Source of the DNA: a virus
Virus record (IMG/VR): IMGVR_UViG_3300009514_000006
Coordinates: 61,615-125,614 of that record
Length of the DNA stretch: 64,000 nt
Reading direction: 5' to 3' (one strand)
How positions within the stretch are numbered: position 1 is the first letter of the stretch; each line of letters starts with the position of its first letter. Both the position numbers and the translations under genes were made by a program. Positions 1 through 64,000 of this stretch are shown piece after piece. The notes under the pieces are model-generated. The model was given only the letters and a program-made list of their open reading frames with translations, did no database searches and was not told the DNA's origin.

Positions 1-1104
1 AGAGCCAGTACCGAAAGGTGAATGATTAAGGATAGGTAGACCATACTCAGTTCCCGTAAACACCAAGTTACTAGCAGTCTTGGCTGTGTTTTTATTCAAT
101 TGATTGATGTCTGTTACACCACCAGTGAACTTACTATTTAGGATGTAGTACTCCACACCACTAAGATGTTTCGTCAGCACCTGACCGGGGGTCTCTATGA
201 TAGAAACAGTGCCATTTATGTAAGCAGTAGTGGGATCTGTATCCAAGAAAACTGAAGGCTGGTTAAAGGGCAACACCTGACCGCCATCAGTTGCTGTGTC
301 GGTAATATGTGTGGCCTCTACATGGTACAGACCACCGTCCCTACCTGCGCTGGTCAATATGTTCAGTATCTGTATAGAAACCGACGCCTTCGCTTGGAAC
401 TTATTGACATCAATACCGTAACCCGAGATTGTCACGGTAATGAAACCGCTGGTAGACACAAAAACACCGTTGTTCGTAATAGGAGGCGTAGTAAAACTGT
501 CTAGAACAGCGACTCCGTTAGCGTCATACACCCGCACAACAAAAGTGCTATCGCCGCCAAAACCAGTAGTATTGGCAGGAGTGGTTAGTGTAATAGAAGT
601 GGATCTTGAAGCATCGTGATTAGTAGCCCCTACTGTACCAGCACCGAAGGGATTCCCTTCGGCTACATTAGGCACAGCAATACGAGCGGACACCCGTTCA
701 ACCGGGTCAGTGACTCCTGTGGGCCAGTAAGGTTGGTATGCCGGGGCCGGGTGGTAGATTGTAACCTCAGAGGGACCGGTCTGAATAGCTTCAACCTCAG
801 ATCCTCCTTTGAACACCAGTCTAGAAACATTAGTAAGAACTAATGTGTTATCATTGTCTACAGTTAACGAACCACCGCCCCCGCCACCAATACCAGCTCC
901 TGTAGGAGGGGTGTACCACCGAGCAGTGGGGTTGGCGTCAATAAGCTCTATGATCCTCTGTATTTGGGATCTAAGAGCATTGAAATCAAACTCAGCCGTA
1001 GATATACCAGGACCAGGCTCCATTGTAGGACCCGCCGGAACGGTATCATCGTAAGCAGTGCTATTAAACAGCTGCTTATCTTGGCGTAGCTTGTTGTTGG
1101 CCAA
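1..1104 (-). CDS. Partial virion/fibre-associated protein running off the left edge
   Basis: Manual translation: TTG at 1104 directly after the TAA of the previous gene gives MANNKLRQDKQLFNSTAYDD...GGGGGSLTVDNDN..., beta-rich and Gly/Thr-rich. Missing from the ORF track, presumably because no stop is reached. Confidence 0.65.
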   Translation of the reverse strand, partial: MANNKLRQDKQLFNSTAYDDTVPAGPTMEPGPGISTAEFDFNALRSQIQRIIELIDANPTARWYTPPTGAGIGGGGGGSLTVDNDNTLVLTNVSRLVFKGGSEVEAIQTGPSEVTIYHPAPAYQPYWPTGVTDPVERVSARIAVPNVAEGNPFGAGTVGATNHDASRSTSITLTTPANTTGFGGDSTFVVRVYDANGVAVLDSFTTPPITNNGVFVSTSGFITVTISGYGIDVNKFQAKASVSIQILNILTSAGRDGGLYHVEATHITDTATDGGQVLPFNQPSVFLDTDPTTAYINGTVSIIETPGQVLTKHLSGVEYYILNSKFTGGVTDINQLNKNTAKTASNLVFTGTEYGLPILNHSPFGTGS

Positions 1105-1299
1105 TTATCGTCCTTTACGAGGCCAAACAAGGTGACCGCCCAGGAAACCCAGTATAAAGGCTATAGGAGTTCCGCCCTGGGCAATAACTTCAGTTATTGT
1201 GTCCCCTTCAATACCATTGGAATACGCAATAATATCCCAAATGGTTATGACCGCTACGATACCCAAAAGAACAAAAATGGTAATTTTCCTTGTCGTCAC
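1105..1299 (-). CDS. Small two-TM membrane protein (holin-like)
   Basis: 64 aa, two hydrophobic segments, basic termini. Confidence 0.5.
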   Translation of the reverse strand: MTTRKITIFVLLGIVAVITIWDIIAYSNGIEGDTITEVIAQGGTPIAFILGFLGGHLVWPRKGR

Positions 1300-1892
1300 G
1301 GGGTGGTCTCCTGTCTGATAATGCTGTAATGGCAGGTAAAATACTTGAAGGAGGAGTCTGTGAGATCATCATTAATTATAATCTTCACATAATCATCTGT
1401 GTCGCCCCTTAGTCTTGTAATGCCACCAAAGCTTAGACTACTAGTCAAGATATCGTTCTTACCTTCATGACCATAGGCTAGTCCAGCCACTGGCGTAAGA
1501 CGCACGAAATCCTCAGTCAGTTTATACCGATTAAACTCAGCTGCTATGCCATTGGATTTAATCTCCAAAGCTATGCCATTCACAAGAGGATTTATATAAG
1601 CGAAATGATTACCATCAGTAATAATTTCTTTAGCAACTAAGGTAAACCTAAGTTCAACTATATGCTCATCTATCTCCGGAGAGTCTCCTGGAATAGCGTC
1701 CAACTGAAAAATAACTGGAGTGGAGCTGCCGTCTACTAACAGACTTGTCTGCCCCGGCACGCCCACTTGCTCAAACAGGGCTGTAGTAACAAGAGACAAG
1801 TCTTCAGCTACAGCCTGACCTGACTGTAGCTGTAAAAAGTTCTTGCTATTCCCAGTTATGGTAATGAGCGGTGGAGTAAATACCGTGGTCAT
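1296..1892 (-). CDS. Virion accessory protein, paralogue of 36708..37310 and 44261..44893
   Basis: Shares L.VDG.SP..F, L.NG..(F/L)E, K.TEDF.R and D.V...(I/V).DDL...YFTC motifs with 36708..37310. Confidence 0.65.
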   Translation of the reverse strand: MTTVFTPPLITITGNSKNFLQLQSGQAVAEDLSLVTTALFEQVGVPGQTSLLVDGSSTPVIFQLDAIPGDSPEIDEHIVELRFTLVAKEIITDGNHFAYINPLVNGIALEIKSNGIAAEFNRYKLTEDFVRLTPVAGLAYGHEGKNDILTSSLSFGGITRLRGDTDDYVKIIINDDLTDSSFKYFTCHYSIIRQETTP

Positions 1893-1908
1893 TAATCTTC
1901 CTTATCGA

Positions 1909-3576
1909 TTAAGGAATCAATTTGTGGATATCGTTAATCTGCTCTTGCAATGCGTCATTCTTATGAGACAACTCCTTAACTGCTTCAATCAAAAGAGCTA
2001 CAAGCCGATCATAATACACAGCCATAGTGCCAAGATCGTCTTCTTGCACATGGACCACTTCTGGGATCACCGCCAACACTTCTTGTGCGATGAGCCCTAT
2101 TTCATGTCCATTACTGGTCCGCTCGTCTTTTTGTTCGATCCAGTCATAATATACACCCCTAAGCATCTGAACTTTAGATAGAGCATCTGTCACTGTCTCA
2201 ATATTTGTTTTATGTCTCTGATCTGACGACGTATGGTAGGTTCCGTGGGTACCTGACACATCGCCGTTCGTTGCAATCGAAAAAGTATTGGCACCGAGAG
2301 CCGTGTTTGCGGTGAACTTGAATTTGTCCGAGTCACTGTTATCAATACCCGCAGACCAGCCCTGGACCCCGGCTATCTCGTACTCGACGTAGGGATCACC
2401 ACCACTCGCTCCCCCAACCTGCAGCTGTAGCTGCACATGAGAGACCGCGTTGGTGTTGTCTCCGTGGCGTAGGCGCCAATAATTTTGCTGTCCAGCAGTA
2501 TTATGATGAGCGTCTAATCGAATCCCTGCCGACGGTACTACATTGCCAATACCGATTGCTCCGTCCGCCTGAATACGGAGCCTCTCAACAGGAGATGTTG
2601 TTCCATCTGCCGCTGTAAAAAATGCAATCCTTCCCGGCATGGACGAAGCACTAACTGTCCCTGCTCCGTCTATTCCCATCAACATATATGCAGTGTTGTT
2701 CCAAGTAGTGCCATTGTGCGATCCTTGTACAATAAATTTCATAATATCGTCACCGATTACAGTAGCCGTTGGTGACGAAGACGTACCACGCGCACGGCGA
2801 CACACAAGCTGATTACCTTCGCTAACCGTGGGTCCGTATGTGTCAAACGCTACGGTTGTCTGCACTCCAGTATTTCCGCGAATATGAAAATCTGTTTCAG
2901 GAACAAGACCTACTCCTACCCAACCATTGTTCGCAATACGGAGCCTCTCAAGAGGTGTTAGTGTTCCGTCTGCCGCTGTCCAGAACGTGATCCTTCCGGG
3001 CATAGATGAGGCACTAACTGTCCCTGTGCTGTCTATTCCCATCAACATATATGCAGTGTTGTTCCAAGTAGTGCCATTGTGCGATCCTTGCACAATGAAC
3101 GACATAATATCGTCACCGATTACAGTAGCCGTTGGTGACGAAGACGTACCACGCGCACGACGACATACAAACTGATTACCTTCGCTAGCGGTAGGTCTAT
3201 ATGTATCAAACGCTACGGTTGTCTGCGCTCCAGTGTTTCCGCGAATATGAAGATCTGTTTCAGGAACAAGACCTACTCCTACCCAACCATTGTTCGCTAT
3301 GTGGAGTCTTTCGGCGTTGTTCGTAAGAAAACCTAGATCGTAATTGTCAGTATTACCTAGTGTGCGATCTGCTCCACCGGCCTCACCACCATTTGAAAAG
3401 TCTCCACCACCACCGGCACCAAGAACAGTGTCTGTGCCAACATCGTCAGTAAACACTAGAACATTAGGTGTATCATTTCGCACCCATAGAGTTCCGTCCC
3501 CGGCCGCTGGTGCACCTCCTGGAACAGAGGCTACCTCGTCAAATGCTAGCCCCTCTGATTTAATATTCTTTGCCAT
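1909..3576 (-). CDS. Tail fibre/receptor-binding protein with C-terminal intramolecular chaperone (peptidase S74-type)
   Basis: C-terminal SSDQRHKTNIE...LRGVYYDW...IGLIAQEV...V.YDRLVALLIEAVKEL plus coiled coil; G.VGIG fibre repeats. Confidence 0.85.
   Translation of the reverse strand: MAKNIKSEGLAFDEVASVPGGAPAAGDGTLWVRNDTPNVLVFTDDVGTDTVLGAGGGGDFSNGGEAGGADRTLGNTDNYDLGFLTNNAERLHIANNGWVGVGLVPETDLHIRGNTGAQTTVAFDTYRPTASEGNQFVCRRARGTSSSPTATVIGDDIMSFIVQGSHNGTTWNNTAYMLMGIDSTGTVSASSMPGRITFWTAADGTLTPLERLRIANNGWVGVGLVPETDFHIRGNTGVQTTVAFDTYGPTVSEGNQLVCRRARGTSSSPTATVIGDDIMKFIVQGSHNGTTWNNTAYMLMGIDGAGTVSASSMPGRIAFFTAADGTTSPVERLRIQADGAIGIGNVVPSAGIRLDAHHNTAGQQNYWRLRHGDNTNAVSHVQLQLQVGGASGGDPYVEYEIAGVQGWSAGIDNSDSDKFKFTANTALGANTFSIATNGDVSGTHGTYHTSSDQRHKTNIETVTDALSKVQMLRGVYYDWIEQKDERTSNGHEIGLIAQEVLAVIPEVVHVQEDDLGTMAVYYDRLVALLIEAVKELSHKNDALQEQINDIHKLIP
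2578..3300. repeat. 363-bp (121 aa) tandem internal duplication in the fibre gene
   Basis: gagcctctc starts at 2578 and 2941; the two copies are highly similar with synonymous and non-synonymous differences. Confidence 0.95.
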
Positions 3577-3585
3577 AAATTCCTC

Positions 3586-6500
3586 TTACGGTAAAAACGT
3601 AGCACTCTCTACGAAACGAATAAAATCACACCTCATAATCATGGACCCAGGAGAAGCTGTGGAGGTGTTCTGGAAGTCAATGCCTACAGCATCCATTGCT
3701 CCAGCATGCGTGTCTGACCCTAGATAAGCCCAGGACCCCTCGCTGGTAGCGACCCAACCATGATACGTAGTGCCTATTTTTTGAATACCAACATACCCAG
3801 GGAGCCCCGCTAAGGCAGCCCCACCAGCACCAGCCGTGTCGTCCATACGGGCCGAGGTACCTATAGTTGTAGGACTTCCCGATACTATCTTACGAAATTC
3901 GATACGGACATCACTACTGGAATCCTGTAGCAGTCTAATCTCCACCGTGTCTGTGGCGGAGAAGCCTCCTCCGGATTTGACAAAAAAGCGCAGCGACACA
4001 GTTGAGTCCCCACTTACAGGGGAACCAGAGCGCCAGCTAAAACCTATCCTAGACCAAATGAATAGATCAGTAGGTATTGTAAGGCTCTTAAAAATGCCAT
4101 GAGTACCAGTAATTCCTGGTTGGACAAACAACCATGAACTACCAGCATCACTTCCTCTGTGTCTGATCTGGGCTCTTGCTGTGTTTGCTGTAACTACAGT
4201 GTAAGGATCAGGCTTAGCACTAAAATCAAGTGCGGCTGTAAATCCTGTTTGTTCCCAAATAGAATCTAAGCTGGTAGATCTGAACTCCTCATCGTCAGCA
4301 TTGACTATAAGGGGATAACCCCAAAGATCATCTGCTGAAATTCCTGTTTGCTGAAAATCAGATAGAGTAAAGTCAATGGTATCTCCGCTGGTTAGCGGAG
4401 CTGAGAGTATCACCCTTAAAGTGGTTGTGGTTCTGTCCGACCCCGCTACCTCCGGACAGGTAAGAGCAACCAAACTACCAGAAACAGTTCCTAAGGACGC
4501 CTCTACTATATAAGAGTCATCGGGCATTGCCGATGGTATCGTTATAGTAAAGTCAGTAAGAGTGGCCGTAAAGTCGGTACCCGCAACCCTACTAAAGCTC
4601 TTAGTAGAAATAGAGTTTTCTACAGCAGAAGTAACGCTGTCCTTCACCAAGAAATCTATTTGATCACCAGATGTTAAAGCAGCAGATGTGATCACTCTAA
4701 AAGTAGTAGTTGTCCGATCTCCCGGATCCGAATCCGGGAAATTCATAAAGACTAAGTCAGCTACCCCGGCGAGGGTTCCAGTAACGGTATAGGAATCATC
4801 CCCCATAGCAGAGGGCAATGTTACCGTGAAATCACTCCCAGTACCCCCAGACGCCGTGAATCTAAACCGTTGGGTTAGTACTCCTCCAAATGTAGAGCTT
4901 TGATCTTCCCCAATAACAAAATCAATCTGATCACCCGAAACAAGAGGAGCCGAAGTAACCACTCTAAAGGAGCTGGTGCTTCTATCGGACCCAGCAGAAT
5001 CCGGACAGCTCACACTAAAGGTACTATTACCAGAGGGAGTGGCTACTACGACATACGAATCATCATCCTGTGCCTCGGGTAGAAACACCGTAAAATCACT
5101 ACCTTCGCCACCCGTAGCAACATACCTGACTCTTTGGACAACCACATTTGAAGTAGCACCTCCAGTGGCTGTTACCGAAATGGTCAGAGTTTCGTCTCCT
5201 CCGTCATTTCCCTCGGTTAGAGTTATGTCAGTCCCTGCGATAAGCTTGCCATTTAGGTAGCCGCTAGTAGTATCGTTGGACGACACAAGGGAATACTTAC
5301 CTAGATTTAGGTTAGTGCCAGTATTTATTGCGTGCGTTAGCGTGCCATTAACAGCTACGTATAATTGCTCTGTACCTAGGGCTGCAGTGGCGCCTATGAC
5401 AGTCTGTCCGTACCCATCAAGAACCGTGATACCATTACTTTGTGTATTGTACAAATGGAGGGCTGTTGACGACTGAGACTGGACTATACCGCCAATAGTG
5501 GCCCCTCCTTGAAACACTAGCTGGGACTGCACATACACTACAGTATCTGCGCCGCCAGGAGCAGCAAACTTAGCATTATACACAGTCGCATCAAAACCAA
5601 ATGATGGGGATATGTTACCTATGCCTACTTTGCCAGTAGAGTCAATCGTAAACCTAACTGTTCCGCTAGCGGTGTCATCAATTATGTTGAAATTACCCAC
5701 ACCTATGCCGGAACCAGTACCACTTGATCCAAGTGAGTAAACTCGGCCACCAGCAGTATTGTTAGTAATTTTGAAGAGTGTGTCGGTAGCAGGACTTTCA
5801 ATGTGCAGAGGGCGAACACCCTTGGCAGTTGTGTCCCCAAGAACATGAAGAAATGTGTCTGGAGTAGACTGGCCTATGCCGACCTCACCAGTCGGATATA
5901 TCCACATCCTTGTAGAGAAACCTGGCTGGAGCTTAATCTCTTGCCCTGCTGGCGCCGAATATCCACCCGACCTAGCAATAAAGTTATTCGCATCAAGATC
6001 CACGTATCCGCTGTTAGAAAAATTGCGAGCACGTATAATAGCAACATCATTAGTAAATGAAGCACTAGTACCCAGCAACAGCTGCGTTCCACTAACCGTT
6101 ACATTACCTCCAAACACAGATGCAGCTGATCCCGTTGTCTCAATAGCCAAACCACTCCCATTATGCGCCACAGTAAGACCAGATCCGCTAGAATTGGCCC
6201 CTATTGTAAGGGATATACCTACAGCAGCCGCAGCCGATCCCGGTTCTCTAGTAACACTCAACGCAGAAGTAGTATCGGCAGTATCGGCATCAAGTACTAC
6301 TGCTCCTGAATCTACAGTTATGGTCCTGCCAGACCCACTACCTCCAGAACCATCATAAGCTTCATCTAAATTTGATGCTGCACCGGCCCCTGCTGGGGTC
6401 TCCCACGTTGCCAAACCAGTGGCATCTGAAGTCAATACCTTGCCCGATCCGGGAGAACCTCCTACAATTTTGACTTGACCATCGACATGTAGCTTGGCGT

Positions 6501-7446
6501 CAATAGTACCAGTAGTAAAGGCACCGACGCCAACATCACCATTCTCATCTATAACTAATCGGTCGTTGCCAGAGGACAGATCCCGCACACGAAAACCCAC
6601 CTGCATAACAGGAGAGCCTCCTCCAGAGGCGTCTGAAATGATCTGCCAAGCTCGCCCGCCCTGGATCCGCATAAAGGCAGCTTGGGTGGCTACAGTTTCT
6701 ATGCTAGACCCTACATCCGCAGAGTCAGATCCAATAGTTAACTTAACTCCAGTATCCCAACTCTGCTTGCTGATCCCTACGTTGCCGCCAAAATAGCTAT
6801 TGTTACTAACAGCATAGAAGGCCCAGTTATTAGCGGCCCCTGATAATGGGCTTGCCAAAAACCCAAACTGATACTGCACGGTCATGGAGCCTAAATTAGT
6901 TCCATCCTCGGCTCTAAAAGCAGATGAATACAGGACATCACCAGAGGCCGACCCGTTGATATCAAAGGCTCTAGCACCAAAGCCCGTTAGGGACATGGTT
7001 GTGCTGGCCCAGTTACCTATGTTGTCGCTATCTATAGTAACCGTCGAATAGGCCCCAACATTAACAGTTGAGGTATTGGGGGTTCCTGTAGTATTGGTGA
7101 TTACGTTCCCTAAAAACGAGCCTCTAACATTTGGAGCGCTCGGGTTCGTATTTTTAGGAGCGACAACTAAGTCGCCAAGAGAAAAAGAACCGATAGAGGG
7201 ATGGGTGCCAATCTGGGCAGTTCCTCTGTGTACCAGGACACCCACATCATCTATCGATAGCCGTGCTGTCCCTGCTGTACTAATAGAAAAGGTATCAGCC
7301 GCAGACAGAAAAAAACCCGTACCGGGACTAGTAAGAAAACCATGAGGAGCAGACGCAGAACCCGCAGGAAGAGCAATGGAGTCCCCTGCAGGGACCTGTG
7401 CTACTTGTCCTTCATCATTTAATACTATTACCCTACGGGCTGTCAT
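3586..7446 (-). CDS. Long fibre protein (1286 aa) with three tandem ~85-aa domains and a distal beta-sandwich
   Basis: G.VGIG repeats, GKVLTSDATGLATWE motif, 3x (DFT..LP.A..DDSY.V...DR.T..FRV..SA.L.SGD.IDF). Confidence 0.8.
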   Translation of the reverse strand: MTARRVIVLNDEGQVAQVPAGDSIALPAGSASAPHGFLTSPGTGFFLSAADTFSISTAGTARLSIDDVGVLVHRGTAQIGTHPSIGSFSLGDLVVAPKNTNPSAPNVRGSFLGNVITNTTGTPNTSTVNVGAYSTVTIDSDNIGNWASTTMSLTGFGARAFDINGSASGDVLYSSAFRAEDGTNLGSMTVQYQFGFLASPLSGAANNWAFYAVSNNSYFGGNVGISKQSWDTGVKLTIGSDSADVGSSIETVATQAAFMRIQGGRAWQIISDASGGGSPVMQVGFRVRDLSSGNDRLVIDENGDVGVGAFTTGTIDAKLHVDGQVKIVGGSPGSGKVLTSDATGLATWETPAGAGAASNLDEAYDGSGGSGSGRTITVDSGAVVLDADTADTTSALSVTREPGSAAAAVGISLTIGANSSGSGLTVAHNGSGLAIETTGSAASVFGGNVTVSGTQLLLGTSASFTNDVAIIRARNFSNSGYVDLDANNFIARSGGYSAPAGQEIKLQPGFSTRMWIYPTGEVGIGQSTPDTFLHVLGDTTAKGVRPLHIESPATDTLFKITNNTAGGRVYSLGSSGTGSGIGVGNFNIIDDTASGTVRFTIDSTGKVGIGNISPSFGFDATVYNAKFAAPGGADTVVYVQSQLVFQGGATIGGIVQSQSSTALHLYNTQSNGITVLDGYGQTVIGATAALGTEQLYVAVNGTLTHAINTGTNLNLGKYSLVSSNDTTSGYLNGKLIAGTDITLTEGNDGGDETLTISVTATGGATSNVVVQRVRYVATGGEGSDFTVFLPEAQDDDSYVVVATPSGNSTFSVSCPDSAGSDRSTSSFRVVTSAPLVSGDQIDFVIGEDQSSTFGGVLTQRFRFTASGGTGSDFTVTLPSAMGDDSYTVTGTLAGVADLVFMNFPDSDPGDRTTTTFRVITSAALTSGDQIDFLVKDSVTSAVENSISTKSFSRVAGTDFTATLTDFTITIPSAMPDDSYIVEASLGTVSGSLVALTCPEVAGSDRTTTTLRVILSAPLTSGDTIDFTLSDFQQTGISADDLWGYPLIVNADDEEFRSTSLDSIWEQTGFTAALDFSAKPDPYTVVTANTARAQIRHRGSDAGSSWLFVQPGITGTHGIFKSLTIPTDLFIWSRIGFSWRSGSPVSGDSTVSLRFFVKSGGGFSATDTVEIRLLQDSSSDVRIEFRKIVSGSPTTIGTSARMDDTAGAGGAALAGLPGYVGIQKIGTTYHGWVATSEGSWAYLGSDTHAGAMDAVGIDFQNTSTASPGSMIMRCDFIRFVESATFLP

Positions 7447-7451
7447 CTCAC

Positions 7452-7784
7452 CTACTTAGTTGCTTCACGGTCAACAACAGTCCCATCTGGGTTAATTTGC
7501 TTTTCTTTGAGGTTAATGTTGTACTTATTCTGTATCGCCCCAAAAAAGTTAGATTGATTATTCCTTAAAATTGTCTCCTCAGCATTCAAAGCGCGCTCAG
7601 CCTGAGACAAGGCGGCTCGTTCCGCAGCAACCCGCCTGCCCTCAGAAGAGAACAGGTCAATACGAAGCATCTCCTCTTCGGTTAGGCGCAGTTCTTTGGT
7701 CTTTGCCGGGATATCAATTACAGTATTATCCTTAGATTCCATAGTCTTACCATTGCTCCTTTTACTCTTCTTTTCAGTTGACAT
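7452..7784 (-). CDS. Coiled-coil hypothetical protein
   Basis: 110 aa, heptad pattern, architecture similar to 7788..8156. Confidence 0.6.
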   Translation of the reverse strand: MSTEKKSKRSNGKTMESKDNTVIDIPAKTKELRLTEEEMLRIDLFSSEGRRVAAERAALSQAERALNAEETILRNNQSNFFGAIQNKYNINLKEKQINPDGTVVDREATK

Positions 7785-7787
7785 GAC

Positions 7788-8156
7788 TCAGCTTTCTTTC
7801 TTTGTAAACACACCTTCTGCAATGTTAAAATCCCACTTACCCTTAGAGGGATCATCCACATCAATACCCTTTTCTGCTGCGTACACGCCTACTTTATTGC
7901 GCATGGCACTTTCCAAGTCAAGCATCTGCTGGGTAAGCTTGACTCTGTGCAGCTGCAGAAGTGCCTCTCTCCGGGATAACAGAGCTATCTCCTTATCCAT
8001 GCTATTGAGGTTGGTCTGCATCTCCTGAATCTCGGACTTCTGCTCCTCTGTAATGGATACCGAGGAAGCCTTTTCTACCGGCTCAGGGGTCTTGCTTTTA
8101 ACGGGAAGTGGCTTTTTGCCTGTTTTGCTCTTATTCTTTGCCATATAAAACTCCAT
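7788..8156 (-). CDS. Coiled-coil hypothetical protein
   Basis: 122 aa, basic N-terminus, heptad pattern, own upstream promoter. Confidence 0.6.
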   Translation of the reverse strand: MEFYMAKNKSKTGKKPLPVKSKTPEPVEKASSVSITEEQKSEIQEMQTNLNSMDKEIALLSRREALLQLHRVKLTQQMLDLESAMRNKVGVYAAEKGIDVDDPSKGKWDFNIAEGVFTKKES

Positions 8157-8195
8157 ATACTAATAAACTCAATGAGTTACAGGTCACAGGGCTCT

Positions 8196-8224
8196 ATTAT
8201 CTCCCAAATTAGTCATATTTTCAA
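8196..8224 (-). promoter_or_regulatory. Sigma70-type promoter TTGAAA-N17-GATAAT
   Basis: Counted spacing of 17; upstream of 8156 start. Confidence 0.6.
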
Positions 8225-8246
8225 GCATTAACGGCTCAATGAAACA

Positions 8247-8268
8247 GGGAGCGGGTTTCCCCGCTCCC
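8247..8268 (-). terminator. Hairpin terminator after the 1502-aa gene
   Basis: Perfect 9-bp stem gggagcggg/cccgctccc, GAAA loop on minus strand; U-tract weak. Confidence 0.65.
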
Positions 8269-8303
8269 ATCACTTTACATGTTATCTACACAAAGGTTAG
8301 GCA

Positions 8304-11300
8304 TTACGCAAGCTCAACACCTTCACCGATTTGGATTAGCATCTTGGGGGACGCGCTTCCGTCAGTCAAAATACCCACTCGTGTAACACGCACACCAGAG
8401 GCAACAGGCGGGGTGAACGTATATTCACCATTAGTTGTGTTACTAACATATACACGTTTACCTACATCAGCTGCCGTAGGAGCGGAATCGAACAAAGACA
8501 CATCCAGGGACACCTCACCCGACACCACAATTATGGCCGGATCTGAGGCAGAGTAGGCAGCCTTTGCGACACCTACAGGTTGTTCCCGCTCTCCGCCTTC
8601 ATCTGGGTCCGCCAAGAAGGCTTTAGGCGAACCTCCATCATTATCCATAGCTACCAGGGCTCCAGCAACCATAGTCTCTCCAGCTACGGTAGAGAAAGTG
8701 ACTTCAAAACCAGCGTTCTCCCAAGTAGCAACGCCAGTCGCATCCGAGGTCAGAACCTTACCCGCTCCCGGAGTACCTGTGTTAGGCAGCTCCAAAGTAC
8801 CACCGAGGTAGGTTCGACCACCCACTACATGAATAGCATCAGCAATCGTACCGGTCGGAGTGTTCACATAGATACCATAGTTATTAGTAGCAGCAGTCAA
8901 GTCGCCTACATAAAAGCCATATTGGTTGGTAAGAGTAACCGATCCAGAGTTAACAAAGTTAGCAGCATAGAAATCCGCAGAACCAGTAATAGCACCAGTA
9001 GAACCAGATTCTGCGCCACCACTAGATTGGACACCACGAATACCGACAGCACCAGTCCAAGCTTGGGTATTGGAGGCACTAACAAGTGACTCCGCTCTAA
9101 CACCAAATTGCTGCCCAGCATAAGCACCTGAAGTATGACCCACTACCGGACCAAAGTAACCACCTTCAGTACTACTAACGTCATCCGAAAACTTATGATA
9201 GTTATAGTTAATAGCCTGGTCAAAAACGAGACCATCACCCAATGAGAAACCAGCAAGATTTCCTGTGGTTCTACGCCCCTTTACGCGCAGGTTACCGTCA
9301 GTTTGGGCAGGTCCATTTTTAACATGAAGAGGGATACTATTAGTGACAACAACGCGATCGGTGCTTGAGGTTTGCAGGGTGATGTCACCAGCGGCATCAA
9401 CGATTACATCCTCAGCCGAATTAAAGTCTAGGTCACCTGAGGTGATTGTCTCGACAGTTAGAGTAGCCCCGTTTACCGACAAGTTAGAAGCACCAGTACC
9501 ATCAATAGAGATTGATCCACCGTCGATAAGAACATTACCAGCAGAGTTTATATCTACGTCGCCCGAAGTAAGGGTCTCTAAAGACAAATTACCAGAAGTT
9601 ACACTAACATTGGAAGCTCCCGTTGAGTCCAACGACATAGAGCTACTAGACAGCATGTCAAAAGTGCCGGTAACGTCAACATCCAAATTTGCACCAGCAT
9701 TGACATCCATCAAGCCGCCACTAGTAAGGGTGATTACATCAGAGGTTACGGTACCGATGTTAATATCCCCAACCGTACCACCAACAGTGGTACCAGCTTG
9801 AATCGATACGTTACCACCATCACCGGTACCCGTAGTGGCTGCGCCACCAGTGAGAATCAGGGCACCACCAGCTCCGGTACCTACACCACCACCAGCAGCA
9901 ACCGTAAGGGCACCACCAGCAGTGTCAGCAGTAGTAGAGTCAGCAACATCAATACGATGAGCAAGTTCTTTAGCGAATACCTGATCCGCAAGGAGTTGGA
10001 ATTCGGTAGGAGTAACATTAAGGATATCAGTACCGTCGTCCTTCTCAATTCGGAACAAGTCACCAACCGGAGTCGCGTTATCTTGAACAACAATAGCGCC
10101 ATCAGTGGCGTTCAACTCGAAGTGAACACCAGCTGTGTTACCAGTATCGGGGCCATTGGTATAGGCATCTTGCAGAGTAAAGTTGCCACCAGAAATAGCT
10201 GCATCAAGTTGCTCAAGGGCTTCCTGGACACTTCGATCGGTAAGAGAGATATTGTTCAAAGCCGAAGTATCAACACCGATTGCATCAGCACCGACAGTAG
10301 CATTAGAAGTAGAGTTGTCGCTCAACTTTACAGCAGTACCAGTAGGCGAACCAGTAACGATACCTTGTTGGTAGACGTCGATAGCGATAGCAGCTGCTCT
10401 ACCGAAGGTCAGAGTACCCGATGAAGTACCACCAATCGACAGGGCACTTGCGCCAGTGGCGTCAAGGGCAAAGGCCCCATCCGTAGTAAACGAAGTCAGA
10501 TTCTGAGTGAGGGTCTGATCCCAGCCGGCTCCCGTGTACAGGTAGATAGAGTTACCGGTCTCATCATAAACTAGATGACCTTCGCCTGAGGGCGTGCTCG
10601 TGGGGGCACCGCTAACACCAGTAACCTTAAATAGGTCAGTAGATCCAGTACCTTGTGCCGACTGCATATAGATACTGCCCGTAACCGCGTTACGAGCGGA
10701 GTTACCCGCCAGCAACATGTACTGGGTGTGATCGTCGTTTCCAAGTCCCGAAAGGTTACCGTGAACACTAGCCGAGGCAGCCGTGAACACATCCGTAAAC
10801 ACAGACTGTACCTGAGTGGCCGTGCTCGCACCATTTTGGAATATGATTCGACCAATCAATTTAGTCAGAATCGTCTGATGGGTAGCGATAGTTGCAGGAG
10901 CATCGGCGGCTTCAGCAGCCGCAGCACTAGGATACTCGGCTTGACCATAGTGCATGTACAAATCACCGTCAGGGTCAAGATAGAACCAAAGGTTACTATA
11001 AAAACCGGCGGTCATAGCCACTAGACCAGTAGCGATGTCGTTGTACTGGGTATTTGGCCATTGGGTCACGTCTGCAGTGGTCCAGGTCGAGCCGCTGTCT
11101 GCGGTGTAGTAGGTCCTAAAAGTTCCCGACACACTAGTATCAATAGCGCTAATCGAAAAGCGGTTCAACCGATCCCACAAAGCACCAGCAGACACCGTTA
11201 CGTTGCGCGTACCAGTCTCGCCAAGAATAAGACCACCGCTACGATTGTCACGAGTAAAGGGCATAGTCTCATATGCCCTACGAATCATGAAACCAGCGTG

Positions 11301-12812
11301 ATCACCAACTGCCTGCTCATTTTGTAGAATATTGGCGTTTTCTCCGCTAACTTTAACAACCGTTCCCAGAGGGAACTCAGTATTGTAGTCCCAAACATTA
11401 CTAGTCTTGGTAATAACTTGGGGGCTGCCAGCGTTATACTCAACACCAATATAAGAGACTTCGGCGGGAAGAGTGATGTCATCGGAGGACGGCCAATCAA
11501 AGAAAAGAAGGTCACCTGTACGGCTATTCGTGGTACGGATGAAACCAGTACCAGCAGCCACATCAATCTGTGTCTCTGGGTCGGTCCCGCCAGTAATGGC
11601 ACCGCCACTCGACCAACCGGCAGAGTGGAAAATGTTTTGCATATCCTGAACGGTTCTGTAAGTAGACCCCGAAATATTGTCAGCAAGAACACCATCAGCG
11701 AACTTAACTTCATTAAGAGCACCGACAATAGACGTAGCCGTATACTCAGTATCCAAAACAACAGAACCACTCTGGTTCAAAGTAATAGCCGCAGCGTTAC
11801 CCTGTCCACCAAAGGTGATGTTCCCGGAACCGGCATTTACAACCACTGCCGAAGCGGCCACATTCAAATAATCAGTGGTTCCAGCATTGTCCTGAACAGC
11901 GAACAGAGTAGTACCCAAGGGGGTAGCGTTATCTCGGAATAAAATAGAACCATCAGTAGAAGTCAGAGTGATGATTGCGTCCGAGCCATCTGCATCGTTG
12001 TTATAAACAGTTTGAAGGCTGGGGCTAGCACCGGCCGTAAGAGCAGCGTCAAGAGCAACGAGAGCCTCTTGAACATCGTTGATGCTAGTCGAGATGGAAG
12101 TGAACGGAGTACCGTACACACCAATAGTGCTCGCGCCGGGGGTGGAGGTGACTGACGACAAGCTGACGTTTACGCCACCGTCAACAGGGGTGTTAAATAT
12201 GTTAGTAGTATATGTAGCAGCGCGACCCCAGGTCATGGTCCCCGAAGCAGTTCCACCAACGGTGATATCACCTTCGGCACCGCTAACGGTAGTGCCACCA
12301 TTGATGAGAACATCGCCACCGTCTCCACCACCAGTATTACCGGCACCACCAGTGATAACCAAGTTACCACCATCACCAGTGCCGTTACCGCCACCTGGGT
12401 TGATGGTGAGGTTACCACCAACAGCATCGGTAGTTGTAGAGGTATCGACAGCGATCGTATGATTGACCTCCTTCAAGAAAGGAAGATCGGTAGCAATACG
12501 AGCCGTATAGGTAACCAAGTCAGCGGTATCATCACCAAGGTTGATGTTACCGTTCATAGTAGACGTACCAGTAACAGTCTCAGTACCGTCTACTTGTAGG
12601 TTTCCTTTAACGGTCGTTAAAGTTCCCACTGCACCAATATTGACTGCCGTGGTGGTTGCCGTGGGGCCAATGTTAATAGTAGTAGCTGTAGTTGCGCCAA
12701 TAGTCAGCGTTCCGGTAGCAACATCGATACCGTCACCAACAATTAGCGTATCAGTATTAGCCTGCTGGGTTATTACCCCAGTGTTAATAATTAACGCTCT
12801 TTGTGTAGCCAT
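8304..12812 (-). CDS. Very long fibre protein (1502 aa), C-terminal capsid-cement-like domain
   Basis: Two Gly-rich GG.L.I..G.G.G repeats, HGNLSGLGNDDHTQY motif, GKVLTSDATGVATWE motif; C-terminal AGET.V.G.LV...PVGVA...V..SGEV domain resembling 13139..13597. Confidence 0.75.
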   Translation of the reverse strand: MATQRALIINTGVITQQANTDTLIVGDGIDVATGTLTIGATTATTINIGPTATTTAVNIGAVGTLTTVKGNLQVDGTETVTGTSTMNGNINLGDDTADLVTYTARIATDLPFLKEVNHTIAVDTSTTTDAVGGNLTINPGGGNGTGDGGNLVITGGAGNTGGGDGGDVLINGGTTVSGAEGDITVGGTASGTMTWGRAATYTTNIFNTPVDGGVNVSLSSVTSTPGASTIGVYGTPFTSISTSINDVQEALVALDAALTAGASPSLQTVYNNDADGSDAIITLTSTDGSILFRDNATPLGTTLFAVQDNAGTTDYLNVAASAVVVNAGSGNITFGGQGNAAAITLNQSGSVVLDTEYTATSIVGALNEVKFADGVLADNISGSTYRTVQDMQNIFHSAGWSSGGAITGGTDPETQIDVAAGTGFIRTTNSRTGDLLFFDWPSSDDITLPAEVSYIGVEYNAGSPQVITKTSNVWDYNTEFPLGTVVKVSGENANILQNEQAVGDHAGFMIRRAYETMPFTRDNRSGGLILGETGTRNVTVSAGALWDRLNRFSISAIDTSVSGTFRTYYTADSGSTWTTADVTQWPNTQYNDIATGLVAMTAGFYSNLWFYLDPDGDLYMHYGQAEYPSAAAAEAADAPATIATHQTILTKLIGRIIFQNGASTATQVQSVFTDVFTAASASVHGNLSGLGNDDHTQYMLLAGNSARNAVTGSIYMQSAQGTGSTDLFKVTGVSGAPTSTPSGEGHLVYDETGNSIYLYTGAGWDQTLTQNLTSFTTDGAFALDATGASALSIGGTSSGTLTFGRAAAIAIDVYQQGIVTGSPTGTAVKLSDNSTSNATVGADAIGVDTSALNNISLTDRSVQEALEQLDAAISGGNFTLQDAYTNGPDTGNTAGVHFELNATDGAIVVQDNATPVGDLFRIEKDDGTDILNVTPTEFQLLADQVFAKELAHRIDVADSTTADTAGGALTVAAGGGVGTGAGGALILTGGAATTGTGDGGNVSIQAGTTVGGTVGDINIGTVTSDVITLTSGGLMDVNAGANLDVDVTGTFDMLSSSSMSLDSTGASNVSVTSGNLSLETLTSGDVDINSAGNVLIDGGSISIDGTGASNLSVNGATLTVETITSGDLDFNSAEDVIVDAAGDITLQTSSTDRVVVTNSIPLHVKNGPAQTDGNLRVKGRRTTGNLAGFSLGDGLVFDQAINYNYHKFSDDVSSTEGGYFGPVVGHTSGAYAGQQFGVRAESLVSASNTQAWTGAVGIRGVQSSGGAESGSTGAITGSADFYAANFVNSGSVTLTNQYGFYVGDLTAATNNYGIYVNTPTGTIADAIHVVGGRTYLGGTLELPNTGTPGAGKVLTSDATGVATWENAGFEVTFSTVAGETMVAGALVAMDNDGGSPKAFLADPDEGGEREQPVGVAKAAYSASDPAIIVVSGEVSLDVSLFDSAPTAADVGKRVYVSNTTNGEYTFTPPVASGVRVTRVGILTDGSASPKMLIQIGEGVELA

Positions 12813-12861
12813 TAGTTAGTTCCCCTTAGTCTAATAAGTTAGTATGTTATGCTATCGAAAA

Positions 12862-13158
12862 CTATAGAATTTCCTCGAACCGAAGGGTGTCTGCTCGCAT
12901 ATGACGCAAACAGCGCTCTTCGGTGATGTCGTATCCTATGTCTTCTCCCACTGCAAAGTAGGTCGCGGGCGGGACTGGGGCTAGTTCGTGACACGTCCCA
13001 TCACACCCTCGCATACGAATAAGAACAGTGGGCCCGAAAGAATTACCAGCTCCCAGGCTTCTATTTTCCCCTAAATATTTAAATCTGGCCATGGTACCTA
13101 CCTTTGAAATTAGCCATTTGATTTCCTTCTGTGTAGAGTTAAGGCAACAATCTGACAA
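12862..13158 (-). CDS. Hypothetical virion protein (true start probably MARFKYLG)
   Basis: ORF inside the structural operon. Confidence 0.5.
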   Translation of the reverse strand: MSDCCLNSTQKEIKWLISKVGTMARFKYLGENRSLGAGNSFGPTVLIRMRGCDGTCHELAPVPPATYFAVGEDIGYDITEERCLRHMRADTLRFEEIL

Positions 13159-13597
13159 AATTAAAATCTCTACTCAGCAAAAGTCTTCCACTTTCAATTC
13201 CCACTCCAACAACTTGCAATATAACTATTTCACCAGCATTAGGGAAAGGGGGTATATTAGTAGCCACTCCAGTCTTACTTATCCAATACCTAGAATTAGG
13301 AATAGTAGGAATAACAGTAGTTTCTCCTGTTAGTCCCTGAACAACACACCTAGTAGGAGTAGACTTTTCGATAATAACCCCTACTGAAGGCATAGTATTT
13401 TCATCCGTAATATCAACAGTGGTTACCTGCGGTATCCCCGCAACTTCTAGACCAGTCGTATACACAAAAGAACCAACTATATCCCCGGCTAAACAATCTG
13501 CTTCAAAGTAATAACCCTTGGCAAGATCTCTCTCATCAGTCGCATTAACGGGCTCAGCTCGACGTATTTGAGAGTGTCTAATTAAAGTACGGGGCAC
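13139..13597 (-). CDS. Capsid cement/decoration-like protein (DUF2190-like)
   Basis: CLAGDIVG.FVY...MPSVGVII...CVVQG..GE...RYWIS..G pattern. Confidence 0.5.
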   Translation of the reverse strand: MPRTLIRHSQIRRAEPVNATDERDLAKGYYFEADCLAGDIVGSFVYTTGLEVAGIPQVTTVDITDENTMPSVGVIIEKSTPTRCVVQGLTGETTVIPTIPNSRYWISKTGVATNIPPFPNAGEIVILQVVGVGIESGRLLLSRDFNFVRLLP

Positions 13598-13611
13598 AAC
13601 ATTCCTTCCAT

Positions 13612-13640
13612 AAGATAAAGTGTAACAACAAATTTGTCAA
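13612..13640 (-). promoter_or_regulatory. Sigma70-type promoter TTGACA-N17-TATCTT
   Basis: Counted spacing of 17, AT-rich upstream. Confidence 0.7.
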
Positions 13641-13653
13641 TAAAAATAATAAC

Positions 13654-15093
13654 TTATAGTACTACCATACTAGAACCTCTAAAGGCTCCTTTAAGCTTAA
13701 CCAAGTTCATCTCCACCCATTTACGATAGTCTTCAATGGTAGCAGAATAGATACCAAAAGTGGCCGAGGCCGTGTATGACACAGACTCACTGATCCCGTC
13801 TCGGCTAATACTCTGGGAGGAGAACCCTCCTCGGAAAGCTTGGCCTGCGATGGTAAGAATATCGATAGCAGCTTTCTTGGCTACTAACTCGATTAGGACC
13901 TCAGGTGTCTCTCTGAACCCTACTATGGCATCGTAATTCCAGAAGTTAGGGATGGGGACTGGACCACGAAGAGACTCCACCCAGATCAAACCAATGAAGT
14001 TGAAGGCGATCTCTTGGTTAAATGGAACCAATTCCACAAAACCACCCTTCTCATTCGCCTCAACCCACTCTAGGGCGATATCCACAATTCTAGTGTTAGA
14101 TACCTTACCATATAGTTCGTTGAACCTGATCAACGGGTAATAGGGCATCTTAAAATTGATCCAAGCCCCGGCAGAAGCCCTAAAATAAGTAACTGCGTCC
14201 CTTATCTCATCAAAGTCAGAATTTACGAAAGTAGGAATATCGGTTCCTGAACCGTAGGCTATGCTACCTGCCTCAGTGACCGAATTAAAATCGGTAATAA
14301 TCCTAGTAGGCTCAAGAAAGACAGATAGCTCACTATCCTCAAGCCACGATATCTTCTGATCTATAATAGCTCGCATACGCTCCTCTTCCAAAGGAGCTTT
14401 CTCAACAAGAATCTCTTCTGTTATAGAAGAGGTAGGCAATGAAGCGAAATCAATCTTGATGTCAATATAATCAGAGCTAGAACCTTTTCGTAGTGTGTAC
14501 CTCTTGCGAGTCGGGCTCAACACCACCAGGGGACCAGCGCACCATGAAAGAGCCTGGACTGTGTTACCCCCATCTTCTGAATAGTTGTAAGAAAGAGTTA
14601 TCCAGGACTGGGGGTGGTTGTTCGATACATTTGTTACCTCCACGCCTGTAATATCAACAGGTTGATTATGGACCGCTAGTGTCTCAGAAGCACGCTGAGT
14701 GGTTCCGTGTAGGTAGTCCTTCTTCAACCGAGCAACCGAGATTAGAGATACCCTAAAATCGGAGGATTCAGCATCAATAAGAGGGTTGGTCTGAGAAAAA
14801 CAATTTATGAAATATTTACCCCGACGAACCTTTGGTACCATTTCCTGATCCACTATATCAGGAAGATGAAAATCCATGTCCTGAGCCGTGTTGTCTGCTA
14901 CGAGGGTCATGGTTTTGGTAGCCACAACAATGTCACGATTTCGTCGGGCCTTCCTCAGTTCTACTGTGATCAATTCTCCTACAGTGCTAGTACCCGTGGG
15001 ACTAATAGTGACAATAACTGTATCTCTTTCGGTCTCAAACCGAGAATACTCCTCAAGATCAACAGTTACTGATAATGATGTAGGTGCTGCCAT
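13654..15093 (-). CDS. Head-tail connector/neck protein with N-terminal extension
   Basis: C-terminal GFSSQSISRDGISESVSYTASATFGIYSATIEDY resembles Twort/K-like neck proteins; position downstream of MCP. Confidence 0.65.
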   Translation of the reverse strand: MAAPTSLSVTVDLEEYSRFETERDTVIVTISPTGTSTVGELITVELRKARRNRDIVVATKTMTLVADNTAQDMDFHLPDIVDQEMVPKVRRGKYFINCFSQTNPLIDAESSDFRVSLISVARLKKDYLHGTTQRASETLAVHNQPVDITGVEVTNVSNNHPQSWITLSYNYSEDGGNTVQALSWCAGPLVVLSPTRKRYTLRKGSSSDYIDIKIDFASLPTSSITEEILVEKAPLEEERMRAIIDQKISWLEDSELSVFLEPTRIITDFNSVTEAGSIAYGSGTDIPTFVNSDFDEIRDAVTYFRASAGAWINFKMPYYPLIRFNELYGKVSNTRIVDIALEWVEANEKGGFVELVPFNQEIAFNFIGLIWVESLRGPVPIPNFWNYDAIVGFRETPEVLIELVAKKAAIDILTIAGQAFRGGFSSQSISRDGISESVSYTASATFGIYSATIEDYRKWVEMNLVKLKGAFRGSSMVVL

Positions 15094-15692
15094 TATGGTA
15101 TATCTTGAAAGAGGTTAGCGGTTGTTACATTAGGAACAACAAGCTTACGCTTATAGTTAACAGCAGATATAGTTATCTCTACTTGAGCTAGTCGAATCAG
15201 ACTAATAAAAAACTCACCAGCAGCATCAGTGGTCACAGATATGCGTCCCCCTGTTAGAACATAATTATTCTGTATGCTAGGAGCGCCTAGAATTCGGGCG
15301 GAGACAGACACCCCCGAAACAGGAGAACCAGCGGGATTCAGAACATGACCACTGATCACACAAGTATTTACAGAGATAGGGGTTGGGGTTGCTCCCGCTG
15401 CTACTACTGTAGAAATGGACACAAATTGAGATACAGAGGCTCCTGTGACCTTAAACAAAAAGGAGCCAAGAGTATCCAACTCGGCTGCTGTGAAGGCGAT
15501 GGTGTAGATACCAGATCCCAACTCTACAAAATCAGGAGCCGTAAGGGCTTTATTAGTAAAAGATCCAGCCCCTTCTTTCCGGTACTGTACTGTCACATCA
15601 CTATAAACGAGGCCCGTAACAGGGAGCCCTGAGGAGTCGGTTAGTATCGCAATAAGGTCCGCAGCAATACTTTGGGTTACTACATGGGACAT
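15093..15692 (-). CDS. Ig-like/carboxypeptidase-regulatory-like beta-sandwich virion protein
   Basis: ISGHVLNPAGSPVSGVSVSA...TTDAAGEF motif. Confidence 0.55.
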   Translation of the reverse strand: MSHVVTQSIAADLIAILTDSSGLPVTGLVYSDVTVQYRKEGAGSFTNKALTAPDFVELGSGIYTIAFTAAELDTLGSFLFKVTGASVSQFVSISTVVAAGATPTPISVNTCVISGHVLNPAGSPVSGVSVSARILGAPSIQNNYVLTGGRISVTTDAAGEFFISLIRLAQVEITISAVNYKRKLVVPNVTTANLFQDIP

Positions 15693-16030
15693 TACTTCCT
15701 ATCCTCTCTGATAGCTCTGGCTAGTTCCTTATTGTTACCAGCCATTTCTCTAAGAATAATATTTTGGGTCTGTATGGCATCAGTTAGCTTAGCCACAGAT
15801 TCTTCAAGAGATCTACGGACATACCACACCTTAACGCCATCATTATCCTCGTGATCGTGCCAATCATGTAACTCGGCTATCTGCCGAGCCATGATTTCCG
15901 TTCGTGCGTCAGAATAATAATTGGTAGTGCCAGAGTCTCCCTTTTTCTTAGCCAGAAAAGTAAGAACTTCCCTAACAAGAAGAAGGGCTAGGATACCGCC
16001 TGTTCCCAGCTGTAAAATCGAGTCAACCAT
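15692..16030 (-). CDS. Single-TM coiled-coil protein (holin-like)
   Basis: N-terminal LGTGGILALLLVREV then coiled coil. Confidence 0.45.
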   Translation of the reverse strand: MVDSILQLGTGGILALLLVREVLTFLAKKKGDSGTTNYYSDARTEIMARQIAELHDWHDHEDNDGVKVWYVRRSLEESVAKLTDAIQTQNIILREMAGNNKELARAIREDRK

Positions 16031-16111
16031 TGATGCCTCCCTATAGCTATTAGGTATGTAGGGAACAATTATACCTATGAAACAAACAATACAACTTAAC
16101 AGAGAGACATT

Positions 16112-16384
16112 CTAACCCTCACCAATTAGAGCTGACCAGTTTACAGTTCCGGTATTAGACCGCACGTAGAAGAAGTGAAACTGGGCATCCACATCAAGCG
16201 GTGGGTGCCCAGGCAAGATGGAGTAATAATTTCCTCCACCATTAAAACTTACTTCTAGGTTATTGGTACCGTCAAGATTAGCGATACGAATGTACTGACC
16301 AAGACCTCTGTTTACAGAGACCTTGGTAGGAGTAGTAGTGGCTGCGCCATTAACATGACGCATTTTCATAGGACGAGCAGGCAT
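16112..16384 (-). CDS. Small beta-rich virion protein
   Basis: 90 aa, IRIANLDGTNNLEVSFNG; strong SD. Confidence 0.55.
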   Translation of the reverse strand: MPARPMKMRHVNGAATTTPTKVSVNRGLGQYIRIANLDGTNNLEVSFNGGGNYYSILPGHPPLDVDAQFHFFYVRSNTGTVNWSALIGEG

Positions 16385-16423
16385 AACGCCTCCTTGGGGT
16401 AGCTATACTACCCGGTAAAGTCA

Positions 16424-16693
16424 CTACGGAATACTAGGGGCCGCTGCAAGCTCCAGGGTAGCAACCAATTTCCGGAGACCAGTAAGGTCCACGGCAGCAA
16501 CCGCATTAAGAGCTGTTTTAATCTCGTTGATAAGATCTTGTTCAGCAGAGGTGTAAGTACCCCCAGCATCAGCGTTAGCAATAGTAGCCACCTTAAGGCC
16601 CTCTACAGCATCAACCAGATTATTCACCTGGAGACGGACTTGCTTAAGTTCCTCGCTGCCAAGATCCGCAATAATTTTCTTAGTAGTAGCCAT
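16424..16693 (-). CDS. Hypothetical virion protein
   Basis: 89 aa helical, in head operon. Confidence 0.55.
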   Translation of the reverse strand: MATTKKIIADLGSEELKQVRLQVNNLVDAVEGLKVATIANADAGGTYTSAEQDLINEIKTALNAVAAVDLTGLRKLVATLELAAAPSIP

Positions 16694-16724
16694 GATTTAT
16701 TCCTATCTCGTAAAAAGAGTATTG

Positions 16725-17213
16725 TTAGTTTTTTGTCGCTGCTTTTGCTTCTGCTTTTGCTTCTGCTTTTGCTTCTGCTTTTGCTTCTTCTTTTGCAACA
16801 ACTCTTTCGTCGCGTTTAGACTTTCGTCCTGTGGGGACGGGCTTGGGCTCTTCGGACTTAGTCCTTGATGGCTCACTCTTAGGCGTAGTTTCGACAATAT
16901 TGGGTTTCTTCTCCTCTTTGACTGCAACCTCTTTTACTTCCTCTTTAACAGGAGTTAAATCAGTTACACCATTCTTCTTTACCAATAAAGCAAAGTCATT
17001 AGGAGAATAACCGATAGCCTTAACCTCACAAATACCTTTATTGTTAAACTTAAAAACACTGTTACCAACAGTAATAGTGCGACCGGCTAATCGCTTACAC
17101 TCTGCCTTCAGAGTGGGAAAATTTTCACTATTATCCATTCTATTTCCTTTCAAGTCATTCTCCGCCATTCCAGAGAACACCTGCAAAACTGACTTGGGCT
17201 CCTTTTCAATCAT
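16725..17213 (-). CDS. Hypothetical protein with charged tail ending in (AKAE)n
   Basis: 12-bp repeat gcttttgcttct near 16740-16790; true start probably downstream of 17213. Confidence 0.55.
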   Translation of the reverse strand: MIEKEPKSVLQVFSGMAENDLKGNRMDNSENFPTLKAECKRLAGRTITVGNSVFKFNNKGICEVKAIGYSPNDFALLVKKNGVTDLTPVKEEVKEVAVKEEKKPNIVETTPKSEPSRTKSEEPKPVPTGRKSKRDERVVAKEEAKAEAKAEAKAEAKAATKN

Positions 17214-17278
17214 AACTTACCAGAGTATACAGATTTTTAGCACATTATACAAGAACAATTAAACCGCATACGAGAAGC

Positions 17279-17324
17279 AAAAAACCCCCGGACTTGACTA
17301 GTCCAAACAAGACAAGCCCGGGGG
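17279..17324 (-). terminator. Rho-independent terminator after MCP
   Basis: CCCCCGGGCTTG...CAAGTCCGGGGG followed by T6 on minus strand. Confidence 0.85.
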
Positions 17325-17362
17325 TGTTAGTGCAACTAAACTAAGTAACAAGCGCTTAGCTA

Positions 17363-18784
17363 TTAGCTAAGACGACCGATATTAACAAAACGGAGCCACT
17401 TCTTGTCGGCGAAAAGAATGGGCGTACCATACAGCAAGATCATCCAGCGGTATGCCGGAGCCAGAATGGCCAGATCCATACGCAACATAGGAAGAAGCTG
17501 TCGGAACGTAAGAACGCTCGGAGTCATTTCTCCCATGTAGGCGATGTCCGTGAACGGCAGCAAGAAGTTAACATCATCAGGAGTAGTCGTGCTACTAGGC
17601 GTGGCGTTAGCAGCAGGAACCTGAAGGATGAGGCTGTAATCAGCCGGGGTGGTGGAGGCCGCACCACTAGTGGCTTGCGGACGGGTACGGTAGACACGGA
17701 AATACTCAGCCTGAGTACCCGAAGCGGCATGGGTGATCGTAAGATCAACATGGTTGGTAATCGTAGCAACGGCTTGCTTGTTCGTGATGAATCGAGGAGC
17801 CGACTCACCAAAACGGTTGGCAGCAGTAACAGCATAGCCGTAATAATTGGTACCGGCCGGTACGCCCTTACCAAAGTCACCATCCGTACCAGACACACCC
17901 GACGCAATGGACGTAGGCTGCGCCGGCGCCGATCCAGACGTAGCAACGGCAGGGGGCGACGGAAGTTGCTTAAGGAAGACGTTCGGGTTAAGCTCCATCA
18001 CACCCGCTTGGGTCATAACCGAGTTAACCGACATTCCGACCATTCCGTTTTGCGGGGCCGGAAGGCTGATCCGCTCACGGGGATAGAAGGTCTTCACCAG
18101 GTCACTAGCAACCCGGGTACCCAACCAAAGGTCCGTAGGATAGGCAAATTGCTCGACAAGAAGGTTTGCACCCTCTTCGATGTCGGCTTCTTGCATCGGC
18201 TGACCTTCAAGGTCAATGAACGAGGTGGCGTCAATAAGACTGTCAAGACCGTCCCATTGCTCCGCTTCGCCATCTACGGCCAAGGACGAGTCGCCCTTGA
18301 ACAAACTGTTTTCCATCTTCTCAAGCAGCCAGAGGATACCGTTCTGGTTTTCCAGAGCGATAACATCACCATGAGCAGGATGGACCACAGTCATCGGGTG
18401 CGTCACTTCACGGGTGACACCGATGTACTTAACAAGCGAGGTACGACGAGCGTACGTCGAGTCTTGCGTGGGGGGTAGTTCGCCTTCACGAACAAACCCG
18501 CCGGAGCTGCTACCATAGTCCACCAACTGGTTGTACTCCTCAACCGTGCTATAAGCAGGGCTCTTAGGAATCTTCTTCCAGAATTTGATGTGGTGAGCTG
18601 TGTGGGTGACGACCTTCAATGAGCCTTCAAGAGACTCAACCCGAAGGGCCGAACCACCCGTTTGACCAGTCAATTGATAACCAGCTTCAAGAGCTTTCTG
18701 CAGATCCTGCAGGTTAGCGGACGAATCTACTCCGAAACCGCTAACGGGCTGCTGGCTGTAATTATTGAGACTAACACCAGACAT
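17363..18784 (-). CDS. Major capsid protein, SPO1/Twort/A511 (Herelleviridae)-type
   Basis: LQKALEAGY..GSALRVESLE...AYSTVEEY...FKGDSSL...WDGL...GEMTPSVLTFRQLLPMLRMDLA...YGTPILFADKKW matches the remembered phage K/A511 Cps layout end to end. Confidence 0.92.
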   Translation of the reverse strand: MSGVSLNNYSQQPVSGFGVDSSANLQDLQKALEAGYQLTGQTGGSALRVESLEGSLKVVTHTAHHIKFWKKIPKSPAYSTVEEYNQLVDYGSSSGGFVREGELPPTQDSTYARRTSLVKYIGVTREVTHPMTVVHPAHGDVIALENQNGILWLLEKMENSLFKGDSSLAVDGEAEQWDGLDSLIDATSFIDLEGQPMQEADIEEGANLLVEQFAYPTDLWLGTRVASDLVKTFYPRERISLPAPQNGMVGMSVNSVMTQAGVMELNPNVFLKQLPSPPAVATSGSAPAQPTSIASGVSGTDGDFGKGVPAGTNYYGYAVTAANRFGESAPRFITNKQAVATITNHVDLTITHAASGTQAEYFRVYRTRPQATSGAASTTPADYSLILQVPAANATPSSTTTPDDVNFLLPFTDIAYMGEMTPSVLTFRQLLPMLRMDLAILAPAYRWMILLYGTPILFADKKWLRFVNIGRLS

Positions 18785-18806
18785 AGGTTATTATTCCTTT
18801 CCCGAA

Positions 18807-19835
18807 TTAGCGGTTGTTGCCGCTTGCGAAGTTAAGAACCTTCTGTTGCACTTCAGGCAGCAGTTGGCCACTGGTTTCATACTTGATAACATCAAGACTT
18901 CCAAGCTGTCCCTTATGGACCATGTCAGTCATAATGTCGGTGATCTGAGCCTTGGTCAGGTCCATGTCCAAGCCGCCCGGGCCGCTGAAGTTTTTCTTCA
19001 GGACCTGAACATCTTGGCCGCCCTGCACCGAACGAAGCTGCGACTTGGGAGCACCAACGGGCTCTTGCGCCTTAGCAATCGCGAGGTCAGTGGTACCCGA
19101 GACATGCTCGCCAATACCCACAACAGCCTCAACAAGAGCCTTATTAAGCTCCTCGTTCTGGCTGTGGGCCTTAGCAAGGTTACCCTCAAGGGTATTCACT
19201 CGATGCTCAAGAGTGGCAACAACATTGGCCAGACTTTTGCCAATTCGAGCTTCGACGCCGCTAATAGCTTCGCCGAAAGCGCGAGTAAACTCAGCAAGGA
19301 AAGGAGAAATCTCAAGACCCTTCTGGAGTTCAGGAGAGTTAAAGGACTTCTTAGCGTCGCCCTCAACCTCGTCGTCCTTACCGCCAGCGTGGCTGTCCAC
19401 CACACTACCAGCATCGTCATCCTCACCAGGAGTCCCAGCAGGACCCGGTTTGGCTTTGCCCTTGGCAATACCTTGGAAGCTGTTCGCGACAGCCCAATTC
19501 TCTGCCTTGGTCAACGACTCACCCTTAGCGAGTTTGCTACCGATCAACGGAAGCGGATTGGCTCCCTTGGCGATTGCTACTTCCGCAGGAGACAAGGCTT
19601 GGCTCTTAGCCACCTTATCCGCCAAGCTAGCGCGAACGCTCTTGTAGCTCATGCCATTATAGTCAGTACCGTTATCATCGATACCGTTGTCCCACTCATT
19701 CTGGTCCGTCTCAGACGAACCCCAGCCTGCTTCGCCTACTGACGAATCGCTGGGAGTGTGGTACAACTGCCCCTTTGCCATCGTTTCTAGGCGCTCCAGG
19801 CTTTTCTGGAATTCGCCCTTGTTAATATTCGCCAT
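18807..19835 (-). CDS. Capsid scaffold protein
   Basis: Between protease and MCP, coiled coil, at least 15 h-x-K-[S/A/G] motifs by manual count. Confidence 0.75.
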   Translation of the reverse strand: MANINKGEFQKSLERLETMAKGQLYHTPSDSSVGEAGWGSSETDQNEWDNGIDDNGTDYNGMSYKSVRASLADKVAKSQALSPAEVAIAKGANPLPLIGSKLAKGESLTKAENWAVANSFQGIAKGKAKPGPAGTPGEDDDAGSVVDSHAGGKDDEVEGDAKKSFNSPELQKGLEISPFLAEFTRAFGEAISGVEARIGKSLANVVATLEHRVNTLEGNLAKAHSQNEELNKALVEAVVGIGEHVSGTTDLAIAKAQEPVGAPKSQLRSVQGGQDVQVLKKNFSGPGGLDMDLTKAQITDIMTDMVHKGQLGSLDVIKYETSGQLLPEVQQKVLNFASGNNR

Positions 19836-19851
19836 TAGGCACTCCTCTCAG

Positions 19852-20682
19852 TCATTTGTTTAGTTTTCTTTCTGTGAAAATTGCATCAACAACAAGCGAA
19901 GCCGTGGATCGACCCCACCCTTTGTCCAATTGTAGAGCCTTAATACACTCCTCCCGAGACAGCATTGCCTCTTGAGGAATATCATCAAGACTTTTAAAGG
20001 TAGTTACCTTAGCTCTTCCTTCCAAGGATTGAGGAACTAAAGACCTACCCATACCCCCAACAGAAAGAGCTTTCTCATGCTCTTCTCTCTCTTGTTTGGG
20101 TGTTTCCTTCTCTTCATGCTCGTGCATGTCGTCTTCACTGCCGCACTCACATGAAATAACTGCTTTATCCATAGAATCACACCATTCTTCAGCACAGAGA
20201 GATTTAACTATCTGTGTCCAGGTGCTGGTGTTAACCGGGGCTGCGGTAATAGCTACATCCTTGATCCAACACTTAAGGATGCTTTTTCCAGCTCGTCGCT
20301 TGACTTTCCCCTCAATGGAGAAACCAACTCGTCGTTTAGAGTCAGACTGATCGAGCGACTGTAGGTGCTCCCACCACTTATCGGAGATTTCCTTGCCTTT
20401 ATACAAAAACCCTTTAATCCAGAAGCCATCCTTGGTTATCTTAGCTTCTGTAGGTTCTCCGACTTTATTCTCTGGACCCTCTTTATGATCGTTATTGATA
20501 TAGCCATTTTTCAAGAAGTATTCAAAATCAATACCATCTTGAACAACCCGCTCCCCTTGTAGATCTAGGTCGGCAGTAGACGCAATACCTTCAATCCAGC
20601 GAGTGCCATCACCCGTTTTGTTGGCTTTGACAACAGTTGCTGGAAGGAAAAACTGGAAAGTGTCTTTATTAGGCTTACTCAT
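19852..20682 (-). CDS. Prohead maturation protease (HK97/assemblin fold)
   Basis: IEGIAST.DLDLQGE...INNDH...IG.P...GFSIEG...VAITAAPVN. Confidence 0.9.
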   Translation of the reverse strand: MSKPNKDTFQFFLPATVVKANKTGDGTRWIEGIASTADLDLQGERVVQDGIDFEYFLKNGYINNDHKEGPENKVGEPTEAKITKDGFWIKGFLYKGKEISDKWWEHLQSLDQSDSKRRVGFSIEGKVKRRAGKSILKCWIKDVAITAAPVNTSTWTQIVKSLCAEEWCDSMDKAVISCECGSEDDMHEHEEKETPKQEREEHEKALSVGGMGRSLVPQSLEGRAKVTTFKSLDDIPQEAMLSREECIKALQLDKGWGRSTASLVVDAIFTERKLNK

Positions 20683-20686
20683 GACG

Positions 20687-20720
20687 AAAAAAGGGAGAGA
20701 CCGCCGAGGCAGCTCTCCCT
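20687..20720 (-). terminator. Terminator-like hairpin ending 4 nt before the protease ATG
   Basis: gggagag/ctctccc stem then T6, CGTC, ATG on minus strand. Confidence 0.6.
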
Positions 20721-20779
20721 ATATGGAGTCCTTTAGTATGTGCTAGCTCGATAACTTTACTATGATAGTTTATGTAATG

Positions 20780-21001
20780 TCAAGTACTTTTTTTGCTATA
20801 TCCCTTGATAAACAAAGGAGGATTTGCATTGTCAAAATCTGCTCTAATAGGAACAGGTATCTCTTTGTTACAACCCTTACAAACAGCCCAAGATGTGCTG
20901 TTATCCTTCAGTATCAAGATCTTAGACCTAATCTTAAATCCATTGCCATCGGACTTAATGATTAGTTCTCCACACGAGCAGGTTAGGGTTGGTGCGTTCA
21001 T
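20780..21001 (-). CDS. Small Zn-ribbon protein
   Basis: CSC...CKGC, 73 aa. Confidence 0.6.
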   Translation of the reverse strand: MNAPTLTCSCGELIIKSDGNGFKIRSKILILKDNSTSWAVCKGCNKEIPVPIRADFDNANPPLFIKGYSKKST

Positions 21002-22023
21002 ACGTAATTATGTAAAGGCGTTGTATGCAACCACTTACTAAAAACAGACTCACTAGGAGTCCTAGATGTTAGGTCAGAAGAAACTCTGGGGATGCTCATG
21101 AATGATCTATGGTCCATCAAAGGAGCACCAACATTACTCCTCATCTTTGCGTTTTCTTCTATGACCCGAATAACTACAGGGTCCACATACTGCTCCTGAA
21201 TAACGCTGAGGCAGAAATCAAGATCTTCAGAAGTATTCAAGTTGTACCCCAGCTCTGAAGCTACTTCAATTAGAGATTGTCGGTGAGCGTATCCTACATC
21301 CGCACCTCTATCTAGGAAGCCTTGCATAGAAGTAATGTAGGCATTGCTGGCGTGGTATGTTTGTAGACCCTCTAGAGGTATACCTAACTCTACCAGTAAA
21401 TTCGTGATAAGATGAGGACCAATCCTACGGGGCTCAAAGTAAGATAGATCGCTCTGACTATCTACCTTAGGCACAACAAATAAAGGTTCTTTTGGATCTC
21501 GGTTAGAGCACAGCATCCTTAGGGCCTGAGAGACTTCGGGGGAGCAGTGAATCCTCCTCTTACCTAGACGACAAATCTCTCGGGCACAAACAATATCTTT
21601 GATGCTCAGACCAGTAATCTCCCACAGACGAAATCTGCCCTGGTCCAGCAACATAAGAATCAAAGCAACAGACTTGTCCTTCATATGGGGAGATTTAAAC
21701 AGGGTGCTAACATAGGATCTAAAAGTAGGAAGACGAGAATCAACAAGAGCATTCTGCTGGTGTATTTTCCACCCACTTTGCCCCGCCATGTCCTCCTCTA
21801 GATAAGAGTATTCATGTGATCCATTAACAGGGTTAACCCACCTAGCGGCCCACAAATTTTTAGGGTCATTAGGGTGATAACCTTGGTTCCATTCAACAGG
21901 AGCACCTGGGTAGGGTGCCCGGGATAACCGGCGCCCATCTTCAGTTAGAAAAGGTGATTTTTCAGGTTCTTGCTTAGTATTGGAACCCATCTTTTGAGTC
22001 CTCTTCTGCAAGACTAGCAACAC
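20998..22023 (-). CDS. Type IB topoisomerase-fold protein, probably catalytically degenerate
   Basis: W...G..EYSY, RLPTFR, ALILMLLDQGRFR, LGK, GLQTYHAS, VASELGY, QYVDP follow the pox/bacterial TopIB motif order. Confidence 0.65.
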   Translation of the reverse strand: MLLVLQKRTQKMGSNTKQEPEKSPFLTEDGRRLSRAPYPGAPVEWNQGYHPNDPKNLWAARWVNPVNGSHEYSYLEEDMAGQSGWKIHQQNALVDSRLPTFRSYVSTLFKSPHMKDKSVALILMLLDQGRFRLWEITGLSIKDIVCAREICRLGKRRIHCSPEVSQALRMLCSNRDPKEPLFVVPKVDSQSDLSYFEPRRIGPHLITNLLVELGIPLEGLQTYHASNAYITSMQGFLDRGADVGYAHRQSLIEVASELGYNLNTSEDLDFCLSVIQEQYVDPVVIRVIEENAKMRSNVGAPLMDHRSFMSIPRVSSDLTSRTPSESVFSKWLHTTPLHNYV

Positions 22024-22780
22024 CCTCAGGACCTGCTTGCGGATCTGAGTGATCTAGTAGATCTGGATCTTCGAATGTTGCAGACTGCATAGTCATAGGA
22101 GACATCTGCTCAAACAAGTCTAGTTGATCTTCTAAAAAGCCTTTGACCTCTGCGCGGATATGGTTTTCAGTGACAGGAAAGTACTGATAGCCATCTCCCC
22201 ATATTTCAGCAGCCAAAGGCATCAGCTGAGCTTCGTCAACAGAATCAATGAGCATGAGAGCTTGGTTTACAAACATTGGGTCATTTACATTCATCACAAG
22301 AGCCGGAGGAGCTGCTTCCTGCTCTGTCTCTACTGGCGCCTCCTCGTCTCCGAATGCCTTCTTCACAAACTTATTTTTGAAATCATCTATGGAATACTCT
22401 TTCATAGATCCAAAAAATTTAGGTGTGTTGAAGTGCATAAGATAAGCCGCTTTGGCCTCCCTAGCCGTACAAAACCCAATCATAACTTTCTGTTCATCCA
22501 GCTTTTTAAATTCAGGTTTCTTTAGTTGATCTACAACAAAGACTTTCGGGGAGTCATCATGGGGACCCACAAACACATCAAGCTGATCTCCGTCCCAACC
22601 CTTATCTTTCATACCACAAAAATATCCATAAGGATAATGCATCTTTGTGGTACCTTTCTCACCCGTTGCTTCGTCGGTCCAATGACGAACTTGACCCTTA
22701 TCTGTCTCAATAGAGATCTCTAGATCCTGAAACTCAATTTTTCGAGCTAGCTTTCTAGCTTTTTCAGTGACCTTGAACAT
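21974..22780 (-). CDS. Inorganic-pyrophosphatase-like (InPase) phage protein with acidic C-terminal extension
   Basis: ISIETDKG..R...MHYPYGYF...DGDQLDVFVG...FVVDQ...DEQKVMIGF. Confidence 0.8.
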   Translation of the reverse strand: MFKVTEKARKLARKIEFQDLEISIETDKGQVRHWTDEATGEKGTTKMHYPYGYFCGMKDKGWDGDQLDVFVGPHDDSPKVFVVDQLKKPEFKKLDEQKVMIGFCTAREAKAAYLMHFNTPKFFGSMKEYSIDDFKNKFVKKAFGDEEAPVETEQEAAPPALVMNVNDPMFVNQALMLIDSVDEAQLMPLAAEIWGDGYQYFPVTENHIRAEVKGFLEDQLDLFEQMSPMTMQSATFEDPDLLDHSDPQAGPEGVASLAEEDSKDGFQY

Positions 22781-22781
22781 C

Positions 22782-24314
22782 CTAGTACTGTTTCATCGCC
22801 TCAATGGCCTTCTGCTGGGCTTCATACAGCTGCCTCTGATAAGAATCACTACCGGGACCTTGCCCGTATACTCCAGGCGCCTCTGGATTATCCTCTGCTC
22901 CCTCGCCTACCGCGATAGTAGTAGACGCTGCGCCGTCTGGGGGAGAAAACGTTCCGTCAGTATTATGGTTAGGATTACCGCCTAAATGTCCCGGAACTCC
23001 CGACATACGATTCCTGGGCATCTCACCCTCAGATATGTCAGCTATCGAGTCAAAGGCCCCTGCATGAGTTGGTGGTGTTCGTAGCTCCTTGGTTCCATTA
23101 GCATTAAGCTCTTGTCCAGCACTTCCCGAATCAATAAGGTCCATCAGGTCCTGCAGCTGTGCGCGGATGGCTCCTAAATCTAAGCCACTATCCATAGGGC
23201 TACCCGAGTCTCCTGTCGGAGCTGTTTCTAGGGAGTCATCGTAGGCAAAATCTTCTTCACCACCAAGAGAGCCCTCGTCTTCTGGGAGCATACTCTCCAT
23301 AGAAAAATCATCATCATATGCCGCATCATCATAATCATCGCCGCCAAAGGATTCTGCGTCCTGAGGTCTTTCGTTGACATTAGTCATGGGACCCACCGGG
23401 CCACCAGTGGCCGTATGCTTCATACCAGGAGCGGGGCCGCTACCACTAGCGGCCATCAACGGTTTATTCTGCTCCGGGGAAACATCTGGTTGCGACAGAA
23501 GATTATCAAATGATCCATTATTTCTGTCATCCATACTGTTCATAGACTCAACAAAGCGATCAGAAGGACTCAGTGAATCCTTCCTGCGGTCTTCATGTGC
23601 GTCAGCATTATTCATGAACCGCATAGTGTCTTCAGGGGTCTCAGCCTCATCACTCAACAATCTGTTGAGCATCTCTGCTTCTTCATGATCCTCAGGAGAG
23701 AAGTCTTCGTGACCAGAGAAATAAGGATCATCAAAGATATCTAATCCATGAGTTGTATGCCCCATTACATCTGCTTTAGTGTCATTTTGGAGCTGTGGAG
23801 CGATAGCCTTAGGAGCACCTGGAAGCTGCGCAGGGACACTTGGGGCTGCTTTTTTTACCGATCTCTTAGCTCCTCCTTTGCCAGACCTTTCCCCTGGCGA
23901 GGGCAGGCGACGGACATGTCTACCCCCCTCTCGTAGCTCCAAAAGAGATTCCAATTTCTCGTGAGCACGAAGTTTATGCTCGCGTTCAGTTTTAGCCTTA
24001 TCCTCTTCTGCGGTTGACTGGGATCCTACATCTTCAGACGCAGCAAACTTACCAGAATGAGGGTCCCGCTTGCGCTGAAATTGTGGGCCAGAAGCAGTAT
24101 ATTTCACTGGTACTCTGATGGCTTTGTTCAAGTATAGAGAAGGCCCATGCTCAACAATAACAGGAGGTGTGATAACATTGTTACCTCGTGTCGGAGGAGT
24201 ACCACACCTGGCCGCCTCTATAGACTTCTCAATATAGGACGGTTTTCGTTCTTGGGGAATCACTACATTAGGAGTAACCCAATTAAGACGTTTGATACTT
24301 CCGTGGTCCGACAT
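22782..24314 (-). CDS. Acidic low-complexity head-associated protein
   Basis: 510 aa, RDPHSGKF motif, D/E/G/P-rich. Confidence 0.6.
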   Translation of the reverse strand: MSDHGSIKRLNWVTPNVVIPQERKPSYIEKSIEAARCGTPPTRGNNVITPPVIVEHGPSLYLNKAIRVPVKYTASGPQFQRKRDPHSGKFAASEDVGSQSTAEEDKAKTEREHKLRAHEKLESLLELREGGRHVRRLPSPGERSGKGGAKRSVKKAAPSVPAQLPGAPKAIAPQLQNDTKADVMGHTTHGLDIFDDPYFSGHEDFSPEDHEEAEMLNRLLSDEAETPEDTMRFMNNADAHEDRRKDSLSPSDRFVESMNSMDDRNNGSFDNLLSQPDVSPEQNKPLMAASGSGPAPGMKHTATGGPVGPMTNVNERPQDAESFGGDDYDDAAYDDDFSMESMLPEDEGSLGGEEDFAYDDSLETAPTGDSGSPMDSGLDLGAIRAQLQDLMDLIDSGSAGQELNANGTKELRTPPTHAGAFDSIADISEGEMPRNRMSGVPGHLGGNPNHNTDGTFSPPDGAASTTIAVGEGAEDNPEAPGVYGQGPGSDSYQRQLYEAQQKAIEAMKQY

Positions 24315-24322
24315 AGAGTCTC

Positions 24323-24796
24323 CTACTTGCCGCTTAGTGTACGGCTTTGTCCAGGAACAAAAACACCACCACTACCGGCATTATATGCAACTTCTTCCGC
24401 TAAATGTGCCATAACTAGCTGCTTTAACTTAGACTTCTCAGTACGAGACAGCTGGGTACGGATCTCCGCCATCATTGGTTCCATTTTACGAAACTTAAGA
24501 GGGAACACAACAGTAAGCAAAGCCTCCTCCATCGGAGTCAAAAAACCATTGTACTCGGCCTTGTGGATAGCATCAATAATGGCATTAGAAGCCCAAACAT
24601 AATCTAGCTCACCGTTGGGATAACGCCGCATAGTACTCATCATATGGGTACTCGGTCTGTCCTCAAGGTTATGGTATTTGCTCTCGTGTTGTTCGTGCGG
24701 AGCAAACGACTCGTAGCTAGGATTAGTCTCTTTAGCTTTTACGATATTCGGATTCTGCATATGCAGAGGAACTCTTGGTGTGCTGTTACTGCTCAT
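24323..24796 (-). CDS. Hypothetical head-region protein
   Basis: 157 aa, IVKA/IHKA motifs. Confidence 0.55.
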   Translation of the reverse strand: MSSNSTPRVPLHMQNPNIVKAKETNPSYESFAPHEQHESKYHNLEDRPSTHMMSTMRRYPNGELDYVWASNAIIDAIHKAEYNGFLTPMEEALLTVVFPLKFRKMEPMMAEIRTQLSRTEKSKLKQLVMAHLAEEVAYNAGSGGVFVPGQSRTLSGK

Positions 24797-24923
24797 TTTT
24801 TCCTCTCGATATTAATGTATAGAGGTTGACTCTTTTTGATTGAAGAGTCCTTTACCAACAAGGGAACCTTGTTTGGTACCGAAATCCACAAAGGAATTGA
24901 TTTTTCTATCTTACCCATATAGG

Positions 24924-26054
24924 TCACCCACAATTCGGACAGAAAAGATTACCCCCAGCAGATTTTGTCAATCGAGCATTGCAGGAGGAACAACAAGTCG
25001 ATTTGTAAAGACCACAAGAAAAACAACCAACAGATGATTTATACACAGTACCATGAGTAGGACAATTATTATAAGGGTCTGCCACTCGGTTATAGTCCTT
25101 ACCAGAAACATCTTTAAGGGTATCCCCAACAAGAGGAGCTACACCTTCGGGACTATAAAGAGCCGAGTTCTGACGGGTCATCGTCTTCATGGCAGAGTTA
25201 TACACGCCAAAGGGGTCATAAACTCCCTGCGGGCGGGGGATGTGCATAGAACGAGTTGTTAGGGCCTTTCCCATACCCTGAAGTTTGGTACCCAAGGAAT
25301 ACTCTGGGCTACCCTTAGGCTGATTAGCCGTCAAACTCTGTCCCGCTCCATGAAGGGACGCTTGCCGGCTAATTGTATGACCAGCTTCGGGCTTAGTGCC
25401 AGAAGTATACTCAGGTTTATTAGTAATCTGCCTTACGGTTTGAGCCGGGGGTACAGTAGGTTCTTTTCTAGCTCGATCTATCTCAGATCCCTTACCAGAC
25501 TCAAAAGCCTTGTCTGTCCACTCTTTCTTAAGCGTCTCTCCCTCTTCATCAAACAGGTCCTCTAGACTCTTCTCAGCAGGAGGCATACCTGGTAGAGGGC
25601 CTTTAGCTCTTTCCCCGGGAGTTTCAGAGGTTACTGTTCCCTTTAGCTTAGAAGGAACAGGAGGCGGACCAGATTTAGGAACAGGAGGAGGACCAGCCTT
25701 AGATACCCCAGCTTGGTTAGCTGCGATTGCTATTGCTTGCTTTCGTCCGCCAGGATACTTATCGGGATTGTCTTTCATCTCTCTCATATTAGCGGAAATC
25801 TTCCGCTCAAAGTGAGATTCCTTTTTATCCTTGTCCTCATCTTCATCATCAGAGGCTTTAAGCAAGTCTAGCAAGTTAGTCATAGTATTAGGTCCCTTAT
25901 TTACTGGCGTTTTAATAAGCCACGGTTTTTTATCTTTAGGATAATCGTCCACACTAAAATCACCAACAGAACTATCTTTATACCCCCCACCTCGCTTACG
26001 ATCTTGTTCAGCAATCTGCTGGGGGGTCATATTTGGTGTATATGATTTCTTCAT
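24924..26054 (-). CDS. Low-complexity head-region protein with C-terminal Zn ribbons
   Basis: C-terminal CPTH/CFSC/CSSC/CPNC; several K-S/A motifs. Confidence 0.6.
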   Translation of the reverse strand: MKKSYTPNMTPQQIAEQDRKRGGGYKDSSVGDFSVDDYPKDKKPWLIKTPVNKGPNTMTNLLDLLKASDDEDEDKDKKESHFERKISANMREMKDNPDKYPGGRKQAIAIAANQAGVSKAGPPPVPKSGPPPVPSKLKGTVTSETPGERAKGPLPGMPPAEKSLEDLFDEEGETLKKEWTDKAFESGKGSEIDRARKEPTVPPAQTVRQITNKPEYTSGTKPEAGHTISRQASLHGAGQSLTANQPKGSPEYSLGTKLQGMGKALTTRSMHIPRPQGVYDPFGVYNSAMKTMTRQNSALYSPEGVAPLVGDTLKDVSGKDYNRVADPYNNCPTHGTVYKSSVGCFSCGLYKSTCCSSCNARLTKSAGGNLFCPNCG

Positions 26055-27742
26055 CCCAGATCCCCCACATCAGGCAGGCCGTCTGCGGCGCTGTATTTAG
26101 GGGGAGCCTCAAAACCTTGTTGTGAAGAAGAACCAGGAAGAGCAGCAGGAGGCTCCGCAGACTCAGGAGCAGGTTGAGCTGCCTGTGCAGCCTCTGTTGC
26201 TTGCTGCAGCTGCATCAGCTGTAGATATGTGGGGTTCAAGGGAACGTCACCACCAGGGAGATCCGGCAGGTCCGCTTGTCGGCGAACTTCATTAAGCGTT
26301 AGATAACTAGATAGCTGTTCTACAAGAAGATTATGTTTGTCCTGCTCAGACAGCTCATCCAAACCAACGAACTCAAGAGTAAAATGATCATCGATCCGAT
26401 CAATAATATTCTTGTTGATCATCCTAGCAACAAATCTCAGAAGAGGCTTCAAGCCCCTATCGCGAGATGCTTTCAGTTTCCACTCTTGAGAGGACTCAAA
26501 CAAAGGAGTCTGCTGTACTCCTCCGTGCATGTCAAAGTTTAGCTCTGCTGGATCTATGAGGAAAACACCGCAGGTAATTTTCAATAGATATTCCATCCAT
26601 CGGCCAAATTCCATTTCTTGATTCGACCTAGCCAACTCGATCCATTCAATGCCCTCGGATTGAAGAACCGGGGTTTTCCATGCGTTATCTACTCCTGCAA
26701 CCTGCGCAGACCAATGCCGCCTAAACTCTTCAAGCTGATCTGGGGTCCAGTTATCTCCTCGTAGGTTAAGAATACCCTTAGGGGCACTACCTTGCGTAAA
26801 AAAGTGCCTATTATACGTCTCAGCATTGAGATGAGCAGTGATAATAGTAATCAGTTGCTCTAACTCAGATAAACCATAACCAGAAGTATAGATATCAGTT
26901 CTAGGATTTCTAACCCCAAAAATCATCTCCTTATCACTATAAATATTTTCAATTTGTCCGTTCACAACCTGTACATAGGCTACTTCGTCACCTTCAGCGG
27001 TACGAATGTCGTCATTACCATATTCCCGACCCTGGTATAGTCCCGCAAACCTAGAAGGAACAGAAGGAACAAAGCCTGTCCGACTATGATAAGAAGAATT
27101 GATCCCAACATAACGATTGTCTGAGGCTATTCGTATAGTAGAGGCATCAACCGCTAAAAACTCATAAGGAAGACCTAAACGATCAGGAACCACCTCAGTA
27201 CAACTTTGGTCAAACAAAAGTGAGTCACGAACTATCTTTCGTAGCCAACTCTCAAAATCATCTCTTGGTTGTCTAGAGTATGGGTTCTTTTCAGCCCGAC
27301 CGCAGTTCAATACAAAATTTTCAAGTTCTTTAATAAAGGCAACTTCGGAAGCAGTTGTGGGGTGGTCTGCCTCTTTGTGTTTAATCACAAAACCAAGACT
27401 ACGAGTAGACCTATAGGGCTGAGAAAAAGAAGCAACCTGAGCCGCTCGGGTGTTAATGATGGCGCTAATAATGCTTAGCTGGCCTGAAATCTTCTTAAGG
27501 GTGTCATAGGTTACGCTGTATCTACGATCTTTATACCCTAAGCTATACTGAAGGGTGAGAGGGTCGCTGAACCAACTTTTTGGTGACCTTTGGGAATCCG
27601 TATTAGGAAGCTGCTTCCACCCCTTCTGGATGTTTTCCCGAACCATCGGCATAATCTGCTGAGTTGCGACGGCCATCTTAGCCGCCTCAGCGATTATGCT
27701 AGCATAATCAATATCCGGAGGATTGTTAGGTTTCTTAGCCAA
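26051..27742 (-). CDS. Portal protein
   Basis: IINTRAAQV, GLSELE, FFTQGSAPKGIL, MEFGRWMEYL...GVFLIDPAELNF, GLKPLL, TLNEVR. Confidence 0.92.
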   Translation of the reverse strand: MAKKPNNPPDIDYASIIAEAAKMAVATQQIMPMVRENIQKGWKQLPNTDSQRSPKSWFSDPLTLQYSLGYKDRRYSVTYDTLKKISGQLSIISAIINTRAAQVASFSQPYRSTRSLGFVIKHKEADHPTTASEVAFIKELENFVLNCGRAEKNPYSRQPRDDFESWLRKIVRDSLLFDQSCTEVVPDRLGLPYEFLAVDASTIRIASDNRYVGINSSYHSRTGFVPSVPSRFAGLYQGREYGNDDIRTAEGDEVAYVQVVNGQIENIYSDKEMIFGVRNPRTDIYTSGYGLSELEQLITIITAHLNAETYNRHFFTQGSAPKGILNLRGDNWTPDQLEEFRRHWSAQVAGVDNAWKTPVLQSEGIEWIELARSNQEMEFGRWMEYLLKITCGVFLIDPAELNFDMHGGVQQTPLFESSQEWKLKASRDRGLKPLLRFVARMINKNIIDRIDDHFTLEFVGLDELSEQDKHNLLVEQLSSYLTLNEVRRQADLPDLPGGDVPLNPTYLQLMQLQQATEAAQAAQPAPESAEPPAALPGSSSQQGFEAPPKYSAADGLPDVGDLG

Positions 27743-27743
27743 A

Positions 27744-28661
27744 TTACTTTCTCCACCCCTTTAAATCATTCAGCTTGGATCGTAGAGACTTATTCATCCA
27801 CCTAGCATATAACACCTTCTGGGTGGGGTTCATACGAGTATCGCCAGCTTCTATTTGTTCAGGGGTCTTTCCTACTACTTCTAGTAGAAACTGTTTCTCT
27901 TTATCAGAGGCTGTATGGAAGGTTCTAGGAGCTGTGCGCTGGAGACTCTGCCCCAGCCCCTTGATCAACGATGCAGCATTCCAAGATTTTTCTACCTCTT
28001 TTAGCTTTGAATAATAATCTTGATCCTCAGTAAGATGGTCCATCGCAATCTCAGTAGCTATGGACCTATCAGAAGTGTGCTCAAGTTCTACTTTAACTCC
28101 CTCATCCAATTTATCTTGGTCAAAGTCAGACGGACTTTTACCATCAGCAAGACCGCCAGGAATGGCATCTGCTTTCTGAGTAATCTCTTCCTCTTCGTGC
28201 CACTGTCTACCCACTTCAGGCAGATCCGGCGTGACAGAACCAGCGGCACCAGGATGCTTTGCTGTGGCGAGTCTCTGCTGGGCGACCACATCCTGTTCTT
28301 CGTCCACCACAGGCATAGATCCCATGGCTACATCTGCTTTTTCCATTCGGACAATATCGCAGCCTAGAGAACAACTTTTGAGAAGCTTATTAGCCTCCCA
28401 TACTTTGTCCCTATCGTTTGCTTTCACCAAGGAGAACTTACCGTCCGGTATGTAGCTAAAGTAGTACAAATCATCTTTAGAAGACTTAACAATGCCTCTA
28501 AACACATTGTTCATAACACCATAACGAACGGACTCTGGGACAACACCGTTCTTGATAGACTTATGAACAATAGCAACTTCAGTCATCCTGTTAGAAGGAG
28601 ACAACGAAGTATAATAGTCCATAATGGACTCATCTGTATTATTTACTTTTTGTTCAGCCAT
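27744..28661 (-). CDS. Head-associated protein with DUF5661-like domain
   Basis: IPGGLADG...GVKVELEHT...EIAMDHLTED.DYYSKL. Confidence 0.75.
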   Translation of the reverse strand: MAEQKVNNTDESIMDYYTSLSPSNRMTEVAIVHKSIKNGVVPESVRYGVMNNVFRGIVKSSKDDLYYFSYIPDGKFSLVKANDRDKVWEANKLLKSCSLGCDIVRMEKADVAMGSMPVVDEEQDVVAQQRLATAKHPGAAGSVTPDLPEVGRQWHEEEEITQKADAIPGGLADGKSPSDFDQDKLDEGVKVELEHTSDRSIATEIAMDHLTEDQDYYSKLKEVEKSWNAASLIKGLGQSLQRTAPRTFHTASDKEKQFLLEVVGKTPEQIEAGDTRMNPTQKVLYARWMNKSLRSKLNDLKGWRK

Positions 28662-30346
28662 TCTTTTAAACTTTCCATAGATCTCTTAAAAGGTACAGGT
28701 TTACCAGGTTTTGGAGAATTTATTGGTGGCCGAGAAAAATTAGAACCCGTACCTGGGTCGCCTATGCCCTCTCTTCTCCCCGGAATAAGCTGCCCCACGG
28801 CAGCAGCCGTTGGACCAACGGTACCACCAGGGTCACCCAAGCCAGCCCCCATAGCGTACGCTGTACCAAGAGTAGGCAACTTAACTGCCCAAGGATTATC
28901 CTTACTTGTAGAGCTAGATTCCTTTTCCTTAGGAGACTTATCCTTCTCTTCAGGATCATCTCCCGGCAAATCAAGATGTTCCGGGGCCTGTGCTTGAGGG
29001 TCCGGGGTCTGTGCTTGAGGGTCCGGAGTCTGTGCTTGAGGGTCCGGGGCCTGTGCTCGGGGTGCCTCTTTAGCTGCTCTAGTGGCCTGTTCGACTTTTT
29101 GCCTCTGCCTCTCTGCCCAGGGAATATTTCTTTGTTGTTCGTTAAAATTGGTAGGAGGGTCACGAAGAGGCAACATGTCCTCTAGACCAGCACCGGGACG
29201 AGAAGAAGCTTGGGACCTAGACGGAACCAAATGCGTAGGAGGCGGAGGAAGGGGCTCTGCCTGCTGTTGCGGGGCCTGTGCTCGGGGTGCCTCTTTAGCT
29301 GCTCTCAACGGTAAACGATCCGTATCAAAGGGCGCCTGAAGAGGAAGACGACTAGTATTGAAGGGACCCGACGGAGGCGGAGGAAGGGGCTCTGCCTGCT
29401 GTTGCGGGGCCTGTGCTCGGGGTGCCTGTGGTTTAGCTACGGTTATTTTTTGTCTAGCTCCTGCTACTCTCTGCTGTCGCATCGAAGAAGCGGGTTTCTT
29501 GCCCGCCATAACAGGAGACGCAGTAGGAGCACGAGGCTTAGTAGGAGCCGCAGTAGGAGCACGAGGCTTAGTAGGAGCCGCAGTAGGAGCACGAGGCTTA
29601 GTAGGAGCCGCAGTAGGAGCACGAGGCTTAGCAGGCGCCGCAGTAGGAGCACGAGGCTTAGCAGGCGCCGCAGTAGGAGCCGCAGTAGGAGCACGAGGCT
29701 TAGCAGGCGCCGCAGTAGGAGCCGCTGCTACGGGTTCCCGGGGTTTTCCCGTTCCCTTAGAAACATCAAACATCCATCCAAGTGACTTATGCGTTTCCTC
29801 GTCTTCACCGTCTTTAACTTCTGGCGAAGACGCTATTTGATAACCAAGAGAACGAGATGGTTTATCTTCTTTTTCATCCCTATACTCTTTTATCTTATCG
29901 AGGGCTTTACCAAGCTTACCTGGATTGGTCTGTACCCTAGTGGCAGCTCTTTCCACGGTCGGCCCAGCCTCAGTATCACCATATTCAAAATCACTCTGTC
30001 CTGGCTTGCGAGAAGTAGTAGAGACACGAGATCTACCTGCTACGTCCACAGGAGAGGGAGAAAGGGGCGCCTTAAGAGGCAGTCTATCTATGATATTCTT
30101 CGACACACTATTAGGAGAAACACGATGCCCTTCAACGGATATAGAGGCTTGGTAAGAGCAAAGCTTACCAGCCCCGTGCTTGTGCCCGCACTGAGGGCAC
30201 TTAGCTCCTTTAATGTCATTACCACCCACAGGCCCGCCCATCATCTCTTCCTTCAGCCGGGAGGCTACGGCCTTAGGGGGTTTGACCCCCTTCTGCATGT
30301 CGGCCATGTTGATAAACTTAGCGGACTTTTGAGTGGGTGACTTCAT
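28643..30346 (-). CDS. Disordered Pro/Ala-rich protein with Zn knuckle and tandem repeats
   Basis: CPQC...C near N-terminus; (PTKPRAPTAA)n, (PDPQAQT)3, duplicated PRAQAPQQQAEPLPPPP. Confidence 0.65.
   Translation of the reverse strand: MKSPTQKSAKFINMADMQKGVKPPKAVASRLKEEMMGGPVGGNDIKGAKCPQCGHKHGAGKLCSYQASISVEGHRVSPNSVSKNIIDRLPLKAPLSPSPVDVAGRSRVSTTSRKPGQSDFEYGDTEAGPTVERAATRVQTNPGKLGKALDKIKEYRDEKEDKPSRSLGYQIASSPEVKDGEDEETHKSLGWMFDVSKGTGKPREPVAAAPTAAPAKPRAPTAAPTAAPAKPRAPTAAPAKPRAPTAAPTKPRAPTAAPTKPRAPTAAPTKPRAPTASPVMAGKKPASSMRQQRVAGARQKITVAKPQAPRAQAPQQQAEPLPPPPSGPFNTSRLPLQAPFDTDRLPLRAAKEAPRAQAPQQQAEPLPPPPTHLVPSRSQASSRPGAGLEDMLPLRDPPTNFNEQQRNIPWAERQRQKVEQATRAAKEAPRAQAPDPQAQTPDPQAQTPDPQAQAPEHLDLPGDDPEEKDKSPKEKESSSTSKDNPWAVKLPTLGTAYAMGAGLGDPGGTVGPTAAAVGQLIPGRREGIGDPGTGSNFSRPPINSPKPGKPVPFKRSMESLKEWLNKK
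29515..29725. repeat. 30-bp coding tandem repeat
   Basis: gcagtaggagcacgaggcttag(t/c)agg(a/c)gcc units, about 6 copies with partial insertions. Confidence 0.9.
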
Positions 30347-31051
30347 TTAATCCGTTTCTGCCAAAGCAGCAGCACCCATCGGCATAGGATTAACACCTAC
30401 CGACGATGAACTGTTCGCGTTCGGCTGAGCATTGCCACCTTTGCGGGGCCGCCCACGTTTTCGTTCTTCTCTGCTTTTAGCAGCTTGATCTTGTGCCCTT
30501 GAGGAGTCTCGTTCCCGTCGGGGGACAGTGGAGTTGGACGAGACCAGCAATACGTTGTCACCCTTAGCTACAATGGATTTCTCTACAGACACAAAATCCT
30601 TAGAATAATCAGTAGCCTCAGTAACCAACAACTCAACATGAGAAGTGCCAGAGGTGGCCAAGCTATATCCAGTTCCTTTAGGGAGAAGGATATAACCACC
30701 CTCATTGATGAGGGACGTGTTTGTATTCTCAATACTGTTGTCTTCTTTAATCGTACCAAGAATCAAATAGACACTACCCCTCATTACACGAGCAGTTTTA
30801 TCTCTCTTTTTATTGATTCCGAACCCTGTAGAGTTACCGGCATACATACACTCAAAATATTGGGAGAATTCGCTATTGCTAAATATTTCGTTACGATACC
30901 CATGAAGGGTATCCACCTTAGCAACATTCGCAGGGGCCGAGCTACCGATCCCTCTGCGGTTCATAATATCAGAGTGCTTGGTGCCAGCGTGTGGGTCAAG
31001 GCGGCGTGTCTTGCGGCCTTTGTTGTCATTTCTATTCGGGTTATAGCTCAT
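30347..31051 (-). CDS. Cupin-fold protein
   Basis: RVMRGSVYL...LINEGGYILLPKGTGYSL...G...VELLV cupin-like motifs; usual metal-binding His not evident. Confidence 0.5.
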   Translation of the reverse strand: MSYNPNRNDNKGRKTRRLDPHAGTKHSDIMNRRGIGSSAPANVAKVDTLHGYRNEIFSNSEFSQYFECMYAGNSTGFGINKKRDKTARVMRGSVYLILGTIKEDNSIENTNTSLINEGGYILLPKGTGYSLATSGTSHVELLVTEATDYSKDFVSVEKSIVAKGDNVLLVSSNSTVPRRERDSSRAQDQAAKSREERKRGRPRKGGNAQPNANSSSSVGVNPMPMGAAALAETD

Positions 31052-31211
31052 TTATTCACTGCCTTCCTAAACTGTTTCAATTAGCTATGCTACTTAATTT
31101 GAGTACAACATTTAGACTCTCAAAGTGCTTTGCAGTGAACACACAGAGCGCACGGGGGACCGTACGCCGCTATATGATACACATATAAGACATTAAAAGT
31201 CAAATATATTA

Positions 31212-31475
31212 CTAGATTACAATTCGGCTATTATTACTATCGCTCTCACTGAGGAGTGTGCGTATCTCAGGGTGCGGAGTAAAATGAGAATAATGGTTGC
31301 CCAAAGCTTGGCGCCATTGTTGGACCCGTTGTCGGGTTACCTGAAACTCCTGTGCAATCTGGGGCATTGCTACGCCCTTCTGAAAGGAGTCTATTAGGTA
31401 ATTGAATTTCTCAAGACCGTGCTTTTTAATCAAATTACGAGCCAATTTACTTGGCTTAGTTCCCTTTTGCATCAT
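31212..31475 (-). CDS. HTH DNA-binding protein
   Basis: MPQIAQEFQVTRQRVQQW. Confidence 0.75.
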   Translation of the reverse strand: MMQKGTKPSKLARNLIKKHGLEKFNYLIDSFQKGVAMPQIAQEFQVTRQRVQQWRQALGNHYSHFTPHPEIRTLLSESDSNNSRIVI

Positions 31476-31481
31476 GAAAGC

Positions 31482-31510
31482 ACCATATCAAAAGCAAATT
31501 GCCATGTCAA
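31482..31510 (-). promoter_or_regulatory. Sigma70-type promoter TTGACA-N17-TATGGT with extended TG
   Basis: Counted spacing of 17, just upstream of the HTH gene. Confidence 0.75.
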
Positions 31511-31596
31511 CGTAAATATGTAGGACAGTGTCAGATAAGTCCTACACCAATTTGCCCTAATGACTAATCTTGGTCGCACACTTATTTACGAAATTA

Positions 31597-31810
31597 CTTG
31601 ACAACGAAGAATCACCCGAAAACCTCAACAATATCAACTAATAGTAAAATACTTAAAATAGTTCTTGACAACGACTTTTCCAAAAAACCCAATGATATTC
31701 GCAAATAACAACGATTTGACACAGCAAGAGCAAAAGGGTGCCGAATTTCTCCATGATAACATTGGGTTGCATTTTTCACTTGACAACCAAAAAAACGTGT
31801 GTTTTATCAT
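31597..31810 (+). promoter_or_regulatory. Four TTGACA boxes; the last precedes a TATCAT
   Basis: CTTGACAACGA at 31597 and 31664, TTGACA at 31716, CTTGACAACCA at 31779; TATCAT at 31805 (spacer 19). Confidence 0.55.
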
Positions 31811-31811
31811 T

Positions 31812-32150
31812 AGGGGGTGAAAGGGGTGTGAGTGATGGGCTGTGGTGAAACAAGTGGTAAAGAAGTTTCTATATAGCACACATTCACTACTTTACTAAAA
31901 AACTCACCCTATGAAGCGAAGCTTCTGGACTGGCTGATAAGCCAGTCAATGTGAATAAGTGAAACTGTGGTTCACTTATGTGTTTTTAAGCAGAGATCTG
32001 TCTTGAGATCAAGACAAGAGATCTGAGCCACTAAAAACCCCTCAGCCCCTTTGATTACCCTCAGCCCATATGAGGACTAGGCGCCTTCGGCGCCCAGATG
32101 TGCTTCGCACATCAGGGAATTAGTTATTCTGTTTTCTGAGGGGGAGTGGG
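31812..32150 (+). ncRNA. Candidate structured ncRNA or structured origin
   Basis: At least 7 adjacent hairpins, a long-range cccctcag/ctgagggg pair, G-U wobbles favouring the plus strand. Confidence 0.5.
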
Positions 32151-32160
32151 TGCCTAGGAG

Positions 32161-32421
32161 CTAGACAACTTCAACTGTGGCCCACACACCCGTTGGGGTG
32201 AAGATCAGGGCGCAGTCGTCTTCATCAATGACTAAGTCTCCTACTGAGACTCTTTTAGGTCTAAGTAGAACAGCTTCGCTGTGGTCATCCGGTTTAGCTA
32301 TTTTAGTGGTAATTTGAGACTTATAAGACGCCTCAATAGTTCCAACTTCTGTGTAGTCGTCTAAGGAGACTTTACTGGGAGCACGGGGCTCACCTTTTCT
32401 GTAGAATACTGTGTAGATCAT
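32161..32421 (-). CDS. Hypothetical protein
   Basis: 86 aa, overlaps the primase stop. Confidence 0.55.
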   Translation of the reverse strand: MIYTVFYRKGEPRAPSKVSLDDYTEVGTIEASYKSQITTKIAKPDDHSEAVLLRPKRVSVGDLVIDEDDCALIFTPTGVWATVEVV

Positions 32422-33443
32422 TTGATTTTCCTTTGTAGCTTCCAGAGCCAGTAGTCTCCAGAGTCTGTGTAGATTGCTGTGTCAAGAGTTTCCTTGAGCC
32501 AAGGTTTAAGCTCTGGATATTGTAGCACAAGTCCGGGGTCTAGCTTCAGCTTACTTTCCTCTGGGAAGGGAATTATGTATACTGAAAATAGGTGGGCTAA
32601 CTTGTCTGCTGCGTCTTGAATGTCCTGATGGGCGTCAGGGTCCCAAGCAAAGTATACATTCTTGATTTTGTGCTTCTGAAGTAGTTCGATTTGGCTTGTA
32701 GATATTTTCTTACCAAAAGTGCACACAGCCGGGACCCCTACACTCAGGTACCCTAGTGCGTCGAAGACTCCCTCTACGATTACTATTGTGTCTTGTTCTT
32801 TGAGTTGGTCTAGGGGCCACAGCCACTGTTTGATATTCTCTGAGGATACGTACTTTGGGTCCTTATCAACTATACAGCGCCCCTGATAGGCCACTGTCAG
32901 CCCGAAATAATTGACGGGGAAAAGAACGTAGGGACCAGAGTGTCCTCTTAGGGAGCCAACCATAGCTAACTGGCGCTCCTTTATAATCTCTTCGCTGAGA
33001 CCTCTTTTTAGGAGGTAGTTGTACGCGCGGGTGCCGGTAACACCCTCGAAAGGTTCCGTCTGGGGCAGAGAGACTGTATCTATAGGTTCGGGTGCATCTA
33101 ATGTTTTATCTGGCTTAATTTTGTCTTGAACAGCACTTTCAAACTCGTTCTCCTTTTTCGCTGGAGACACAGTCTGGGCTAGTTCTATTTTAATGTCATT
33201 AAGGTGGCGACCACTAACTTCGGCCATCAGCCTACAGATGTCTCTGATGCCCTTCCCGAACCCACACCTCTGGCAATAGAACAATTTTTTCTCTACGCTA
33301 ACATAGAGTTTGCTCTTATCATTCAGGCATACGGGGCACACCCTTATTCGTATTTCTCCATCATTACGAAAGGTTATCTCCGTGTAGTCATTTAACCAGG
33401 ACTCTAAATCTAGGTCTTCTAATGCTTCTTCTAACTTAGCCAT
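32418..33443 (-). CDS. DnaG-type DNA primase
   Basis: CPVC...CQRC Zn finger, YLLKRG, TOPRIM IVEGVFDA...TFGK...AWDPDA. Confidence 0.9.
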   Translation of the reverse strand: MAKLEEALEDLDLESWLNDYTEITFRNDGEIRIRVCPVCLNDKSKLYVSVEKKLFYCQRCGFGKGIRDICRLMAEVSGRHLNDIKIELAQTVSPAKKENEFESAVQDKIKPDKTLDAPEPIDTVSLPQTEPFEGVTGTRAYNYLLKRGLSEEIIKERQLAMVGSLRGHSGPYVLFPVNYFGLTVAYQGRCIVDKDPKYVSSENIKQWLWPLDQLKEQDTIVIVEGVFDALGYLSVGVPAVCTFGKKISTSQIELLQKHKIKNVYFAWDPDAHQDIQDAADKLAHLFSVYIIPFPEESKLKLDPGLVLQYPELKPWLKETLDTAIYTDSGDYWLWKLQRKIK

Positions 33444-33496
33444 AATGTTATCTGTTGAATTTTACTTGTTAACGTGTTACTGCTAGAGGGTACCAC

Positions 33497-33766
33497 ATGT
33501 TGTTAGCCCTGACAGTCCTAAAAGTCTTTGCATTCGGCGTCATGATTGACGTTGCTTTTGTTTTGTGGACTTTAGGGGCTACCAGAGGGAGCTATATCCG
33601 TGCCGGTACCTTTTCCGTGCTCACGTCGATACCGTCTGTGTTTGGGTACATTGAGATCTTCGATAATAGGTGGATGGCTATACCTTGGTTTTTCGGCTTG
33701 TTCATTGGGACAATAGTGGGGATAAAAATAGATGAACTCATTAGTAAGCGTAGTAGCCAAGAGTAG
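33497..33766 (+). CDS. Small multi-TM membrane protein
   Basis: 89 aa, three hydrophobic segments. Confidence 0.6.
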   Translation: MLLALTVLKVFAFGVMIDVAFVLWTLGATRGSYIRAGTFSVLTSIPSVFGYIEIFDNRWMAIPWFFGLFIGTIVGIKIDELISKRSSQE

Positions 33767-34253
33767 CTTAGTCCTATTATTTTCGTGTTCTTTCGACACC
33801 AGCGGTTATCCTAGCGACGGAAGACCCAGCACTGTTACTGATTCTTCTATGATGGACGCTCGTGAGATGACGAGTATCCACCTAGCTGGTAGACTCTACT
33901 ACCACAACAACACAACCACCAGCTGTATCAATGCAGAAGAAGTAGATCTTACCCTAATTGCAAACTCTACTCCTCCTAGAATGATCGAGTATCCTTGGGA
34001 TCATTACACATGTGGAGATATAAGCGTAGTGGGGGACACCTTCCACCTTCAGTGCCTCTACTATGACTGTATATACATATATGATAGTTGTTTGTTTCCT
34101 TTTGTGCGTAAGCTAACATTCCAATTAAGCAAAGAAAACAACTATTCGGGGATAATTTGGATTAGGCTAGAAGATACTAGCGAGCAATATGACGGACCAT
34201 ACTGGTTCTGTGACAGCTTCTTTAAAGTAAAAGGTGTTCCATTTTTTGATTAG
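33732..34253 (+). CDS. Putative lipoprotein
   Basis: Hydrophobic N-terminus ending LLFSC. Confidence 0.45.
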   Translation: MNSLVSVVAKSSLVLLFSCSFDTSGYPSDGRPSTVTDSSMMDAREMTSIHLAGRLYYHNNTTTSCINAEEVDLTLIANSTPPRMIEYPWDHYTCGDISVVGDTFHLQCLYYDCIYIYDSCLFPFVRKLTFQLSKENNYSGIIWIRLEDTSEQYDGPYWFCDSFFKVKGVPFFD

Positions 34254-34267
34254 AAAGTAGGTTACTA

Positions 34268-34699
34268 ATGCACATTAATGTTGAAAAGATTAATAAAGTG
34301 TTACTGTTTGTCGCAGCCGCGCTATTTTTGTTCTTGGTAGTGTTTATCAGTACTGGGTGCTCGGATGATAAAGGAGAACCAGCAGACCCTATCGAAAACG
34401 GAGAAGCATGCGACTCTGACTCAGAGTGCCTTGGTGGGTGGTGTGTGACCGAGCTTACTGATCCTCAAGGAACACGGTCTATCGCCTTCCCTGGTGGTAT
34501 GTGTAGCTCTGGTTGTGACTTTGAGGACGAAACTAGCTGTGCCGAGGACGAGATCTGTGTAAGGTATAACCCCACAGGAGAGATGCTCTGCCTTGTTCTC
34601 TGTGAACGACCTTCTCAATGTCGCACAGACGAGGGCTACGCCTGTACTTCCTTGTCCTTCTTTGGTCCAAACGCTTGCTTTCCTCCCATTGGAGGCTAA
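34268..34699 (+). CDS. Cys-rich lipoprotein
   Basis: Signal ending ISTGC; 12 further Cys in C..D.EC, PGGMCS, C...C patterns. Confidence 0.75.
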   Translation: MHINVEKINKVLLFVAAALFLFLVVFISTGCSDDKGEPADPIENGEACDSDSECLGGWCVTELTDPQGTRSIAFPGGMCSSGCDFEDETSCAEDEICVRYNPTGEMLCLVLCERPSQCRTDEGYACTSLSFFGPNACFPPIGG

Positions 34700-34775
34700 G
34701 TACTTAATTTCTTTGAGAATTACCTAAGGTAGGGTACACTTGTAGGGTTATTTAACTTTCTACAAGGAGCCTATC

Positions 34776-35429
34776 TTGCGTAAGTCACTAATTTTATTAG
34801 CTTATATTGTATCCTTGTTCAGTTTCTCTTGTATCAGACCCTCGGCCGAGGTTCCTCGGCCTATCACTGAAATTTCTTTTATGAAGGTCTGTTGGGACGG
34901 GGATCGGGTGGTTTATCCTGTTGACAATTTTAATCAGGTAGCCCCCACTTGTCCAAATCCTGTGGAAATTGACTGGGGTGAGGGAAGTCTTCCAATTCGC
35001 ATTAACTCAGAGATCCCAGATCCAGCCATCGAATTGGCCATGATGGTGTGGAATGAAACAGTTGGTTTTGAGCTGTTTGTCCCCGGTAAAATTGGGTGGG
35101 ATATGATAATCACGCTGGCACCCAGTCCGGGAGAGAAAGAAAGCGGGGCCGTAGCCCTGGCCGGTACTGTCCATTTTAAGGACCATGGTCATTTGGGGGC
35201 CATCATATTTGCCTACGAGACTATGGGTGAGCTAGATGGGTACCAAAGGATACAAGTCTATGTACACGAACTTGGTCATGTGCTAGGTTTAGGGCATGAT
35301 GTAAACGATGTGCATTCTCTTATGTATCCGGCGCCTCCTTTAGGTGACATTGGTAGCTTAACCCAACTAGACATAGAGGCAGTTAAGAAGAAATATGGAA
35401 GAACCAGCAAAAAGGTGTCAAAAAATTAG
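34776..35429 (+). CDS. Metzincin (matrixin/M10-like) lipoprotein peptidase
   Basis: Signal ending FSFSC; HELGHVLGLGH plus Met-turn SLMYP. Confidence 0.85.
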   Translation: MRKSLILLAYIVSLFSFSCIRPSAEVPRPITEISFMKVCWDGDRVVYPVDNFNQVAPTCPNPVEIDWGEGSLPIRINSEIPDPAIELAMMVWNETVGFELFVPGKIGWDMIITLAPSPGEKESGAVALAGTVHFKDHGHLGAIIFAYETMGELDGYQRIQVYVHELGHVLGLGHDVNDVHSLMYPAPPLGDIGSLTQLDIEAVKKKYGRTSKKVSKN

Positions 35430-35571
35430 CCATGACAATCTCGCTCCTGGATTCGGATGTTGCCAGTGCGCTACGTATAATGTTATCAATCGGCATAAGT
35501 GCCGGTATTGTGGGCATATTCCTTGTTATACAGAGATAGAGATTATTGACAGATCTTAAAGGTGTCTCACA

Positions 35572-35772
35572 ATGTCTGCTGCGTACAAGGGATGTTGGCG
35601 TTGCTGGACTAATTGTCTGTTTTATAGGTGGTTTGATGACTCCCCGTGTTGGGGAGAGGTTCCTCACATGAGGGATTCTTCATGTGAGGTCCACCTGTGC
35701 GAAGGACATGCAAAGGCGTATTCTACTGGAGAGTTCTACGTAGAGCGTAAAAAAGAGGTGAACAATGACTAA
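35572..35772 (+). CDS. Small Cys-rich hypothetical protein
   Basis: 66 aa, overlaps amidase start and contains its SD. Confidence 0.4.
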   Translation: MSAAYKGCWRCWTNCLFYRWFDDSPCWGEVPHMRDSSCEVHLCEGHAKAYSTGEFYVERKKEVNND

Positions 35773-36625
35773 AGGTATTTCAGATCTAGCGAATCAAACA
35801 AAGAAGAAGTGGAAGGGAAAGCAACGACCTAAAGGTTGGGTTGGTAATGTATTTGGGCTTGTTGTCCACACAACTGGCGGAGGTCTCCCTGCCAAGGCTC
35901 TTAAGCGTAACGAGAACCCAGTAGATACCGCTGTAAACTTCTACAACACAAATCATGGAACTCATTATGTTATTGGTTGGGATGGTGACCTAGTTCAAAT
36001 AGCTACTGAAGATATGGTGGCTAACGGAGTAGGGGTCACCAATAAAGACCCAAAGATTAACCAAATATTGTCCGTAGCGCGAGGTTGGGAAAACGACCTT
36101 CCAAAAGCCATGGTTGACCGATGGAAGAAAAGGTGGCCCAAGTATAAGACACCTCTACAACTGTTCCCTACTAAGTATGCAAATAGCTGTTATGTTCATG
36201 TTGAATGTATTCCCTGTATTTTTTACGAAGCAAATAAGCTGATAACATCTGCGACTCCTATGGGAGGAAGCCTTCGCTTCACTGAAGCCCAGCACAAAAA
36301 AGTAGCCGAGCTAGCTTGTGATATAGCAAAGAGAAACGGATGGGAAGGGGAGTGGTGGAAAACTCCTCGATTGGTTGGGCACGAGGATATTACTCCAGTG
36401 TCCAGGAGCACCTCTACAGGTGGTTGGGATCCCGGTTGGCTCCGGGCCACGCCTTACTTTGACTGGGATTTTGTCTATTCCGAAATCGACAAGATCGTGA
36501 ATCCGGTCACAGTGGTAATTGACCAAACACCGGAGTCTGTTTCAGAACCCACTCAAGAGACGGATTCAGTGAATCCATTACTTGCTTTTTTGGCGGCTAT
36601 ATGGGCGAAATTAAAAGCAAAATAA
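35765..36625 (+). CDS. N-acetylmuramoyl-L-alanine amidase (Amidase_2) endolysin
   Basis: VVHTT, HYVIGWDG, HVEC, FTEAQ, VGHEDI, DPG; C-terminal amphipathic LLAFLAAIWAKLKAK. Confidence 0.85.
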   Translation: MTKGISDLANQTKKKWKGKQRPKGWVGNVFGLVVHTTGGGLPAKALKRNENPVDTAVNFYNTNHGTHYVIGWDGDLVQIATEDMVANGVGVTNKDPKINQILSVARGWENDLPKAMVDRWKKRWPKYKTPLQLFPTKYANSCYVHVECIPCIFYEANKLITSATPMGGSLRFTEAQHKKVAELACDIAKRNGWEGEWWKTPRLVGHEDITPVSRSTSTGGWDPGWLRATPYFDWDFVYSEIDKIVNPVTVVIDQTPESVSEPTQETDSVNPLLAFLAAIWAKLKAK

Positions 36626-36644
36626 ATATAATTTAATTTTTTAC

Positions 36645-36673
36645 TTGCAAACAGTTTTCTTTCGGCATAGACT
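36645..36673 (+). promoter_or_regulatory. Sigma70-type promoter TTGCAA-N17-TAGACT
   Basis: Counted spacing of 17, AT-rich UP region, heads the plus-strand fibre cassette. Confidence 0.65.
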
Positions 36674-36707
36674 CTTAAGTGGTTGGTGATGGTTGGGGTG
36701 ATAAGAG

Positions 36708-37310
36708 TTGCCGAAATATACGAAGATCTTAGATAGAAATGGCGAAAATGAAGCCGTAGTAACGCCAATAGGGGAAGTCCTTGTCACAGGTAATTTTTCT
36801 ACCTCTGATCAGGCTAACCCTACCAGCGCAGGAGATATACTTCACGGGTCCGTTGAGCTTGCAGGCAGTGACGACCTCCGTGTGGATGGCACCTCTCCAA
36901 AAGTTTTCTCGTTTCTTAGTGATCCTAGCTCTAGTATAGACCTATATATTCGTGATATAAGGTTTATATTAGTTAGCAAACATATAGATCCTTCGGGTGC
37001 CAGTTTCGGTCCTATTCCTTCCTTAACAAATGGTTTGCTCTTTGAACTCCAGACCGATGGGGTTTCTAAAACCATTGCAAACTTCAAAATAACTGAAGAC
37101 TTTCTACGGACTGTGTCTAATCCAGAGTCCGATCCAATTAACAGATCCGGAGCATATGATACCCTCACGGCTATATATGATTATGGGGGAGGCTTAAGTT
37201 TAAAAGGGGGTACAAGTGATTTCGTCAAGGTCACTGTGCGGGACGACTTAAGCCTCCCCCAACTCCTATATTTTACCTGCTCCGTGACAGCTACAAAGGT
37301 GGCAGTCTAA
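36708..37310 (+). CDS. Virion accessory protein, shared N-terminal peptide family
   Basis: N-terminus nearly identical to 41432; body paralogous to 1296..1892. Confidence 0.7.
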   Translation: MPKYTKILDRNGENEAVVTPIGEVLVTGNFSTSDQANPTSAGDILHGSVELAGSDDLRVDGTSPKVFSFLSDPSSSIDLYIRDIRFILVSKHIDPSGASFGPIPSLTNGLLFELQTDGVSKTIANFKITEDFLRTVSNPESDPINRSGAYDTLTAIYDYGGGLSLKGGTSDFVKVTVRDDLSLPQLLYFTCSVTATKVAV

Positions 37311-37909
37311 TGCCCACTCATATCGAATTTCCAGCTGGTCACGAACCGTCCACATTAAGGGCTCACTTTCAAGAGGGGTTAGTTACCCGTGCCGATGATC
37401 TTAGCATAAATATTCGATTAGGTCACTTCATTATTGGGTCTAATCACATAAAATATTTGGGAGCGGTTGACCAACCTGTAGTAGACGATACCCTTAATTA
37501 CGTCTATCTAAACTCTGCCGGTGTTCTTCAGATCAACCAAACTGGATTTCCTTTAGCTAATCCGCACATACGACTAGCCCGGGTAAGTGCTAGTAACGGT
37601 ATTATCTGTGCTGTGATAGACGAGCGGGAGCTAATGACCTCAGGTCTGGGGTTTCTTGGATCTATTAAAGCCGGAAAATTAATACCAGGTAATTTTAGCG
37701 GGAATCCTAAAACAGCATCGGTAACATTTGGTACTTCCCTTATAGATACAGAATATACCATTACTTGGGGCGTAGAAGCGATCAATAACCAATCATTTTT
37801 AGTTAGTTTTGAGAACAAGACCATAAATGGTTTCACGGTAAACTTAAATACAAATAATTTAGCAGACTTTGCCCTGCTCACATGGCAAGTGATCCCCATA
37901 GGAGAATAA
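37310..37909 (+). CDS. Fibre-associated protein with C-terminal H-lectin/gp53-like domain
   Basis: SVTFGTSLIDTEY.I...NKTINGFTV...LTWQVI. Confidence 0.55.
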   Translation: MPTHIEFPAGHEPSTLRAHFQEGLVTRADDLSINIRLGHFIIGSNHIKYLGAVDQPVVDDTLNYVYLNSAGVLQINQTGFPLANPHIRLARVSASNGIICAVIDERELMTSGLGFLGSIKAGKLIPGNFSGNPKTASVTFGTSLIDTEYTITWGVEAINNQSFLVSFENKTINGFTVNLNTNNLADFALLTWQVIPIGE

Positions 37910-37912
37910 TCA

Positions 37913-39097
37913 ATGGCAATAAGAATCAATGGTATAGTGTATGATGAATTAGCAGCCGACCCAGGTACTCCTGCTGAAGGAGAATCTTGGTATAATACTA
38001 CTGAAGATAGGTTAAAAGTATTTGCCAATGGAACAGTACAAGTTGTTGCGTGGGATTCGGAGCTAACATCTCATGAAAATGATACCGGAAATCCGCACAG
38101 TGTTACGTTAGAACAGGCCAGAACTGCTGGTAATGCTGTAATTGGCCAAATAGACATGGGTAATAATAAAATTATCCAGGTTGCTAATGGTACTGCTTCT
38201 ACCGATGCTGTGAATGTTAGCCAATTGATTGATGCTATCACTGCAGCAGGTCTTGGGGATGAGTGGCAGAATTCTGTCCTCGATAAAGACTTGGCTACAG
38301 CACCAGGCTCTCCAAATCCAGGAGACAGATATATCATTGCAGGTACAGGAGGGTTGTGGTCTCCCTTTAGTGTTAATGATATTGTCGAATGGAATGGTTC
38401 TGTTTGGGAGCTAAAGCACACCCCTAATGAGGGGTCTACTACTCGTGTTGATGACGAGAATAAAACCTATCAGCACAACGGTTCCAGCTGGGAGATCTTA
38501 GAGCTAACTCAAGATCATGGTAACTTAATTGGTTTAGGGGACGATGATCATACTCAATATCTCCTGATTAACGGTACCCGAAACATGTCGGGCAACCTCA
38601 ACATGGGCACGTTTCAAATAACTAACGTGGGTAATGTTGACGGCGTCGATGTATCAGATCATAGTGCCCGTCATGAAAGCGGTGGTTCAGACGAGGTTGA
38701 TGGAGATATTCTTGACATAGATTTTGTTCCTGCTAATTATGCCCGGACTACAGCGCCTACAGAAGTTAGCGCACTAGTACATCTTACTGCTCACTTAGCG
38801 GGCATAGATACTGCCATCGGTGACCTTGGTTCGGAAGTTAATTCCCTTGTACATAAGTCCGGAGAGATACTTCCTGGTTCTTTTGTTGGCTCTACAGCTG
38901 TGGTTACTTTTTCTGCGTCCTTTTCAGACGCTAATTACTCCCCTACAGCAATAGCAGAAACTTCAGGAGGTAAAGCTTACCTACTGACTTGTGAATCGAT
39001 TACCTCAGGTAGCTTTGTCATAAACAAAAATTCTTCATCAACATCTGGTTTGACTAAAGTTAGATGGACAGCTATTAAACACGGAGAATCTAACTAG
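37913..39097 (+). CDS. Modular fibre protein (YadA-like stalk motif, DUF2793-like, H-lectin-like C-terminus)
   Basis: NKIIQVANGTASTDAVNVSQL; DKDLATAPGSPNPGDRYII...EWNG.VW; HGNLIGLGDDDHTQY. Confidence 0.75.
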   Translation: MAIRINGIVYDELAADPGTPAEGESWYNTTEDRLKVFANGTVQVVAWDSELTSHENDTGNPHSVTLEQARTAGNAVIGQIDMGNNKIIQVANGTASTDAVNVSQLIDAITAAGLGDEWQNSVLDKDLATAPGSPNPGDRYIIAGTGGLWSPFSVNDIVEWNGSVWELKHTPNEGSTTRVDDENKTYQHNGSSWEILELTQDHGNLIGLGDDDHTQYLLINGTRNMSGNLNMGTFQITNVGNVDGVDVSDHSARHESGGSDEVDGDILDIDFVPANYARTTAPTEVSALVHLTAHLAGIDTAIGDLGSEVNSLVHKSGEILPGSFVGSTAVVTFSASFSDANYSPTAIAETSGGKAYLLTCESITSGSFVINKNSSSTSGLTKVRWTAIKHGESN

Positions 39098-39104
39098 GTG
39101 ACCA

Positions 39105-39872
39105 ATGCCCCAATTTATTGATTCCATTGGTTTTGACAATCTAACGATTGATCCGGTCTCCCCTACTAATGGAGAGATATGGTTTAATACTACTGCAAAT
39201 GAATTTAGAACCTTTGTTAATGGTGTTGTAATTTCTTTGAATGATCCTCGTGTGTCAAACAATGACACTACTCCTGCTCCTCTATTTACTAAACTCATAG
39301 CAGGGTCTAATGTTCTTCTTGAAGAAGTTAATGATGGGGGGAATGAAAAGTTACGTATAAATGCAGCAGGTAATGGTGTAGGTGATGGTAGGTTCACCAT
39401 TGACGTAGCAGCCATGTTGGCTAAGCAGGATGACAACCCAGATGATGTGAACAAAGTTGTTATAAATGGTTTTCCAGGACTAAAGATTAAGCACAGTAAA
39501 ACAGCTTTTGGTATATCAGGTCTCTATCTCATAGGCGGCGGTACCTCTCTTACTGTAACCGCCAAGTTCATTTTGAGGGACAGCCATGCAGGAACAATCG
39601 TAAGGCTTGCAGCCAGGGCAAAGGTTAGGAGCACCGGAGAGAATACCAGCACAGGATTTGACGCAGAAAATTTTGTTCCCATTACGGTGAACTCAACTAC
39701 TATTGGTGAGGTTTTTGAAGGTACCATAGTTCTTCCTATTACCGTATCAGATAACGATGCCGTAGCTTTGCATGTTGGTCGAGACGGAAAAAACCTGATT
39801 GCAGGCGCCGGTGCTCCTGACGACTTTGGTAAACCTATCGTTATAATCGCAGTTGAAATGAGAGTTTCCTAA
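39105..39872 (+). CDS. Fibre-associated protein
   Basis: DPVSPTNGEIWFNTT motif as in 37913; VSNNDTT..L..KLIAG motif as in 3586..7446. Confidence 0.65.
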   Translation: MPQFIDSIGFDNLTIDPVSPTNGEIWFNTTANEFRTFVNGVVISLNDPRVSNNDTTPAPLFTKLIAGSNVLLEEVNDGGNEKLRINAAGNGVGDGRFTIDVAAMLAKQDDNPDDVNKVVINGFPGLKIKHSKTAFGISGLYLIGGGTSLTVTAKFILRDSHAGTIVRLAARAKVRSTGENTSTGFDAENFVPITVNSTTIGEVFEGTIVLPITVSDNDAVALHVGRDGKNLIAGAGAPDDFGKPIVIIAVEMRVS

Positions 39873-40771
39873 TGGCTATTGAATATTACCAAAAACGAAT
39901 TAAGACTGTTCCTCCCACAGTCACCGATTGCTCAAATAATGGATATGAGGTTGGTTGTGACTGGATTGACGCAACAACAGGTATTGAATACGTTCTTGTA
40001 GACAGTACTCCTGGCGCCGCAGTTTGGCGAGAACGAACCAATAGCGAAACTGTTTTACTGTCTGAAAAGGGCGTGGCAAATGGTGTGGCTACCCTAGATG
40101 GTTCTGCGAAGATACCTGACACACAAATACCAGACTCCATAGCTAGAGACTCCGAGCTTCATTCTCATACCAACAAAGCTCAATTGGACCTGGTGACAGA
40201 TGGTGATCATGACGTCCGAACAGATAACCCCCACGTAGTAACAGCGGCACAAGTAGGCAACACCACAGCCCAATGGAACGCTAATAAAATACAGGGAAAG
40301 ACAGTAGATGATGCTGCTATCGGTAATAATAAAGTTCTGATGTATAATTTATCGGGAGATAAAATAGTATACAGCAGCTCTCTTCCCGTAGCTCCTGGAC
40401 AACATAGATTGGTGGTGGACACTACCACTACTAGTCAAACTTATGTAAATTTAATGACTGTTAACAGAGTAACGGGTGCAAATCGTGTTAAAGTAACTGT
40501 AGCAGTTGCGTGTAGTCAAACGAGTGACAGAAAACCTGTTTTCTATAGGTTCACACTAGACGGAGTCTCTAAAGGCGGTATGACCGTATCTACTGCTAAT
40601 AAAGAGTGGTCTGAGTGTGGTTACTTCTTGTTTCTCACAGACCCCTTAACTGCTGCATCTCATGAATTTAAGGTTGAGTGGAGAGTGGATAGTAACGAAG
40701 GGCAAATTCGACCTGTGGCTAGACCTGATACTGAGTTTTTTGTGATGATGCTTGAAGAGGTGGCCTCCTAA
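39872..40771 (+). CDS. Tail fibre-like protein
   Basis: KGVANGVATLDGSAKIP and NPHVVTAAQVG fibre motifs. Confidence 0.7.
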   Translation: MAIEYYQKRIKTVPPTVTDCSNNGYEVGCDWIDATTGIEYVLVDSTPGAAVWRERTNSETVLLSEKGVANGVATLDGSAKIPDTQIPDSIARDSELHSHTNKAQLDLVTDGDHDVRTDNPHVVTAAQVGNTTAQWNANKIQGKTVDDAAIGNNKVLMYNLSGDKIVYSSSLPVAPGQHRLVVDTTTTSQTYVNLMTVNRVTGANRVKVTVAVACSQTSDRKPVFYRFTLDGVSKGGMTVSTANKEWSECGYFLFLTDPLTAASHEFKVEWRVDSNEGQIRPVARPDTEFFVMMLEEVAS

Positions 40772-41361
40772 TGTCCACACCTACTAAATATAGCTATACG
40801 ATTTCTACTGATTTCAATTCTGGAAAGGTATCGGGAGAGGGATTAAAGAAAGAAATACAAAATAGCGACATAACCACAGAACTGTACTATGTGGAAACAA
40901 TAGGCGATATCTGTAATATTTTATTTGCAGAGGAGTTATCCCCGGGTGACTTAACTCTGTTAGATGGTGGATCTTCCCCGCCCACAAGCACTAGTATAAT
41001 AGGGAAACATTTTCCGCTTAAGTATACTAGGATTGTTGAGATTGATAAAAAAACTGACCTCATCATATCTAATGGGTTTACATATTCTAGTAAACAATTT
41101 TCTTTATCTATTCAGGCCCAGTCTAAGATGACCGCTGCGTACCAGCTTAAAGATAATCCTGCACTGGTATACCCTATAGAATGGAACACAATTGACGATT
41201 CTGATTCGTATTCAATCATAGATTCTTCTGATTTAAATAGCTTCTATCTAACTGCTATTGGGACTATTCGAGCCATATTGGACTCTGGGACAAACCTTAA
41301 GAAACAGATTAGAGAAGCCACTACTGTCTCTGAGGTAAATGCGATAGTAGATAATAGATAG
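40771..41361 (+). CDS. DUF4376-like fibre assembly protein
   Basis: GFTYSSKQFSLS...EWNTID...LKKQIREATTVSEVNAI. Confidence 0.65.
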   Translation: MSTPTKYSYTISTDFNSGKVSGEGLKKEIQNSDITTELYYVETIGDICNILFAEELSPGDLTLLDGGSSPPTSTSIIGKHFPLKYTRIVEIDKKTDLIISNGFTYSSKQFSLSIQAQSKMTAAYQLKDNPALVYPIEWNTIDDSDSYSIIDSSDLNSFYLTAIGTIRAILDSGTNLKKQIREATTVSEVNAIVDNR

Positions 41362-41367
41362 AATCTA

Positions 41368-41397
41368 TTGACATACATACTTTTTATCTGGTAAAGT
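41368..41397 (+). promoter_or_regulatory. Sigma70-type promoter TTGACA-N18-TAAAGT
   Basis: Counted spacing of 18. Confidence 0.6.
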
Positions 41398-41431
41398 TTG
41401 TGGACCTGGTGTATGCTCTGAGCGTACCCCC

Positions 41432-42061
41432 ATGTCCGCATATTATAAGATCCTTGACAGAGACGGCGAGAATTCGTCCGTAGTTACACCCGCCGGAGAG
41501 CTACTGGTTAAGGGCTCCGTGGTGGTTGGCGGCAGCTCTGTCGCAGTGGGGCTGGACTATGTAAAATCGAGTATTTCGGCCGACCAGTATTTCCTACTCA
41601 TTGATCTAGACAATCAAGGGGGTGGGGGCCCCTACAAGCACTCAGGCTCCGGAGGAGTAAAGTTTCACTGGGTGCATGGCCACTTGATCAAGAGTAAACA
41701 GCAGGCCGAGTGGAATGTTGTACTATTAGTTGTATTGGATATTGATGGGACGGATGCTACTTTAGCTGCATTAGAATTTAGCTCGTTGCACTCTGAGGAT
41801 ACTCTTAAATATGAGTCTTCTATAACGCAGAGTGTAACTCCTCATGTACTCGATTTAACTGTATCAGGATCCTCACTGGCTTTTTTGACAGTGGGGGACA
41901 TCCGGACAGGTGTTGTCGAAGTAAATACTTCAAGCACCTTAAAGGATGTTGCAGGTAATGACGTAGTCCCTAGTGTGGGCGATGTCCTTGTCCTGGTAAA
42001 AAAGGGTACAGGTTCAGGGACAGCTAAATTCCACTACACCCTAATATATGAGGTAAGCTAA
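41432..42061 (+). CDS. Virion accessory protein, paralogue of 42062..42778
   Basis: YFLLIDLDNQGGGGPYKH versus YYMFIDVDNQAGAGPYKH; both end YEVS. Confidence 0.7.
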   Translation: MSAYYKILDRDGENSSVVTPAGELLVKGSVVVGGSSVAVGLDYVKSSISADQYFLLIDLDNQGGGGPYKHSGSGGVKFHWVHGHLIKSKQQAEWNVVLLVVLDIDGTDATLAALEFSSLHSEDTLKYESSITQSVTPHVLDLTVSGSSLAFLTVGDIRTGVVEVNTSSTLKDVAGNDVVPSVGDVLVLVKKGTGSGTAKFHYTLIYEVS

Positions 42062-42778
42062 ATGGCTTTTCAAGACAAGCAACCAGTAGTACAGAACATT
42101 CTCTATAAGGCTGATGGCACTCCGATCACCATTGTTAACGAAGCCGGTGCAGACCGCTTGGCCACTACGTCCGTCATCTCTGACGGAACGAATGTGGTCT
42201 CAGTCAATGCTTCTGGTGAATTGGCTGTTACTCTTGCAGGTGGTACCGCTGATGTTTTTGGTGTGGACTTTGGTAAGAGCGGCCAAACCACGGATGCTTA
42301 TTACATGTTCATCGACGTTGACAATCAAGCCGGTGCCGGTCCCTACAAGCACGCTGCGGGCACCGCAGTGAAGCTCCACAGTGTTATCGGGCACTTGACT
42401 AAGTCTAAGCACAGCTTGGACTGGAAAGTCGTCCTTGCTGTCGTCCTTCGGGTTGATGGTACGGACGCCGACCTGGCCTATCTTGAGCTGTCTTCGATGC
42501 ACACCGAAAACAGCGCCTTGTTCCAAGTGGCTCTCGACTACAAAGCCGCCCCAGATCCTCTTGACTTGACTGTTGCGGCGGGCTCTCTTACTCGCATTGC
42601 GGTTAAGAATGTTCAGCTCAATGTGGCTGCTGTGAATACCGCTACTCCGTTGGAAGATGTTTCGGCGGCGGGAACTGTTGCTCCTGCTGCTGGTGATATT
42701 CTTATCTTCTCGGACAACTTGAATTCTGGTTCGGGTACTGCTGATTGGCACTTTACGGCCAACTATGAAGTGAGCTAG
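42062..42778 (+). CDS. Virion accessory protein
   Basis: Body paralogous to 41432; N-terminus paralogous to 42784. Confidence 0.7.
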   Translation: MAFQDKQPVVQNILYKADGTPITIVNEAGADRLATTSVISDGTNVVSVNASGELAVTLAGGTADVFGVDFGKSGQTTDAYYMFIDVDNQAGAGPYKHAAGTAVKLHSVIGHLTKSKHSLDWKVVLAVVLRVDGTDADLAYLELSSMHTENSALFQVALDYKAAPDPLDLTVAAGSLTRIAVKNVQLNVAAVNTATPLEDVSAAGTVAPAAGDILIFSDNLNSGSGTADWHFTANYEVS

Positions 42779-42783
42779 GACTA

Positions 42784-43104
42784 ATGGCTTTCCAAGACGA
42801 CAGACCGGTAAACCAAGAGGTACTATACGATGCGGATGGTAATGCTGTGTCTGTCGTCTTGGACGGCACTGTTTACCGACTAGCTACAGACACCAAACTA
42901 GCTACTAGTGATGAAGTAATTGGTAGGATTAAGATCACTAACGGGTCATCAAACGCAAATATTAACACAGACGGTTGCTTTGAACTGGGCGTTAGAGATG
43001 ATGAGGTTCTGAACGTGCTTCATCTAGTGTTATCAGAGTTAAGATTACTAACTCGCATATTAACCTATGCGGCAGAGGCGGAGTTTGAAGGAGAAGACTC
43101 ATAA
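42784..43104 (+). CDS. Short adaptor-like protein
   Basis: MAFQD..PV.Q..LY.ADG shared with 42062; C-terminal coiled coil. Confidence 0.6.
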   Translation: MAFQDDRPVNQEVLYDADGNAVSVVLDGTVYRLATDTKLATSDEVIGRIKITNGSSNANINTDGCFELGVRDDEVLNVLHLVLSELRLLTRILTYAAEAEFEGEDS

Positions 43105-43688
43105 TGTCTGAATTCGTAATTAAAGACGGAACTGGTAAGGGATATAGGTCCGCAGTTGACAGCGGTAATAGACTTAGGGTGCATGCTGTAGCGCAGGTTG
43201 AGTCTGCTTCGTTTACTAACTCTGGAGATGGTTACGTCATCCCTATGAGTAAACGGACATTTAACACGACCGCGACACAGTACCCTATTATGTACATAAA
43301 CCCCAACTCCCCTTCAAAAGCCTTTGCTGTTAATAGGTTTTATGGCAGTTGGTCTGGTCCCGATGTTGCGATTTACCGAATTTATTATGGAGCATCGGCC
43401 CCTACAGCAGGTCATGTTCCTTTTCCCGCTCCAAACAGCAATAGTAACTCAGTTAGGGCAGCGGCTTTAACCCTAAACGTGTGGAACGGTGTATCGGGAA
43501 CGGGAATGACAGTGGCCTCAAACGGAACAGAGGCCCTTACTACTTATGTCACCACTGGGCCTAACGATATTATGGTAGCGGGTACTCTTCTTTGGGGCTT
43601 CGGAGTAGGTGCCCTAATCACTGTTGAGGCCCCTGTCTCAGCTGGATCTGGGACTCTTCTCATTAGCGGATGGGAGATTGATGTATGA
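43104..43688 (+). CDS. Virion accessory protein
   Basis: IKDGTG N-terminus, paralogue of 43685. Confidence 0.65.
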   Translation: MSEFVIKDGTGKGYRSAVDSGNRLRVHAVAQVESASFTNSGDGYVIPMSKRTFNTTATQYPIMYINPNSPSKAFAVNRFYGSWSGPDVAIYRIYYGASAPTAGHVPFPAPNSNSNSVRAAALTLNVWNGVSGTGMTVASNGTEALTTYVTTGPNDIMVAGTLLWGFGVGALITVEAPVSAGSGTLLISGWEIDV

Positions 43689-44251
43689 GTATTGTAATAC
43701 GAGACGGTACTGGTCGTGAATTTACAGTCAAAGTGACTGACAAGAATGAGCTAAGTACACGAGCAGCGGTGCGTAGTCGTCTAGCTGTAAGAGCCAAAGA
43801 GGGCGATGCATTTATTATCTCCGCGCCTATCGTAGCCCTGACTACCACGGGATCGTTTAATGGGATTCTATATATTAAGAATACGGGAACCTCTCCTTGG
43901 CGTATTTGGCAGTCCCGCCTTCAGTGCTCTGTTCTTAGTCAGTGGAACATCCGAACTAATCCTACCACTGGAACACTAATTTCCGATGCTAGCGCTGCCA
44001 CAGTGACTAACTGTAACTCTGAGTCTACAAAATCTCTTTCCAGTACTTCTTATAAAGCATCCGGAGATGGTAAAACAGTGACAAACGGTACTATTATATA
44101 CAATAGTATCATTTCAGCTGGTGGGGCTCAACCTACTCAACCCGAGGGCGCTTTTATTCTTGGGGTTGGTGACGCTATTTCTTGGGGGTGTAAACCAGCG
44201 TCTGCGTGCGATGTGTCAGTGGATGTTATTATCTATATCGATGACGAATAA
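43685..44251 (+). CDS. Virion accessory protein
   Basis: IRDGTG N-terminus. Confidence 0.65.
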   Translation: MSIVIRDGTGREFTVKVTDKNELSTRAAVRSRLAVRAKEGDAFIISAPIVALTTTGSFNGILYIKNTGTSPWRIWQSRLQCSVLSQWNIRTNPTTGTLISDASAATVTNCNSESTKSLSSTSYKASGDGKTVTNGTIIYNSIISAGGAQPTQPEGAFILGVGDAISWGCKPASACDVSVDVIIYIDDE

Positions 44252-44260
44252 GGTGTAGAA

Positions 44261-44893
44261 GTGGCGTTACCTACATACATACAAGATCCTGCTACTGGAA
44301 GGCGCCTCAAAGTCACCCAAGACGGGGCCATAGCTGTTAGTGTGGTTGAGATTAGCGCTAGTGAAGTAGATACGAGTAGTCTTACTAAACGTAAACAGCT
44401 AAGAGAGTTCCTAAGACGGACCACAGACAACTCACCAGATCTTAATGTAAACGCTTCCGGTGGTCTTCAGGAGTTTAATGTTAAGGCTGAGGTAGGTAAA
44501 ACTAAGTGGATTACTGAAGTTCGAGTCATCATATACGGAAAAAACTGTGAGATGCAATCTAACGATTTTCGTAGGTTCGGTGACGCTACCTCTGTTGGTT
44601 CTCCTCTTACAAACGGAATTAAATTGTTTGTAACTCAAGGTGGTGTACAGACAAACTTCTTTATTAATAATATTACTAGAATGGGTGACTTTTTTGATTA
44701 CATGGATGACTTTGTCAATGTAATCAATGCTATTGATTCGCAGACAGACTTCTTAACTTTTGACTTCCGTTTTGAGGGTCCTGTGGTTCTGCCTCCCGGT
44801 GTCCCAGATAAAATTTCTATAACTATAAATGACAACCTGTCATCGCTGACTCTCTTCCGAGTAATTGCTAGAGGGTACCAAGAAAGCATATGA
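44261..44893 (+). CDS. Virion accessory protein, paralogue of 36708 and 1296
   Basis: IQDPATG N-terminus; LNVNAS..EF, LTNGIKL, INDNLS. Confidence 0.65.
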   Translation: MALPTYIQDPATGRRLKVTQDGAIAVSVVEISASEVDTSSLTKRKQLREFLRRTTDNSPDLNVNASGGLQEFNVKAEVGKTKWITEVRVIIYGKNCEMQSNDFRRFGDATSVGSPLTNGIKLFVTQGGVQTNFFINNITRMGDFFDYMDDFVNVINAIDSQTDFLTFDFRFEGPVVLPPGVPDKISITINDNLSSLTLFRVIARGYQESI

Positions 44894-45747
44894 TAGTAGA
44901 CAACCCACCACGAACAAGCCGTAGGTTTAACCGCATTCAAGTGGAGCCTCCAGAGGCTAAGCGGCTTGATGTTGTATCTATTAACTGGTGTGATCGAACT
45001 ACGTGGTATCCTAGTTCGGTTAGGGTCGAGGACGAGGTTCTGGCTGATTCAGGAGACTCCGCTACTTATAATCCAGAGACCCAAAGAGCTTGGATCGATG
45101 TAATGCATGGAAAGTTGACCGGGGAGTATTCTCTTCGACCAATGTATCAAGTAGTAGTGAAGGTAAATGGTACCACCAAAACAGAGAACCCAGTTGGGAC
45201 ATCAAACGGCGATTACTCAATAAACTACGAAACCGGACAAGTAACGTTTAATAGCTCGCTTGCTCCTACTGATGTTGTAACCGCGTCGTACAACTACGAG
45301 AACGGCTCGACCTGGACCATCAAGCCCTCAGACGGTAGAACCATACGTATCACCACAGTAGAGGTCCAGTTCTCTGCTGATCTGGTTCTAACAGATACGG
45401 TACTGTTTGAGGCTCATGGATTAGTAGATGTTTTTGCTCCGCATCTGGTACCGGCGGTCCCGTCAGGTACTGTTATTCCCCTGGGGAACCAAGCAGTGTA
45501 CCAAGTGATGCAAGACTACATTAATGAGGCTGAAAGAGCCTACCCTAGCATTCCCAAGTTGGGAGGGACTGGGTGGCGAGGAATGCCTCAAGAAGTACAT
45601 ATCTTTAGGTGGCCCTATTCGAGCCGAGGAACCACAGACCTTGTAGCATCGATGGGACTAGAGATCCATATTAAGCTAGAGAACGATATCCCCTTTGAGG
45701 GGGAGATTGGGATTGTGACGTTCTACGGGATCTCTGAAGAAGAGTAG
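44890..45747 (+). CDS. Virion accessory protein
   Basis: YSINYETGQVTFNS...VVTASYNY tail/baseplate-type motif; converges on 45723. Confidence 0.6.
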   Translation: MIVDNPPRTSRRFNRIQVEPPEAKRLDVVSINWCDRTTWYPSSVRVEDEVLADSGDSATYNPETQRAWIDVMHGKLTGEYSLRPMYQVVVKVNGTTKTENPVGTSNGDYSINYETGQVTFNSSLAPTDVVTASYNYENGSTWTIKPSDGRTIRITTVEVQFSADLVLTDTVLFEAHGLVDVFAPHLVPAVPSGTVIPLGNQAVYQVMQDYINEAERAYPSIPKLGGTGWRGMPQEVHIFRWPYSSRGTTDLVASMGLEIHIKLENDIPFEGEIGIVTFYGISEEE

Positions 45748-46316
45748 GCTTCGATATACTCCACGATTGACTTCCAAGCCTTTTCTGTGTCCGCCCAGCC
45801 CTCTGCCCTACAGTCAGTAATGCTCTCAGTACATTTATTGTAGGGATAAGCTATTGAAATGAGCTTAGTGTTGGGTTGGTACTGCCTGACCTTCTCAGCG
45901 TTCAAGGGCGAGTCGTCAATCAGTATATCAGCCATTACCATTGATTTTCTATAACAGATAAAGACATCTTCTAGAGGAATATTTAAGTGTCTTTTAATCC
46001 ACTTCATCTTCTCTGAAGCGATTTCTGGACAGACAGTGGCTGTACAGACCATAACTGTGTGGCCCATATCTCGTAGATCGCTAATAGCCTTAACAGCTCC
46101 CGGGAGAGGTTCAAGGTCTCTAAACATTTGTGGAGTGAGGTATTTGTAGACGTCTTTGCCACAGGCGGGGTTAACTACATTCTCAATGTACCATTCAGGG
46201 ATGTCCCCTGGAGTAAGATTGGCCGCCCACTCTTTGTTGTAGGCGGCCAACCATGGACCTAATAGATTTGCTACGATTCCATCTAAATCAGTCAAAATTT
46301 CCAGTTTACGAGTCAT
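45723..46316 (-). CDS. 5'(3')-deoxyribonucleotidase (NT5C-type HAD)
   Basis: DLDGIV, LEPLPGAV, CTA, EK..WI, LIDDSP.N. Confidence 0.9.
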   Translation of the reverse strand: MTRKLEILTDLDGIVANLLGPWLAAYNKEWAANLTPGDIPEWYIENVVNPACGKDVYKYLTPQMFRDLEPLPGAVKAISDLRDMGHTVMVCTATVCPEIASEKMKWIKRHLNIPLEDVFICYRKSMVMADILIDDSPLNAEKVRQYQPNTKLISIAYPYNKCTESITDCRAEGWADTEKAWKSIVEYIEAYSSSEIP

Positions 46317-46319
46317 AGC

Positions 46320-46535
46320 TTAGGAAGATAAATGATTCTCCTCTGTTGCTTGGGTGTCAATAAGATCTGGATGGCAATCGGCACAAAAAAGAAGACCAGC
46401 TCCGGCCCCTATACCTTCTGTAATCATTGCATATGCCAAACTATCCTTTTTGCCGCACACCAAACAATCTGGTGCCGCGTCCAATACACGCTGTACACGA
46501 GCCTCGGTAATCCTCGAAAAATCTAGATACCTCAT
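46320..46535 (-). CDS. Small Zn-finger protein
   Basis: CLVC...CADC. Confidence 0.5.
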   Translation of the reverse strand: MRYLDFSRITEARVQRVLDAAPDCLVCGKKDSLAYAMITEGIGAGAGLLFCADCHPDLIDTQATEENHLSS

Positions 46536-46561
46536 CGATTGTCTCCTTGTCGAACACTCTT

Positions 46562-46828
46562 TTATAGGGATGTACTTTCCAAAGAATCGATAGGGACTAT
46601 GTCCGCTGGTGGGGGTAGGATGGATAGCCCCTTGAGAGCGCTTAGGATTCGATCTGCCTGGGTCATCGCCGCCGATACAGCTTTTCCTGGTGTGGCCCCT
46701 ACCCCTATGGGTGAGTACTCGGGAACGAAGTTGGAGTACTCCAGAAGGCTAGGCACGAATGCCTTGTACATTTCGTACTGGTCACACCACTCAATGAGAA
46801 GCTGATATCTAAACGGTTTTTTCCTCAT
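46562..46828 (-). CDS. Solo HicB-like antitoxin-fold protein
   Basis: YQLLIEWCD..EMYKAFVPSL...GVGATPGKAV matches HicB N-terminal pattern. Confidence 0.65.
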   Translation of the reverse strand: MRKKPFRYQLLIEWCDQYEMYKAFVPSLLEYSNFVPEYSPIGVGATPGKAVSAAMTQADRILSALKGLSILPPPADIVPIDSLESTSL

Positions 46829-46830
46829 GG

Positions 46831-47489
46831 CTAATCGTCATCGTCATAAATGCTTTTATGTACTATTCCTGCTAGGTTTACGTTTTCCTCAATATGTTTA
46901 AATAACTCCCACAATGAATATACCGTATTACGCCCTCTACTTTCAAGCGTAATAAGTGCTGCTTGACTTTCTTCCATTTCTGTGATCTCAAAATCAGACA
47001 TAGCCTCATCTATTTCCTCGTCTGAGAACTCAGAATCATAAAGGTCATGGCGAAATAGTTCACTAGCCTCCAATTCATCTTCGGCCGCTATCCACCACAA
47101 ATCACGCCCCATTGATACTTCATATAGTTTTAGTTCCATCATTATTCATGCTCCCGAAGGCTCAAAACAGCTACTGCCAGGGCACAGCCATCGCGAATAC
47201 CCTGCTCGTCCTCAGCAGACCAGTAGCTTGCTTGTTCCTCTATCAGTGTTATACAAGCGTCTCTTTCCTCTTTGACTCGGTCGTTTATTAGAATAGCTAG
47301 TTCTGTAGAATTCTTAATCTCTTCTGCTAGAACATAACCATAACTCAGATTGTTCTTTATCCATTTCTTCATTTCCATTACAGTAGCCTTCCTTACAGGT
47401 CTACTCTTCTTCTTAAAAAAGGGTATACTCGGAAGCCACCTTGGCAACCATCGTATCGAGTTGTCTACTTCTTTTACTAGTCGTTTCAC
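46831..47489 (-). CDS. Two hypothetical proteins (46831..47142 acidic; 47142..47489)
   Basis: Tightly coupled ORFs, no motif recognised. Confidence 0.5.
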
Positions 47490-48007
47490 TGACAGTACCT
47501 TTCATTAAGCGCCACCACTGTCTTATGTGACGTTAACTGTGCTACTACATCTAGTACATACGGATGCATAACACTATGATCATCTAACTCATGTTGTAAG
47601 CCTATAGCGTGACCTAGTTCATGATCAAGCACTAAGAACATCTTATCATCATAAAACTTTCGTATACGAATTATCCCGAGCCATCCATCACTCATCTTAG
47701 TGAACTCAATGTCAGCAATAGTGTACCTGTCTTTTTGCTCACCTTCTAATACCCATATCTGGGCCTCTGAGAAGTCGCTGGTCATGGCCAATACTTCGCA
47801 CCCGGCCATTGTATTCCAATAGTTAATAGCTATATCTAGGTCATCTTGGTATCGACCTAAATCAGCAGCCAGGGCTACCTTTAGAGGTATCTTAGGCCAC
47901 ATAGGCGTCTTACGAAGCCACCCTGTTGAAGGGACTTTAGCGTTGTTGGAGTAGTGGCAACTGAATACTGCCACTATTAACGATATTACTACTAGGTAGA
48001 GCCTCAC
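47486..48007 (-). CDS. Second metzincin lipoprotein peptidase
   Basis: Signal ending VFSC; HELGHAIGLQH plus SVMHP Met-turn. Confidence 0.85.
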   Translation of the reverse strand: MRLYLVVISLIVAVFSCHYSNNAKVPSTGWLRKTPMWPKIPLKVALAADLGRYQDDLDIAINYWNTMAGCEVLAMTSDFSEAQIWVLEGEQKDRYTIADIEFTKMSDGWLGIIRIRKFYDDKMFLVLDHELGHAIGLQHELDDHSVMHPYVLDVVAQLTSHKTVVALNERYCQ

Positions 48008-48047
48008 CCATATAGTCTACCAAAATATGGGCTAGATACCAATAAAA

Positions 48048-48425
48048 TCAGCTTTTCCAGAAGGGTTTGAGCTTGTGGACCATATCTAAGAAGGCCCCGG
48101 AGAACATAGAAACCAGAGTTTCCTCAAAGGAGTCTCCCTCATAGGCATTCTCAGGGGAGATGGCATGGGGAAGAAGATGGTAGTAGGCATGGAGGATTTC
48201 GTGGATCAGAGTGTTCTTCATGGCCTCTTTTGATTGGTCCGTACAGATGTAGATAGTGGTGCTCATAGAGTCACAGAGACCTAATATCATACCCGGACTA
48301 GGCTCAAGACCTGGTCTATCGTCCGGCTCAACGATATTCTTCATGTATAGAATGGTCCAATTTTGGCCAAGAATGTTGATTTCAGTAGGGAAGTCTTTAT
48401 AAGGGGGTTTATTTGATTTAGCCAT
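48048..48425 (-). CDS. Small zincin (HExxH) protein
   Basis: LGLCD...IYI...TLIHEILHA...EE.LV. Confidence 0.7.
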   Translation of the reverse strand: MAKSNKPPYKDFPTEINILGQNWTILYMKNIVEPDDRPGLEPSPGMILGLCDSMSTTIYICTDQSKEAMKNTLIHEILHAYYHLLPHAISPENAYEGDSFEETLVSMFSGAFLDMVHKLKPFWKS

Positions 48426-48886
48426 TATTTTTTACCTACGACGATCGCATATAGCCTGTCCTCAGTCACGCTCTTTCGGGAGTTCTTCCATCTTCTCATA
48501 AGTTGGTTCTTCGTGAATATATGGACTCCATTCTCCTTCTTATTGATAGAGAAGTTGGAAGAGTCGATAACTACCACACGGTCACCTAGGTACCCTACAG
48601 CCACTGCCCAGTGAAGCCACGCATCTAAGCACAGAATGACAGGACTACCGTGAATCAATTGTCCTGAAATCCACTGAAAGGCATTATTCGAGGAATCAGA
48701 GGTATAGGGAGCAGCCGTGAACCCTAGGGCCCTAACAGCGTTCATTATGCCTACCTCGTCTGTGCCTTCTTTGGTGGTCCCGGCTAGGCCCCGTACCTTG
48801 TACTCAGATACTTTGGTACCAAATACCCGGATAGCATTGACCACCGCAGCAGCCCCGCAAGACCAGGATGACCGTTGGTACTTCAT
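48425..48886 (-). CDS. Papain-fold C39-like cysteine peptidase
   Basis: YQRSSWSCGAAA, GT, HWAVAVG, VIDS. Confidence 0.85.
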   Translation of the reverse strand: MKYQRSSWSCGAAAVVNAIRVFGTKVSEYKVRGLAGTTKEGTDEVGIMNAVRALGFTAAPYTSDSSNNAFQWISGQLIHGSPVILCLDAWLHWAVAVGYLGDRVVVIDSSNFSINKKENGVHIFTKNQLMRRWKNSRKSVTEDRLYAIVVGKK

Positions 48887-48890
48887 ATCA

Positions 48891-49973
48891 CTATTTTCCG
48901 GTATACAGCTTGCCGCCGAACTTGAACTTACCGTTTATGATCTCAATTATAGAGGTATGATGCCTAGTTTTGTTACCGTCCTGCCAGTACTCAATGAGGG
49001 CAAAACCATGGTTCCACTGGGGGTTGGCTACATAAGTTTGCTGGTCTGTATCACTAAGATGACCAACACAGCTAGCAGAGTACGTCTCAGGGCCGCTGGG
49101 CCCGTACAGGACGTGGCTCTTTGTCTCTATGCGGTGGAAGTGCCCAAAGATTGTGTGGGACGTAGGACGAACGTCTAGGACCCTCTGAGCGAGATATTTA
49201 GGGGCCTGTCTCCAGTTTCCTAGCTTATCACCATGGGAAAACATAGTTTCCCCGATGTATAGCTTAGTCCTATAGGGATAGATCTTGATAGCTTTTGGAA
49301 TGTCAAGGAAATTATGAAGACTAAATGCTGGGTGGGAAAACAAAGCAGGATTAGCATCAATGAGCCGCTCTAGTCGGTACTCATGATTACCAGCAATCAT
49401 AGCTACATTCTTAGTGATGCTAAGGCACTCATTCCAGAAGGGAATAGCGCTTTGAGCTTCTTCCCAAATACGTCCACCATATGAGGTCATTCGTTTCTGG
49501 CTGTGCCCAAAAGATGACAGCCCATAAAAATCATAGGTGTCACCTAGCTGTAGGATCATGTCTGGTTTGGCGTCTTGAGCAAAGGCCATTAAAGCGGCAA
49601 GTGCCGCTTTGTCTTCAATGGGAAAGTGAATGTCAGGTATCACTAGTACCTTATTAGGTATCTTAGGGATATAAACAGTACCTTCTGGTTCAACGGTCTT
49701 TTCGGGAGTACATTCTTTAGGAATTCTGAGGCCCGGTCCTTCACAGGTGAACTGGCCTGCTGAACCTCTATCGCTGCCCATGACGTCAGCAAGTTGAGGG
49801 ATATCCTGTCCGTCTCTTCGTAGTCTTCGGAGGGCGGAACTCACAGCATTGTAAGTAACCCGTCTACCCATGAGGTCGCTGCATCGTTCCGCGATCTCTC
49901 CGGTGCTGTGACTGTTCTTAGCGATTTCAATAATATCGTCAAGAACGTCCGCCCAAGTAATGTTATCGGCCAT
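48891..49973 (-). CDS. N-terminal HTH plus calcineurin-like metallophosphoesterase
   Basis: PDIH, GDTYD, GNHE, HGD, GHFHR motifs; STGEIAE...TYNAV HTH. Confidence 0.85.
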   Translation of the reverse strand: MADNITWADVLDDIIEIAKNSHSTGEIAERCSDLMGRRVTYNAVSSALRRLRRDGQDIPQLADVMGSDRGSAGQFTCEGPGLRIPKECTPEKTVEPEGTVYIPKIPNKVLVIPDIHFPIEDKAALAALMAFAQDAKPDMILQLGDTYDFYGLSSFGHSQKRMTSYGGRIWEEAQSAIPFWNECLSITKNVAMIAGNHEYRLERLIDANPALFSHPAFSLHNFLDIPKAIKIYPYRTKLYIGETMFSHGDKLGNWRQAPKYLAQRVLDVRPTSHTIFGHFHRIETKSHVLYGPSGPETYSASCVGHLSDTDQQTYVANPQWNHGFALIEYWQDGNKTRHHTSIIEIINGKFKFGGKLYTGK

Positions 49974-49997
49974 AGTATCTCCTGGTAATTACTAGCT

Positions 49998-50099
49998 GAC
50001 GACGGCAGCTACGCCCACTCTAGCACTAATCAGGCTAGAAATCCAGGATTAGAGTGATTTGACGCCTGACAGAAGTGTTGTCAGGAAAAAAGAGTCGTC
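49998..50099 (-). ncRNA. Candidate multi-stem RNA element / 5' leader
   Basis: gacgac/gtcgtc closing pair enclosing cctgaca/tgtcagg and cactcta/tagagtg stems. Confidence 0.35.
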
Positions 50100-50102
50100 G
50101 AG

Positions 50103-50726
50103 TTAGCTGTCTTGACGACGGGCGAGCTTTGTGAGGGCGGAGTATGCTTGAAGATAGTTCATTGTTTCGTCTAGGTCGGCTAGACGATCACTAATAGGTC
50201 CTAGCATGTCCCGAAGTTTGTTCTCCGCCTCGGCCAGGGATCTAACCCCCAAAACAGCAGTCGAGGTGCTTTGGAGAACTTTTTCTACAGACTTAATCAG
50301 TACTAGCGCGGAAGTAAGCTCCATCAGTATTTCATCTATTGTTTTTTTGTCATCGATATCCATTCAGACCCCTTTCAAGTGCACCTTAGCATCATACCGC
50401 AGCGTGTGGGGAACAATTTTATTAACAGTAGACCACTCGCTCGGAGGAATGTCCCCCTCGTCAGTGATATCTATTATTCCTATCAAATAAGTTACTAAAC
50501 TAGTAGTTACTGATTTTGCATTCTCTTCTGTCTGGAAGAGAAAGACGGGGTACCCCGCTGGGACGATAATCTCAGGGGGGCCCGACATTGGTTGCCAAAA
50601 GGGGTCGAAAATGGAGTAACAGAATATTCTTGTCGTCTGGTCTGCTTCCTCACAGTACGAACATCTTGCAATATTGAACAAGACATAGGTTTGTCGGCTA
50701 CAGGTTGGACAACGCAGAAGACTCAT
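50103..50726 (-). CDS. Two hypothetical proteins (50103..50363 helical; 50364..50726 Zn ribbon)
   Basis: CPTC...CSYC in the second. Confidence 0.5.
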
Positions 50727-50729
50727 GTA

Positions 50730-51308
50730 TCACCAGCTTTCTTTAGCCCATTTCTCCTGCAGATCGGCTACATGAGCCATAGTAGCCTCATAGTCCGGGT
50801 GCTCGTGATGCTCAAAGGCAGGACCAAACATGATGTGTCCAGCCTCGTGAATCCAAGCAGAGTCTTTAATCAGGTTCCCACTAGGAGGTAATCCCACGAT
50901 CATCTGCTTGCTGTCCTGCCAGGCCAATCCCGATAGGGGGGCTTTTCCGTTCCGATATGCTTGGTGATAAAAAGGGAAGGTATCAAACTTGCAGGACACG
51001 CCGTTCAGGCCACCGTTTGTCCAGGGGTACCGAACGTAAAATTCTTCGGTTACGGCCTCTACTTCCGCTTTTGTTACCTTGTGTCCATTCTTGTAGACGC
51101 TAATTCCGTGTTTAGTAACAAATTTCTGCCGTGCAATTTTGATGTAAAGCCACCAAAACCGAGCGGTAACGGCAGCCCATACGCCCCACACAGTCCATAG
51201 TCCGATAGCCTGCTTCAATGCGGGCTTGCCCTTAAAGACGGCCAATAGGACCAATATTAGGGCTACACACAATATCCCAGAGTTGATAAGTAAGGTTGTT
51301 TTGTTCAT
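50730..51308 (-). CDS. Membrane-anchored HExxH protein
   Basis: Two N-terminal TM segments; WIHEAGH. Confidence 0.6.
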   Translation of the reverse strand: MNKTTLLINSGILCVALILVLLAVFKGKPALKQAIGLWTVWGVWAAVTARFWWLYIKIARQKFVTKHGISVYKNGHKVTKAEVEAVTEEFYVRYPWTNGGLNGVSCKFDTFPFYHQAYRNGKAPLSGLAWQDSKQMIVGLPPSGNLIKDSAWIHEAGHIMFGPAFEHHEHPDYEATMAHVADLQEKWAKESW

Positions 51309-51414
51309 GCGTTATTCCTATGTGTTATTTTGTTTGCGCTAGCCTGATTAGTAAGGTATCTTAAATACACATAAAGAATTTCAAGCATAAATTTACATAC
51401 AACGAGGACTTAAA

Positions 51415-51954
51415 TTGATTTATCTGCTACTAGCAATTATAGGCAGTTATATCTTCTCACAGGCAGCAGGATATGCAGTCCATAAAATGCTACATAACCC
51501 TTTAGCAGGTAGGTTGTTTAATTCCCATGAAACCCATCACGACGTATTATATCCTCCTGATAATTTCTTGTCTATTAAATACAGATCAGTCTCTTGGCGT
51601 GACAATCCTGTCTTCTACTATGGGCCCACAGCTATAGTATATGTGTTTGCCTCTTTCTTGATCTGGCCCTGGTATATCGCTGTAACCGCTACAATAACCT
51701 TAATATGTGTTGCTTGGGCAAATGACTGGTTGCACGAGAAACTACATATCGAAAACCACTGGCTAGAGAAGTATGACTGGTTTCTGCGGCTACGACACCT
51801 GCATTACCTGCATCACGTAGACAAAGAGACAAATCTAGGTATATTTTCTTTTTTCCCGGACAAGGCCACTGGAACGTATACGAAGGCTGAGGCTATGCCT
51901 CTCCAATTGGAGACCAGTCGCACTCGGGAGCGTCGAGCCAAGTATTCTCAATGA
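51415..51954 (+). CDS. Fatty acid hydroxylase/sterol desaturase superfamily membrane enzyme
   Basis: Four His boxes HKMLH, HETHH, HEKLH, HYLHH, then NLGIF; TM segments. Confidence 0.88.
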   Translation: MIYLLLAIIGSYIFSQAAGYAVHKMLHNPLAGRLFNSHETHHDVLYPPDNFLSIKYRSVSWRDNPVFYYGPTAIVYVFASFLIWPWYIAVTATITLICVAWANDWLHEKLHIENHWLEKYDWFLRLRHLHYLHHVDKETNLGIFSFFPDKATGTYTKAEAMPLQLETSRTRERRAKYSQ

Positions 51955-53543
51955 ACCTCTGCACGTCTTCCTCTGTGCAGACAGACTTAGCAAAGACGAT
52001 ACCCCAGGTGAGCAGTGTCTCTGCTACCCGAGATATCTGCTCCCCGTCCATGACTAGGGTGCTATCTTTTAGGGATTGTAGGATTGAGATCAGGGAGTCA
52101 ATGGAATCGATCTCATCTTCGTCTTTATCGTCAATGACTTCAATCATTTAACGATGATCCCCTAATTAGGGGCTTGTGTCAACTAATTTGAGGGGTCGCT
52201 TTTAGCGCCCATAATACCAAGCTTGACACTGCCAGCGTCTTCCTCTGGTCGCTGATCATTGATTCTTTGGAACTCTTTTACCGAGGCTATGAACAGGTCA
52301 AAGTCCAGCTCTGTGTGCCGCACCAAGAATTCCAGGACCACAGCAGTAGCAGTGTGGATGACCGCTAGCTTCTCGTTTTTGAAGCAGGTACCGATTTTAT
52401 CGGCTAGGTCAAAGGCTTCTCGTAGGATTTCCATGTCTTTGTCGCTTAGTGTGTCACTCATGTCTAATTGATCTCCTCATTCTTTTTAGATCCAGGGGGC
52501 CATTCTTCGCCAGTTAGTTGTTTGTAAATCCTCATTGATTCATCAAGGAATTCATCTGGGGTCCAGTCATGGTCGTACAGCCATTGATCGAATAGCTTCT
52601 TTTGAAGGGCAAACTGCCCCTTATTCTCTGCTGCTATCTGAAATAGCTTGGTTTGGCATTCTCTAAATGATGCTCGGATCATGCCCTCATCCTTATGATG
52701 AAGGTGAGAGGCCAGAGTACCCCATGCAGCACTGCTGTAACCATATATACGAGAGCAAGCTGGAACAACAGGATGACTCTAGTAACTCGATCATCGATTT
52801 CTTCAGTAAGAAAGGCTTCTTCTGATGAAGCGATGTCTATGAGGTGTAGGCACGTCATAACAGTGCCTATCCCCAGGTACACAATGAGATAGATGTTAAG
52901 CATTTTTCCTCTTGGTAGACCGTCTGTTCATTTCCTTCTTTATCATTCTGAAATCATTATTGAATTTCCAACCTTCATTGTAGTAAGTTCGCCAAACATA
53001 ACCTCCTCTTTTTACGAGGGGATTATTGCATTGCTCCACAGCGTGTTCCTTTCCCTCATAAGAAACTTCTGCTAGCTTAGCTAGGTAGGCGTCCGAACAG
53101 AGTCGTAGAAATATCATTCGGAACCAATCTTTAACTCTATGATACATTATTTAGTGTTCTTAAGGTTCTTTAGGCAGGATAGGAATATTTGGTTCGTTAC
53201 ATCCACGGCCTGGTCGATTAGACTTTCTGTGTTAGTAACAAACTGTTGTTTGCTGCTTTCTGAATAGTTATCTAGCTGATTATCTTTAAGTTCCCACAGT
53301 ATGTTCTCTATGTTCCTGTGGGCTTTCTTAGCCTTCTCTTTTAGGTCGTATATGTCACTCATTGGGTTTAATGCCTCTTTCGTGCTTCATCAACCATTGA
53401 AGTGCTTCTAGATGTGCTCTACTAGTTTCTATCTGGTCCAACAGGGCGGCTTCTATTTCTTCTATTCGCTTTTGTTGCTTCTTAATTTTCTCTTCTAGCT
53501 CAAACATTCTGGCCGATAGAATGTTTGCGGTTAAGTTGTCCAT
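51893..53543 (-). CDS. Run of seven small hypothetical genes (51893, 52183, 52464, 52679, 52896, 53147, 53355)
   Basis: Adjacent or overlapping ORFs of 62-92 aa; 52679..52903 has two TM segments. Confidence 0.5.
52159..52182 (-). promoter_or_regulatory. TTGACA box with perfect 14-bp palindrome CCCCTAATTAGGGG in the spacer
   Basis: Palindrome 52159-52172; TTGACA (minus) 52177-52182. Confidence 0.55.
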
Positions 53544-53547
53544 ATGG

Positions 53548-53985
53548 TTAACCTTTTATTTGTGCCAACTCCACGCCAGCGGCGGCAAAGAACGCCTCGA
53601 CCTTTTCGGTGCTCCTGCTAGCATAGTATTCTTCATAGAAGACTGATTTGACACCAGAATTTACGATACGCTTAGCACAATCATAGCACGGAATTACCGT
53701 CACGAACAGGAGACAATTTTCAGCCCGGACACCTGCATAGTCGAGAGCGTTGGACTCTGCATGTAGAGTACGAACACAGGAGTCTCGCCCGTCCATGTTC
53801 ACCAGCTCGTGCCCAGCTTCATCACAATGAGGCAATCCTCTAGGGGAGCCATTATATCCCGTAGCCACTACTCGCCTGTTTTTGTCAACGAGCACAGCCC
53901 CTACCTTTTTTCGGTCACAAGTAGCCCGGGTGGCTACTAGCCTAGCCATGTACATGAAGTATTCGCCCCAGTCTAATCTAATCAT
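53548..53985 (-). CDS. dCMP deaminase
   Basis: ATC.RKKVGAV...TGYNG...LHAE.NA...PCYDC. Confidence 0.92.
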   Translation of the reverse strand: MIRLDWGEYFMYMARLVATRATCDRKKVGAVLVDKNRRVVATGYNGSPRGLPHCDEAGHELVNMDGRDSCVRTLHAESNALDYAGVRAENCLLFVTVIPCYDCAKRIVNSGVKSVFYEEYYASRSTEKVEAFFAAAGVELAQIKG

Positions 53986-54206
53986 TTCTTAGTGCCTCCT
54001 TTATCGGGCTCACTATAACGACCAAGATCAAGCACAGCCCAGTTAAGCCCGGTTTCGGCCTTCTTGAGATCGTCTATGAGAACATGCTCATACCCACTCA
54101 GGGAGAAGGGATCTCTTTGCTCTAGCTCATCAAGCTTACACAAGAAAGCGGTTAATGTAGCTTGTACGCCTTTTGCTTTCTTCCTTATTCGTTCTATTCG
54201 GCTCAT
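53982..54206 (-). CDS. Hypothetical protein
   Basis: 74 aa, coupled to the deaminase. Confidence 0.5.
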   Translation of the reverse strand: MSRIERIRKKAKGVQATLTAFLCKLDELEQRDPFSLSGYEHVLIDDLKKAETGLNWAVLDLGRYSEPDKGGTKK

Positions 54207-54317
54207 GAAACCACCATATCAACCTTTCTATTGCTTTGGCAAGAGTATTGTGAACATTGTGCGCCTATTGACACGCCTGAAATTGGATCTAAATTGTAAG
54301 CTAAAGGAGGTAAATTT

Positions 54318-54656
54318 ATGTATATCACAACTACGGATTCGTTTAACCTTATTGATGCTCTTTGGGAGCCCTATTATAAGAAGTCTAACCCACCGAGCAA
54401 TGTACAAGAGACAGATGACTCTTTTATCTTTTCTATGGATATCCCAGGTGTAAAGAAAGAGCTAGTTGATGTCACATGCAGTTCGGGAGCCCTAGTAGTG
54501 TCAGGCACCAGAAACAATAAAGCATTCTCTAGGTCGGTAAGGTTACCTAAAAACGTAGACTTAATCGCAGCGGCAGCATCCATGGAAGATGGAGTTTTAA
54601 CCGTTACCTTACCCAAAAAGCAAGAGTCTTTACCGAGAAAGATCTTAATAAAATAG
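54318..54656 (+). CDS. Small heat-shock protein (Hsp20/alpha-crystallin)
   Basis: NVQETDD...MDIPGVKKE...FSRSVRLP...A.MEDGVLTVTLPK; upstream TTGACA-N16-TAAATT and SD AAGGAGG. Confidence 0.92.
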   Translation: MYITTTDSFNLIDALWEPYYKKSNPPSNVQETDDSFIFSMDIPGVKKELVDVTCSSGALVVSGTRNNKAFSRSVRLPKNVDLIAAAASMEDGVLTVTLPKKQESLPRKILIK

Positions 54657-54701
54657 GCCCTAAGTCTTGAAACCTATCGGGCATTTATGCTACGTTAAAG
54701 A

Positions 54702-54950
54702 ATGCCCGATAGGTTTCAAAATCAAAAATGGTATGTGAAGCTATATCGACTTCGTTGGCGTCTGCTTATACCCTACTGGTTCCTAGTAGTCTGGTGGGAT
54801 AACCTAATAGGAAAGAACCGTCTTAAAACCAAGCTCTTATGGAGAGTGGCTAAGTCAGTGGCAGACAGCAAGATGAAGTATTGGTATACGCAGGAAGAGG
54901 TATTTGGGAAGATAAAGAAGGAGATAGAGAAGCGCTATAAAGGCAGTTAG
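54702..54950 (+). CDS. Small basic hypothetical protein
   Basis: 82 aa downstream of Hsp20. Confidence 0.45.
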   Translation: MPDRFQNQKWYVKLYRLRWRLLIPYWFLVVWWDNLIGKNRLKTKLLWRVAKSVADSKMKYWYTQEEVFGKIKKEIEKRYKGS

Positions 54951-56443
54951 CGAAGTGGTCGCATGCCTTTAGCTTTCTCCTTCAATTCTTCTGTAAGAGC
55001 GCTTACCTTATGGTTAACAATTTTTAGCCTCTTAATATCTTCCAGAAGGTCTTCCTTTTCCATGGTCAATACACGATTGACTGCGGACGCCCACCGTAGG
55101 TCTTCTGTTAGCTCTCTATTCTCTTTGCGCAACCTATCTAGCTCCTCGTGGAGGCGTTGGTTGCTCGCAAGAAGAGGATCTTCTTCAGCGTACTTTTCAC
55201 AGCTCATGGATAGTTCCTTTCATGAATTTGCAGTGGCCAATGTGTTAGAACGTAATCAATACCATAGACATCTAAATCTTTAGCGTGGTCCTCAAAAGTA
55301 ACATACCGGTCCCAGGTCTCATAAGGCCCCATTTCGTCTTCTGTCCAGACCTCTAGGATGATGTCAAGACTTTTAGACATGAAGGTGGCTTGGCCCAGAT
55401 TATGGTATACTCTAGCGGGAGCCGATCCTCCGGCCATCAAGTTTTTTCTTACCTTGTGATCCACTACTGCCCAGTATTTTCGTACTTCGGACGGGGCCCC
55501 AGCCGCATCACACGAGGGGCAGTACTCGGACACAAATAGCGCTTTCATACTAGTACCACAGGTGGGGCATTTACTCATAGCCGCCTAGCTCCTTCCACCA
55601 ACGGATGAATTCCTCTACGCCAGTAACAGTAAGGGCTATTCCTTCACTCTCTTTCCATCGTTTGTTTGTTTCAAAGTAGTCGTATACCCTCACCAAAGCT
55701 ACATAATCGTCTTGGTAGTAGGGAACAACTGTTGTTTTCCACAGAGTGTCAAAACAAGTTTCGCCCAAATCGATCAACTCTTCGCCTTCTTCTAGCTCTC
55801 CATTAGGTAACATAAGTACTCCATTCTATTCAAAATCACTAAGGTACAGCTGGTCTCCAATATCCAATAGATAGGATACTAGGTCAACTTCATCTTCTGA
55901 CAAAACCGCCCATTTCCTCCTGCCCTCTGGGTCCCTATTTCTAAGAAGAAGCATCAGCGCACAGTGAGCCAGCATGCTCTCCGCCCCTCTACGTTGCCAA
56001 ATCAGAGCCTCTTCTGGGTCTTCCGGGGCATCATATGTGTTTATCTGCTCAGCCGCAGTTTTGGCGTCGTACAAGAACCAGTGGCCAACTCTACGGACAT
56101 GGAGGTGCCCTCTAGAGTGAGCAATGGCTATGTAGAACAAAGTAGCACGCATTACAGGATCATAAAACGATATATCAGGCGGAGCCTCTTCTGGGTTACG
56201 CTTAAATTTAGCCCAGCTAGACTGTAGCTTCTTCTCCCAGTTCTTCTTATTGGAGCATTCTGGTTCTACTTTCTTTATGAGGTCCTTAATAGTTCGGATT
56301 GCTTCTTTATATTTTGGATCGTTCATAATTCTGTACGGGCCAGACATAGGGCATATCTTCTGTTTCGGTCCAACCGAACTGAGTATAGTACTCGTAGTCT
56401 TTACGAAGCAAGTTAGATCTATGGCTAGCATGAAATTCTTCAT
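54947..56443 (-). CDS. Four hypothetical genes (54947 coiled coil; 55204 Zn ribbon; 55571; 55826, true start probably MNDPKYK near 56326)
   Basis: Coupled ORFs; CPTC...CPSC in 55204..55578. Confidence 0.5.
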
Positions 56444-56723
56444 TACCTACCCACAAGGGAAGCTCGGCTACATGAATAATTCCCTTAACCATATTGTTCT
56501 TGTAGCCTCTATTTACCCACTCATCTATTGCAGCATTCATATAAAGAACCAAAGCATCTTCATAGCCTATCCACATCTTAGTAGCGGGGTGGTTAATCCA
56601 GCTTCCACCGTTGTATATTGCTTTAAGTATTTGATATGCTTCGACTCTTTGCTTTCCCAGACGACGATAGTCTAGTACTTTCATAGAAGCAGCGAAGTCA
56701 GGGTAGGGGAGAAAAGTCTGCAT
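56307..56723 (-). CDS. Pyrimidine-dimer DNA glycosylase (DenV-like) family protein
   Basis: MQTFLPYPDF...LDYRRLGKQRVEA.QIL...NHPA..MW.GY...SHRSNL.RKD...PYVWP; start at TAATG overlap (56723). Confidence 0.8.
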   Translation of the reverse strand: MQTFLPYPDFAASMKVLDYRRLGKQRVEAYQILKAIYNGGSWINHPATKMWIGYEDALVLYMNAAIDEWVNRGYKNNMVKGIIHVAELPLWVGNEEFHASHRSNLLRKDYEYYTQFGWTETEDMPYVWPVQNYERSKI

Positions 56724-57205
56724 TATGCTTTGTCCTGTAGGTACCTGAGGAGGTAGTGTGCCTCCCGGACAGGACAAGCACACATGTCAGTATCAGGGAA
56801 GTTCTCTTTAAGGAACTCCTCTACTTTTTTCAGCTTGTCATCCATTGCCGTAAGTTTACGCCTTAAGACATCTATAGTGTGCTTAGCGTGTACCCCGTCA
56901 TAAAGACAAGAAGTACACATACTTACGCCACAAGAGCAGATCTCAAGAGGAGCGGGTCTGTACACCCCGCACTTTAGGCAGTATTCGGTCATACTGCCTC
57001 ATCTTGTGCTTCTTCTTCCTCTACAGCAGTGTCTATGTAGTACATACAGCCTTGGGCGCATCCAAACTCTTGGAGACCCAAAACTTCAACGGTTTTTTCA
57101 GCATCCTTACCAGATGCGATACGGTTCCAAGAATGGTCTCCTTGATCCATCCGTTCAAGCCAACGACACGATTCAACCATTCTATACAATACATTCTTTT
57201 GCACG
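56723..57205 (-). CDS. Two small hypothetical genes (56723..56992 Zn finger plus coil; 56989..~57203 with GTG start)
   Basis: SD GCAGGAG ahead of GTG-CAA-AAG-AAT. Confidence 0.45.
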
Positions 57206-57239
57206 ATTCTAAACTCCTGCTTTACTTTTGTGTAAGTTA

Positions 57240-57410
57240 TCAGTCTGCTGATTTCGATATTCCATAGGCTGCAGCCGCCAAGTTGACTAGGGCTGCTAAC
57301 ACCCAGATTAGCCCTACTGTTACTTCCCCATTGATAACAAGGACAGTAGCAACACAAGTAGAAAGAACAGCCAATAGAGCGAAAGCAATTATAACTAAGG
57401 AATCACTCAT
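57240..57410 (-). CDS. 56-aa two-TM membrane protein (below ORF-track cutoff)
   Basis: Manual translation MSDSLVIIAFALLAVLSTCVATVLVINGEVTVGLIWVLAALVNLAAAAYGISKSAD, coupled to the MazG-like stop. Confidence 0.6.
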   Translation of the reverse strand: MSDSLVIIAFALLAVLSTCVATVLVINGEVTVGLIWVLAALVNLAAAAYGISKSAD

Positions 57411-57751
57411 AGTCTTTTCCCGTGTTTATGGGGCCGTGTAGCATTGTATGCCTGCTTCTCTTCGATAGCCTTCTCTAAGTCTATACCGAGAGCACCACAA
57501 AGGTCCGCTATACGGATAACCGCATCCGCTAGCTCAATGCTAAAGCCCTCTGGTTTACCGTTTTCGTCTACATGATACATCCAATCATCCCTTAGTTCCC
57601 TATAGGCTTCAAGAGCCTCAGAGATCTCCGAATGAATAAGAGCCAATGTTTCGGGGATCCTAGCCTCTGGAGGACTTCCCCAGCGACCGCTCCAGAATCC
57701 CTTAGAGGCTGACATCTCGTGGGAGGCTTTAATTAGCTCTGCAATGGTCAT
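57407..57751 (-). CDS. MazG-like nucleotide pyrophosphohydrolase
   Basis: LALIHSEISEALEA...ELADAVIRIADL...KQAYN..RP.KHGK. Confidence 0.88.
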   Translation of the reverse strand: MTIAELIKASHEMSASKGFWSGRWGSPPEARIPETLALIHSEISEALEAYRELRDDWMYHVDENGKPEGFSIELADAVIRIADLCGALGIDLEKAIEEKQAYNATRPHKHGKRL

Positions 57752-58293
57752 GATGAGTAGCTCTTGCGAACCGCTTTAAGCGCGTCCACAGCATCATCCC
57801 TTTCGACAATTAGTTGTTTAGTAAGGGTCTTCTGTATCTTTATAGTAGTATTTAACATGTCGAGTGCGTCTTGCATATCCACAAGCTTGTCCATTACCTT
57901 CATAAAGAGAACCCAGTCAAGCACGACCTTTCCATCCTCTGGAGGGGTTCGACAGTAGTCCATAATTTCTTTAACTTCTTCGTCGCTAATCATTGATTAC
58001 CTCACAAATAAACTTGTTAGTCGTTGTTTCCAGTTCTTGTTCCTCTCAACCACTTGAGCAATTGGAATCTTTCTTTCTTTCATTCCTCGGTATACGAAGT
58101 TCCATTCGTGGGCCATTTGCTCGCCTAGTTCTTTATAACAAGGTTCGCATACTTCGCCGGTAAAATCTACGTGATTCTGCCGTTTGCCCCATCCGCCCCT
58201 GGAATATCCAAAGGTTACTTTAAGCCCCATCTTATTGAGCGGGGTTAGTTGAACTTCACAAATGTCACAAAAATGAGTTGTTTTAGTAGCCAT
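57748..58293 (-). CDS. Two hypothetical genes (57748..57993 coiled coil; 57997..58293 Zn-binding)
   Basis: CDIC...CEPC in the second. Confidence 0.5.
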
Positions 58294-59233
58294 TGTTCAC
58301 CAAAGTGTGGCCGATGAAGTCAGCCTTTTCCAGGTCTCCAGTTGAGGTGTTGGCGCTAAGTAGGTTTTCGACCTCGATGAGCACCGTGTCCGTAAAGTTA
58401 GCGTTGATAGCATTCAGATAGAACAGATTAGAGTAAGACAGATTTGCTAAGGAAAGGTTTGACCCAATCATAGAAGCATAAGAGAAATCTGAATATTGCA
58501 TGTTCGCCTTGGTTAGGTTGGCCAACCGGATACCTGCCCAGGCAAACGTAGTATTCAGAGCCACAGCCCCTTCCAAGTTGGCTTCCTGTAAGTTAGCTAG
58601 GGAGAAGTCAGCAGATCCCAATGAAGTATAGGATAGATCAACTTTATGTAGTTTTGCGTTTCGGAAGCTAGCACCAAACAGATTGGCTCCTTTAAAGTCC
58701 ACTTCGGAGCCCATCGCCGAGGAGAACTCAGCCCCATAAAGGTCAGACCCTGCAAAACACGCTCCTGTAATACTAGTCTTGAAAAAGTTAGTATTACGTA
58801 GGTTTAGGTGGCTTAGGTTAGCTCCAACTAAGACCGAATAGATAAATGTACTATGAGAGATCTTAGCATCAGTAAAGTCACTGCATTCTAAGGCAGAGTC
58901 TGAGAAGACAATGTGCTCCCCAACAACTCTCTTAAAGGAAGACTTGTACCCCACTGCTAGGTGGAAATTGGCATAGGTAAGGTTTGCTTCGTCAAACACC
59001 GCTTCAGCAATAGATGTTTGTCGAAAGCTAGCCGATTTTAGGTTGGCTCTTGTGAAGATAGCGCCGGACAAGTCGAATTCATCGAAATTAAATCCAGTTA
59101 AATCACAGTCAGTGAAATCAGCCCTCTTTCTTGTGTCACCAAACGAACTGTACTCTTCGTGGTTTTTTATGATTTCACGTATTTGTTCGCCAGTTAGTTC
59201 GGTTTTTTTACTTTGTGTTTTACTTGTTGTCAT
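58283..59233 (-). CDS. Pentapeptide-repeat protein
   Basis: Roughly 50 A(D/N)(L/F)xx repeats over 316 aa. Confidence 0.93.
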   Translation of the reverse strand: MTTSKTQSKKTELTGEQIREIIKNHEEYSSFGDTRKRADFTDCDLTGFNFDEFDLSGAIFTRANLKSASFRQTSIAEAVFDEANLTYANFHLAVGYKSSFKRVVGEHIVFSDSALECSDFTDAKISHSTFIYSVLVGANLSHLNLRNTNFFKTSITGACFAGSDLYGAEFSSAMGSEVDFKGANLFGASFRNAKLHKVDLSYTSLGSADFSLANLQEANLEGAVALNTTFAWAGIRLANLTKANMQYSDFSYASMIGSNLSLANLSYSNLFYLNAINANFTDTVLIEVENLLSANTSTGDLEKADFIGHTLVNNGY

Positions 59234-59234
59234 C

Positions 59235-59639
59235 TTAATCCTTAAGAAGGTGATTATACGAACCTTTTACGATTTCGATAAATCCCTTTACTCGAAACAA
59301 ATACTCTCTAACCTTTGTATACTCTTCATTGGAGTTAGCTTCGCTTAGCATCTCAGACATTAGTTCAATGGCAGAGTCTACCTTATCGAAGGTCTCCCGC
59401 CAATCCTCGTAGAGCCCCTCACACTCGATGAGGGCGTCATAGTTCTCTAAGATGACCTCAGCCCTGTTCTTGGCTGCCTTAAGCGTAGGAAGGTACTCTG
59501 AATAGCTCTTGTGCGGAAATGTCATCTCCCAGCGATTAGACATGTGCGCCTTTCGGATGACCACCCCCGCCAAGCTATTTATGGTAGCTATATAAGCCCA
59601 CCCATCACGGCTAATCATCACTCGTTTCCATTGCAGCAT
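59235..59639 (-). CDS. Hypothetical protein, paralogue of the adjacent upstream gene
   Basis: TL..AK..A..and R.KGF..IV..SYNHL.K shared with 59646. Confidence 0.65.
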   Translation of the reverse strand: MLQWKRVMISRDGWAYIATINSLAGVVIRKAHMSNRWEMTFPHKSYSEYLPTLKAAKNRAEVILENYDALIECEGLYEDWRETFDKVDSAIELMSEMLSEANSNEEYTKVREYLFRVKGFIEIVKGSYNHLLKD

Positions 59640-59645
59640 ACTATC

Positions 59646-60113
59646 CTACTCTTTGATTAAATGATTGTACGAATTATCAACAATGTCTTTAAAACCCTTT
59701 AATCGAATAAGAGAATTCTTAACTTCAGGTATATCGCTCTTACTGGTAATATCAACAAGCTTCTTAGACCATTGAAATAGCTCTCGATGCATTTGGGTAA
59801 GCATACCTTGGGTTCTATGTAGCTCTTTAAAAAACTCAGTCACAAAGGACAAATCCTCATAAAGAATGTTCGCGGCTTTCTTTGCTTCCCTAAGAGTATC
59901 ATATTGCATACCCCAAAGGCCATACTGGCCATTCTGATCTCGATAATGTAGGACCCAAAACTTACCTCCTCGATCCTTATCAATCCTTAGTACGGTCTTA
60001 CCCTCTCCTGTGGCATAGTACGATCCGTCATGTCGGCCCCACTTAATCATATTAGCACCTCCGTGAACACTGGCAACTGATAGCATTGTCATGTAAAGCA
60101 GAAAGGAAGTCAA
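59646..60113 (-). CDS. Hypothetical protein (true start probably MIKWGRH near 60050)
   Basis: SD GGAGG before MIKW; TTGACT-N17-GACAAT promoter lies inside the annotated N-terminus. Confidence 0.6.
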   Translation of the reverse strand: MTSFLLYMTMLSVASVHGGANMIKWGRHDGSYYATGEGKTVLRIDKDRGGKFWVLHYRDQNGQYGLWGMQYDTLREAKKAANILYEDLSFVTEFFKELHRTQGMLTQMHRELFQWSKKLVDITSKSDIPEVKNSLIRLKGFKDIVDNSYNHLIKE

Positions 60114-60198
60114 TAAGAAACTGAGAACATGCCAGATATGACGGATTAGGAATGCCTGATACCGCGCGGGTGACTATAGAATCGGGTGACTATAGAAT

Positions 60199-60233
60199 AA
60201 AGAAAAGGGCTCTAGCGCTTCTACTAGGCCCTT
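60199..60233 (-). terminator. Rho-independent terminator
   Basis: aagggc/gccctt plus ctag/ctag stem followed by TTTTCTTT on minus strand. Confidence 0.65.
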
Positions 60234-60289
60234 ATAATAGGATGAATAGGGTTTGGTTCTATTTATTCTTGAATAAGCTGAGCGGTGGG

Positions 60290-60712
60290 TTATAGCTTAT
60301 CGATGTGATCTTGGTATACCTGCTTTTCCTTTTCCCAGATATGCTTGGCTAGATCTACTATATTTGGTTCTACCTTCTCTCCATATACCCACCACTCTTG
60401 ATGGCCGTTGGCCATGTCAAGAGCGGGACCACCGATGCGGTGGAGTTCTCCATGTAGATACCAGACCTGGCCTCCATTGCTTCTTTCCACAGCCGGTCCA
60501 TTTTCCCTATGCGGTTTGCCGTGGTACCACCACTCCCTGTCTCCTTCAGGGGTCTCCACAGCCGGATCTATGAGACGGTGCTTGTTTCCTTGGTGGTACC
60601 ATATCTTCCAGCCGTTGGGAGTCTCTACAGCTGGTCCATCATCTCTGTGGAGGAGGTTATCTTTATACCACCGTTTAACGCCTTGTTTGTCGGTTTCAAG
60701 AATACTAGTCAT
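60290..60712 (-). CDS. HRxDGPA repeat (MORN-variant-like) protein, diverged paralogue
   Basis: Four W...G..HR.(D/N/G)(G/D)PA.E units; C-terminus similar to 61395 and 61822. Confidence 0.8.
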   Translation of the reverse strand: MTSILETDKQGVKRWYKDNLLHRDDGPAVETPNGWKIWYHQGNKHRLIDPAVETPEGDREWWYHGKPHRENGPAVERSNGGQVWYLHGELHRIGGPALDMANGHQEWWVYGEKVEPNIVDLAKHIWEKEKQVYQDHIDKL

Positions 60713-60713
60713 A

Positions 60714-61420
60714 CTAATCGTTGCTCACCGTGCCGCCGCTTGCTGCGCTGTTGGAGGCTGGTCCTACTACATAGAGTGCTTTAGCGATTGTCTCCCTTAC
60801 CTTCTCAGAGCCTGAAGGAGAGGTGTCTAGATAGTCAGCAGCAATTGCAGCAAGGTTATAGATGGTCTCTTTGAGGTCAAGAATCAGTCGCTCATTGGCG
60901 TATACTATATCTAGAGCTTTTGCTTCGTGCACGCATTTTACTCCCCAACATATAGTGTCTCTAGTAGCTGCTTCATATTCACGAAGTCTTTGTAGTTCTT
61001 GTTGTGTTTTACAGAGCTTGTCACACATTGCTGTTATTCCTTTCTTGGATCACTCTACTCTGTTTCGTTTGCTTCGACAAGATCAAAGTTCTTAGCTATC
61101 CCTGATAGTTTCTTTGACCAGGTTGCTGGCGGGTCTGTGTCGTGCATATCCTGCAAAGCAGTGAGTAGTTCCAGTGCCTCTTCTGGCAAACCTGACTTTT
61201 CCATTACTCTTGGATAGTGTTTAAACAGCTCATCAACACCCATTCCAATTTCTTCATCGAATGCCTTTTTGTAGTATTGGTCTGGAATCAAATACCCAAC
61301 AGGACATTTTCTGCCTCTCTGTCCTCGATAGGCACATAAGCCAGATTCTTTTTGTGACCTTTTGTTTTGCTCAAGTAAGTGTTTTTTCACTAAATCAAAT
61401 ATTTGTTGATTGGTTAGCAC
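60714..61420 (-). CDS. Two hypothetical genes (60714..61028; 61055..61420)
   Basis: Second has CAYRG...KC.VG.LIPD...LQ..HD, a pattern seen in phage unknowns. Confidence 0.55.
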
Positions 61421-61832
61421 TAATTTGCTCCTGGTACTTGTCCCGATCTCGTTCCCACTCCCATTTAGCTATCTGTAGCACAGTGGGGGTAAATTTCTCC
61501 CCGTTTAGGTACCACTCCTTGTATCCGTTTGAGTACTCAACAGCGGGACCGTCTTCCCGATGTAGCTTCCCCTTTAGACACCACGCCTTGTGCCCGTTTG
61601 GGTGCTCAAAAGCGGGACCGTCTTCCCTGTGTCGCTTCCCGTTTAGGCACCACTCCTTGTATCCGTCGGGGTTCTCAACAGCGGGACCGTCTTCCCGATG
61701 TAGCTTCCCGTTTAGGTACCAAGCCTTGTCCCCGTTTGAGTACTCAATAGCGGGACCGTCTTCCCGATGTAGCTTCCCGTTTAGGTACCACGCCTTGGTC
61801 CCGTTTGGGCGCTCGATGAGTTTAGGTTGCAC
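61395..61832 (-). CDS. HREDGPA 23-aa repeat protein, copy B
   Basis: 69-bp repeat units, GTG start with SD CAGGAG. Confidence 0.85.
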   Translation of the reverse strand: MQPKLIERPNGTKAWYLNGKLHREDGPAIEYSNGDKAWYLNGKLHREDGPAVENPDGYKEWCLNGKRHREDGPAFEHPNGHKAWCLKGKLHREDGPAVEYSNGYKEWYLNGEKFTPTVLQIAKWEWERDRDKYQEQISANQSTNI

Positions 61833-62265
61833 TAATTTGCTCCTGGTACTTGTCCCGATCTCGCACCCACTCCCATTTAGCTACCTGTAGCACAGTGGGG
61901 GTAAATCTATTACCGTTTAGGTACCACTCCTTGTATCCGTTTGAGTACTCAACAGCGGGACCGTCTTCCCGATGTAGCTCCCCATTTAGCCACCACTCCT
62001 TGTATCCGTCTGGGTGCTCAAAAGCGGGACCGTCTTCCCGATGTAGCTCCCCGTTTAGGCACCAAGCCTTGTTCCCGTTTGAGTACTCAATAGCGGGACC
62101 GTCTTCCCGATGTAGCTTCCCGTTTAGCCACCACTCCTTGTTCCCGTTTGAGTACTCAACAGCGGGACCGTCTTCCCTGTGTCGCTCCCCATTTAGCCAC
62201 CACTCCTTGGTCCCGTCTGGGTGCTCGGTGAGTTTAGGTCTATTAGTTCTCTTTTTGAAGCCCAT
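61822..62265 (-). CDS. HREDGPA 23-aa repeat protein, copy A
   Basis: 69-bp repeat units; 3' end nearly identical to copy B at offset 412 bp. Confidence 0.85.
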   Translation of the reverse strand: MGFKKRTNRPKLTEHPDGTKEWWLNGERHREDGPAVEYSNGNKEWWLNGKLHREDGPAIEYSNGNKAWCLNGELHREDGPAFEHPDGYKEWWLNGELHREDGPAVEYSNGYKEWYLNGNRFTPTVLQVAKWEWVRDRDKYQEQISAT

Positions 62266-62384
62266 TTAGTCATCCTATTTATATTTTATAGTATCCCTTA
62301 AGGACATAATGTCCGCCACGAGTGGAGCTATACCAATAAAGGGACCATAGGATTGTGTTGTCCTGCATGGCGCTAATCAGTTGC

Positions 62385-63325
62385 TCATTTCTCAGCCTTC
62401 CTGCACGCCATAACCGCAATCGCTTCTATATCTGTGAGTGCCTGGAATTCTAGTTCAGACGCTCCCTCTGCTGCGAAGCCTGCTATTTCATGGATTTTTG
62501 ACAATGCTGCTAGTGCTGCATCTAGTCTAGAGCGCAATGTTAAACCCTTTTCATGACACCTATAACACCAACTCATTTCATCACCTTGAACTGCTGTGTT
62601 TTTGTCCTGCTCATTTTTATTTCACCTCAAACCTCTTTTTGAGTTTTTCATACATAGCTTTTTCTCTTTTTAGATGCTTTTCGTTTTCTTCCTTGAGCCG
62701 CTCGTTTTCTTCCTTGAGCCGCTTGTTTTCTGTTTTCCAAGCTTCAATGATAGGTTGCATCGACTCATTCAACCTAAACCTTTCCTGGATAGCTGTGTCT
62801 TCAGGAATTTCGAGGATGATTCTTTTCCATTCATTAAGTCTTTCTAGCTCCTGATACTGAATTTTATACATTGATTCTAGTCTGCTGTATTCATTGACAC
62901 ATACGCTTTGGGCCTCACCTACTGGGCATAGCTGTGGTTCCCCATCATCACGGAACCACACACAGTGTAAACCACAATAATACTGGTCTTTCCAGGTCTT
63001 GTCTTTGTTAATGTCGCATTCTACTGCTGCAAAATGATTACTCATGTTTTTTCTAATCACCATAATCACACACACAGCCCCCATTTGGACACACAGGGCA
63101 TTCATGAACATAGTACCTGTTTGGTATCTCCCACGATTCAGACTCCCAGTAGCCGCCCAGTGAAGCCACAGGATACCATTCCCCACACTCACAACACTTA
63201 GCCTCTGTTACTGAGGGAAGAACCTTCTCATCGAAAATACCCATAACCAACCTTGTACCAAACAACCCTTTCGCTGACAAGGGAAAACTCTGGAAAAATA
63301 TTTTCTCCCTCTCCCCCTTTGTCAA
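62385..63325 (-). CDS. Three early hypothetical genes (62385; 62617 Cys-rich plus coiled coil; 63053 Zn-binding, true start probably near 63242)
   Basis: CECG...CPVC in the last; starts uncertain. Confidence 0.45.
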
Positions 63326-63331
63326 TTAAAA

Positions 63332-63368
63332 TTCTCCCCCTTCTCCCCCTTCTCCCCCTTCTCCCCCC
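63332..63368. repeat. 9-bp tandem repeat ttctccccc x4 just upstream of a minus-strand TTGACA
   Basis: Read directly. Confidence 0.85.
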
Positions 63369-63472
63369 GTCGTATTTTTTGCTGAGGGTAGTTTGTACCA
63401 CAGGCCATATATCCCCTTTTCTCATGATTGGTTTTCAGTTCTCGGGTTTTAGTTCTCGGGGTTCAGTCGGCG

Positions 63473-63541
63473 TTTAACATTGGTTAAAATGCGTTTTACA
63501 GGGGTTTAGCAGGGGTATACTATCGTTCTTTACATGTAAAG
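63473..63541. promoter_or_regulatory. Operator-like inverted repeats in the early promoter region
   Basis: TTTAAC-N4-GTTAAA (63473-63488) and perfect CTTTACATGTAAAG (63528-63541). Confidence 0.5.
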
Positions 63542-63665
63542 CGTTTGTGGCATAATACTATTTTATTTTATTTGTAAAGGGCTTTTTATCAGATATCGTT
63601 GGTGAGGAGCCTAGGTGGGACAAAACCGCACATTCGCCTACGTGCTTATTTGTTCAGGTAGGCAA

Positions 63666-64000
63666 GTGTCCCACATGTAGCATGGTGTAGCATGGTGTCC
63701 CACATGTAGTCCAGTGTAGCATGGTGTCCCACATGTAGCATGGTGTAGCATGGTGTCCCACATGTAGCATGGTGTAGCATGGTGTCCCACATGTAGCATG
63801 GTGTAGCATGGTGTCCCACATGTAGTCCAGTGTAGCCAGGTGTAGTCCAGTGTAGCCAGGTGTAGTCCAGTGTAGCCAGGTGTAGTCCAGTGTAGTCCGG
63901 TGGCCCACCACGGCCCACCACGGCCCACCACGGCCCACCACGGCCCACCACGGCCCACCACGGCCCACCACGGCCCACCACGGCCCACCACGGCCCACCA
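63666..64000. repeat. Hierarchical tandem satellite (29-bp, 20-bp, then 10-bp units)
   Basis: gtgtccc recurs every 29 bp from 63666 to 63811; (tgtagtccagtgtagccagg)x3; (cggcccacca) about x10 to the window edge. Confidence 0.97.

Follow-up and report, generated by a model that had tools for sequence, protein, structure and literature searches.

The prohead protease of phage T4 recognizes a motif of three positions, L/I-x-E|, at which the scaffold is cut to small peptides and in which the N-terminal propeptides of the internal proteins, with a length of about 10-20 residues, end, while the protease itself bears the motif near its own N-terminus (PMC9026906). In giant phages of the phiKZ and SPN3US type, the gp175/gp245 protease processes many head and ejection proteins. 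The head proteins are recognized by a simple motif and for the most part lose N-terminal propeptides, which hold extra copies of this motif inside (PMC10052503). Accessory proteins that are packaged into the head, some of them processed by proteolysis, are also encoded together with morphogenesis genes in the Dar system of phage P1 (DarA, DarB, Hdf, DdrA/B). Polyvalent proteins, known from phages and conjugative elements, combine several effector domains, InPase among them, with an embedded peptidase domain on a single polypeptide, and virions are predicted to package such proteins of phages (Iyer et al. 2017, PMC5512222). Finally, in the Herelleviridae phages SPO1, K and A511, the genes of portal, protease, scaffold and major capsid protein (MCP) are contiguous, and the MCP carries an N-terminal propeptide of 23-24 residues ending in K|S/A.

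Results

Head-morphogenesis genes of the window

The stretch of DNA analysed here, termed the window, comprises 64,000 nucleotides (positions 61,615 to 125,614) of the IMG/VR record IMGVR_UViG_3300009514_000006, a 125.6-kb sequence of an uncultured phage with a completeness estimate of 77%. Between positions 17363 and 31051 of the window we find a block encoding 13 head proteins, all on the minus strand, which contains every open reading frame listed in an earlier sequence-only reading of this DNA. The MCP (473 aa, 17363..18784) is of the Herelleviridae type, as that reading had proposed, matching phrog_752 (E 2e-97) and SPO1 Gp6.1 (PDB 9vel, E 3e-112), although it is only 42-47% identical to SPO1-like MCPs in tblastn searches. 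It is accompanied by a scaffolding protein (342 aa, 18807..19835, phrog_15087), a prohead maturation protease (276 aa, 19852..20682, phrog_1028 with E 1e-52) and a portal protein (563 aa, 26051..27742, PF04860 and phrog_12). The homology of MCP, protease and scaffold to the proteins of SPO1, K/812 and A511 is also backed by a match to PDB 5lii.

Whereas the four genes adjoin each other in SPO1, K and A511, this contiguity is absent in the window, where nine extra genes, oriented in the same direction and tightly packed with them, are placed upstream of the portal (three genes) and between portal and protease (six genes, about 5.3 kb). The gene order is kept in five phages with 23-65% identity, namely that of the window and four uncultured relatives (G001, with 162.6 kb, L013, L014 and L016), all four of which retain the extra genes. 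We consider it likely that the window carries the head-morphogenesis operon of an uncultured phage related to Herelleviridae.

Enrichment of a lysine motif in the head block

The sequence-only reading had described a motif of a hydrophobic residue, any residue, lysine and a small residue as dense in the scaffold and recurrent in other proteins of the head block. We counted this motif as [ILVMF]-x-K-[SAG] and derived expectations from 2000 within-protein shuffles. The observation is borne out by the 58 sites found in the 13 proteins versus 16.1 expected, with none of the 2000 shuffles giving a higher count, compared to 44 sites versus 42.1 in the open reading frames of the window outside the block and 98 versus 102.4 in the remainder of the 125.6-kb genome. 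The nine extra genes alone account for 33 sites versus 10.1 expected (Poisson p ~9e-9). Conversely, 13 control patterns, where the lysine was replaced by R, E, D or Q, the spacing altered or the order reversed, occur in the block at 0.7-1.4 times their expectation and thus without excess. Since the 58 sites are all distinct 12-mers at the DNA level, with mixed codons, the enrichment acts at the level of the protein.

Three proteins are individually significant after correcting for 168 open reading frames: the scaffold, where 15 sites (2.0 expected) agree with the at least 15 counted by hand before, and the extra proteins p376 (9 versus 1.7) and p305 (8 versus 1.45). Counts in the protease (5 versus 1.5), the MCP (4 versus 1.0), a 73-aa Zn-ribbon protein (3 versus 0.55) and p234 (3 versus 0.85) are followed by p567, whose 3 sites versus 2.0 expected indicate no excess, and by the portal, p341 and the InPase-domain protein, which at one site each correspond to expectation. 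The tetrapeptides named in the sequence-only reading are present in these proteins, but TFKS of the protease, with a threonine at P3, falls outside the motif.

A site located between residues 8 and 45 is found in 9 of the 13 block proteins (1.8 expected), compared to 19 of 155 proteins outside the block (17.7 expected). Predicted N-terminal propeptides ending in the motif are contained in p157, p510, p567, p305, the 73-aa Zn-ribbon protein, the portal and the protease, while no such N-terminal site was found in the window's InPase protein, p341, p234 and p376. The N-terminal peptides of the block have no targeting sequence evidently in common. The signal is uneven across the block, p305 and p376 being rich in sites and several other proteins showing a single N-terminal, propeptide-like site. 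The assignment of the signature to about eight non-structural genes therefore describes an enriched and conserved motif correctly but is too even, as the InPase and the TopIB-fold protein of the window display neither an excess nor an N-terminal site.

Conservation of the sites in related phages

The enrichment recurs in G001, whose block contains 57 sites versus 22.6 expected, with 44 versus 60 outside. When the cargo and portal proteins of both phages are compared, 20 of 45 aligned sites keep the lysine motif, whereas only 18 of 91 do so for matched control motifs. The scaffold, in which sites are spaced by about 20 residues, shares 11 of its 15 sites with the same columns of the G001 ortholog (50% identity), and the predicted maturation site of the MCP is equally kept in this phage. 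Conserved site columns further include the N-terminal site of the protease (VVK19|A) along with its sites 95 and 160 (3/3 orthologs) and the single N-terminal site of the portal (IQK40|G, 3/3, as VRK|A or LRK|A). At such columns P3, P2 and P1' change within their residue classes. In the family of p305 (19 sequences) we count 112 sites versus 15.5 expected, about 6 per 250 aa, in conserved columns.

Relation of the motif to the cleavage site of Herelleviridae

The predicted maturation cut of the window's MCP, LQK30|A31, would release a propeptide of 30 residues, somewhat longer than its Herelleviridae counterparts. As the sequence-only reading had stated, the A511 capsid protein Cps matures at the aligned K/S: in the A511 record, the annotated mature protein (mat_peptide) begins after ALK|SFTTGY, which aligns with LQK30|ALEAGY of the window. 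Likewise, the PDB chain 9row (439 aa) begins directly after VVK24 of the 463-aa K/812-type MCP (VVK|S), and its first residue is aligned with the cut at LQK30|A31. The motif is also enriched in SPO1, with 8 versus 1.5 expected sites in the protease and 11 versus 1.3 in the scaffold, and in phage K, with 6 versus 1.5 and 7 versus 1.3, respectively, while no other gene is enriched in either phage within the regions examined. In A511, gp85, the protein at the scaffold position, shows no enrichment (2 sites versus 1.4 expected) and the P3 residue of the Cps site is alanine, and the rule at P3 thus depends on the lineage. Judged from these sequence relationships, the prohead protease of the Herelleviridae type that is encoded at 19852-20682 very probably cleaves at hydrophobic-x-Lys|Ser/Ala/Gly.

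Properties of the extra proteins

The first gene of the block encodes p234 (30347..31051), which combines a cupin-like core with an AT-hook-like C-terminal tail (RGRPRKG). Its earlier designation as cupin is retained as a lead: the G001 ortholog (35% identity) reaches a Cupin_1 score of 18.6 bits, below the cut-off of 22 bits, and p234 matches cupin clusters of the Atlas with a feature score of 0.89 and TM values of 0.76-0.84 normalised by the target. The following gene encodes p567 (28643..30346), a Zn-knuckle protein expanded by Pro/Ala-rich repeats with an N-terminal site MQK19|G, whose N-terminus visibly resembles a 134-aa open reading frame at the same position of G001, a pair that was missed by BLAST.

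In the scaffold-like p305 (27744..28661), a DUF5661 domain (PF18905, E 7e-10), which is lacking in its orthologs, is inserted between sites 108 and 225. The proposal that sites bracket folded domains holds for this insert but not for the N-terminal domain of p305, where five of the eight sites are located inside a fold that is confidently predicted in an AF2 model, or at its C-terminal border. The second site-rich protein, p376 (24924..26054), has metagenomic homologs. It contains the conserved motif PGGRKQAIAIA and, at the C-terminus, a Zn ribbon, which harbours three of its nine sites. Its K263 is invariant in the alignment and followed by a conserved ALTxRSMHIPRP stretch, with the site being present in 4/4 syntenic orthologs. 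For the modelled fold of p305 and the Zn ribbon of p376, site conservation may in part be structural, and the accessibility of the sites is uncertain.

The small conserved protein p157 (24323..24796) begins with a predicted propeptide of about 20 residues ending in IVK20|A, a site found in 5/5 orthologs as IVKA, LAKA, LVKA, LIKA or VAKA. Next to it, p510 (22782..24314) is acidic with long low-complexity stretches, from which we consider it probably disordered. It contains the sites IEK30|S and LNK64|A, and a site between residues 23 and 40 is present in 5/5 proteins, including the orthologs in four relatives with 23-30% identity.

The InPase-domain protein (268 aa, 21974..22780) matches the Pfam domain PF18823, a pyrophosphatase type known from polyvalent proteins, from end to end (E 6.5e-32). 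The earlier assignments of a PPase-like domain and of DUF5661 are both confirmed by Pfam. Its PHROG matches are minor head, virion and DarB-like proteins. The protein contains one site, VKK141|A, just past the domain, and a C-flanking site is kept in 3/4 orthologs, whereas a site at residues 19-23, found in 4/4 orthologs, is lacking in the window.

The adjacent p341 (20998..22023) corresponds to the C-terminal third of orthologs of 916-1046 aa and adopts the complete two-domain fold of a type IB topoisomerase (TopIB) in an AF2 model (pLDDT 87, pTM 0.84), for which Foldseek identifies 2f4q (E 2e-9 over 309 columns) and the human and variola enzymes. The family profile also matches vaccinia TopIB (1a41) with E 1.3e-4. 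The catalytic set Arg-Lys-Arg-His/Asn-Tyr is not conserved, with a Gln at the second Arg position, and each of the five positions is conserved in only 2-8 of 23 family members, although positions are approximate in this remote alignment. The designation pseudo-TopIB is thus confirmed. The single site of p341 compares to 3/4 large orthologs with a site at residues 11-13.

Last of the extra genes is that of the 73-aa double Zn-ribbon protein (Znr73, 20780..21001), which was recognized by a CxC...CxxC pattern. One of its three sites is conserved in a G001 ortholog at the same position (38% identity). The sites adjoin its Cys knuckles, and the role as cargo that had been assigned to Zn ribbons is for this protein doubtful.

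Discussion

Since most of the extra proteins carry the probable motif of the protease, we consider it likely that they enter the capsid, where the prohead protease would trim them at h-x-K|S/A/G. The enrichment, specificity and conservation of the motif, the synteny and the domain identities are what the sequences show, whereas cleavage, packaging and ejection are inferred and would proceed as follows. In this phage and at least four related uncultured phages, the operon would have acquired the extra genes as a conserved group. Proteins with multiple sites (scaffold, p305 and p376) would be built into the prohead core and probably be cut to short peptides like gp22 of T4; p305 and p376 thereby resemble multi-site scaffold or core proteins rather than effectors set free by the protease. 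Proteins with one conserved N-proximal site (p157, p510, p567, portal and protease, in relatives also the InPase and TopIB-fold proteins) would probably lose a short propeptide within the prohead, comparable to the targeting sequences of T4 internal proteins, with their bodies remaining in the capsid and some of them perhaps exiting with the DNA at infection. A third class without site excess in the window (InPase protein, p341 and p234) would be placed in the module only by synteny and the architecture of homologs.

The core of T4 (gp21, gp22, IPI-III, Alt) likewise displays a short motif, a multi-site scaffold, N-terminal propeptides and a protease with its own motif, but with P1 being Glu instead of Lys, with MCP and protease of the gp23/gp21 type instead of the Herelleviridae type (phrog_752, phrog_1028), and with proteins unrelated to the InPase, TopIB-fold and DUF5661 candidates of the window. 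The motif of phiKZ and SPN3US, S/A/G-x-E, also ends in Glu; genomes and capsids of these phages are much larger, and their substrates were found by mass spectrometry whereas those of the window are predicted. Homology to the P1 Dar system was not detected except for the InPase matches to a DarB-like PHROG. As far as such parallels allow, the extra proteins are probably of the same kind as the processed internal head proteins of T4 and phiKZ, with a different motif.

It appears improbable that the extra proteins act exclusively as accessory scaffold or core, which build or size the prohead and, once degraded, leave before or during DNA packaging, with no functional protein reaching the host. 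The scaffold-like spacing and number of sites in p305 and p376, the long low-complexity stretches of p510 and p567, as in many scaffolds, and the TopIB fold of p341 devoid of catalytic residues would fit this role, but the full-length InPase domain is of a type known from polyvalent proteins with predicted packaging, these proteins are extended by GNAT and DUF5661 modules in relatives, and a single N-terminal site would leave the protein body whole in the pattern of T4 internal proteins. That the extra genes are instead ordinary non-virion genes of a late operon, encoding enzymes of nucleotide or DNA metabolism and regulators, with the enrichment originating from two or three scaffold-like proteins, would explain why the InPase protein, p341 and p234 are counted as without excess; we regard this as very improbable given the conserved gene order, the N-terminal sites in orthologs of the InPase protein and p341, and an excess that survives the removal of p305 and p376 (16 sites versus 7.0 expected, p = 0.0025). 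Least probable is a docking or structural role of the motif (such as helix-capping K-S/A/G) or its origin as a by-product of common descent with scaffold-like segments, with only MCP, scaffold and protease being cut, since, even though several conserved sites adjoin the cysteines of Zn knuckles or are found where predicted helices or strands of a folded domain end, R cannot stand in for K, shifted and reversed patterns show no excess, the sites of p510 and p157 persist in poorly conserved low-complexity regions despite small indels and changing residues, and there is no excess across the 155 open reading frames outside the block.

If the extra proteins are loaded and trimmed as proposed, phages related to Herelleviridae might use a Lys-specific load-and-release code, hydrophobic-x-K|small, with this clade carrying a polyvalent effector set in separate, shuffleable genes and injecting it with the DNA, a tentative extension which we regard as possible but doubtful. 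Flanking copies of the motif would then suffice for any protein or domain to be taken up by the prohead and released by the maturation protease, and the effectors would comprise InPase, DUF5661, acidic low-complexity proteins and a DNA-binding module of TopIB type without catalytic activity. Because the cut follows Lys, where trypsin also cuts, such processing would be missed by standard tryptic proteomics, as it would by semi-tryptic mass spectrometry, and may therefore be widespread and unnoticed in well-studied phages of therapeutic use, K and A511 among them.

The comparison to a polyvalent protein split into separate genes, already drawn in the sequence-only reading, is strengthened by a single metagenomic protein of 1817 aa, in which DUF5661, a TopIB-like domain and InPase are fused. 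Single proteins of 1147-1817 aa unite InPase with homologs of p341 and DUF5661, including P0077 (DUF5661, a sub-threshold ART-PolyVal match, TopIB-like domain and InPase) and P0067 (TopIB-like domain, InPase and SAM lyase), and relatives contain the partly fused forms DUF5661-InPase and InPase-GNAT. The window shares the InPase domain type and matching domain combinations with polyvalent proteins but distributes them mostly over separate open reading frames of 157-567 aa, with the capsid maturation protease, acting in trans, as the predicted processing enzyme in place of an embedded peptidase. DUF5661 is in relatives carried by another protein than in the window, and a motif site is found at or near both of its edges in the window and G001, and at the upstream edge only in L016.

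Organization of the head-gene block

The window covers positions 61615-125614 of an IMG/VR virus record that is 125.6 kb long, with an estimated completeness of 77%. Between window positions 17363 and 31051, 13 closely packed ORFs are encoded on the minus strand. In order of transcription, these start with p234 (30347-31051; like other extra proteins named by its length in amino acids), p567 (28643-30346), p305 (27744-28661), the portal (26051-27742), p376 (24924-26054), p157 (24323-24796) and p510 (22782-24314), which are followed by the InPase protein (21974-22780), p341 (20998-22023), a Zn ribbon protein of 73 aa (20780-21001), the prohead protease (19852-20682), the scaffold (18807-19835) and the major capsid protein (MCP, 17363-18784). 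Profile searches assign the MCP to phrog_752 (E 2e-97), the protease to phrog_1028 (E 1e-52), the scaffold to phrog_15087 and the portal to PF04860 and phrog_12, and they place the InPase protein in PF18823 (E 6.5e-32) and detect DUF5661 (PF18905, E 7e-10) in p305. The MCP shares 42-47% identity with its counterparts in SPO1-like Herelleviridae. In a Megablast comparison of the block with phage records we found no match, and thus no cultured phage similar at the DNA level, and tblastn searches of cultured phages with p376 and p341 did not return a match either.

A tetrapeptide motif is enriched in the block

The sequence-only reading had noticed in these proteins a recurrent motif, [ILVMF]-x-K-[SAG], dense in the scaffold, with a hydrophobic residue at P3 and a Lys at P1, after which the chain is predicted to be cut, and had called for a count against shuffled sequences. 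In within-protein shuffles 16.1 sites are expected for the block, where 58 are observed, a number reached in no shuffle, whereas neither the remaining ORFs of the window (44 versus 42.1 expected) nor the whole genome minus the block (98 versus 102.4) show enrichment. The observation is thus borne out, on firmer ground than inspection of the sequence could provide. Thirteen control patterns, in which the Lys was replaced by Arg, Glu, Asp or Gln, the spacing shifted or the order reversed, are found in the block at 0.7-1.4 times expectation, and sites with just one correct flank are depleted (0.74x and 0.77x), which implies that the excess requires all three motif positions jointly. Chance, composition or helix periodicity as origin of the motif are ruled out by the shuffles and control patterns. 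A repeat at the DNA level is equally ruled out, since all 58 sites are distinct 12-mers with mixed codons, which locates the signal at the level of the protein.

The nine extra genes beyond MCP, scaffold, protease and portal by themselves contain 33 sites versus 10.1 expected, and 16 versus 7.0 (p = 0.0025) after removal of the two richest. Of the 13 block proteins, 9 have a site within residues 8-45, where 1.8 would be expected, versus 19 of 155 elsewhere (17.7 expected). The signal is uneven across the block: only the scaffold (15 versus 2.0), p376 (9 versus 1.7) and p305 (8 versus 1.45) are individually significant genome-wide, and portal, p341 and InPase protein carry one site each. In the plus-strand cassette at 36708-45747, which resembles tail-fibre or baseplate genes, we found no motif excess. 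Of the structural genes that are not part of the block, just one deviates marginally, an ORF of 152 aa downstream of the MCP in the neck/tail region (13139-13597), with two sites versus 0.18 expected (p = 0.015), one of them at residue 27.

Correspondence to capsid maturation sites in cultured Herelleviridae

Three independent comparisons with cultured Herelleviridae agree that the motif is very probably the cleavage site of the prohead protease. In the GenBank record of phage A511, the mature major capsid protein Cps is annotated as starting 23 codons into the gene, after ...EDALK|SFTTGY, a junction that aligns with LQK|ALEAGY of the window MCP. The 439-residue PDB chain 9row, a K/812-type capsid protein, begins directly after VVK24 of its 463-residue precursor. 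Finally, the motif is enriched in protease and scaffold of SPO1 (8 versus 1.5 and 11 versus 1.3 expected) and of phage K (6 versus 1.5 and 7 versus 1.3), with adjacent genes at expectation in both phages. In A511, the P3 position of the junction is occupied by Ala and the scaffold-position protein gp85 is not enriched in the motif, so the preference at P3 differs by lineage. In a literature survey of incomplete coverage we found no paper stating an h-x-K|S/A/G motif for Herelleviridae proteases. The SPO1 prohead protease (L002:10428-11198) contains at residue 169 the sequence LDK|SLEAGY, a near-copy of its MCP maturation junction LNK|ALEAGH, at which the protease may cleave itself.

Cleavage after Lys during maturation is indistinguishable from a tryptic cut, which constitutes a practical blind spot of routine virion proteomics. 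The semi-tryptic mass spectrometry that had been proposed for detection of processed termini would for this reason fail, and detection calls instead for labelling of the N-termini or digestion with an enzyme other than trypsin.

Conservation of the module and its sites in uncultured relatives

A locus scan with the prohead protease as sole query returned no match; alignment-based scans recovered four uncultured relatives, G001 (a record of 162.6 kb, estimated to be 94% complete), L013, L014 and L016, which share the gene order of the window at protein identities of 23-67%. In SPO1, K and A511, the genes of portal, protease, scaffold and MCP are contiguous, which identifies the extra genes as a clade-specific expansion. 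They constitute a real and conserved extension of the head module. The block of G001 contains 57 sites versus 22.6 expected, 15 of them in the scaffold, compared to 44 versus 60 outside.

Between the window and G001, the Lys motif is kept at 20 of 45 aligned sites of the extra proteins and the portal, versus 18 of 91 for matched controls. An N-terminal site is present in all five orthologs of p157 (as IVKA, LAKA, LVKA, LIKA or VAKA), and p510 has a site within residues 23-40 in 5/5 orthologs. In family alignments, the N-terminal sites of portal and protease are each found in 3/3 sequences and the p376 site at K263 in 4/4; an alignment of eight p376 homologs shows an invariant K263 followed by a conserved ALTxRSMHIPRP. 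InPase orthologs share a site at residues 19-23 (4/4) and the large orthologs of p341 one at residues 11-13 (3/4); the InPase protein, p341 and p234 of the window have no N-terminal site. The 19 sequences of the p305 family hold 112 sites versus 15.5 expected, with conserved site columns and varying tetrapeptides. Most products of the extra genes carry conserved sites. Inspection of the N-terminal peptides by eye did not reveal a common targeting sequence.

A heterogeneous set of candidate head proteins

Certain sites could be conserved for their structural role and may be inaccessible. In the model of p305, a domain at the N-terminus (pLDDT above 90, residues 8-105) holds the sites at 34, 59, 80 and 95, mostly where a helix or strand ends, with site 108 located just beyond, and three sites of p376 are inside its Zn ribbon. 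A comparison of the p305 model by VIA-align gave nothing above Z 5.3, hence no fold was assigned. For p157, whose model is poor, an Atlas search gave sub-threshold leads only (P22 antirepressor C-terminal domain, score 0.86). The resemblance of p234 to cupins is no more than a lead, and an AT-hook-like RGRPRKG in the basic C-terminal tail of the protein (30347-30460) suggests DNA binding. Both p510 and p567 contain long low-complexity stretches. In p567, there are long tandem Pro/Ala-rich repeats, both of the APTAAPAKPR type and as repeated AQAPQQQAEPLPPPP blocks. Its positional counterparts measure just 134 aa (G001) and 248 aa (L014), which marks the repeats as a recent expansion.

The block had been proposed to encode a payload that is packaged together with the DNA, released by the protease and injected. 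This proposal is partly supported: the motif is very probably the protease site, and the proteins of the conserved module mostly carry conserved sites. The signal is uneven, however, and the module comprises multi-site proteins that resemble scaffolds, candidate internal proteins of the propeptide type and members assigned from context alone. Cleavage, packaging and ejection are predicted, and the cargo may be delivered into the host. Among known systems, the block comes closest to the prohead core of T4, with its targeting sequences, and to the head proteins processed in phiKZ/SPN3US, but it differs from both in the lineage of the protease, the Lys at P1 and the nature of the cargo. If confirmed, the principle of internal head proteins known from T4 and phiKZ would extend to a third lineage of proteases, one that differs in the P1 residue, and a simple sequence rule would predict which proteins are loaded and processed in Herelleviridae-type capsids. 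This group includes phages of Staphylococcus, Listeria and Bacillus that are used in therapy and biocontrol.

Relationship to polyvalent proteins

The model of p341 shows a confident two-domain type IB topoisomerase fold (pLDDT 87) with D. radiodurans TopIB (2f4q, E 2e-9) as best structural match, and the family profile matches vaccinia TopIB (E 1.3e-4). Within the family, the catalytic positions of TopIB are unconserved; p341 itself contains a Gln in place of the second Arg. In an exhaustive HMMER search, p341-type modules are usually found as C-terminal part of proteins of 900-1800 aa, and p341 aligns solely to the C-terminal third (~320 residues) of orthologs of 916-1046 aa, for whose N-terminal ~600 residues tblastn detected no counterpart in the whole genome. 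Counted from a GTG, p341 shares 50 nt with the end of the InPase gene; with the first ATG as start, the overlap is 17 nt.

The metagenomic protein P0077 (1817 aa) combines DUF5661, a sub-threshold ART-PolyVal match, Topoisom_I and InPase in one chain, and P0067 combines Topoisom_I, InPase and SAM lyase. These combinations match the domain repertoire of polyvalent proteins, which were proposed to be packaged into virions and delivered early (Iyer et al., PMC5512222). DUF5661 is inserted in the middle of p305 in the window (27984-28169), whereas the InPase proteins of G001 (L003:13548-16118) and L016 (6409-8025) carry it N-terminally; the domain is thus shuffled among different carriers encoded in one operon. 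A motif site is found at or near both edges of the domain in the window and G001 and only upstream of it in L016. The InPase protein of L014 (13276-15213) adds a GNAT acetyltransferase domain (21.1 bits versus a cut-off of 20.7 bits), and fusions of InPase with GNAT are known from published work on polyvalent proteins. If confirmed, processing by a capsid protease in trans would become tied to the polyvalent-protein repertoire of InPase, DUF5661 and TopIB-like domains.

The portal and the InPase protein of the window are without the LAGLIDADG/intein-type inserts seen in G001. There, the portal (L003:7016-10018) extends to 1000 aa and contains, besides a LAGLIDADG match, an intein splicing domain, and a LAGLIDADG-type insert splits the InPase domain of the InPase protein (L003:13548-16118). 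The L014 portal (3831-6815; 994 aa) probably has the same insert as its G001 counterpart.

What the first reader, a model, noticed from the sequence alone, without database searches (positions are those of the whole stretch)
31812..32150. Hairpin-dense ~340 nt element with its own antisense promoter: candidate new phage ncRNA or origin
Seen: back-to-back stems gctgtggtgaaac/gtttctatatagc (11 of 13 pairs, two G-U), gaagc-GAA-gcttc (31913), gactggct-GATA-agccagtc (31928), ataagtgaa/ttcacttat (31955), gtcttg-agat-caagac flanked by agagatct repeats (about 32000), ggcgcc-TTC-ggcgcc (32080), gatgtgc-TTC-gcacatc (32097), and a long-range cccctcag/ctgagggg pair. A TTGACA...TATCAT lies just upstream on the plus strand, opposite to all flanking genes. 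Inference: G-U pairs favour a plus-strand RNA. It resembles no class I recognise. Proximity to the primase makes an origin the alternative.
Basis: partly seen in the sequence, partly recalled or inferred. Interest (0 to 1): 0.75.

Follow-up and report, generated by a model that had tools for sequence, protein, structure and literature searches.

The report
Mirror-image DNA mini-hairpin cluster beside primase
An uncultured large phage has a one-off 685-base gene-free insert next to its primase gene, holding four TTGACA repeats and a mirror-symmetric cluster of very stable small hairpins; it most likely marks where DNA copying is primed, but a small RNA plus terminator zone is almost as likely and nothing has been tested at the bench.

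Summary
The stretch folds far better than shuffles on both strands, as RNA and as DNA (z about -6 to -7). It is the most hairpin-dense 340-nt window in the 125.6-kb phage record.

The element sits in a 685-bp non-coding gap (31476-32160) between the primase operon and an HTH gene that opens the head module. Relatives with 36-45% primase identity keep the gene order but have only 40-200 bp there.

Two features stand out:
- Four of the genome's nine C-GNA-G triloop hairpins, all with GAA loops, fall within 370 bp (simulated P about 2e-5).
- They are laid out in mirror image. The stable loops lie on the + strand in the left arm and on the - strand in the right arm. Both hairpin pairs share a dyad centre at about 32012.

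Upstream lie four same-strand (C)TTGACA(AC) repeats in AT-rich DNA. Only the last has a -10 box, with a poor 19-nt spacer.

There is no Rfam hit, no homologue elsewhere, no covariation data and no expression data.

Best reading (about 0.38): a single-stranded-DNA priming or origin signal like RSF1010 ssiA/ssiB or the G4 origin. Close rival (about 0.30): a roughly 170-nt plus-strand sRNA facing the primase-operon terminator.

This scan has noted similar mirror mini-hairpin clusters in other phage genomes.

The parts
31476..32160 (.). Whole 685-bp non-coding spacer between the 86-aa gene and the HTH gene. It is lineage-specific.
   Evidence: ORF list. The only ORF above 60 aa (81 aa, minus strand) has an implausible translation and no family hit. 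Relatives have 40-200 bp at this junction.
31482..31510 (-). Sigma-70-like promoter of the HTH/head operon: TTGACA, 17-nt spacer, TATGGT, with a TG extension.
   Evidence: Relatives also carry a TTGACA promoter before the HTH gene.
31520..31545 (.). Hairpin GTAGGAC / GTCCTAC (7 bp, 12-nt loop), just upstream of that promoter.
   Evidence: Read from the sequence.
31597..31787 (+). Array of four same-strand repeats in 34%-GC DNA with A-tracts. CTTGACAAC lies at 31597, 31664 and 31779; TTTGACACA lies at 31715. Three copies of CC(C/T)AATGNTA are interleaved at 31686-98 (+), 31756-68 (-) and 31805-14 (-).
   Evidence: Four TTGACA within 190 bp on one strand: simulated P about 0.0016 per strand. Copies 1-3 have no -10 box at 15-20 nt.
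31780..31810 (+). Promoter-like site P4: TTGACA, 19-nt spacer, TATCAT.
   Evidence: It is not listed by the 16-18-nt consensus scan.
31814..31910 (+). Long imperfect hairpin domain H1, rich in G-U pairs. It is better on the + strand as RNA.
   Evidence: -32.7 (z -3.8) on + against -20.2 (z -2.1) on -; not significant as DNA.
31913..31925 (+). H2, GAAGC-GAA-GCTTC. The GCGAAGC mini-hairpin core lies on the + strand. This is the outer left hairpin, centre 31919.
   Evidence: It differs from the N4 P2 promoter hairpin GAAGC-GGA-GCTTC at one loop base.
31928..31947 (+). H3, an 8-bp stem with a GATA (GNNA) loop on the + strand. This is the inner left hairpin, centre 31937.5.
31955..31987 (+). H4, a 9-bp AU-rich stem with a 7-nt loop, followed by GTG and T5 (31983-87). 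It is terminator-like on the + strand.
   Evidence: It fails the consensus terminator scan because it has 2 G-C pairs and a 3-nt spacer.
31992..32024 (.). Central palindrome GTCTTG-AGAT-CAAGAC between two direct AGAGATCT copies, centre about 32008.
32033..32075 (-). On the - strand this part reads T5, preceded by two GGGCTGAGGG copies (direct repeat) and H6 (CCTCA/TGAGG, 7-nt loop). One CCCCTCAG copy (32038-45) pairs with CTGAGGGG at 32136-43.
   Evidence: T5 (31983-87) and A5 (32033-37) are symmetric about 32010.
32080..32094 (-). H7, GGCGCC-GAA-GGCGCC on the - strand, with the CCGAAGG core. This is the inner right hairpin, centre 32087.
   Evidence: CCGAAGG is the mini-hairpin core of RSF1010 ssiA.
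32097..32113 (-). H8, GATGTGC-GAA-GCACATC on the - strand, with the GCGAAGC core. This is the outer right hairpin, centre 32105.
32270..32282 (-). H9, ACAGC-GAA-GCTGT on the - strand, inside the 86-aa gene (codons H-S-E-A-V). It is the fourth member of the GAA cluster.
32161..32421 (-). 86-aa protein of unknown fold. It is conserved upstream of the HTH gene in all relatives examined, directly after the primase in two of them (L002, L006).
   Evidence: The AlphaFold model has pLDDT 86. There is no significant fold or family match.
32418..33443 (-). DnaG/T4 gp61-type primase with a Zn ribbon (CPxC...CxxC) and a TOPRIM domain.
31212..31475 (-). 87-aa HTH DNA-binding protein, conserved in the family. 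It is a candidate binder of the repeats.

Best explanation
The spacer is most likely a DNA-level replication or priming signal built from two modules.

Module A (31597-31810) is an AT-rich, A-tracted array of four same-strand CTTGACAAC-type repeats with a second short motif interleaved. I read it as binding sites for a DNA-binding protein and as an easily opened region. The conserved 87-aa HTH protein encoded next door is a candidate binder.

Module B (31913-32113, plus an outlier at 32270) is a dyad-symmetric set of short perfect hairpins. Their stable C-GAA-G or GNNA caps lie on the + strand in the left arm and on the - strand in the right arm.

Proposed mechanism: when the duplex is opened, by a helicase or by transcription running into it from either side, each displaced strand folds into its own mini-hairpins. 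These resist coating by single-strand-binding protein. They guide the adjacent DnaG/gp61-type primase, or its loader, to start one DNA strand per arm, so that synthesis leaves the element in both directions.

Shown here: the hairpins, their clustering, the mirror geometry, the repeats and the gene neighbourhood.

Inferred only: that the structures form in single-stranded DNA, that the primase reads them, and that replication starts here.
For: 1. C-GNA-G triloop hairpins with stems of 5 bp or more number 9 in 125.6 kb. Four of them, all with GAA loops and including the two longest stems in the genome, lie in 31913-32282. Simulated P of 4 of 9 falling within 370 bp is about 2e-5.
2. 1.17 Mb of phage DNA around related primase genes (80 IMG/VR loci plus six closer metagenome loci) holds 20 such hairpins, and never two within 400 bp.
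3. The stems differ in sequence while the loop and its closing pair stay constant. That is the pattern expected for a recognised structure.
4. Mirror layout: the midpoints of H2/H8 and of H3/H7 are 32012.0 and 32012.25. Both pairs are about 18 nt apart. The loop strand switches across the central palindrome.
5. All core hairpins are perfect Watson-Crick palindromes. They fold equally well on both strands and with DNA parameters (z -7.6 to -7.9 for 31910-31990).
6. Literature: d(GCGAAGC)-type mini-hairpins are extraordinarily stable as DNA. They occur at the DnaG-dependent origins of G4, St-1 and alpha3, as CCGAAGG in RSF1010 ssiA, and as GCGGAGC in N4 hairpin promoters (PMC13037366). RSF1010 oriV pairs an initiator-bound origin with two hairpin priming signals, one on each complementary strand (PMC8567376).
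7. The element lies 260 bp downstream of a primase gene. Its left half is among the most AT-rich 200-bp windows of the genome. That half carries a non-random direct-repeat array.
Against: - Nothing is conserved. Relatives at 36-45% primase identity lack the insert, and no closer relative exists in the databases searched. An essential origin inside a lineage-specific insert is not the most economical reading.
- GC skew follows gene strand only, with no step at 32 kb.
- There is one DnaA-box match and no cluster.
- The repeats are 51-67 bp apart and equal a perfect -35 hexamer. They may be promoter-related rather than iterons.
- The T5 runs at the inner end of each arm and the RNA-specific stability of H1 are better explained by transcripts.
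- The strand carrying each arm's GAA loops is also the sense strand of transcription entering that arm. The mirror layout therefore cannot separate RNA from displaced single-stranded DNA.
Confidence: 0.38

Rival explanations
1. Face-to-face transcription units. A plus-strand non-coding RNA of about 170 nt runs from P4 (start near 31817). It passes through H1-H3 and ends at H4 plus U5 (about 31988). It converges on the 3' end of the primase operon mRNA. That mRNA carries H9, H8, H7 and H6 and ends at the U5 run at 32037-32033 (minus strand), after the CUGAGGGG arm. The central palindrome separates the two. The RNA could act as an antisense or insulating transcript that keeps early primase transcription out of the late head operon.
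For: - P4 has a perfect -35 and a 5/6 -10 box directly before H1.
- H1 starts at the predicted 5' end. It is markedly better as plus-strand RNA (z -3.8 against -2.1) and not significant as DNA.
- On each strand the arm ends with a structure followed by a run of five U, symmetric about 32010.
- The site is a natural operon boundary. The HTH/head operon has its own promoter at 31510-31482.
- An accessory RNA fits a lineage-specific insert.
Against: - The 19-nt spacer lies outside the 16-18 nt seen at this phage's other promoter-like sites.
- TTGACA copies 1-3 have no -10 box.
- No hairpin in 31812-32150 passes the consensus terminator scan. The GC-rich hairpins H7 and H8 have no U run on either strand.
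- The minus-strand 'terminator' would close a 90-nt multi-branch.
- GAA triloops have no special stability in RNA tables, as far as I know, so their clustering is left unexplained.
- The phage's real convergent gene junction at 45.7 kb has no such cluster.
- There is no Rfam match and no homologue by covariance model in 1.23 Mb of related loci.
Confidence: 0.3
2. A double-stranded DNA regulatory or architectural region. The TTGACA and CCAATGATA repeats act as operators for the neighbouring HTH protein, or as decoys for sigma region 4. The palindromes act as protein-binding or cruciform sites. Together they would control the early-to-late switch, or possibly packaging recognition upstream of the head module.
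For: - Two repeated motifs are interleaved directly upstream of a conserved HTH gene.
- Relatives carry TTGACA promoters with short palindromes on both sides of the HTH gene.
- A-tracts suggest DNA bending.
- The position at the head of the structural module is where pac or cos sites often lie (my own knowledge).
Against: - The HTH protein gives only generic HTH matches (HTH_23/28, resolvase HTH, weak sigma region 4). There is no terminase small-subunit signature.
- No large terminase was found near it or anywhere in the record.
- Operator models do not need eight hairpins or strand-specific GAA caps.
Confidence: 0.13
3. N4-type single-stranded hairpin promoters. H2 and H8 are read in extruded form by a hairpin-specific polymerase, giving divergent transcripts or primers that start 5' of each hairpin, near 31908 and 32122.
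For: - N4 virion RNA polymerase promoters are 5-7-bp stems with 3-nt loops. The polymerase contacts -11A/G, -10G, -8G and +1C (PMC4496689).
- The N4 P2 hairpin is GAAGC-GGA-GCTTC (PMC13492108).
- H2 has the same stem with a GAA loop. By my mapping onto the sequence, both H2 and H8 place C at +1 and carry the four contacted bases.
Against: - No T7/N4-like RNA polymerase family was found in the record, though that search did not ring in any control genome.
- The giant ORFs are tail fibres.
- The head is of the Herelleviridae type (major head protein phrog_752).
- The four-A ruler before the N4 hairpin is absent.
- Given the GCGAAGC core, only the +1C is an extra coincidence, at about 1 in 16 for both hairpins.
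- H7 and H9 fail at -8 or +1.
- The record is 77% complete, so absence of the polymerase is not proven.
Confidence: 0.05
4. A decayed insertion, such as a remnant of a mobile element or a moron, with no present function.
For: - It is lineage-specific extra DNA at a junction that is compact in relatives.
- A rearrangement lies nearby: an inverted plus-strand cassette at 33.5-45.7 kb.
Against: - It has no terminal inverted repeats or target duplication, and no second copy in the genome.
- The 20-nt hairpin probe gave no hits in IMG/VR or GTDB genomes and only two unrelated chance hits in metagenomes.
- It has no coding remnant.
- Decay does not produce perfect palindromes, a 2e-5 loop cluster or exact mirror spacing.
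Confidence: 0.07

Closest known systems
oriV of IncQ plasmid RSF1010: RepC iterons, an AT-rich region and the priming signals ssiA/ssiB read by primase RepB'
   Same: - A direct-repeat array and AT-rich DNA sit beside two hairpin signals placed once each on complementary strands.
- The ssiA hairpin is capped by the same CCGAAGG mini-hairpin as H7.
- A dedicated primase gene lies in the replicon.
   Different: - RepB' is an archaeo-eukaryotic-type primase. This one is DnaG/gp61-type.
- ssiA and ssiB are near-identical 40-nt inverted repeats. Here the two arms share architecture but not sequence, and each has 3-4 hairpins.
- The repeats are 9-12 nt at 51-67-bp spacing rather than tandem 20-mers.
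- No initiator or helicase has been identified.
- The replicon is a large dsDNA phage, about 160 kb by the completeness estimate.
DnaG-dependent complementary-strand origins of phages G4, St-1 and alpha3, and G4-type plasmid ssi signals
   Same: - Clustered hairpins include a d(GCGAAGC)-type mini-hairpin that stays free of SSB and directs a DnaG-type primase.
- The primase here is of the DnaG/TOPRIM class.
   Different: - Those signals act on a packaged or transferred single strand and are one-sided.
- This element sits in a double-stranded phage and is two-sided.
- There is no sequence similarity beyond the 7-nt cap.
Coliphage N4 early promoters (hairpin promoters of the virion RNA polymerase)
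   Same: - 5-7-bp stems, 3-nt G(A/G)A loops closed by C:G, several copies in a short gene-free stretch.
- H2 shares the whole P2 stem.
   Different: - No virion RNA polymerase was found.
- The flanking ruler sequence is absent.
- N4 promoters all face one way at a genome end. These face outward from a dyad.
T4 ori(uvsY)/ori(34) and the T7 primary origin (transcript-activated phage origins)
   Same: Promoter or promoters next to an easily unwound or structured region, in a phage with a gp61-like primase. This rests on my own knowledge and was not tested.
   Different: Those origins have functional promoters of known class and no mini-hairpin cluster. Here only one weak promoter-like site exists.

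Membership tests
Any Rfam RNA family | Covariance-model score at or above the family's gathering threshold | tested here: not met
   There were 0 hits at gathering over the whole window. The best sub-threshold hit was sroH at 18.6 bits against a threshold of 80, and it lies in the repeat array rather than in the hairpins. No tRNA or tmRNA was found.
Sigma-70 promoter driving the element (plus strand) | -35 and -10 hexamers separated by 16-18 nt | tested here: inconclusive
   P4 is TTGACA / 19 nt / TATCAT. It is not reported by the consensus scan. Copies 1-3 have no -10 box.
Intrinsic (rho-independent) terminator | GC-rich stem of 5 bp or more, followed within 0-2 nt by a T run | tested here: not met
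   No site within 31812-32150 on either strand. H4 has 2 G-C pairs and a 3-nt spacer. H7 and H8 have no T run.
ssi / G4-type primase-dependent priming signal | Stable hairpin or hairpins with a GNA mini-hairpin cap on the template strand | tested here: met
   The GCGAAGC or CCGAAGG caps sit on stems of 5-7 bp. They match the motif described in PMC13037366.
ssi / G4-type primase-dependent priming signal | Strand-specific priming by primase on SSB-coated single-stranded DNA | not testable with these tools
   This needs an M13-based ssi assay or in vitro priming.
RSF1010-type oriV | Two priming signals, one on each complementary strand | tested here: met
   GAA/GATA caps lie on the + strand at 31913-47 and GAA caps on the - strand at 32080-113. 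They share a dyad at about 32012.
RSF1010-type oriV | Tandem iterons bound by a replicon-encoded initiator | tested here: inconclusive
   Four 9-12-nt direct repeats are present, but spaced 51-67 bp apart. No initiator was identified. The HTH protein matches only generic families.
Chromosome- or lambda-type origin | DnaA-box cluster or a GC-skew switch | tested here: not met
   One perfect DnaA box lies at 31950, of five in the genome. The skew tracks gene strand only.
N4-type hairpin promoter | 5-7-bp stem, 3-nt loop, with -11A/G, -10G, -8G and +1C | tested here: met
   H2 and H8 meet all four positions. H7 fails at -8 and H9 fails at +1 (mapping of the sequence onto).
N4-type hairpin promoter | A cognate hairpin-specific virion RNA polymerase is encoded | tested here: inconclusive
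   PF00940 was not found, but that search rang in no control genome. The giant ORFs are tail fibres. The record is 77% complete.
MITE or other mobile insertion | Terminal inverted repeats, target-site duplication and multiple copies | tested here: not met
   No second copy in the genome or in related loci. Probe searches gave chance hits only.
TnpB/IscB guide RNA (omega-RNA) | An adjacent TnpB- or IscB-like nuclease gene | tested here: not met
   The neighbours are a primase, an 86-aa protein and an 87-aa HTH protein. No ORF of suitable size borders the element.

The most novel reading that the evidence does not exclude
Large double-stranded DNA phages may share a so-far undescribed kind of bidirectional origin. 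In it, a phage DnaG/gp61-type primase is aimed at strand-specific C-GAA-G DNA mini-hairpins arranged in mirror image around a dyad. This would be the dsDNA-phage counterpart of RSF1010 ssiA/ssiB and the G4 origin, possibly opened by transcription entering from both sides. This element would be one instance. Unchecked notes from this scan report similar clusters in unrelated phages.
Probability: 0.3. Interest if true: 0.75.

Novelty: new variant of a known kind. Interest (0 to 1): 0.55.

Why it matters
Replication origins of most large uncultured phages are unknown, and GC skew often fails to find them, as it does here. A compact structural signature would give a sequence-only way to locate where such phages start DNA synthesis. 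That signature is a mirror-image cluster of C-GNA-G mini-hairpins beside a primase gene. It would also give a defined substrate for studying how DnaG/gp61-type primases are recruited to structured single-stranded DNA. If the element instead encodes an RNA, it is an sRNA of no known family, sitting at the early-to-late boundary of a divergent relative of Herelleviridae-type phages. Either result can be tested with a 685-bp clone and one purified protein.

Tried and rejected
**Searches for homologues**
- Rfam at gathering and at E<=10: nothing credible. ARAGORN: nothing.
- blastn of the spacer against 50,697 phage records: no match.
- The spacer against related loci and the rest of the genome: no match better than E=0.12.
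- The primase in IMG/VR by single sequence found nothing. By alignment it found only relatives at 31% identity or less. The protein database gave a best relative at 44-45% identity. Close-relative covariation analysis was therefore impossible.
- A second contig carrying the identical primase (L007) is 100% identical over 2.8 kb and gives no variation.
- The 20-nt hairpin probe: none in IMG/VR or GTDB genomes, and two unrelated chance hits in metagenomes.
- A covariance model of the left arm found only itself in 1.23 Mb.

**Expression**
- Sequencing-run search: none was listed and no RNA holder was listed, so there is no expression evidence either way.

**Origin signals**
- GC skew and DnaA boxes gave no origin signal.

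**Other readings checked**
- Small ORFs in the spacer: no family hits, and the 81-aa ORF has an implausible translation.
- Packaging reading: no Terminase_6N in the record. The 567-aa protein has no phage homologue by tblastn.
- T7/N4-like RNA polymerase: PF00940 not found, but that control failed.
- The 86-aa neighbour was folded (pLDDT 86), and Foldseek and VIA-align gave only weak matches (best Z 4.5). The row naming SPO1 gp33 is in fact the RNA polymerase epsilon chain.
Full report
**Setting**

The window is the last 64 kb of a 125,614-bp IMG/VR virus record, classed as linear and about 77% complete. Genes from 1 to 33443 run on the minus strand.

The finding lies in a 685-bp gap with no credible ORF, 31476-32160. 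To its right are a 341-aa Zn-ribbon/TOPRIM primase (32418-33443) and a conserved 86-aa protein (32161-32421). To its left is a conserved 87-aa HTH protein (31212-31475). After that come cargo-like proteins, the portal, the protease and a Herelleviridae-type major head protein. The HTH/head operon has its own sigma-70-like promoter at 31510-31482.

Yes.

The 339-nt stretch folds far below dinucleotide shuffles:

| Parameters | Strand | z-score |
|---|---|---|
| RNA | + | -6.1 |
| RNA | - | -7.1 |
| DNA | + | -6.3 |
| DNA | - | -6.5 |

A genome-wide count of perfect hairpins (stem of 6 bp or more, loop 3-8 nt) makes this the densest 340-nt window in the record. It holds six distinct hairpins against a typical 0-1.

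The plus-strand TTGACA and TATCAT exist, but the spacer is 19 nt. This phage's other promoter-like sites use 16-18 nt.

**Anatomy**

The gap has two modules.

Module A (31597-31810) is AT-rich (34% GC) and rich in A-tracts. It carries four same-strand copies of (C)TTGACA(AC), at 31597, 31664, 31715 and 31779. Three of the four plus-strand CTTGACAA copies in the genome are here. Four TTGACA within 190 bp on one strand has a simulated P of about 0.0016. Three copies of a second motif, CC(C/T)AATGNTA, are interleaved. Copies 1-3 of TTGACA have no -10 box at any reasonable distance, so the array is not a simple set of tandem promoters.

Module B begins with H1 (31814-31910), a long imperfect hairpin rich in G-U pairs. 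It is clearly better as plus-strand RNA (-32.7, z -3.8) than as minus-strand RNA (-20.2, z -2.1). It is not significant with DNA parameters.

The core of module B follows:
- H2: GAAGC-GAA-GCTTC
- H3: 8-bp stem, GATA loop
- H4: 9-bp AU-rich stem, then GTG and T5
- A central palindrome, GTCTTG-AGAT-CAAGAC, between two AGAGATCT copies
- An A5 run, which reads as T5 on the minus strand
- Two copies of CCCTCAGCCC
- H6
- H7: GGCGCC-TTC-GGCGCC
- H8: GATGTGC-TTC-GCACATC
- A CTGAGGGG arm that can pair back to CCCCTCAG

**The discriminating features**

First, the loops. Hairpins of the form C-GNA-G with stems of 5 bp or more number nine in the whole genome. Four of them lie between 31913 and 32282. All four have GAA loops, and they include the two longest stems in the genome. 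Random placement gives four of nine within 370 bp with P of about 2e-5. In 1.17 Mb of phage DNA around related primase genes (80 IMG/VR loci plus six closer metagenome loci) there are 20 such hairpins, and never two within 400 bp. The stems differ in sequence while the loop and its closing pair are constant.

Second, the geometry. The GAA or GNNA caps lie on the + strand in the left arm (H2, H3) and on the - strand in the right arm (H7, H8, and H9 inside the 86-aa gene). The midpoints of the outer pair (H2/H8) and of the inner pair (H3/H7) are 32012.0 and 32012.25. Both pairs are about 18 nt apart. The T5 and A5 runs are symmetric about 32010, and the central palindrome is centred at 32007.5. 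The two arms share architecture but not sequence.

**What is known about such caps**

According to a 2026 review (PMC13037366), d(GCGAAGC)-type sequences form extraordinarily stable DNA mini-hairpins. The review lists three places where they occur:
- in hairpin I of the DnaG-dependent origins of G4, St-1 and alpha3;
- as CCGAAGG in ssiA of the RSF1010 oriV;
- as GCGGAGC in N4 early promoters.

In RSF1010, the initiator RepC binds oriV and the helicase RepA unwinds in both directions. This exposes ssiA and ssiB, one on each complementary strand, where primase RepB' starts each leading strand just 3' of the hairpin (PMC8567376).

N4 promoters are 5-7-bp stems with 3-nt loops that extrude from supercoiled DNA (PMC4496689). 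The N4 P2 hairpin is GAAGC-GGA-GCTTC (PMC13492108), one loop base away from H2.

**Best reading**

The combination fits a DNA-level priming or origin signal best. That combination is perfect palindromes, clustered DNA-type caps, a strand switch across a dyad, a repeat array in AT-rich DNA alongside, and a DnaG/gp61-type primase gene 260 bp away.

With RSF1010-like polarity, primers would start in the central 130 bp and diverge. I put this at about 0.38. Only the sequence features are shown. Structure formation, primase recognition and initiation are inferred.

**Why not higher**

- Relatives keep the gene order primase, 86-95-aa protein, HTH, head genes. Most also carry an extra AAA ATPase gene after the primase. 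They have only 40-200 bp where this phage has 685.
- No closer relative exists in the collections searched. The only other contig with this primase is identical. Conservation and covariation therefore cannot be assessed.
- GC skew simply follows gene strand.
- There is one DnaA box and no cluster.
- The strand carrying each arm's GAA caps is also the sense strand of transcription entering that arm. The mirror layout is equally what two converging transcripts would show.

**The RNA rival (about 0.30)**

This reading is coherent:
- P4 starts a transcript near 31817.
- H1 forms a 5' stem that is RNA-specific and plus-strand-specific.
- H2 and H3 follow, and H4 with U5 ends the RNA near 31988.
- From the other side, the primase mRNA ends at the U5 run after CUGAGGGG.

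Its weaknesses are:
- the 19-nt spacer;
- three orphan TTGACA copies;
- the absence of any consensus terminator in the cluster;
- GC-rich hairpins without U runs;
- no explanation for the GAA caps;
- the fact that the phage's genuine convergent gene junction at 45.7 kb has no such cluster.

A mixed model is possible but untested. In it, transcription from both sides opens the duplex and the displaced strands fold, as at T4 R-loop origins.

**Lesser rivals**

- *Double-stranded operator, insulator or packaging region (0.13).* The HTH protein is only a generic HTH, and no terminase is nearby.
- *N4-type hairpin promoters (0.05).* H2 and H8 meet all four contacted positions. However, no cognate polymerase was found, and the giant ORFs are tail fibres.
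- *Decayed insertion (0.07).* There are no mobile-element hallmarks, and the order in the element is too high for decay.

**Relation to earlier notes**

This scan's unchecked notes describe similar mirror-image mini-hairpin clusters in several unrelated phage genomes, with the same closest analogue. One such cluster elsewhere was reassigned to a TnpB guide RNA. No nuclease gene borders this element.

**Verdict**

This is a real, statistically robust, structurally ordered element of unresolved function. It is a new variant of the hairpin priming-signal theme if the DNA reading holds, and an unclassified sRNA if not. Interest is 0.55.

Noticed in passing
window 31716-31727 (+) and 32474-32485 (-): A 12-nt exact inverted repeat, TTGACACAGCAA, brackets the hairpin cluster. 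One copy is the third TTGACA repeat and the other lies inside the 3' end of the primase gene. The chance expectation within 1 kb is about 0.06.
   Followed up: partly
L006:1064-1810: A relative (39% primase identity) has a 746-bp gene-free divergent gap about 4.7 kb upstream of its primase. The gap holds an 8-bp-stem GCGAAGC mini-hairpin (1269-1287), two further bare CGAAG cores and one CTTGACAAC copy on the other strand. It may be a counterpart at another position, but it is far less ordered.
   Followed up: partly
window 4383-4739: This is the second most hairpin-dense stretch of the genome, with five perfect 6-8-bp hairpins in 357 nt. It lies inside the 1286-aa ORF (3586-7446), which has no PHROG match.
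   Followed up: no
window 32161-32421 (-) and homologues in L002-L010: A conserved 86-95-aa protein always sits just upstream of the HTH gene and downstream of the primase, directly after it in the window, L002 and L006. The AlphaFold model is confident (pLDDT 86, small beta-rich fold with one helix), but no family or significant fold match was found.
   Followed up: yes
window 33497-45747 (+): A 12-kb plus-strand cassette is inverted relative to the otherwise minus-strand genome. It separates the primase from the upstream nucleotide-metabolism and replication genes (CobT, Thy1, UDG, AAA) that precede it in relatives. The 685-bp insert may date from the same rearrangement.
   Followed up: no
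window 28643-30346 (-), 567 aa: This protein occupies the position before the portal where a large terminase is usual. It has no Pfam, PHROG or phage tblastn match. No Terminase_6N was found anywhere in the 77%-complete record.
   Followed up: partly
window 32070-32123 (+): A 17-codon arginine-rich ORF (MRTRRLRRPDVLRTSGN) overlaps hairpins H7 and H8. It has no ribosome-binding site, so it is probably a by-product of the GC-rich palindromes.
   Followed up: no
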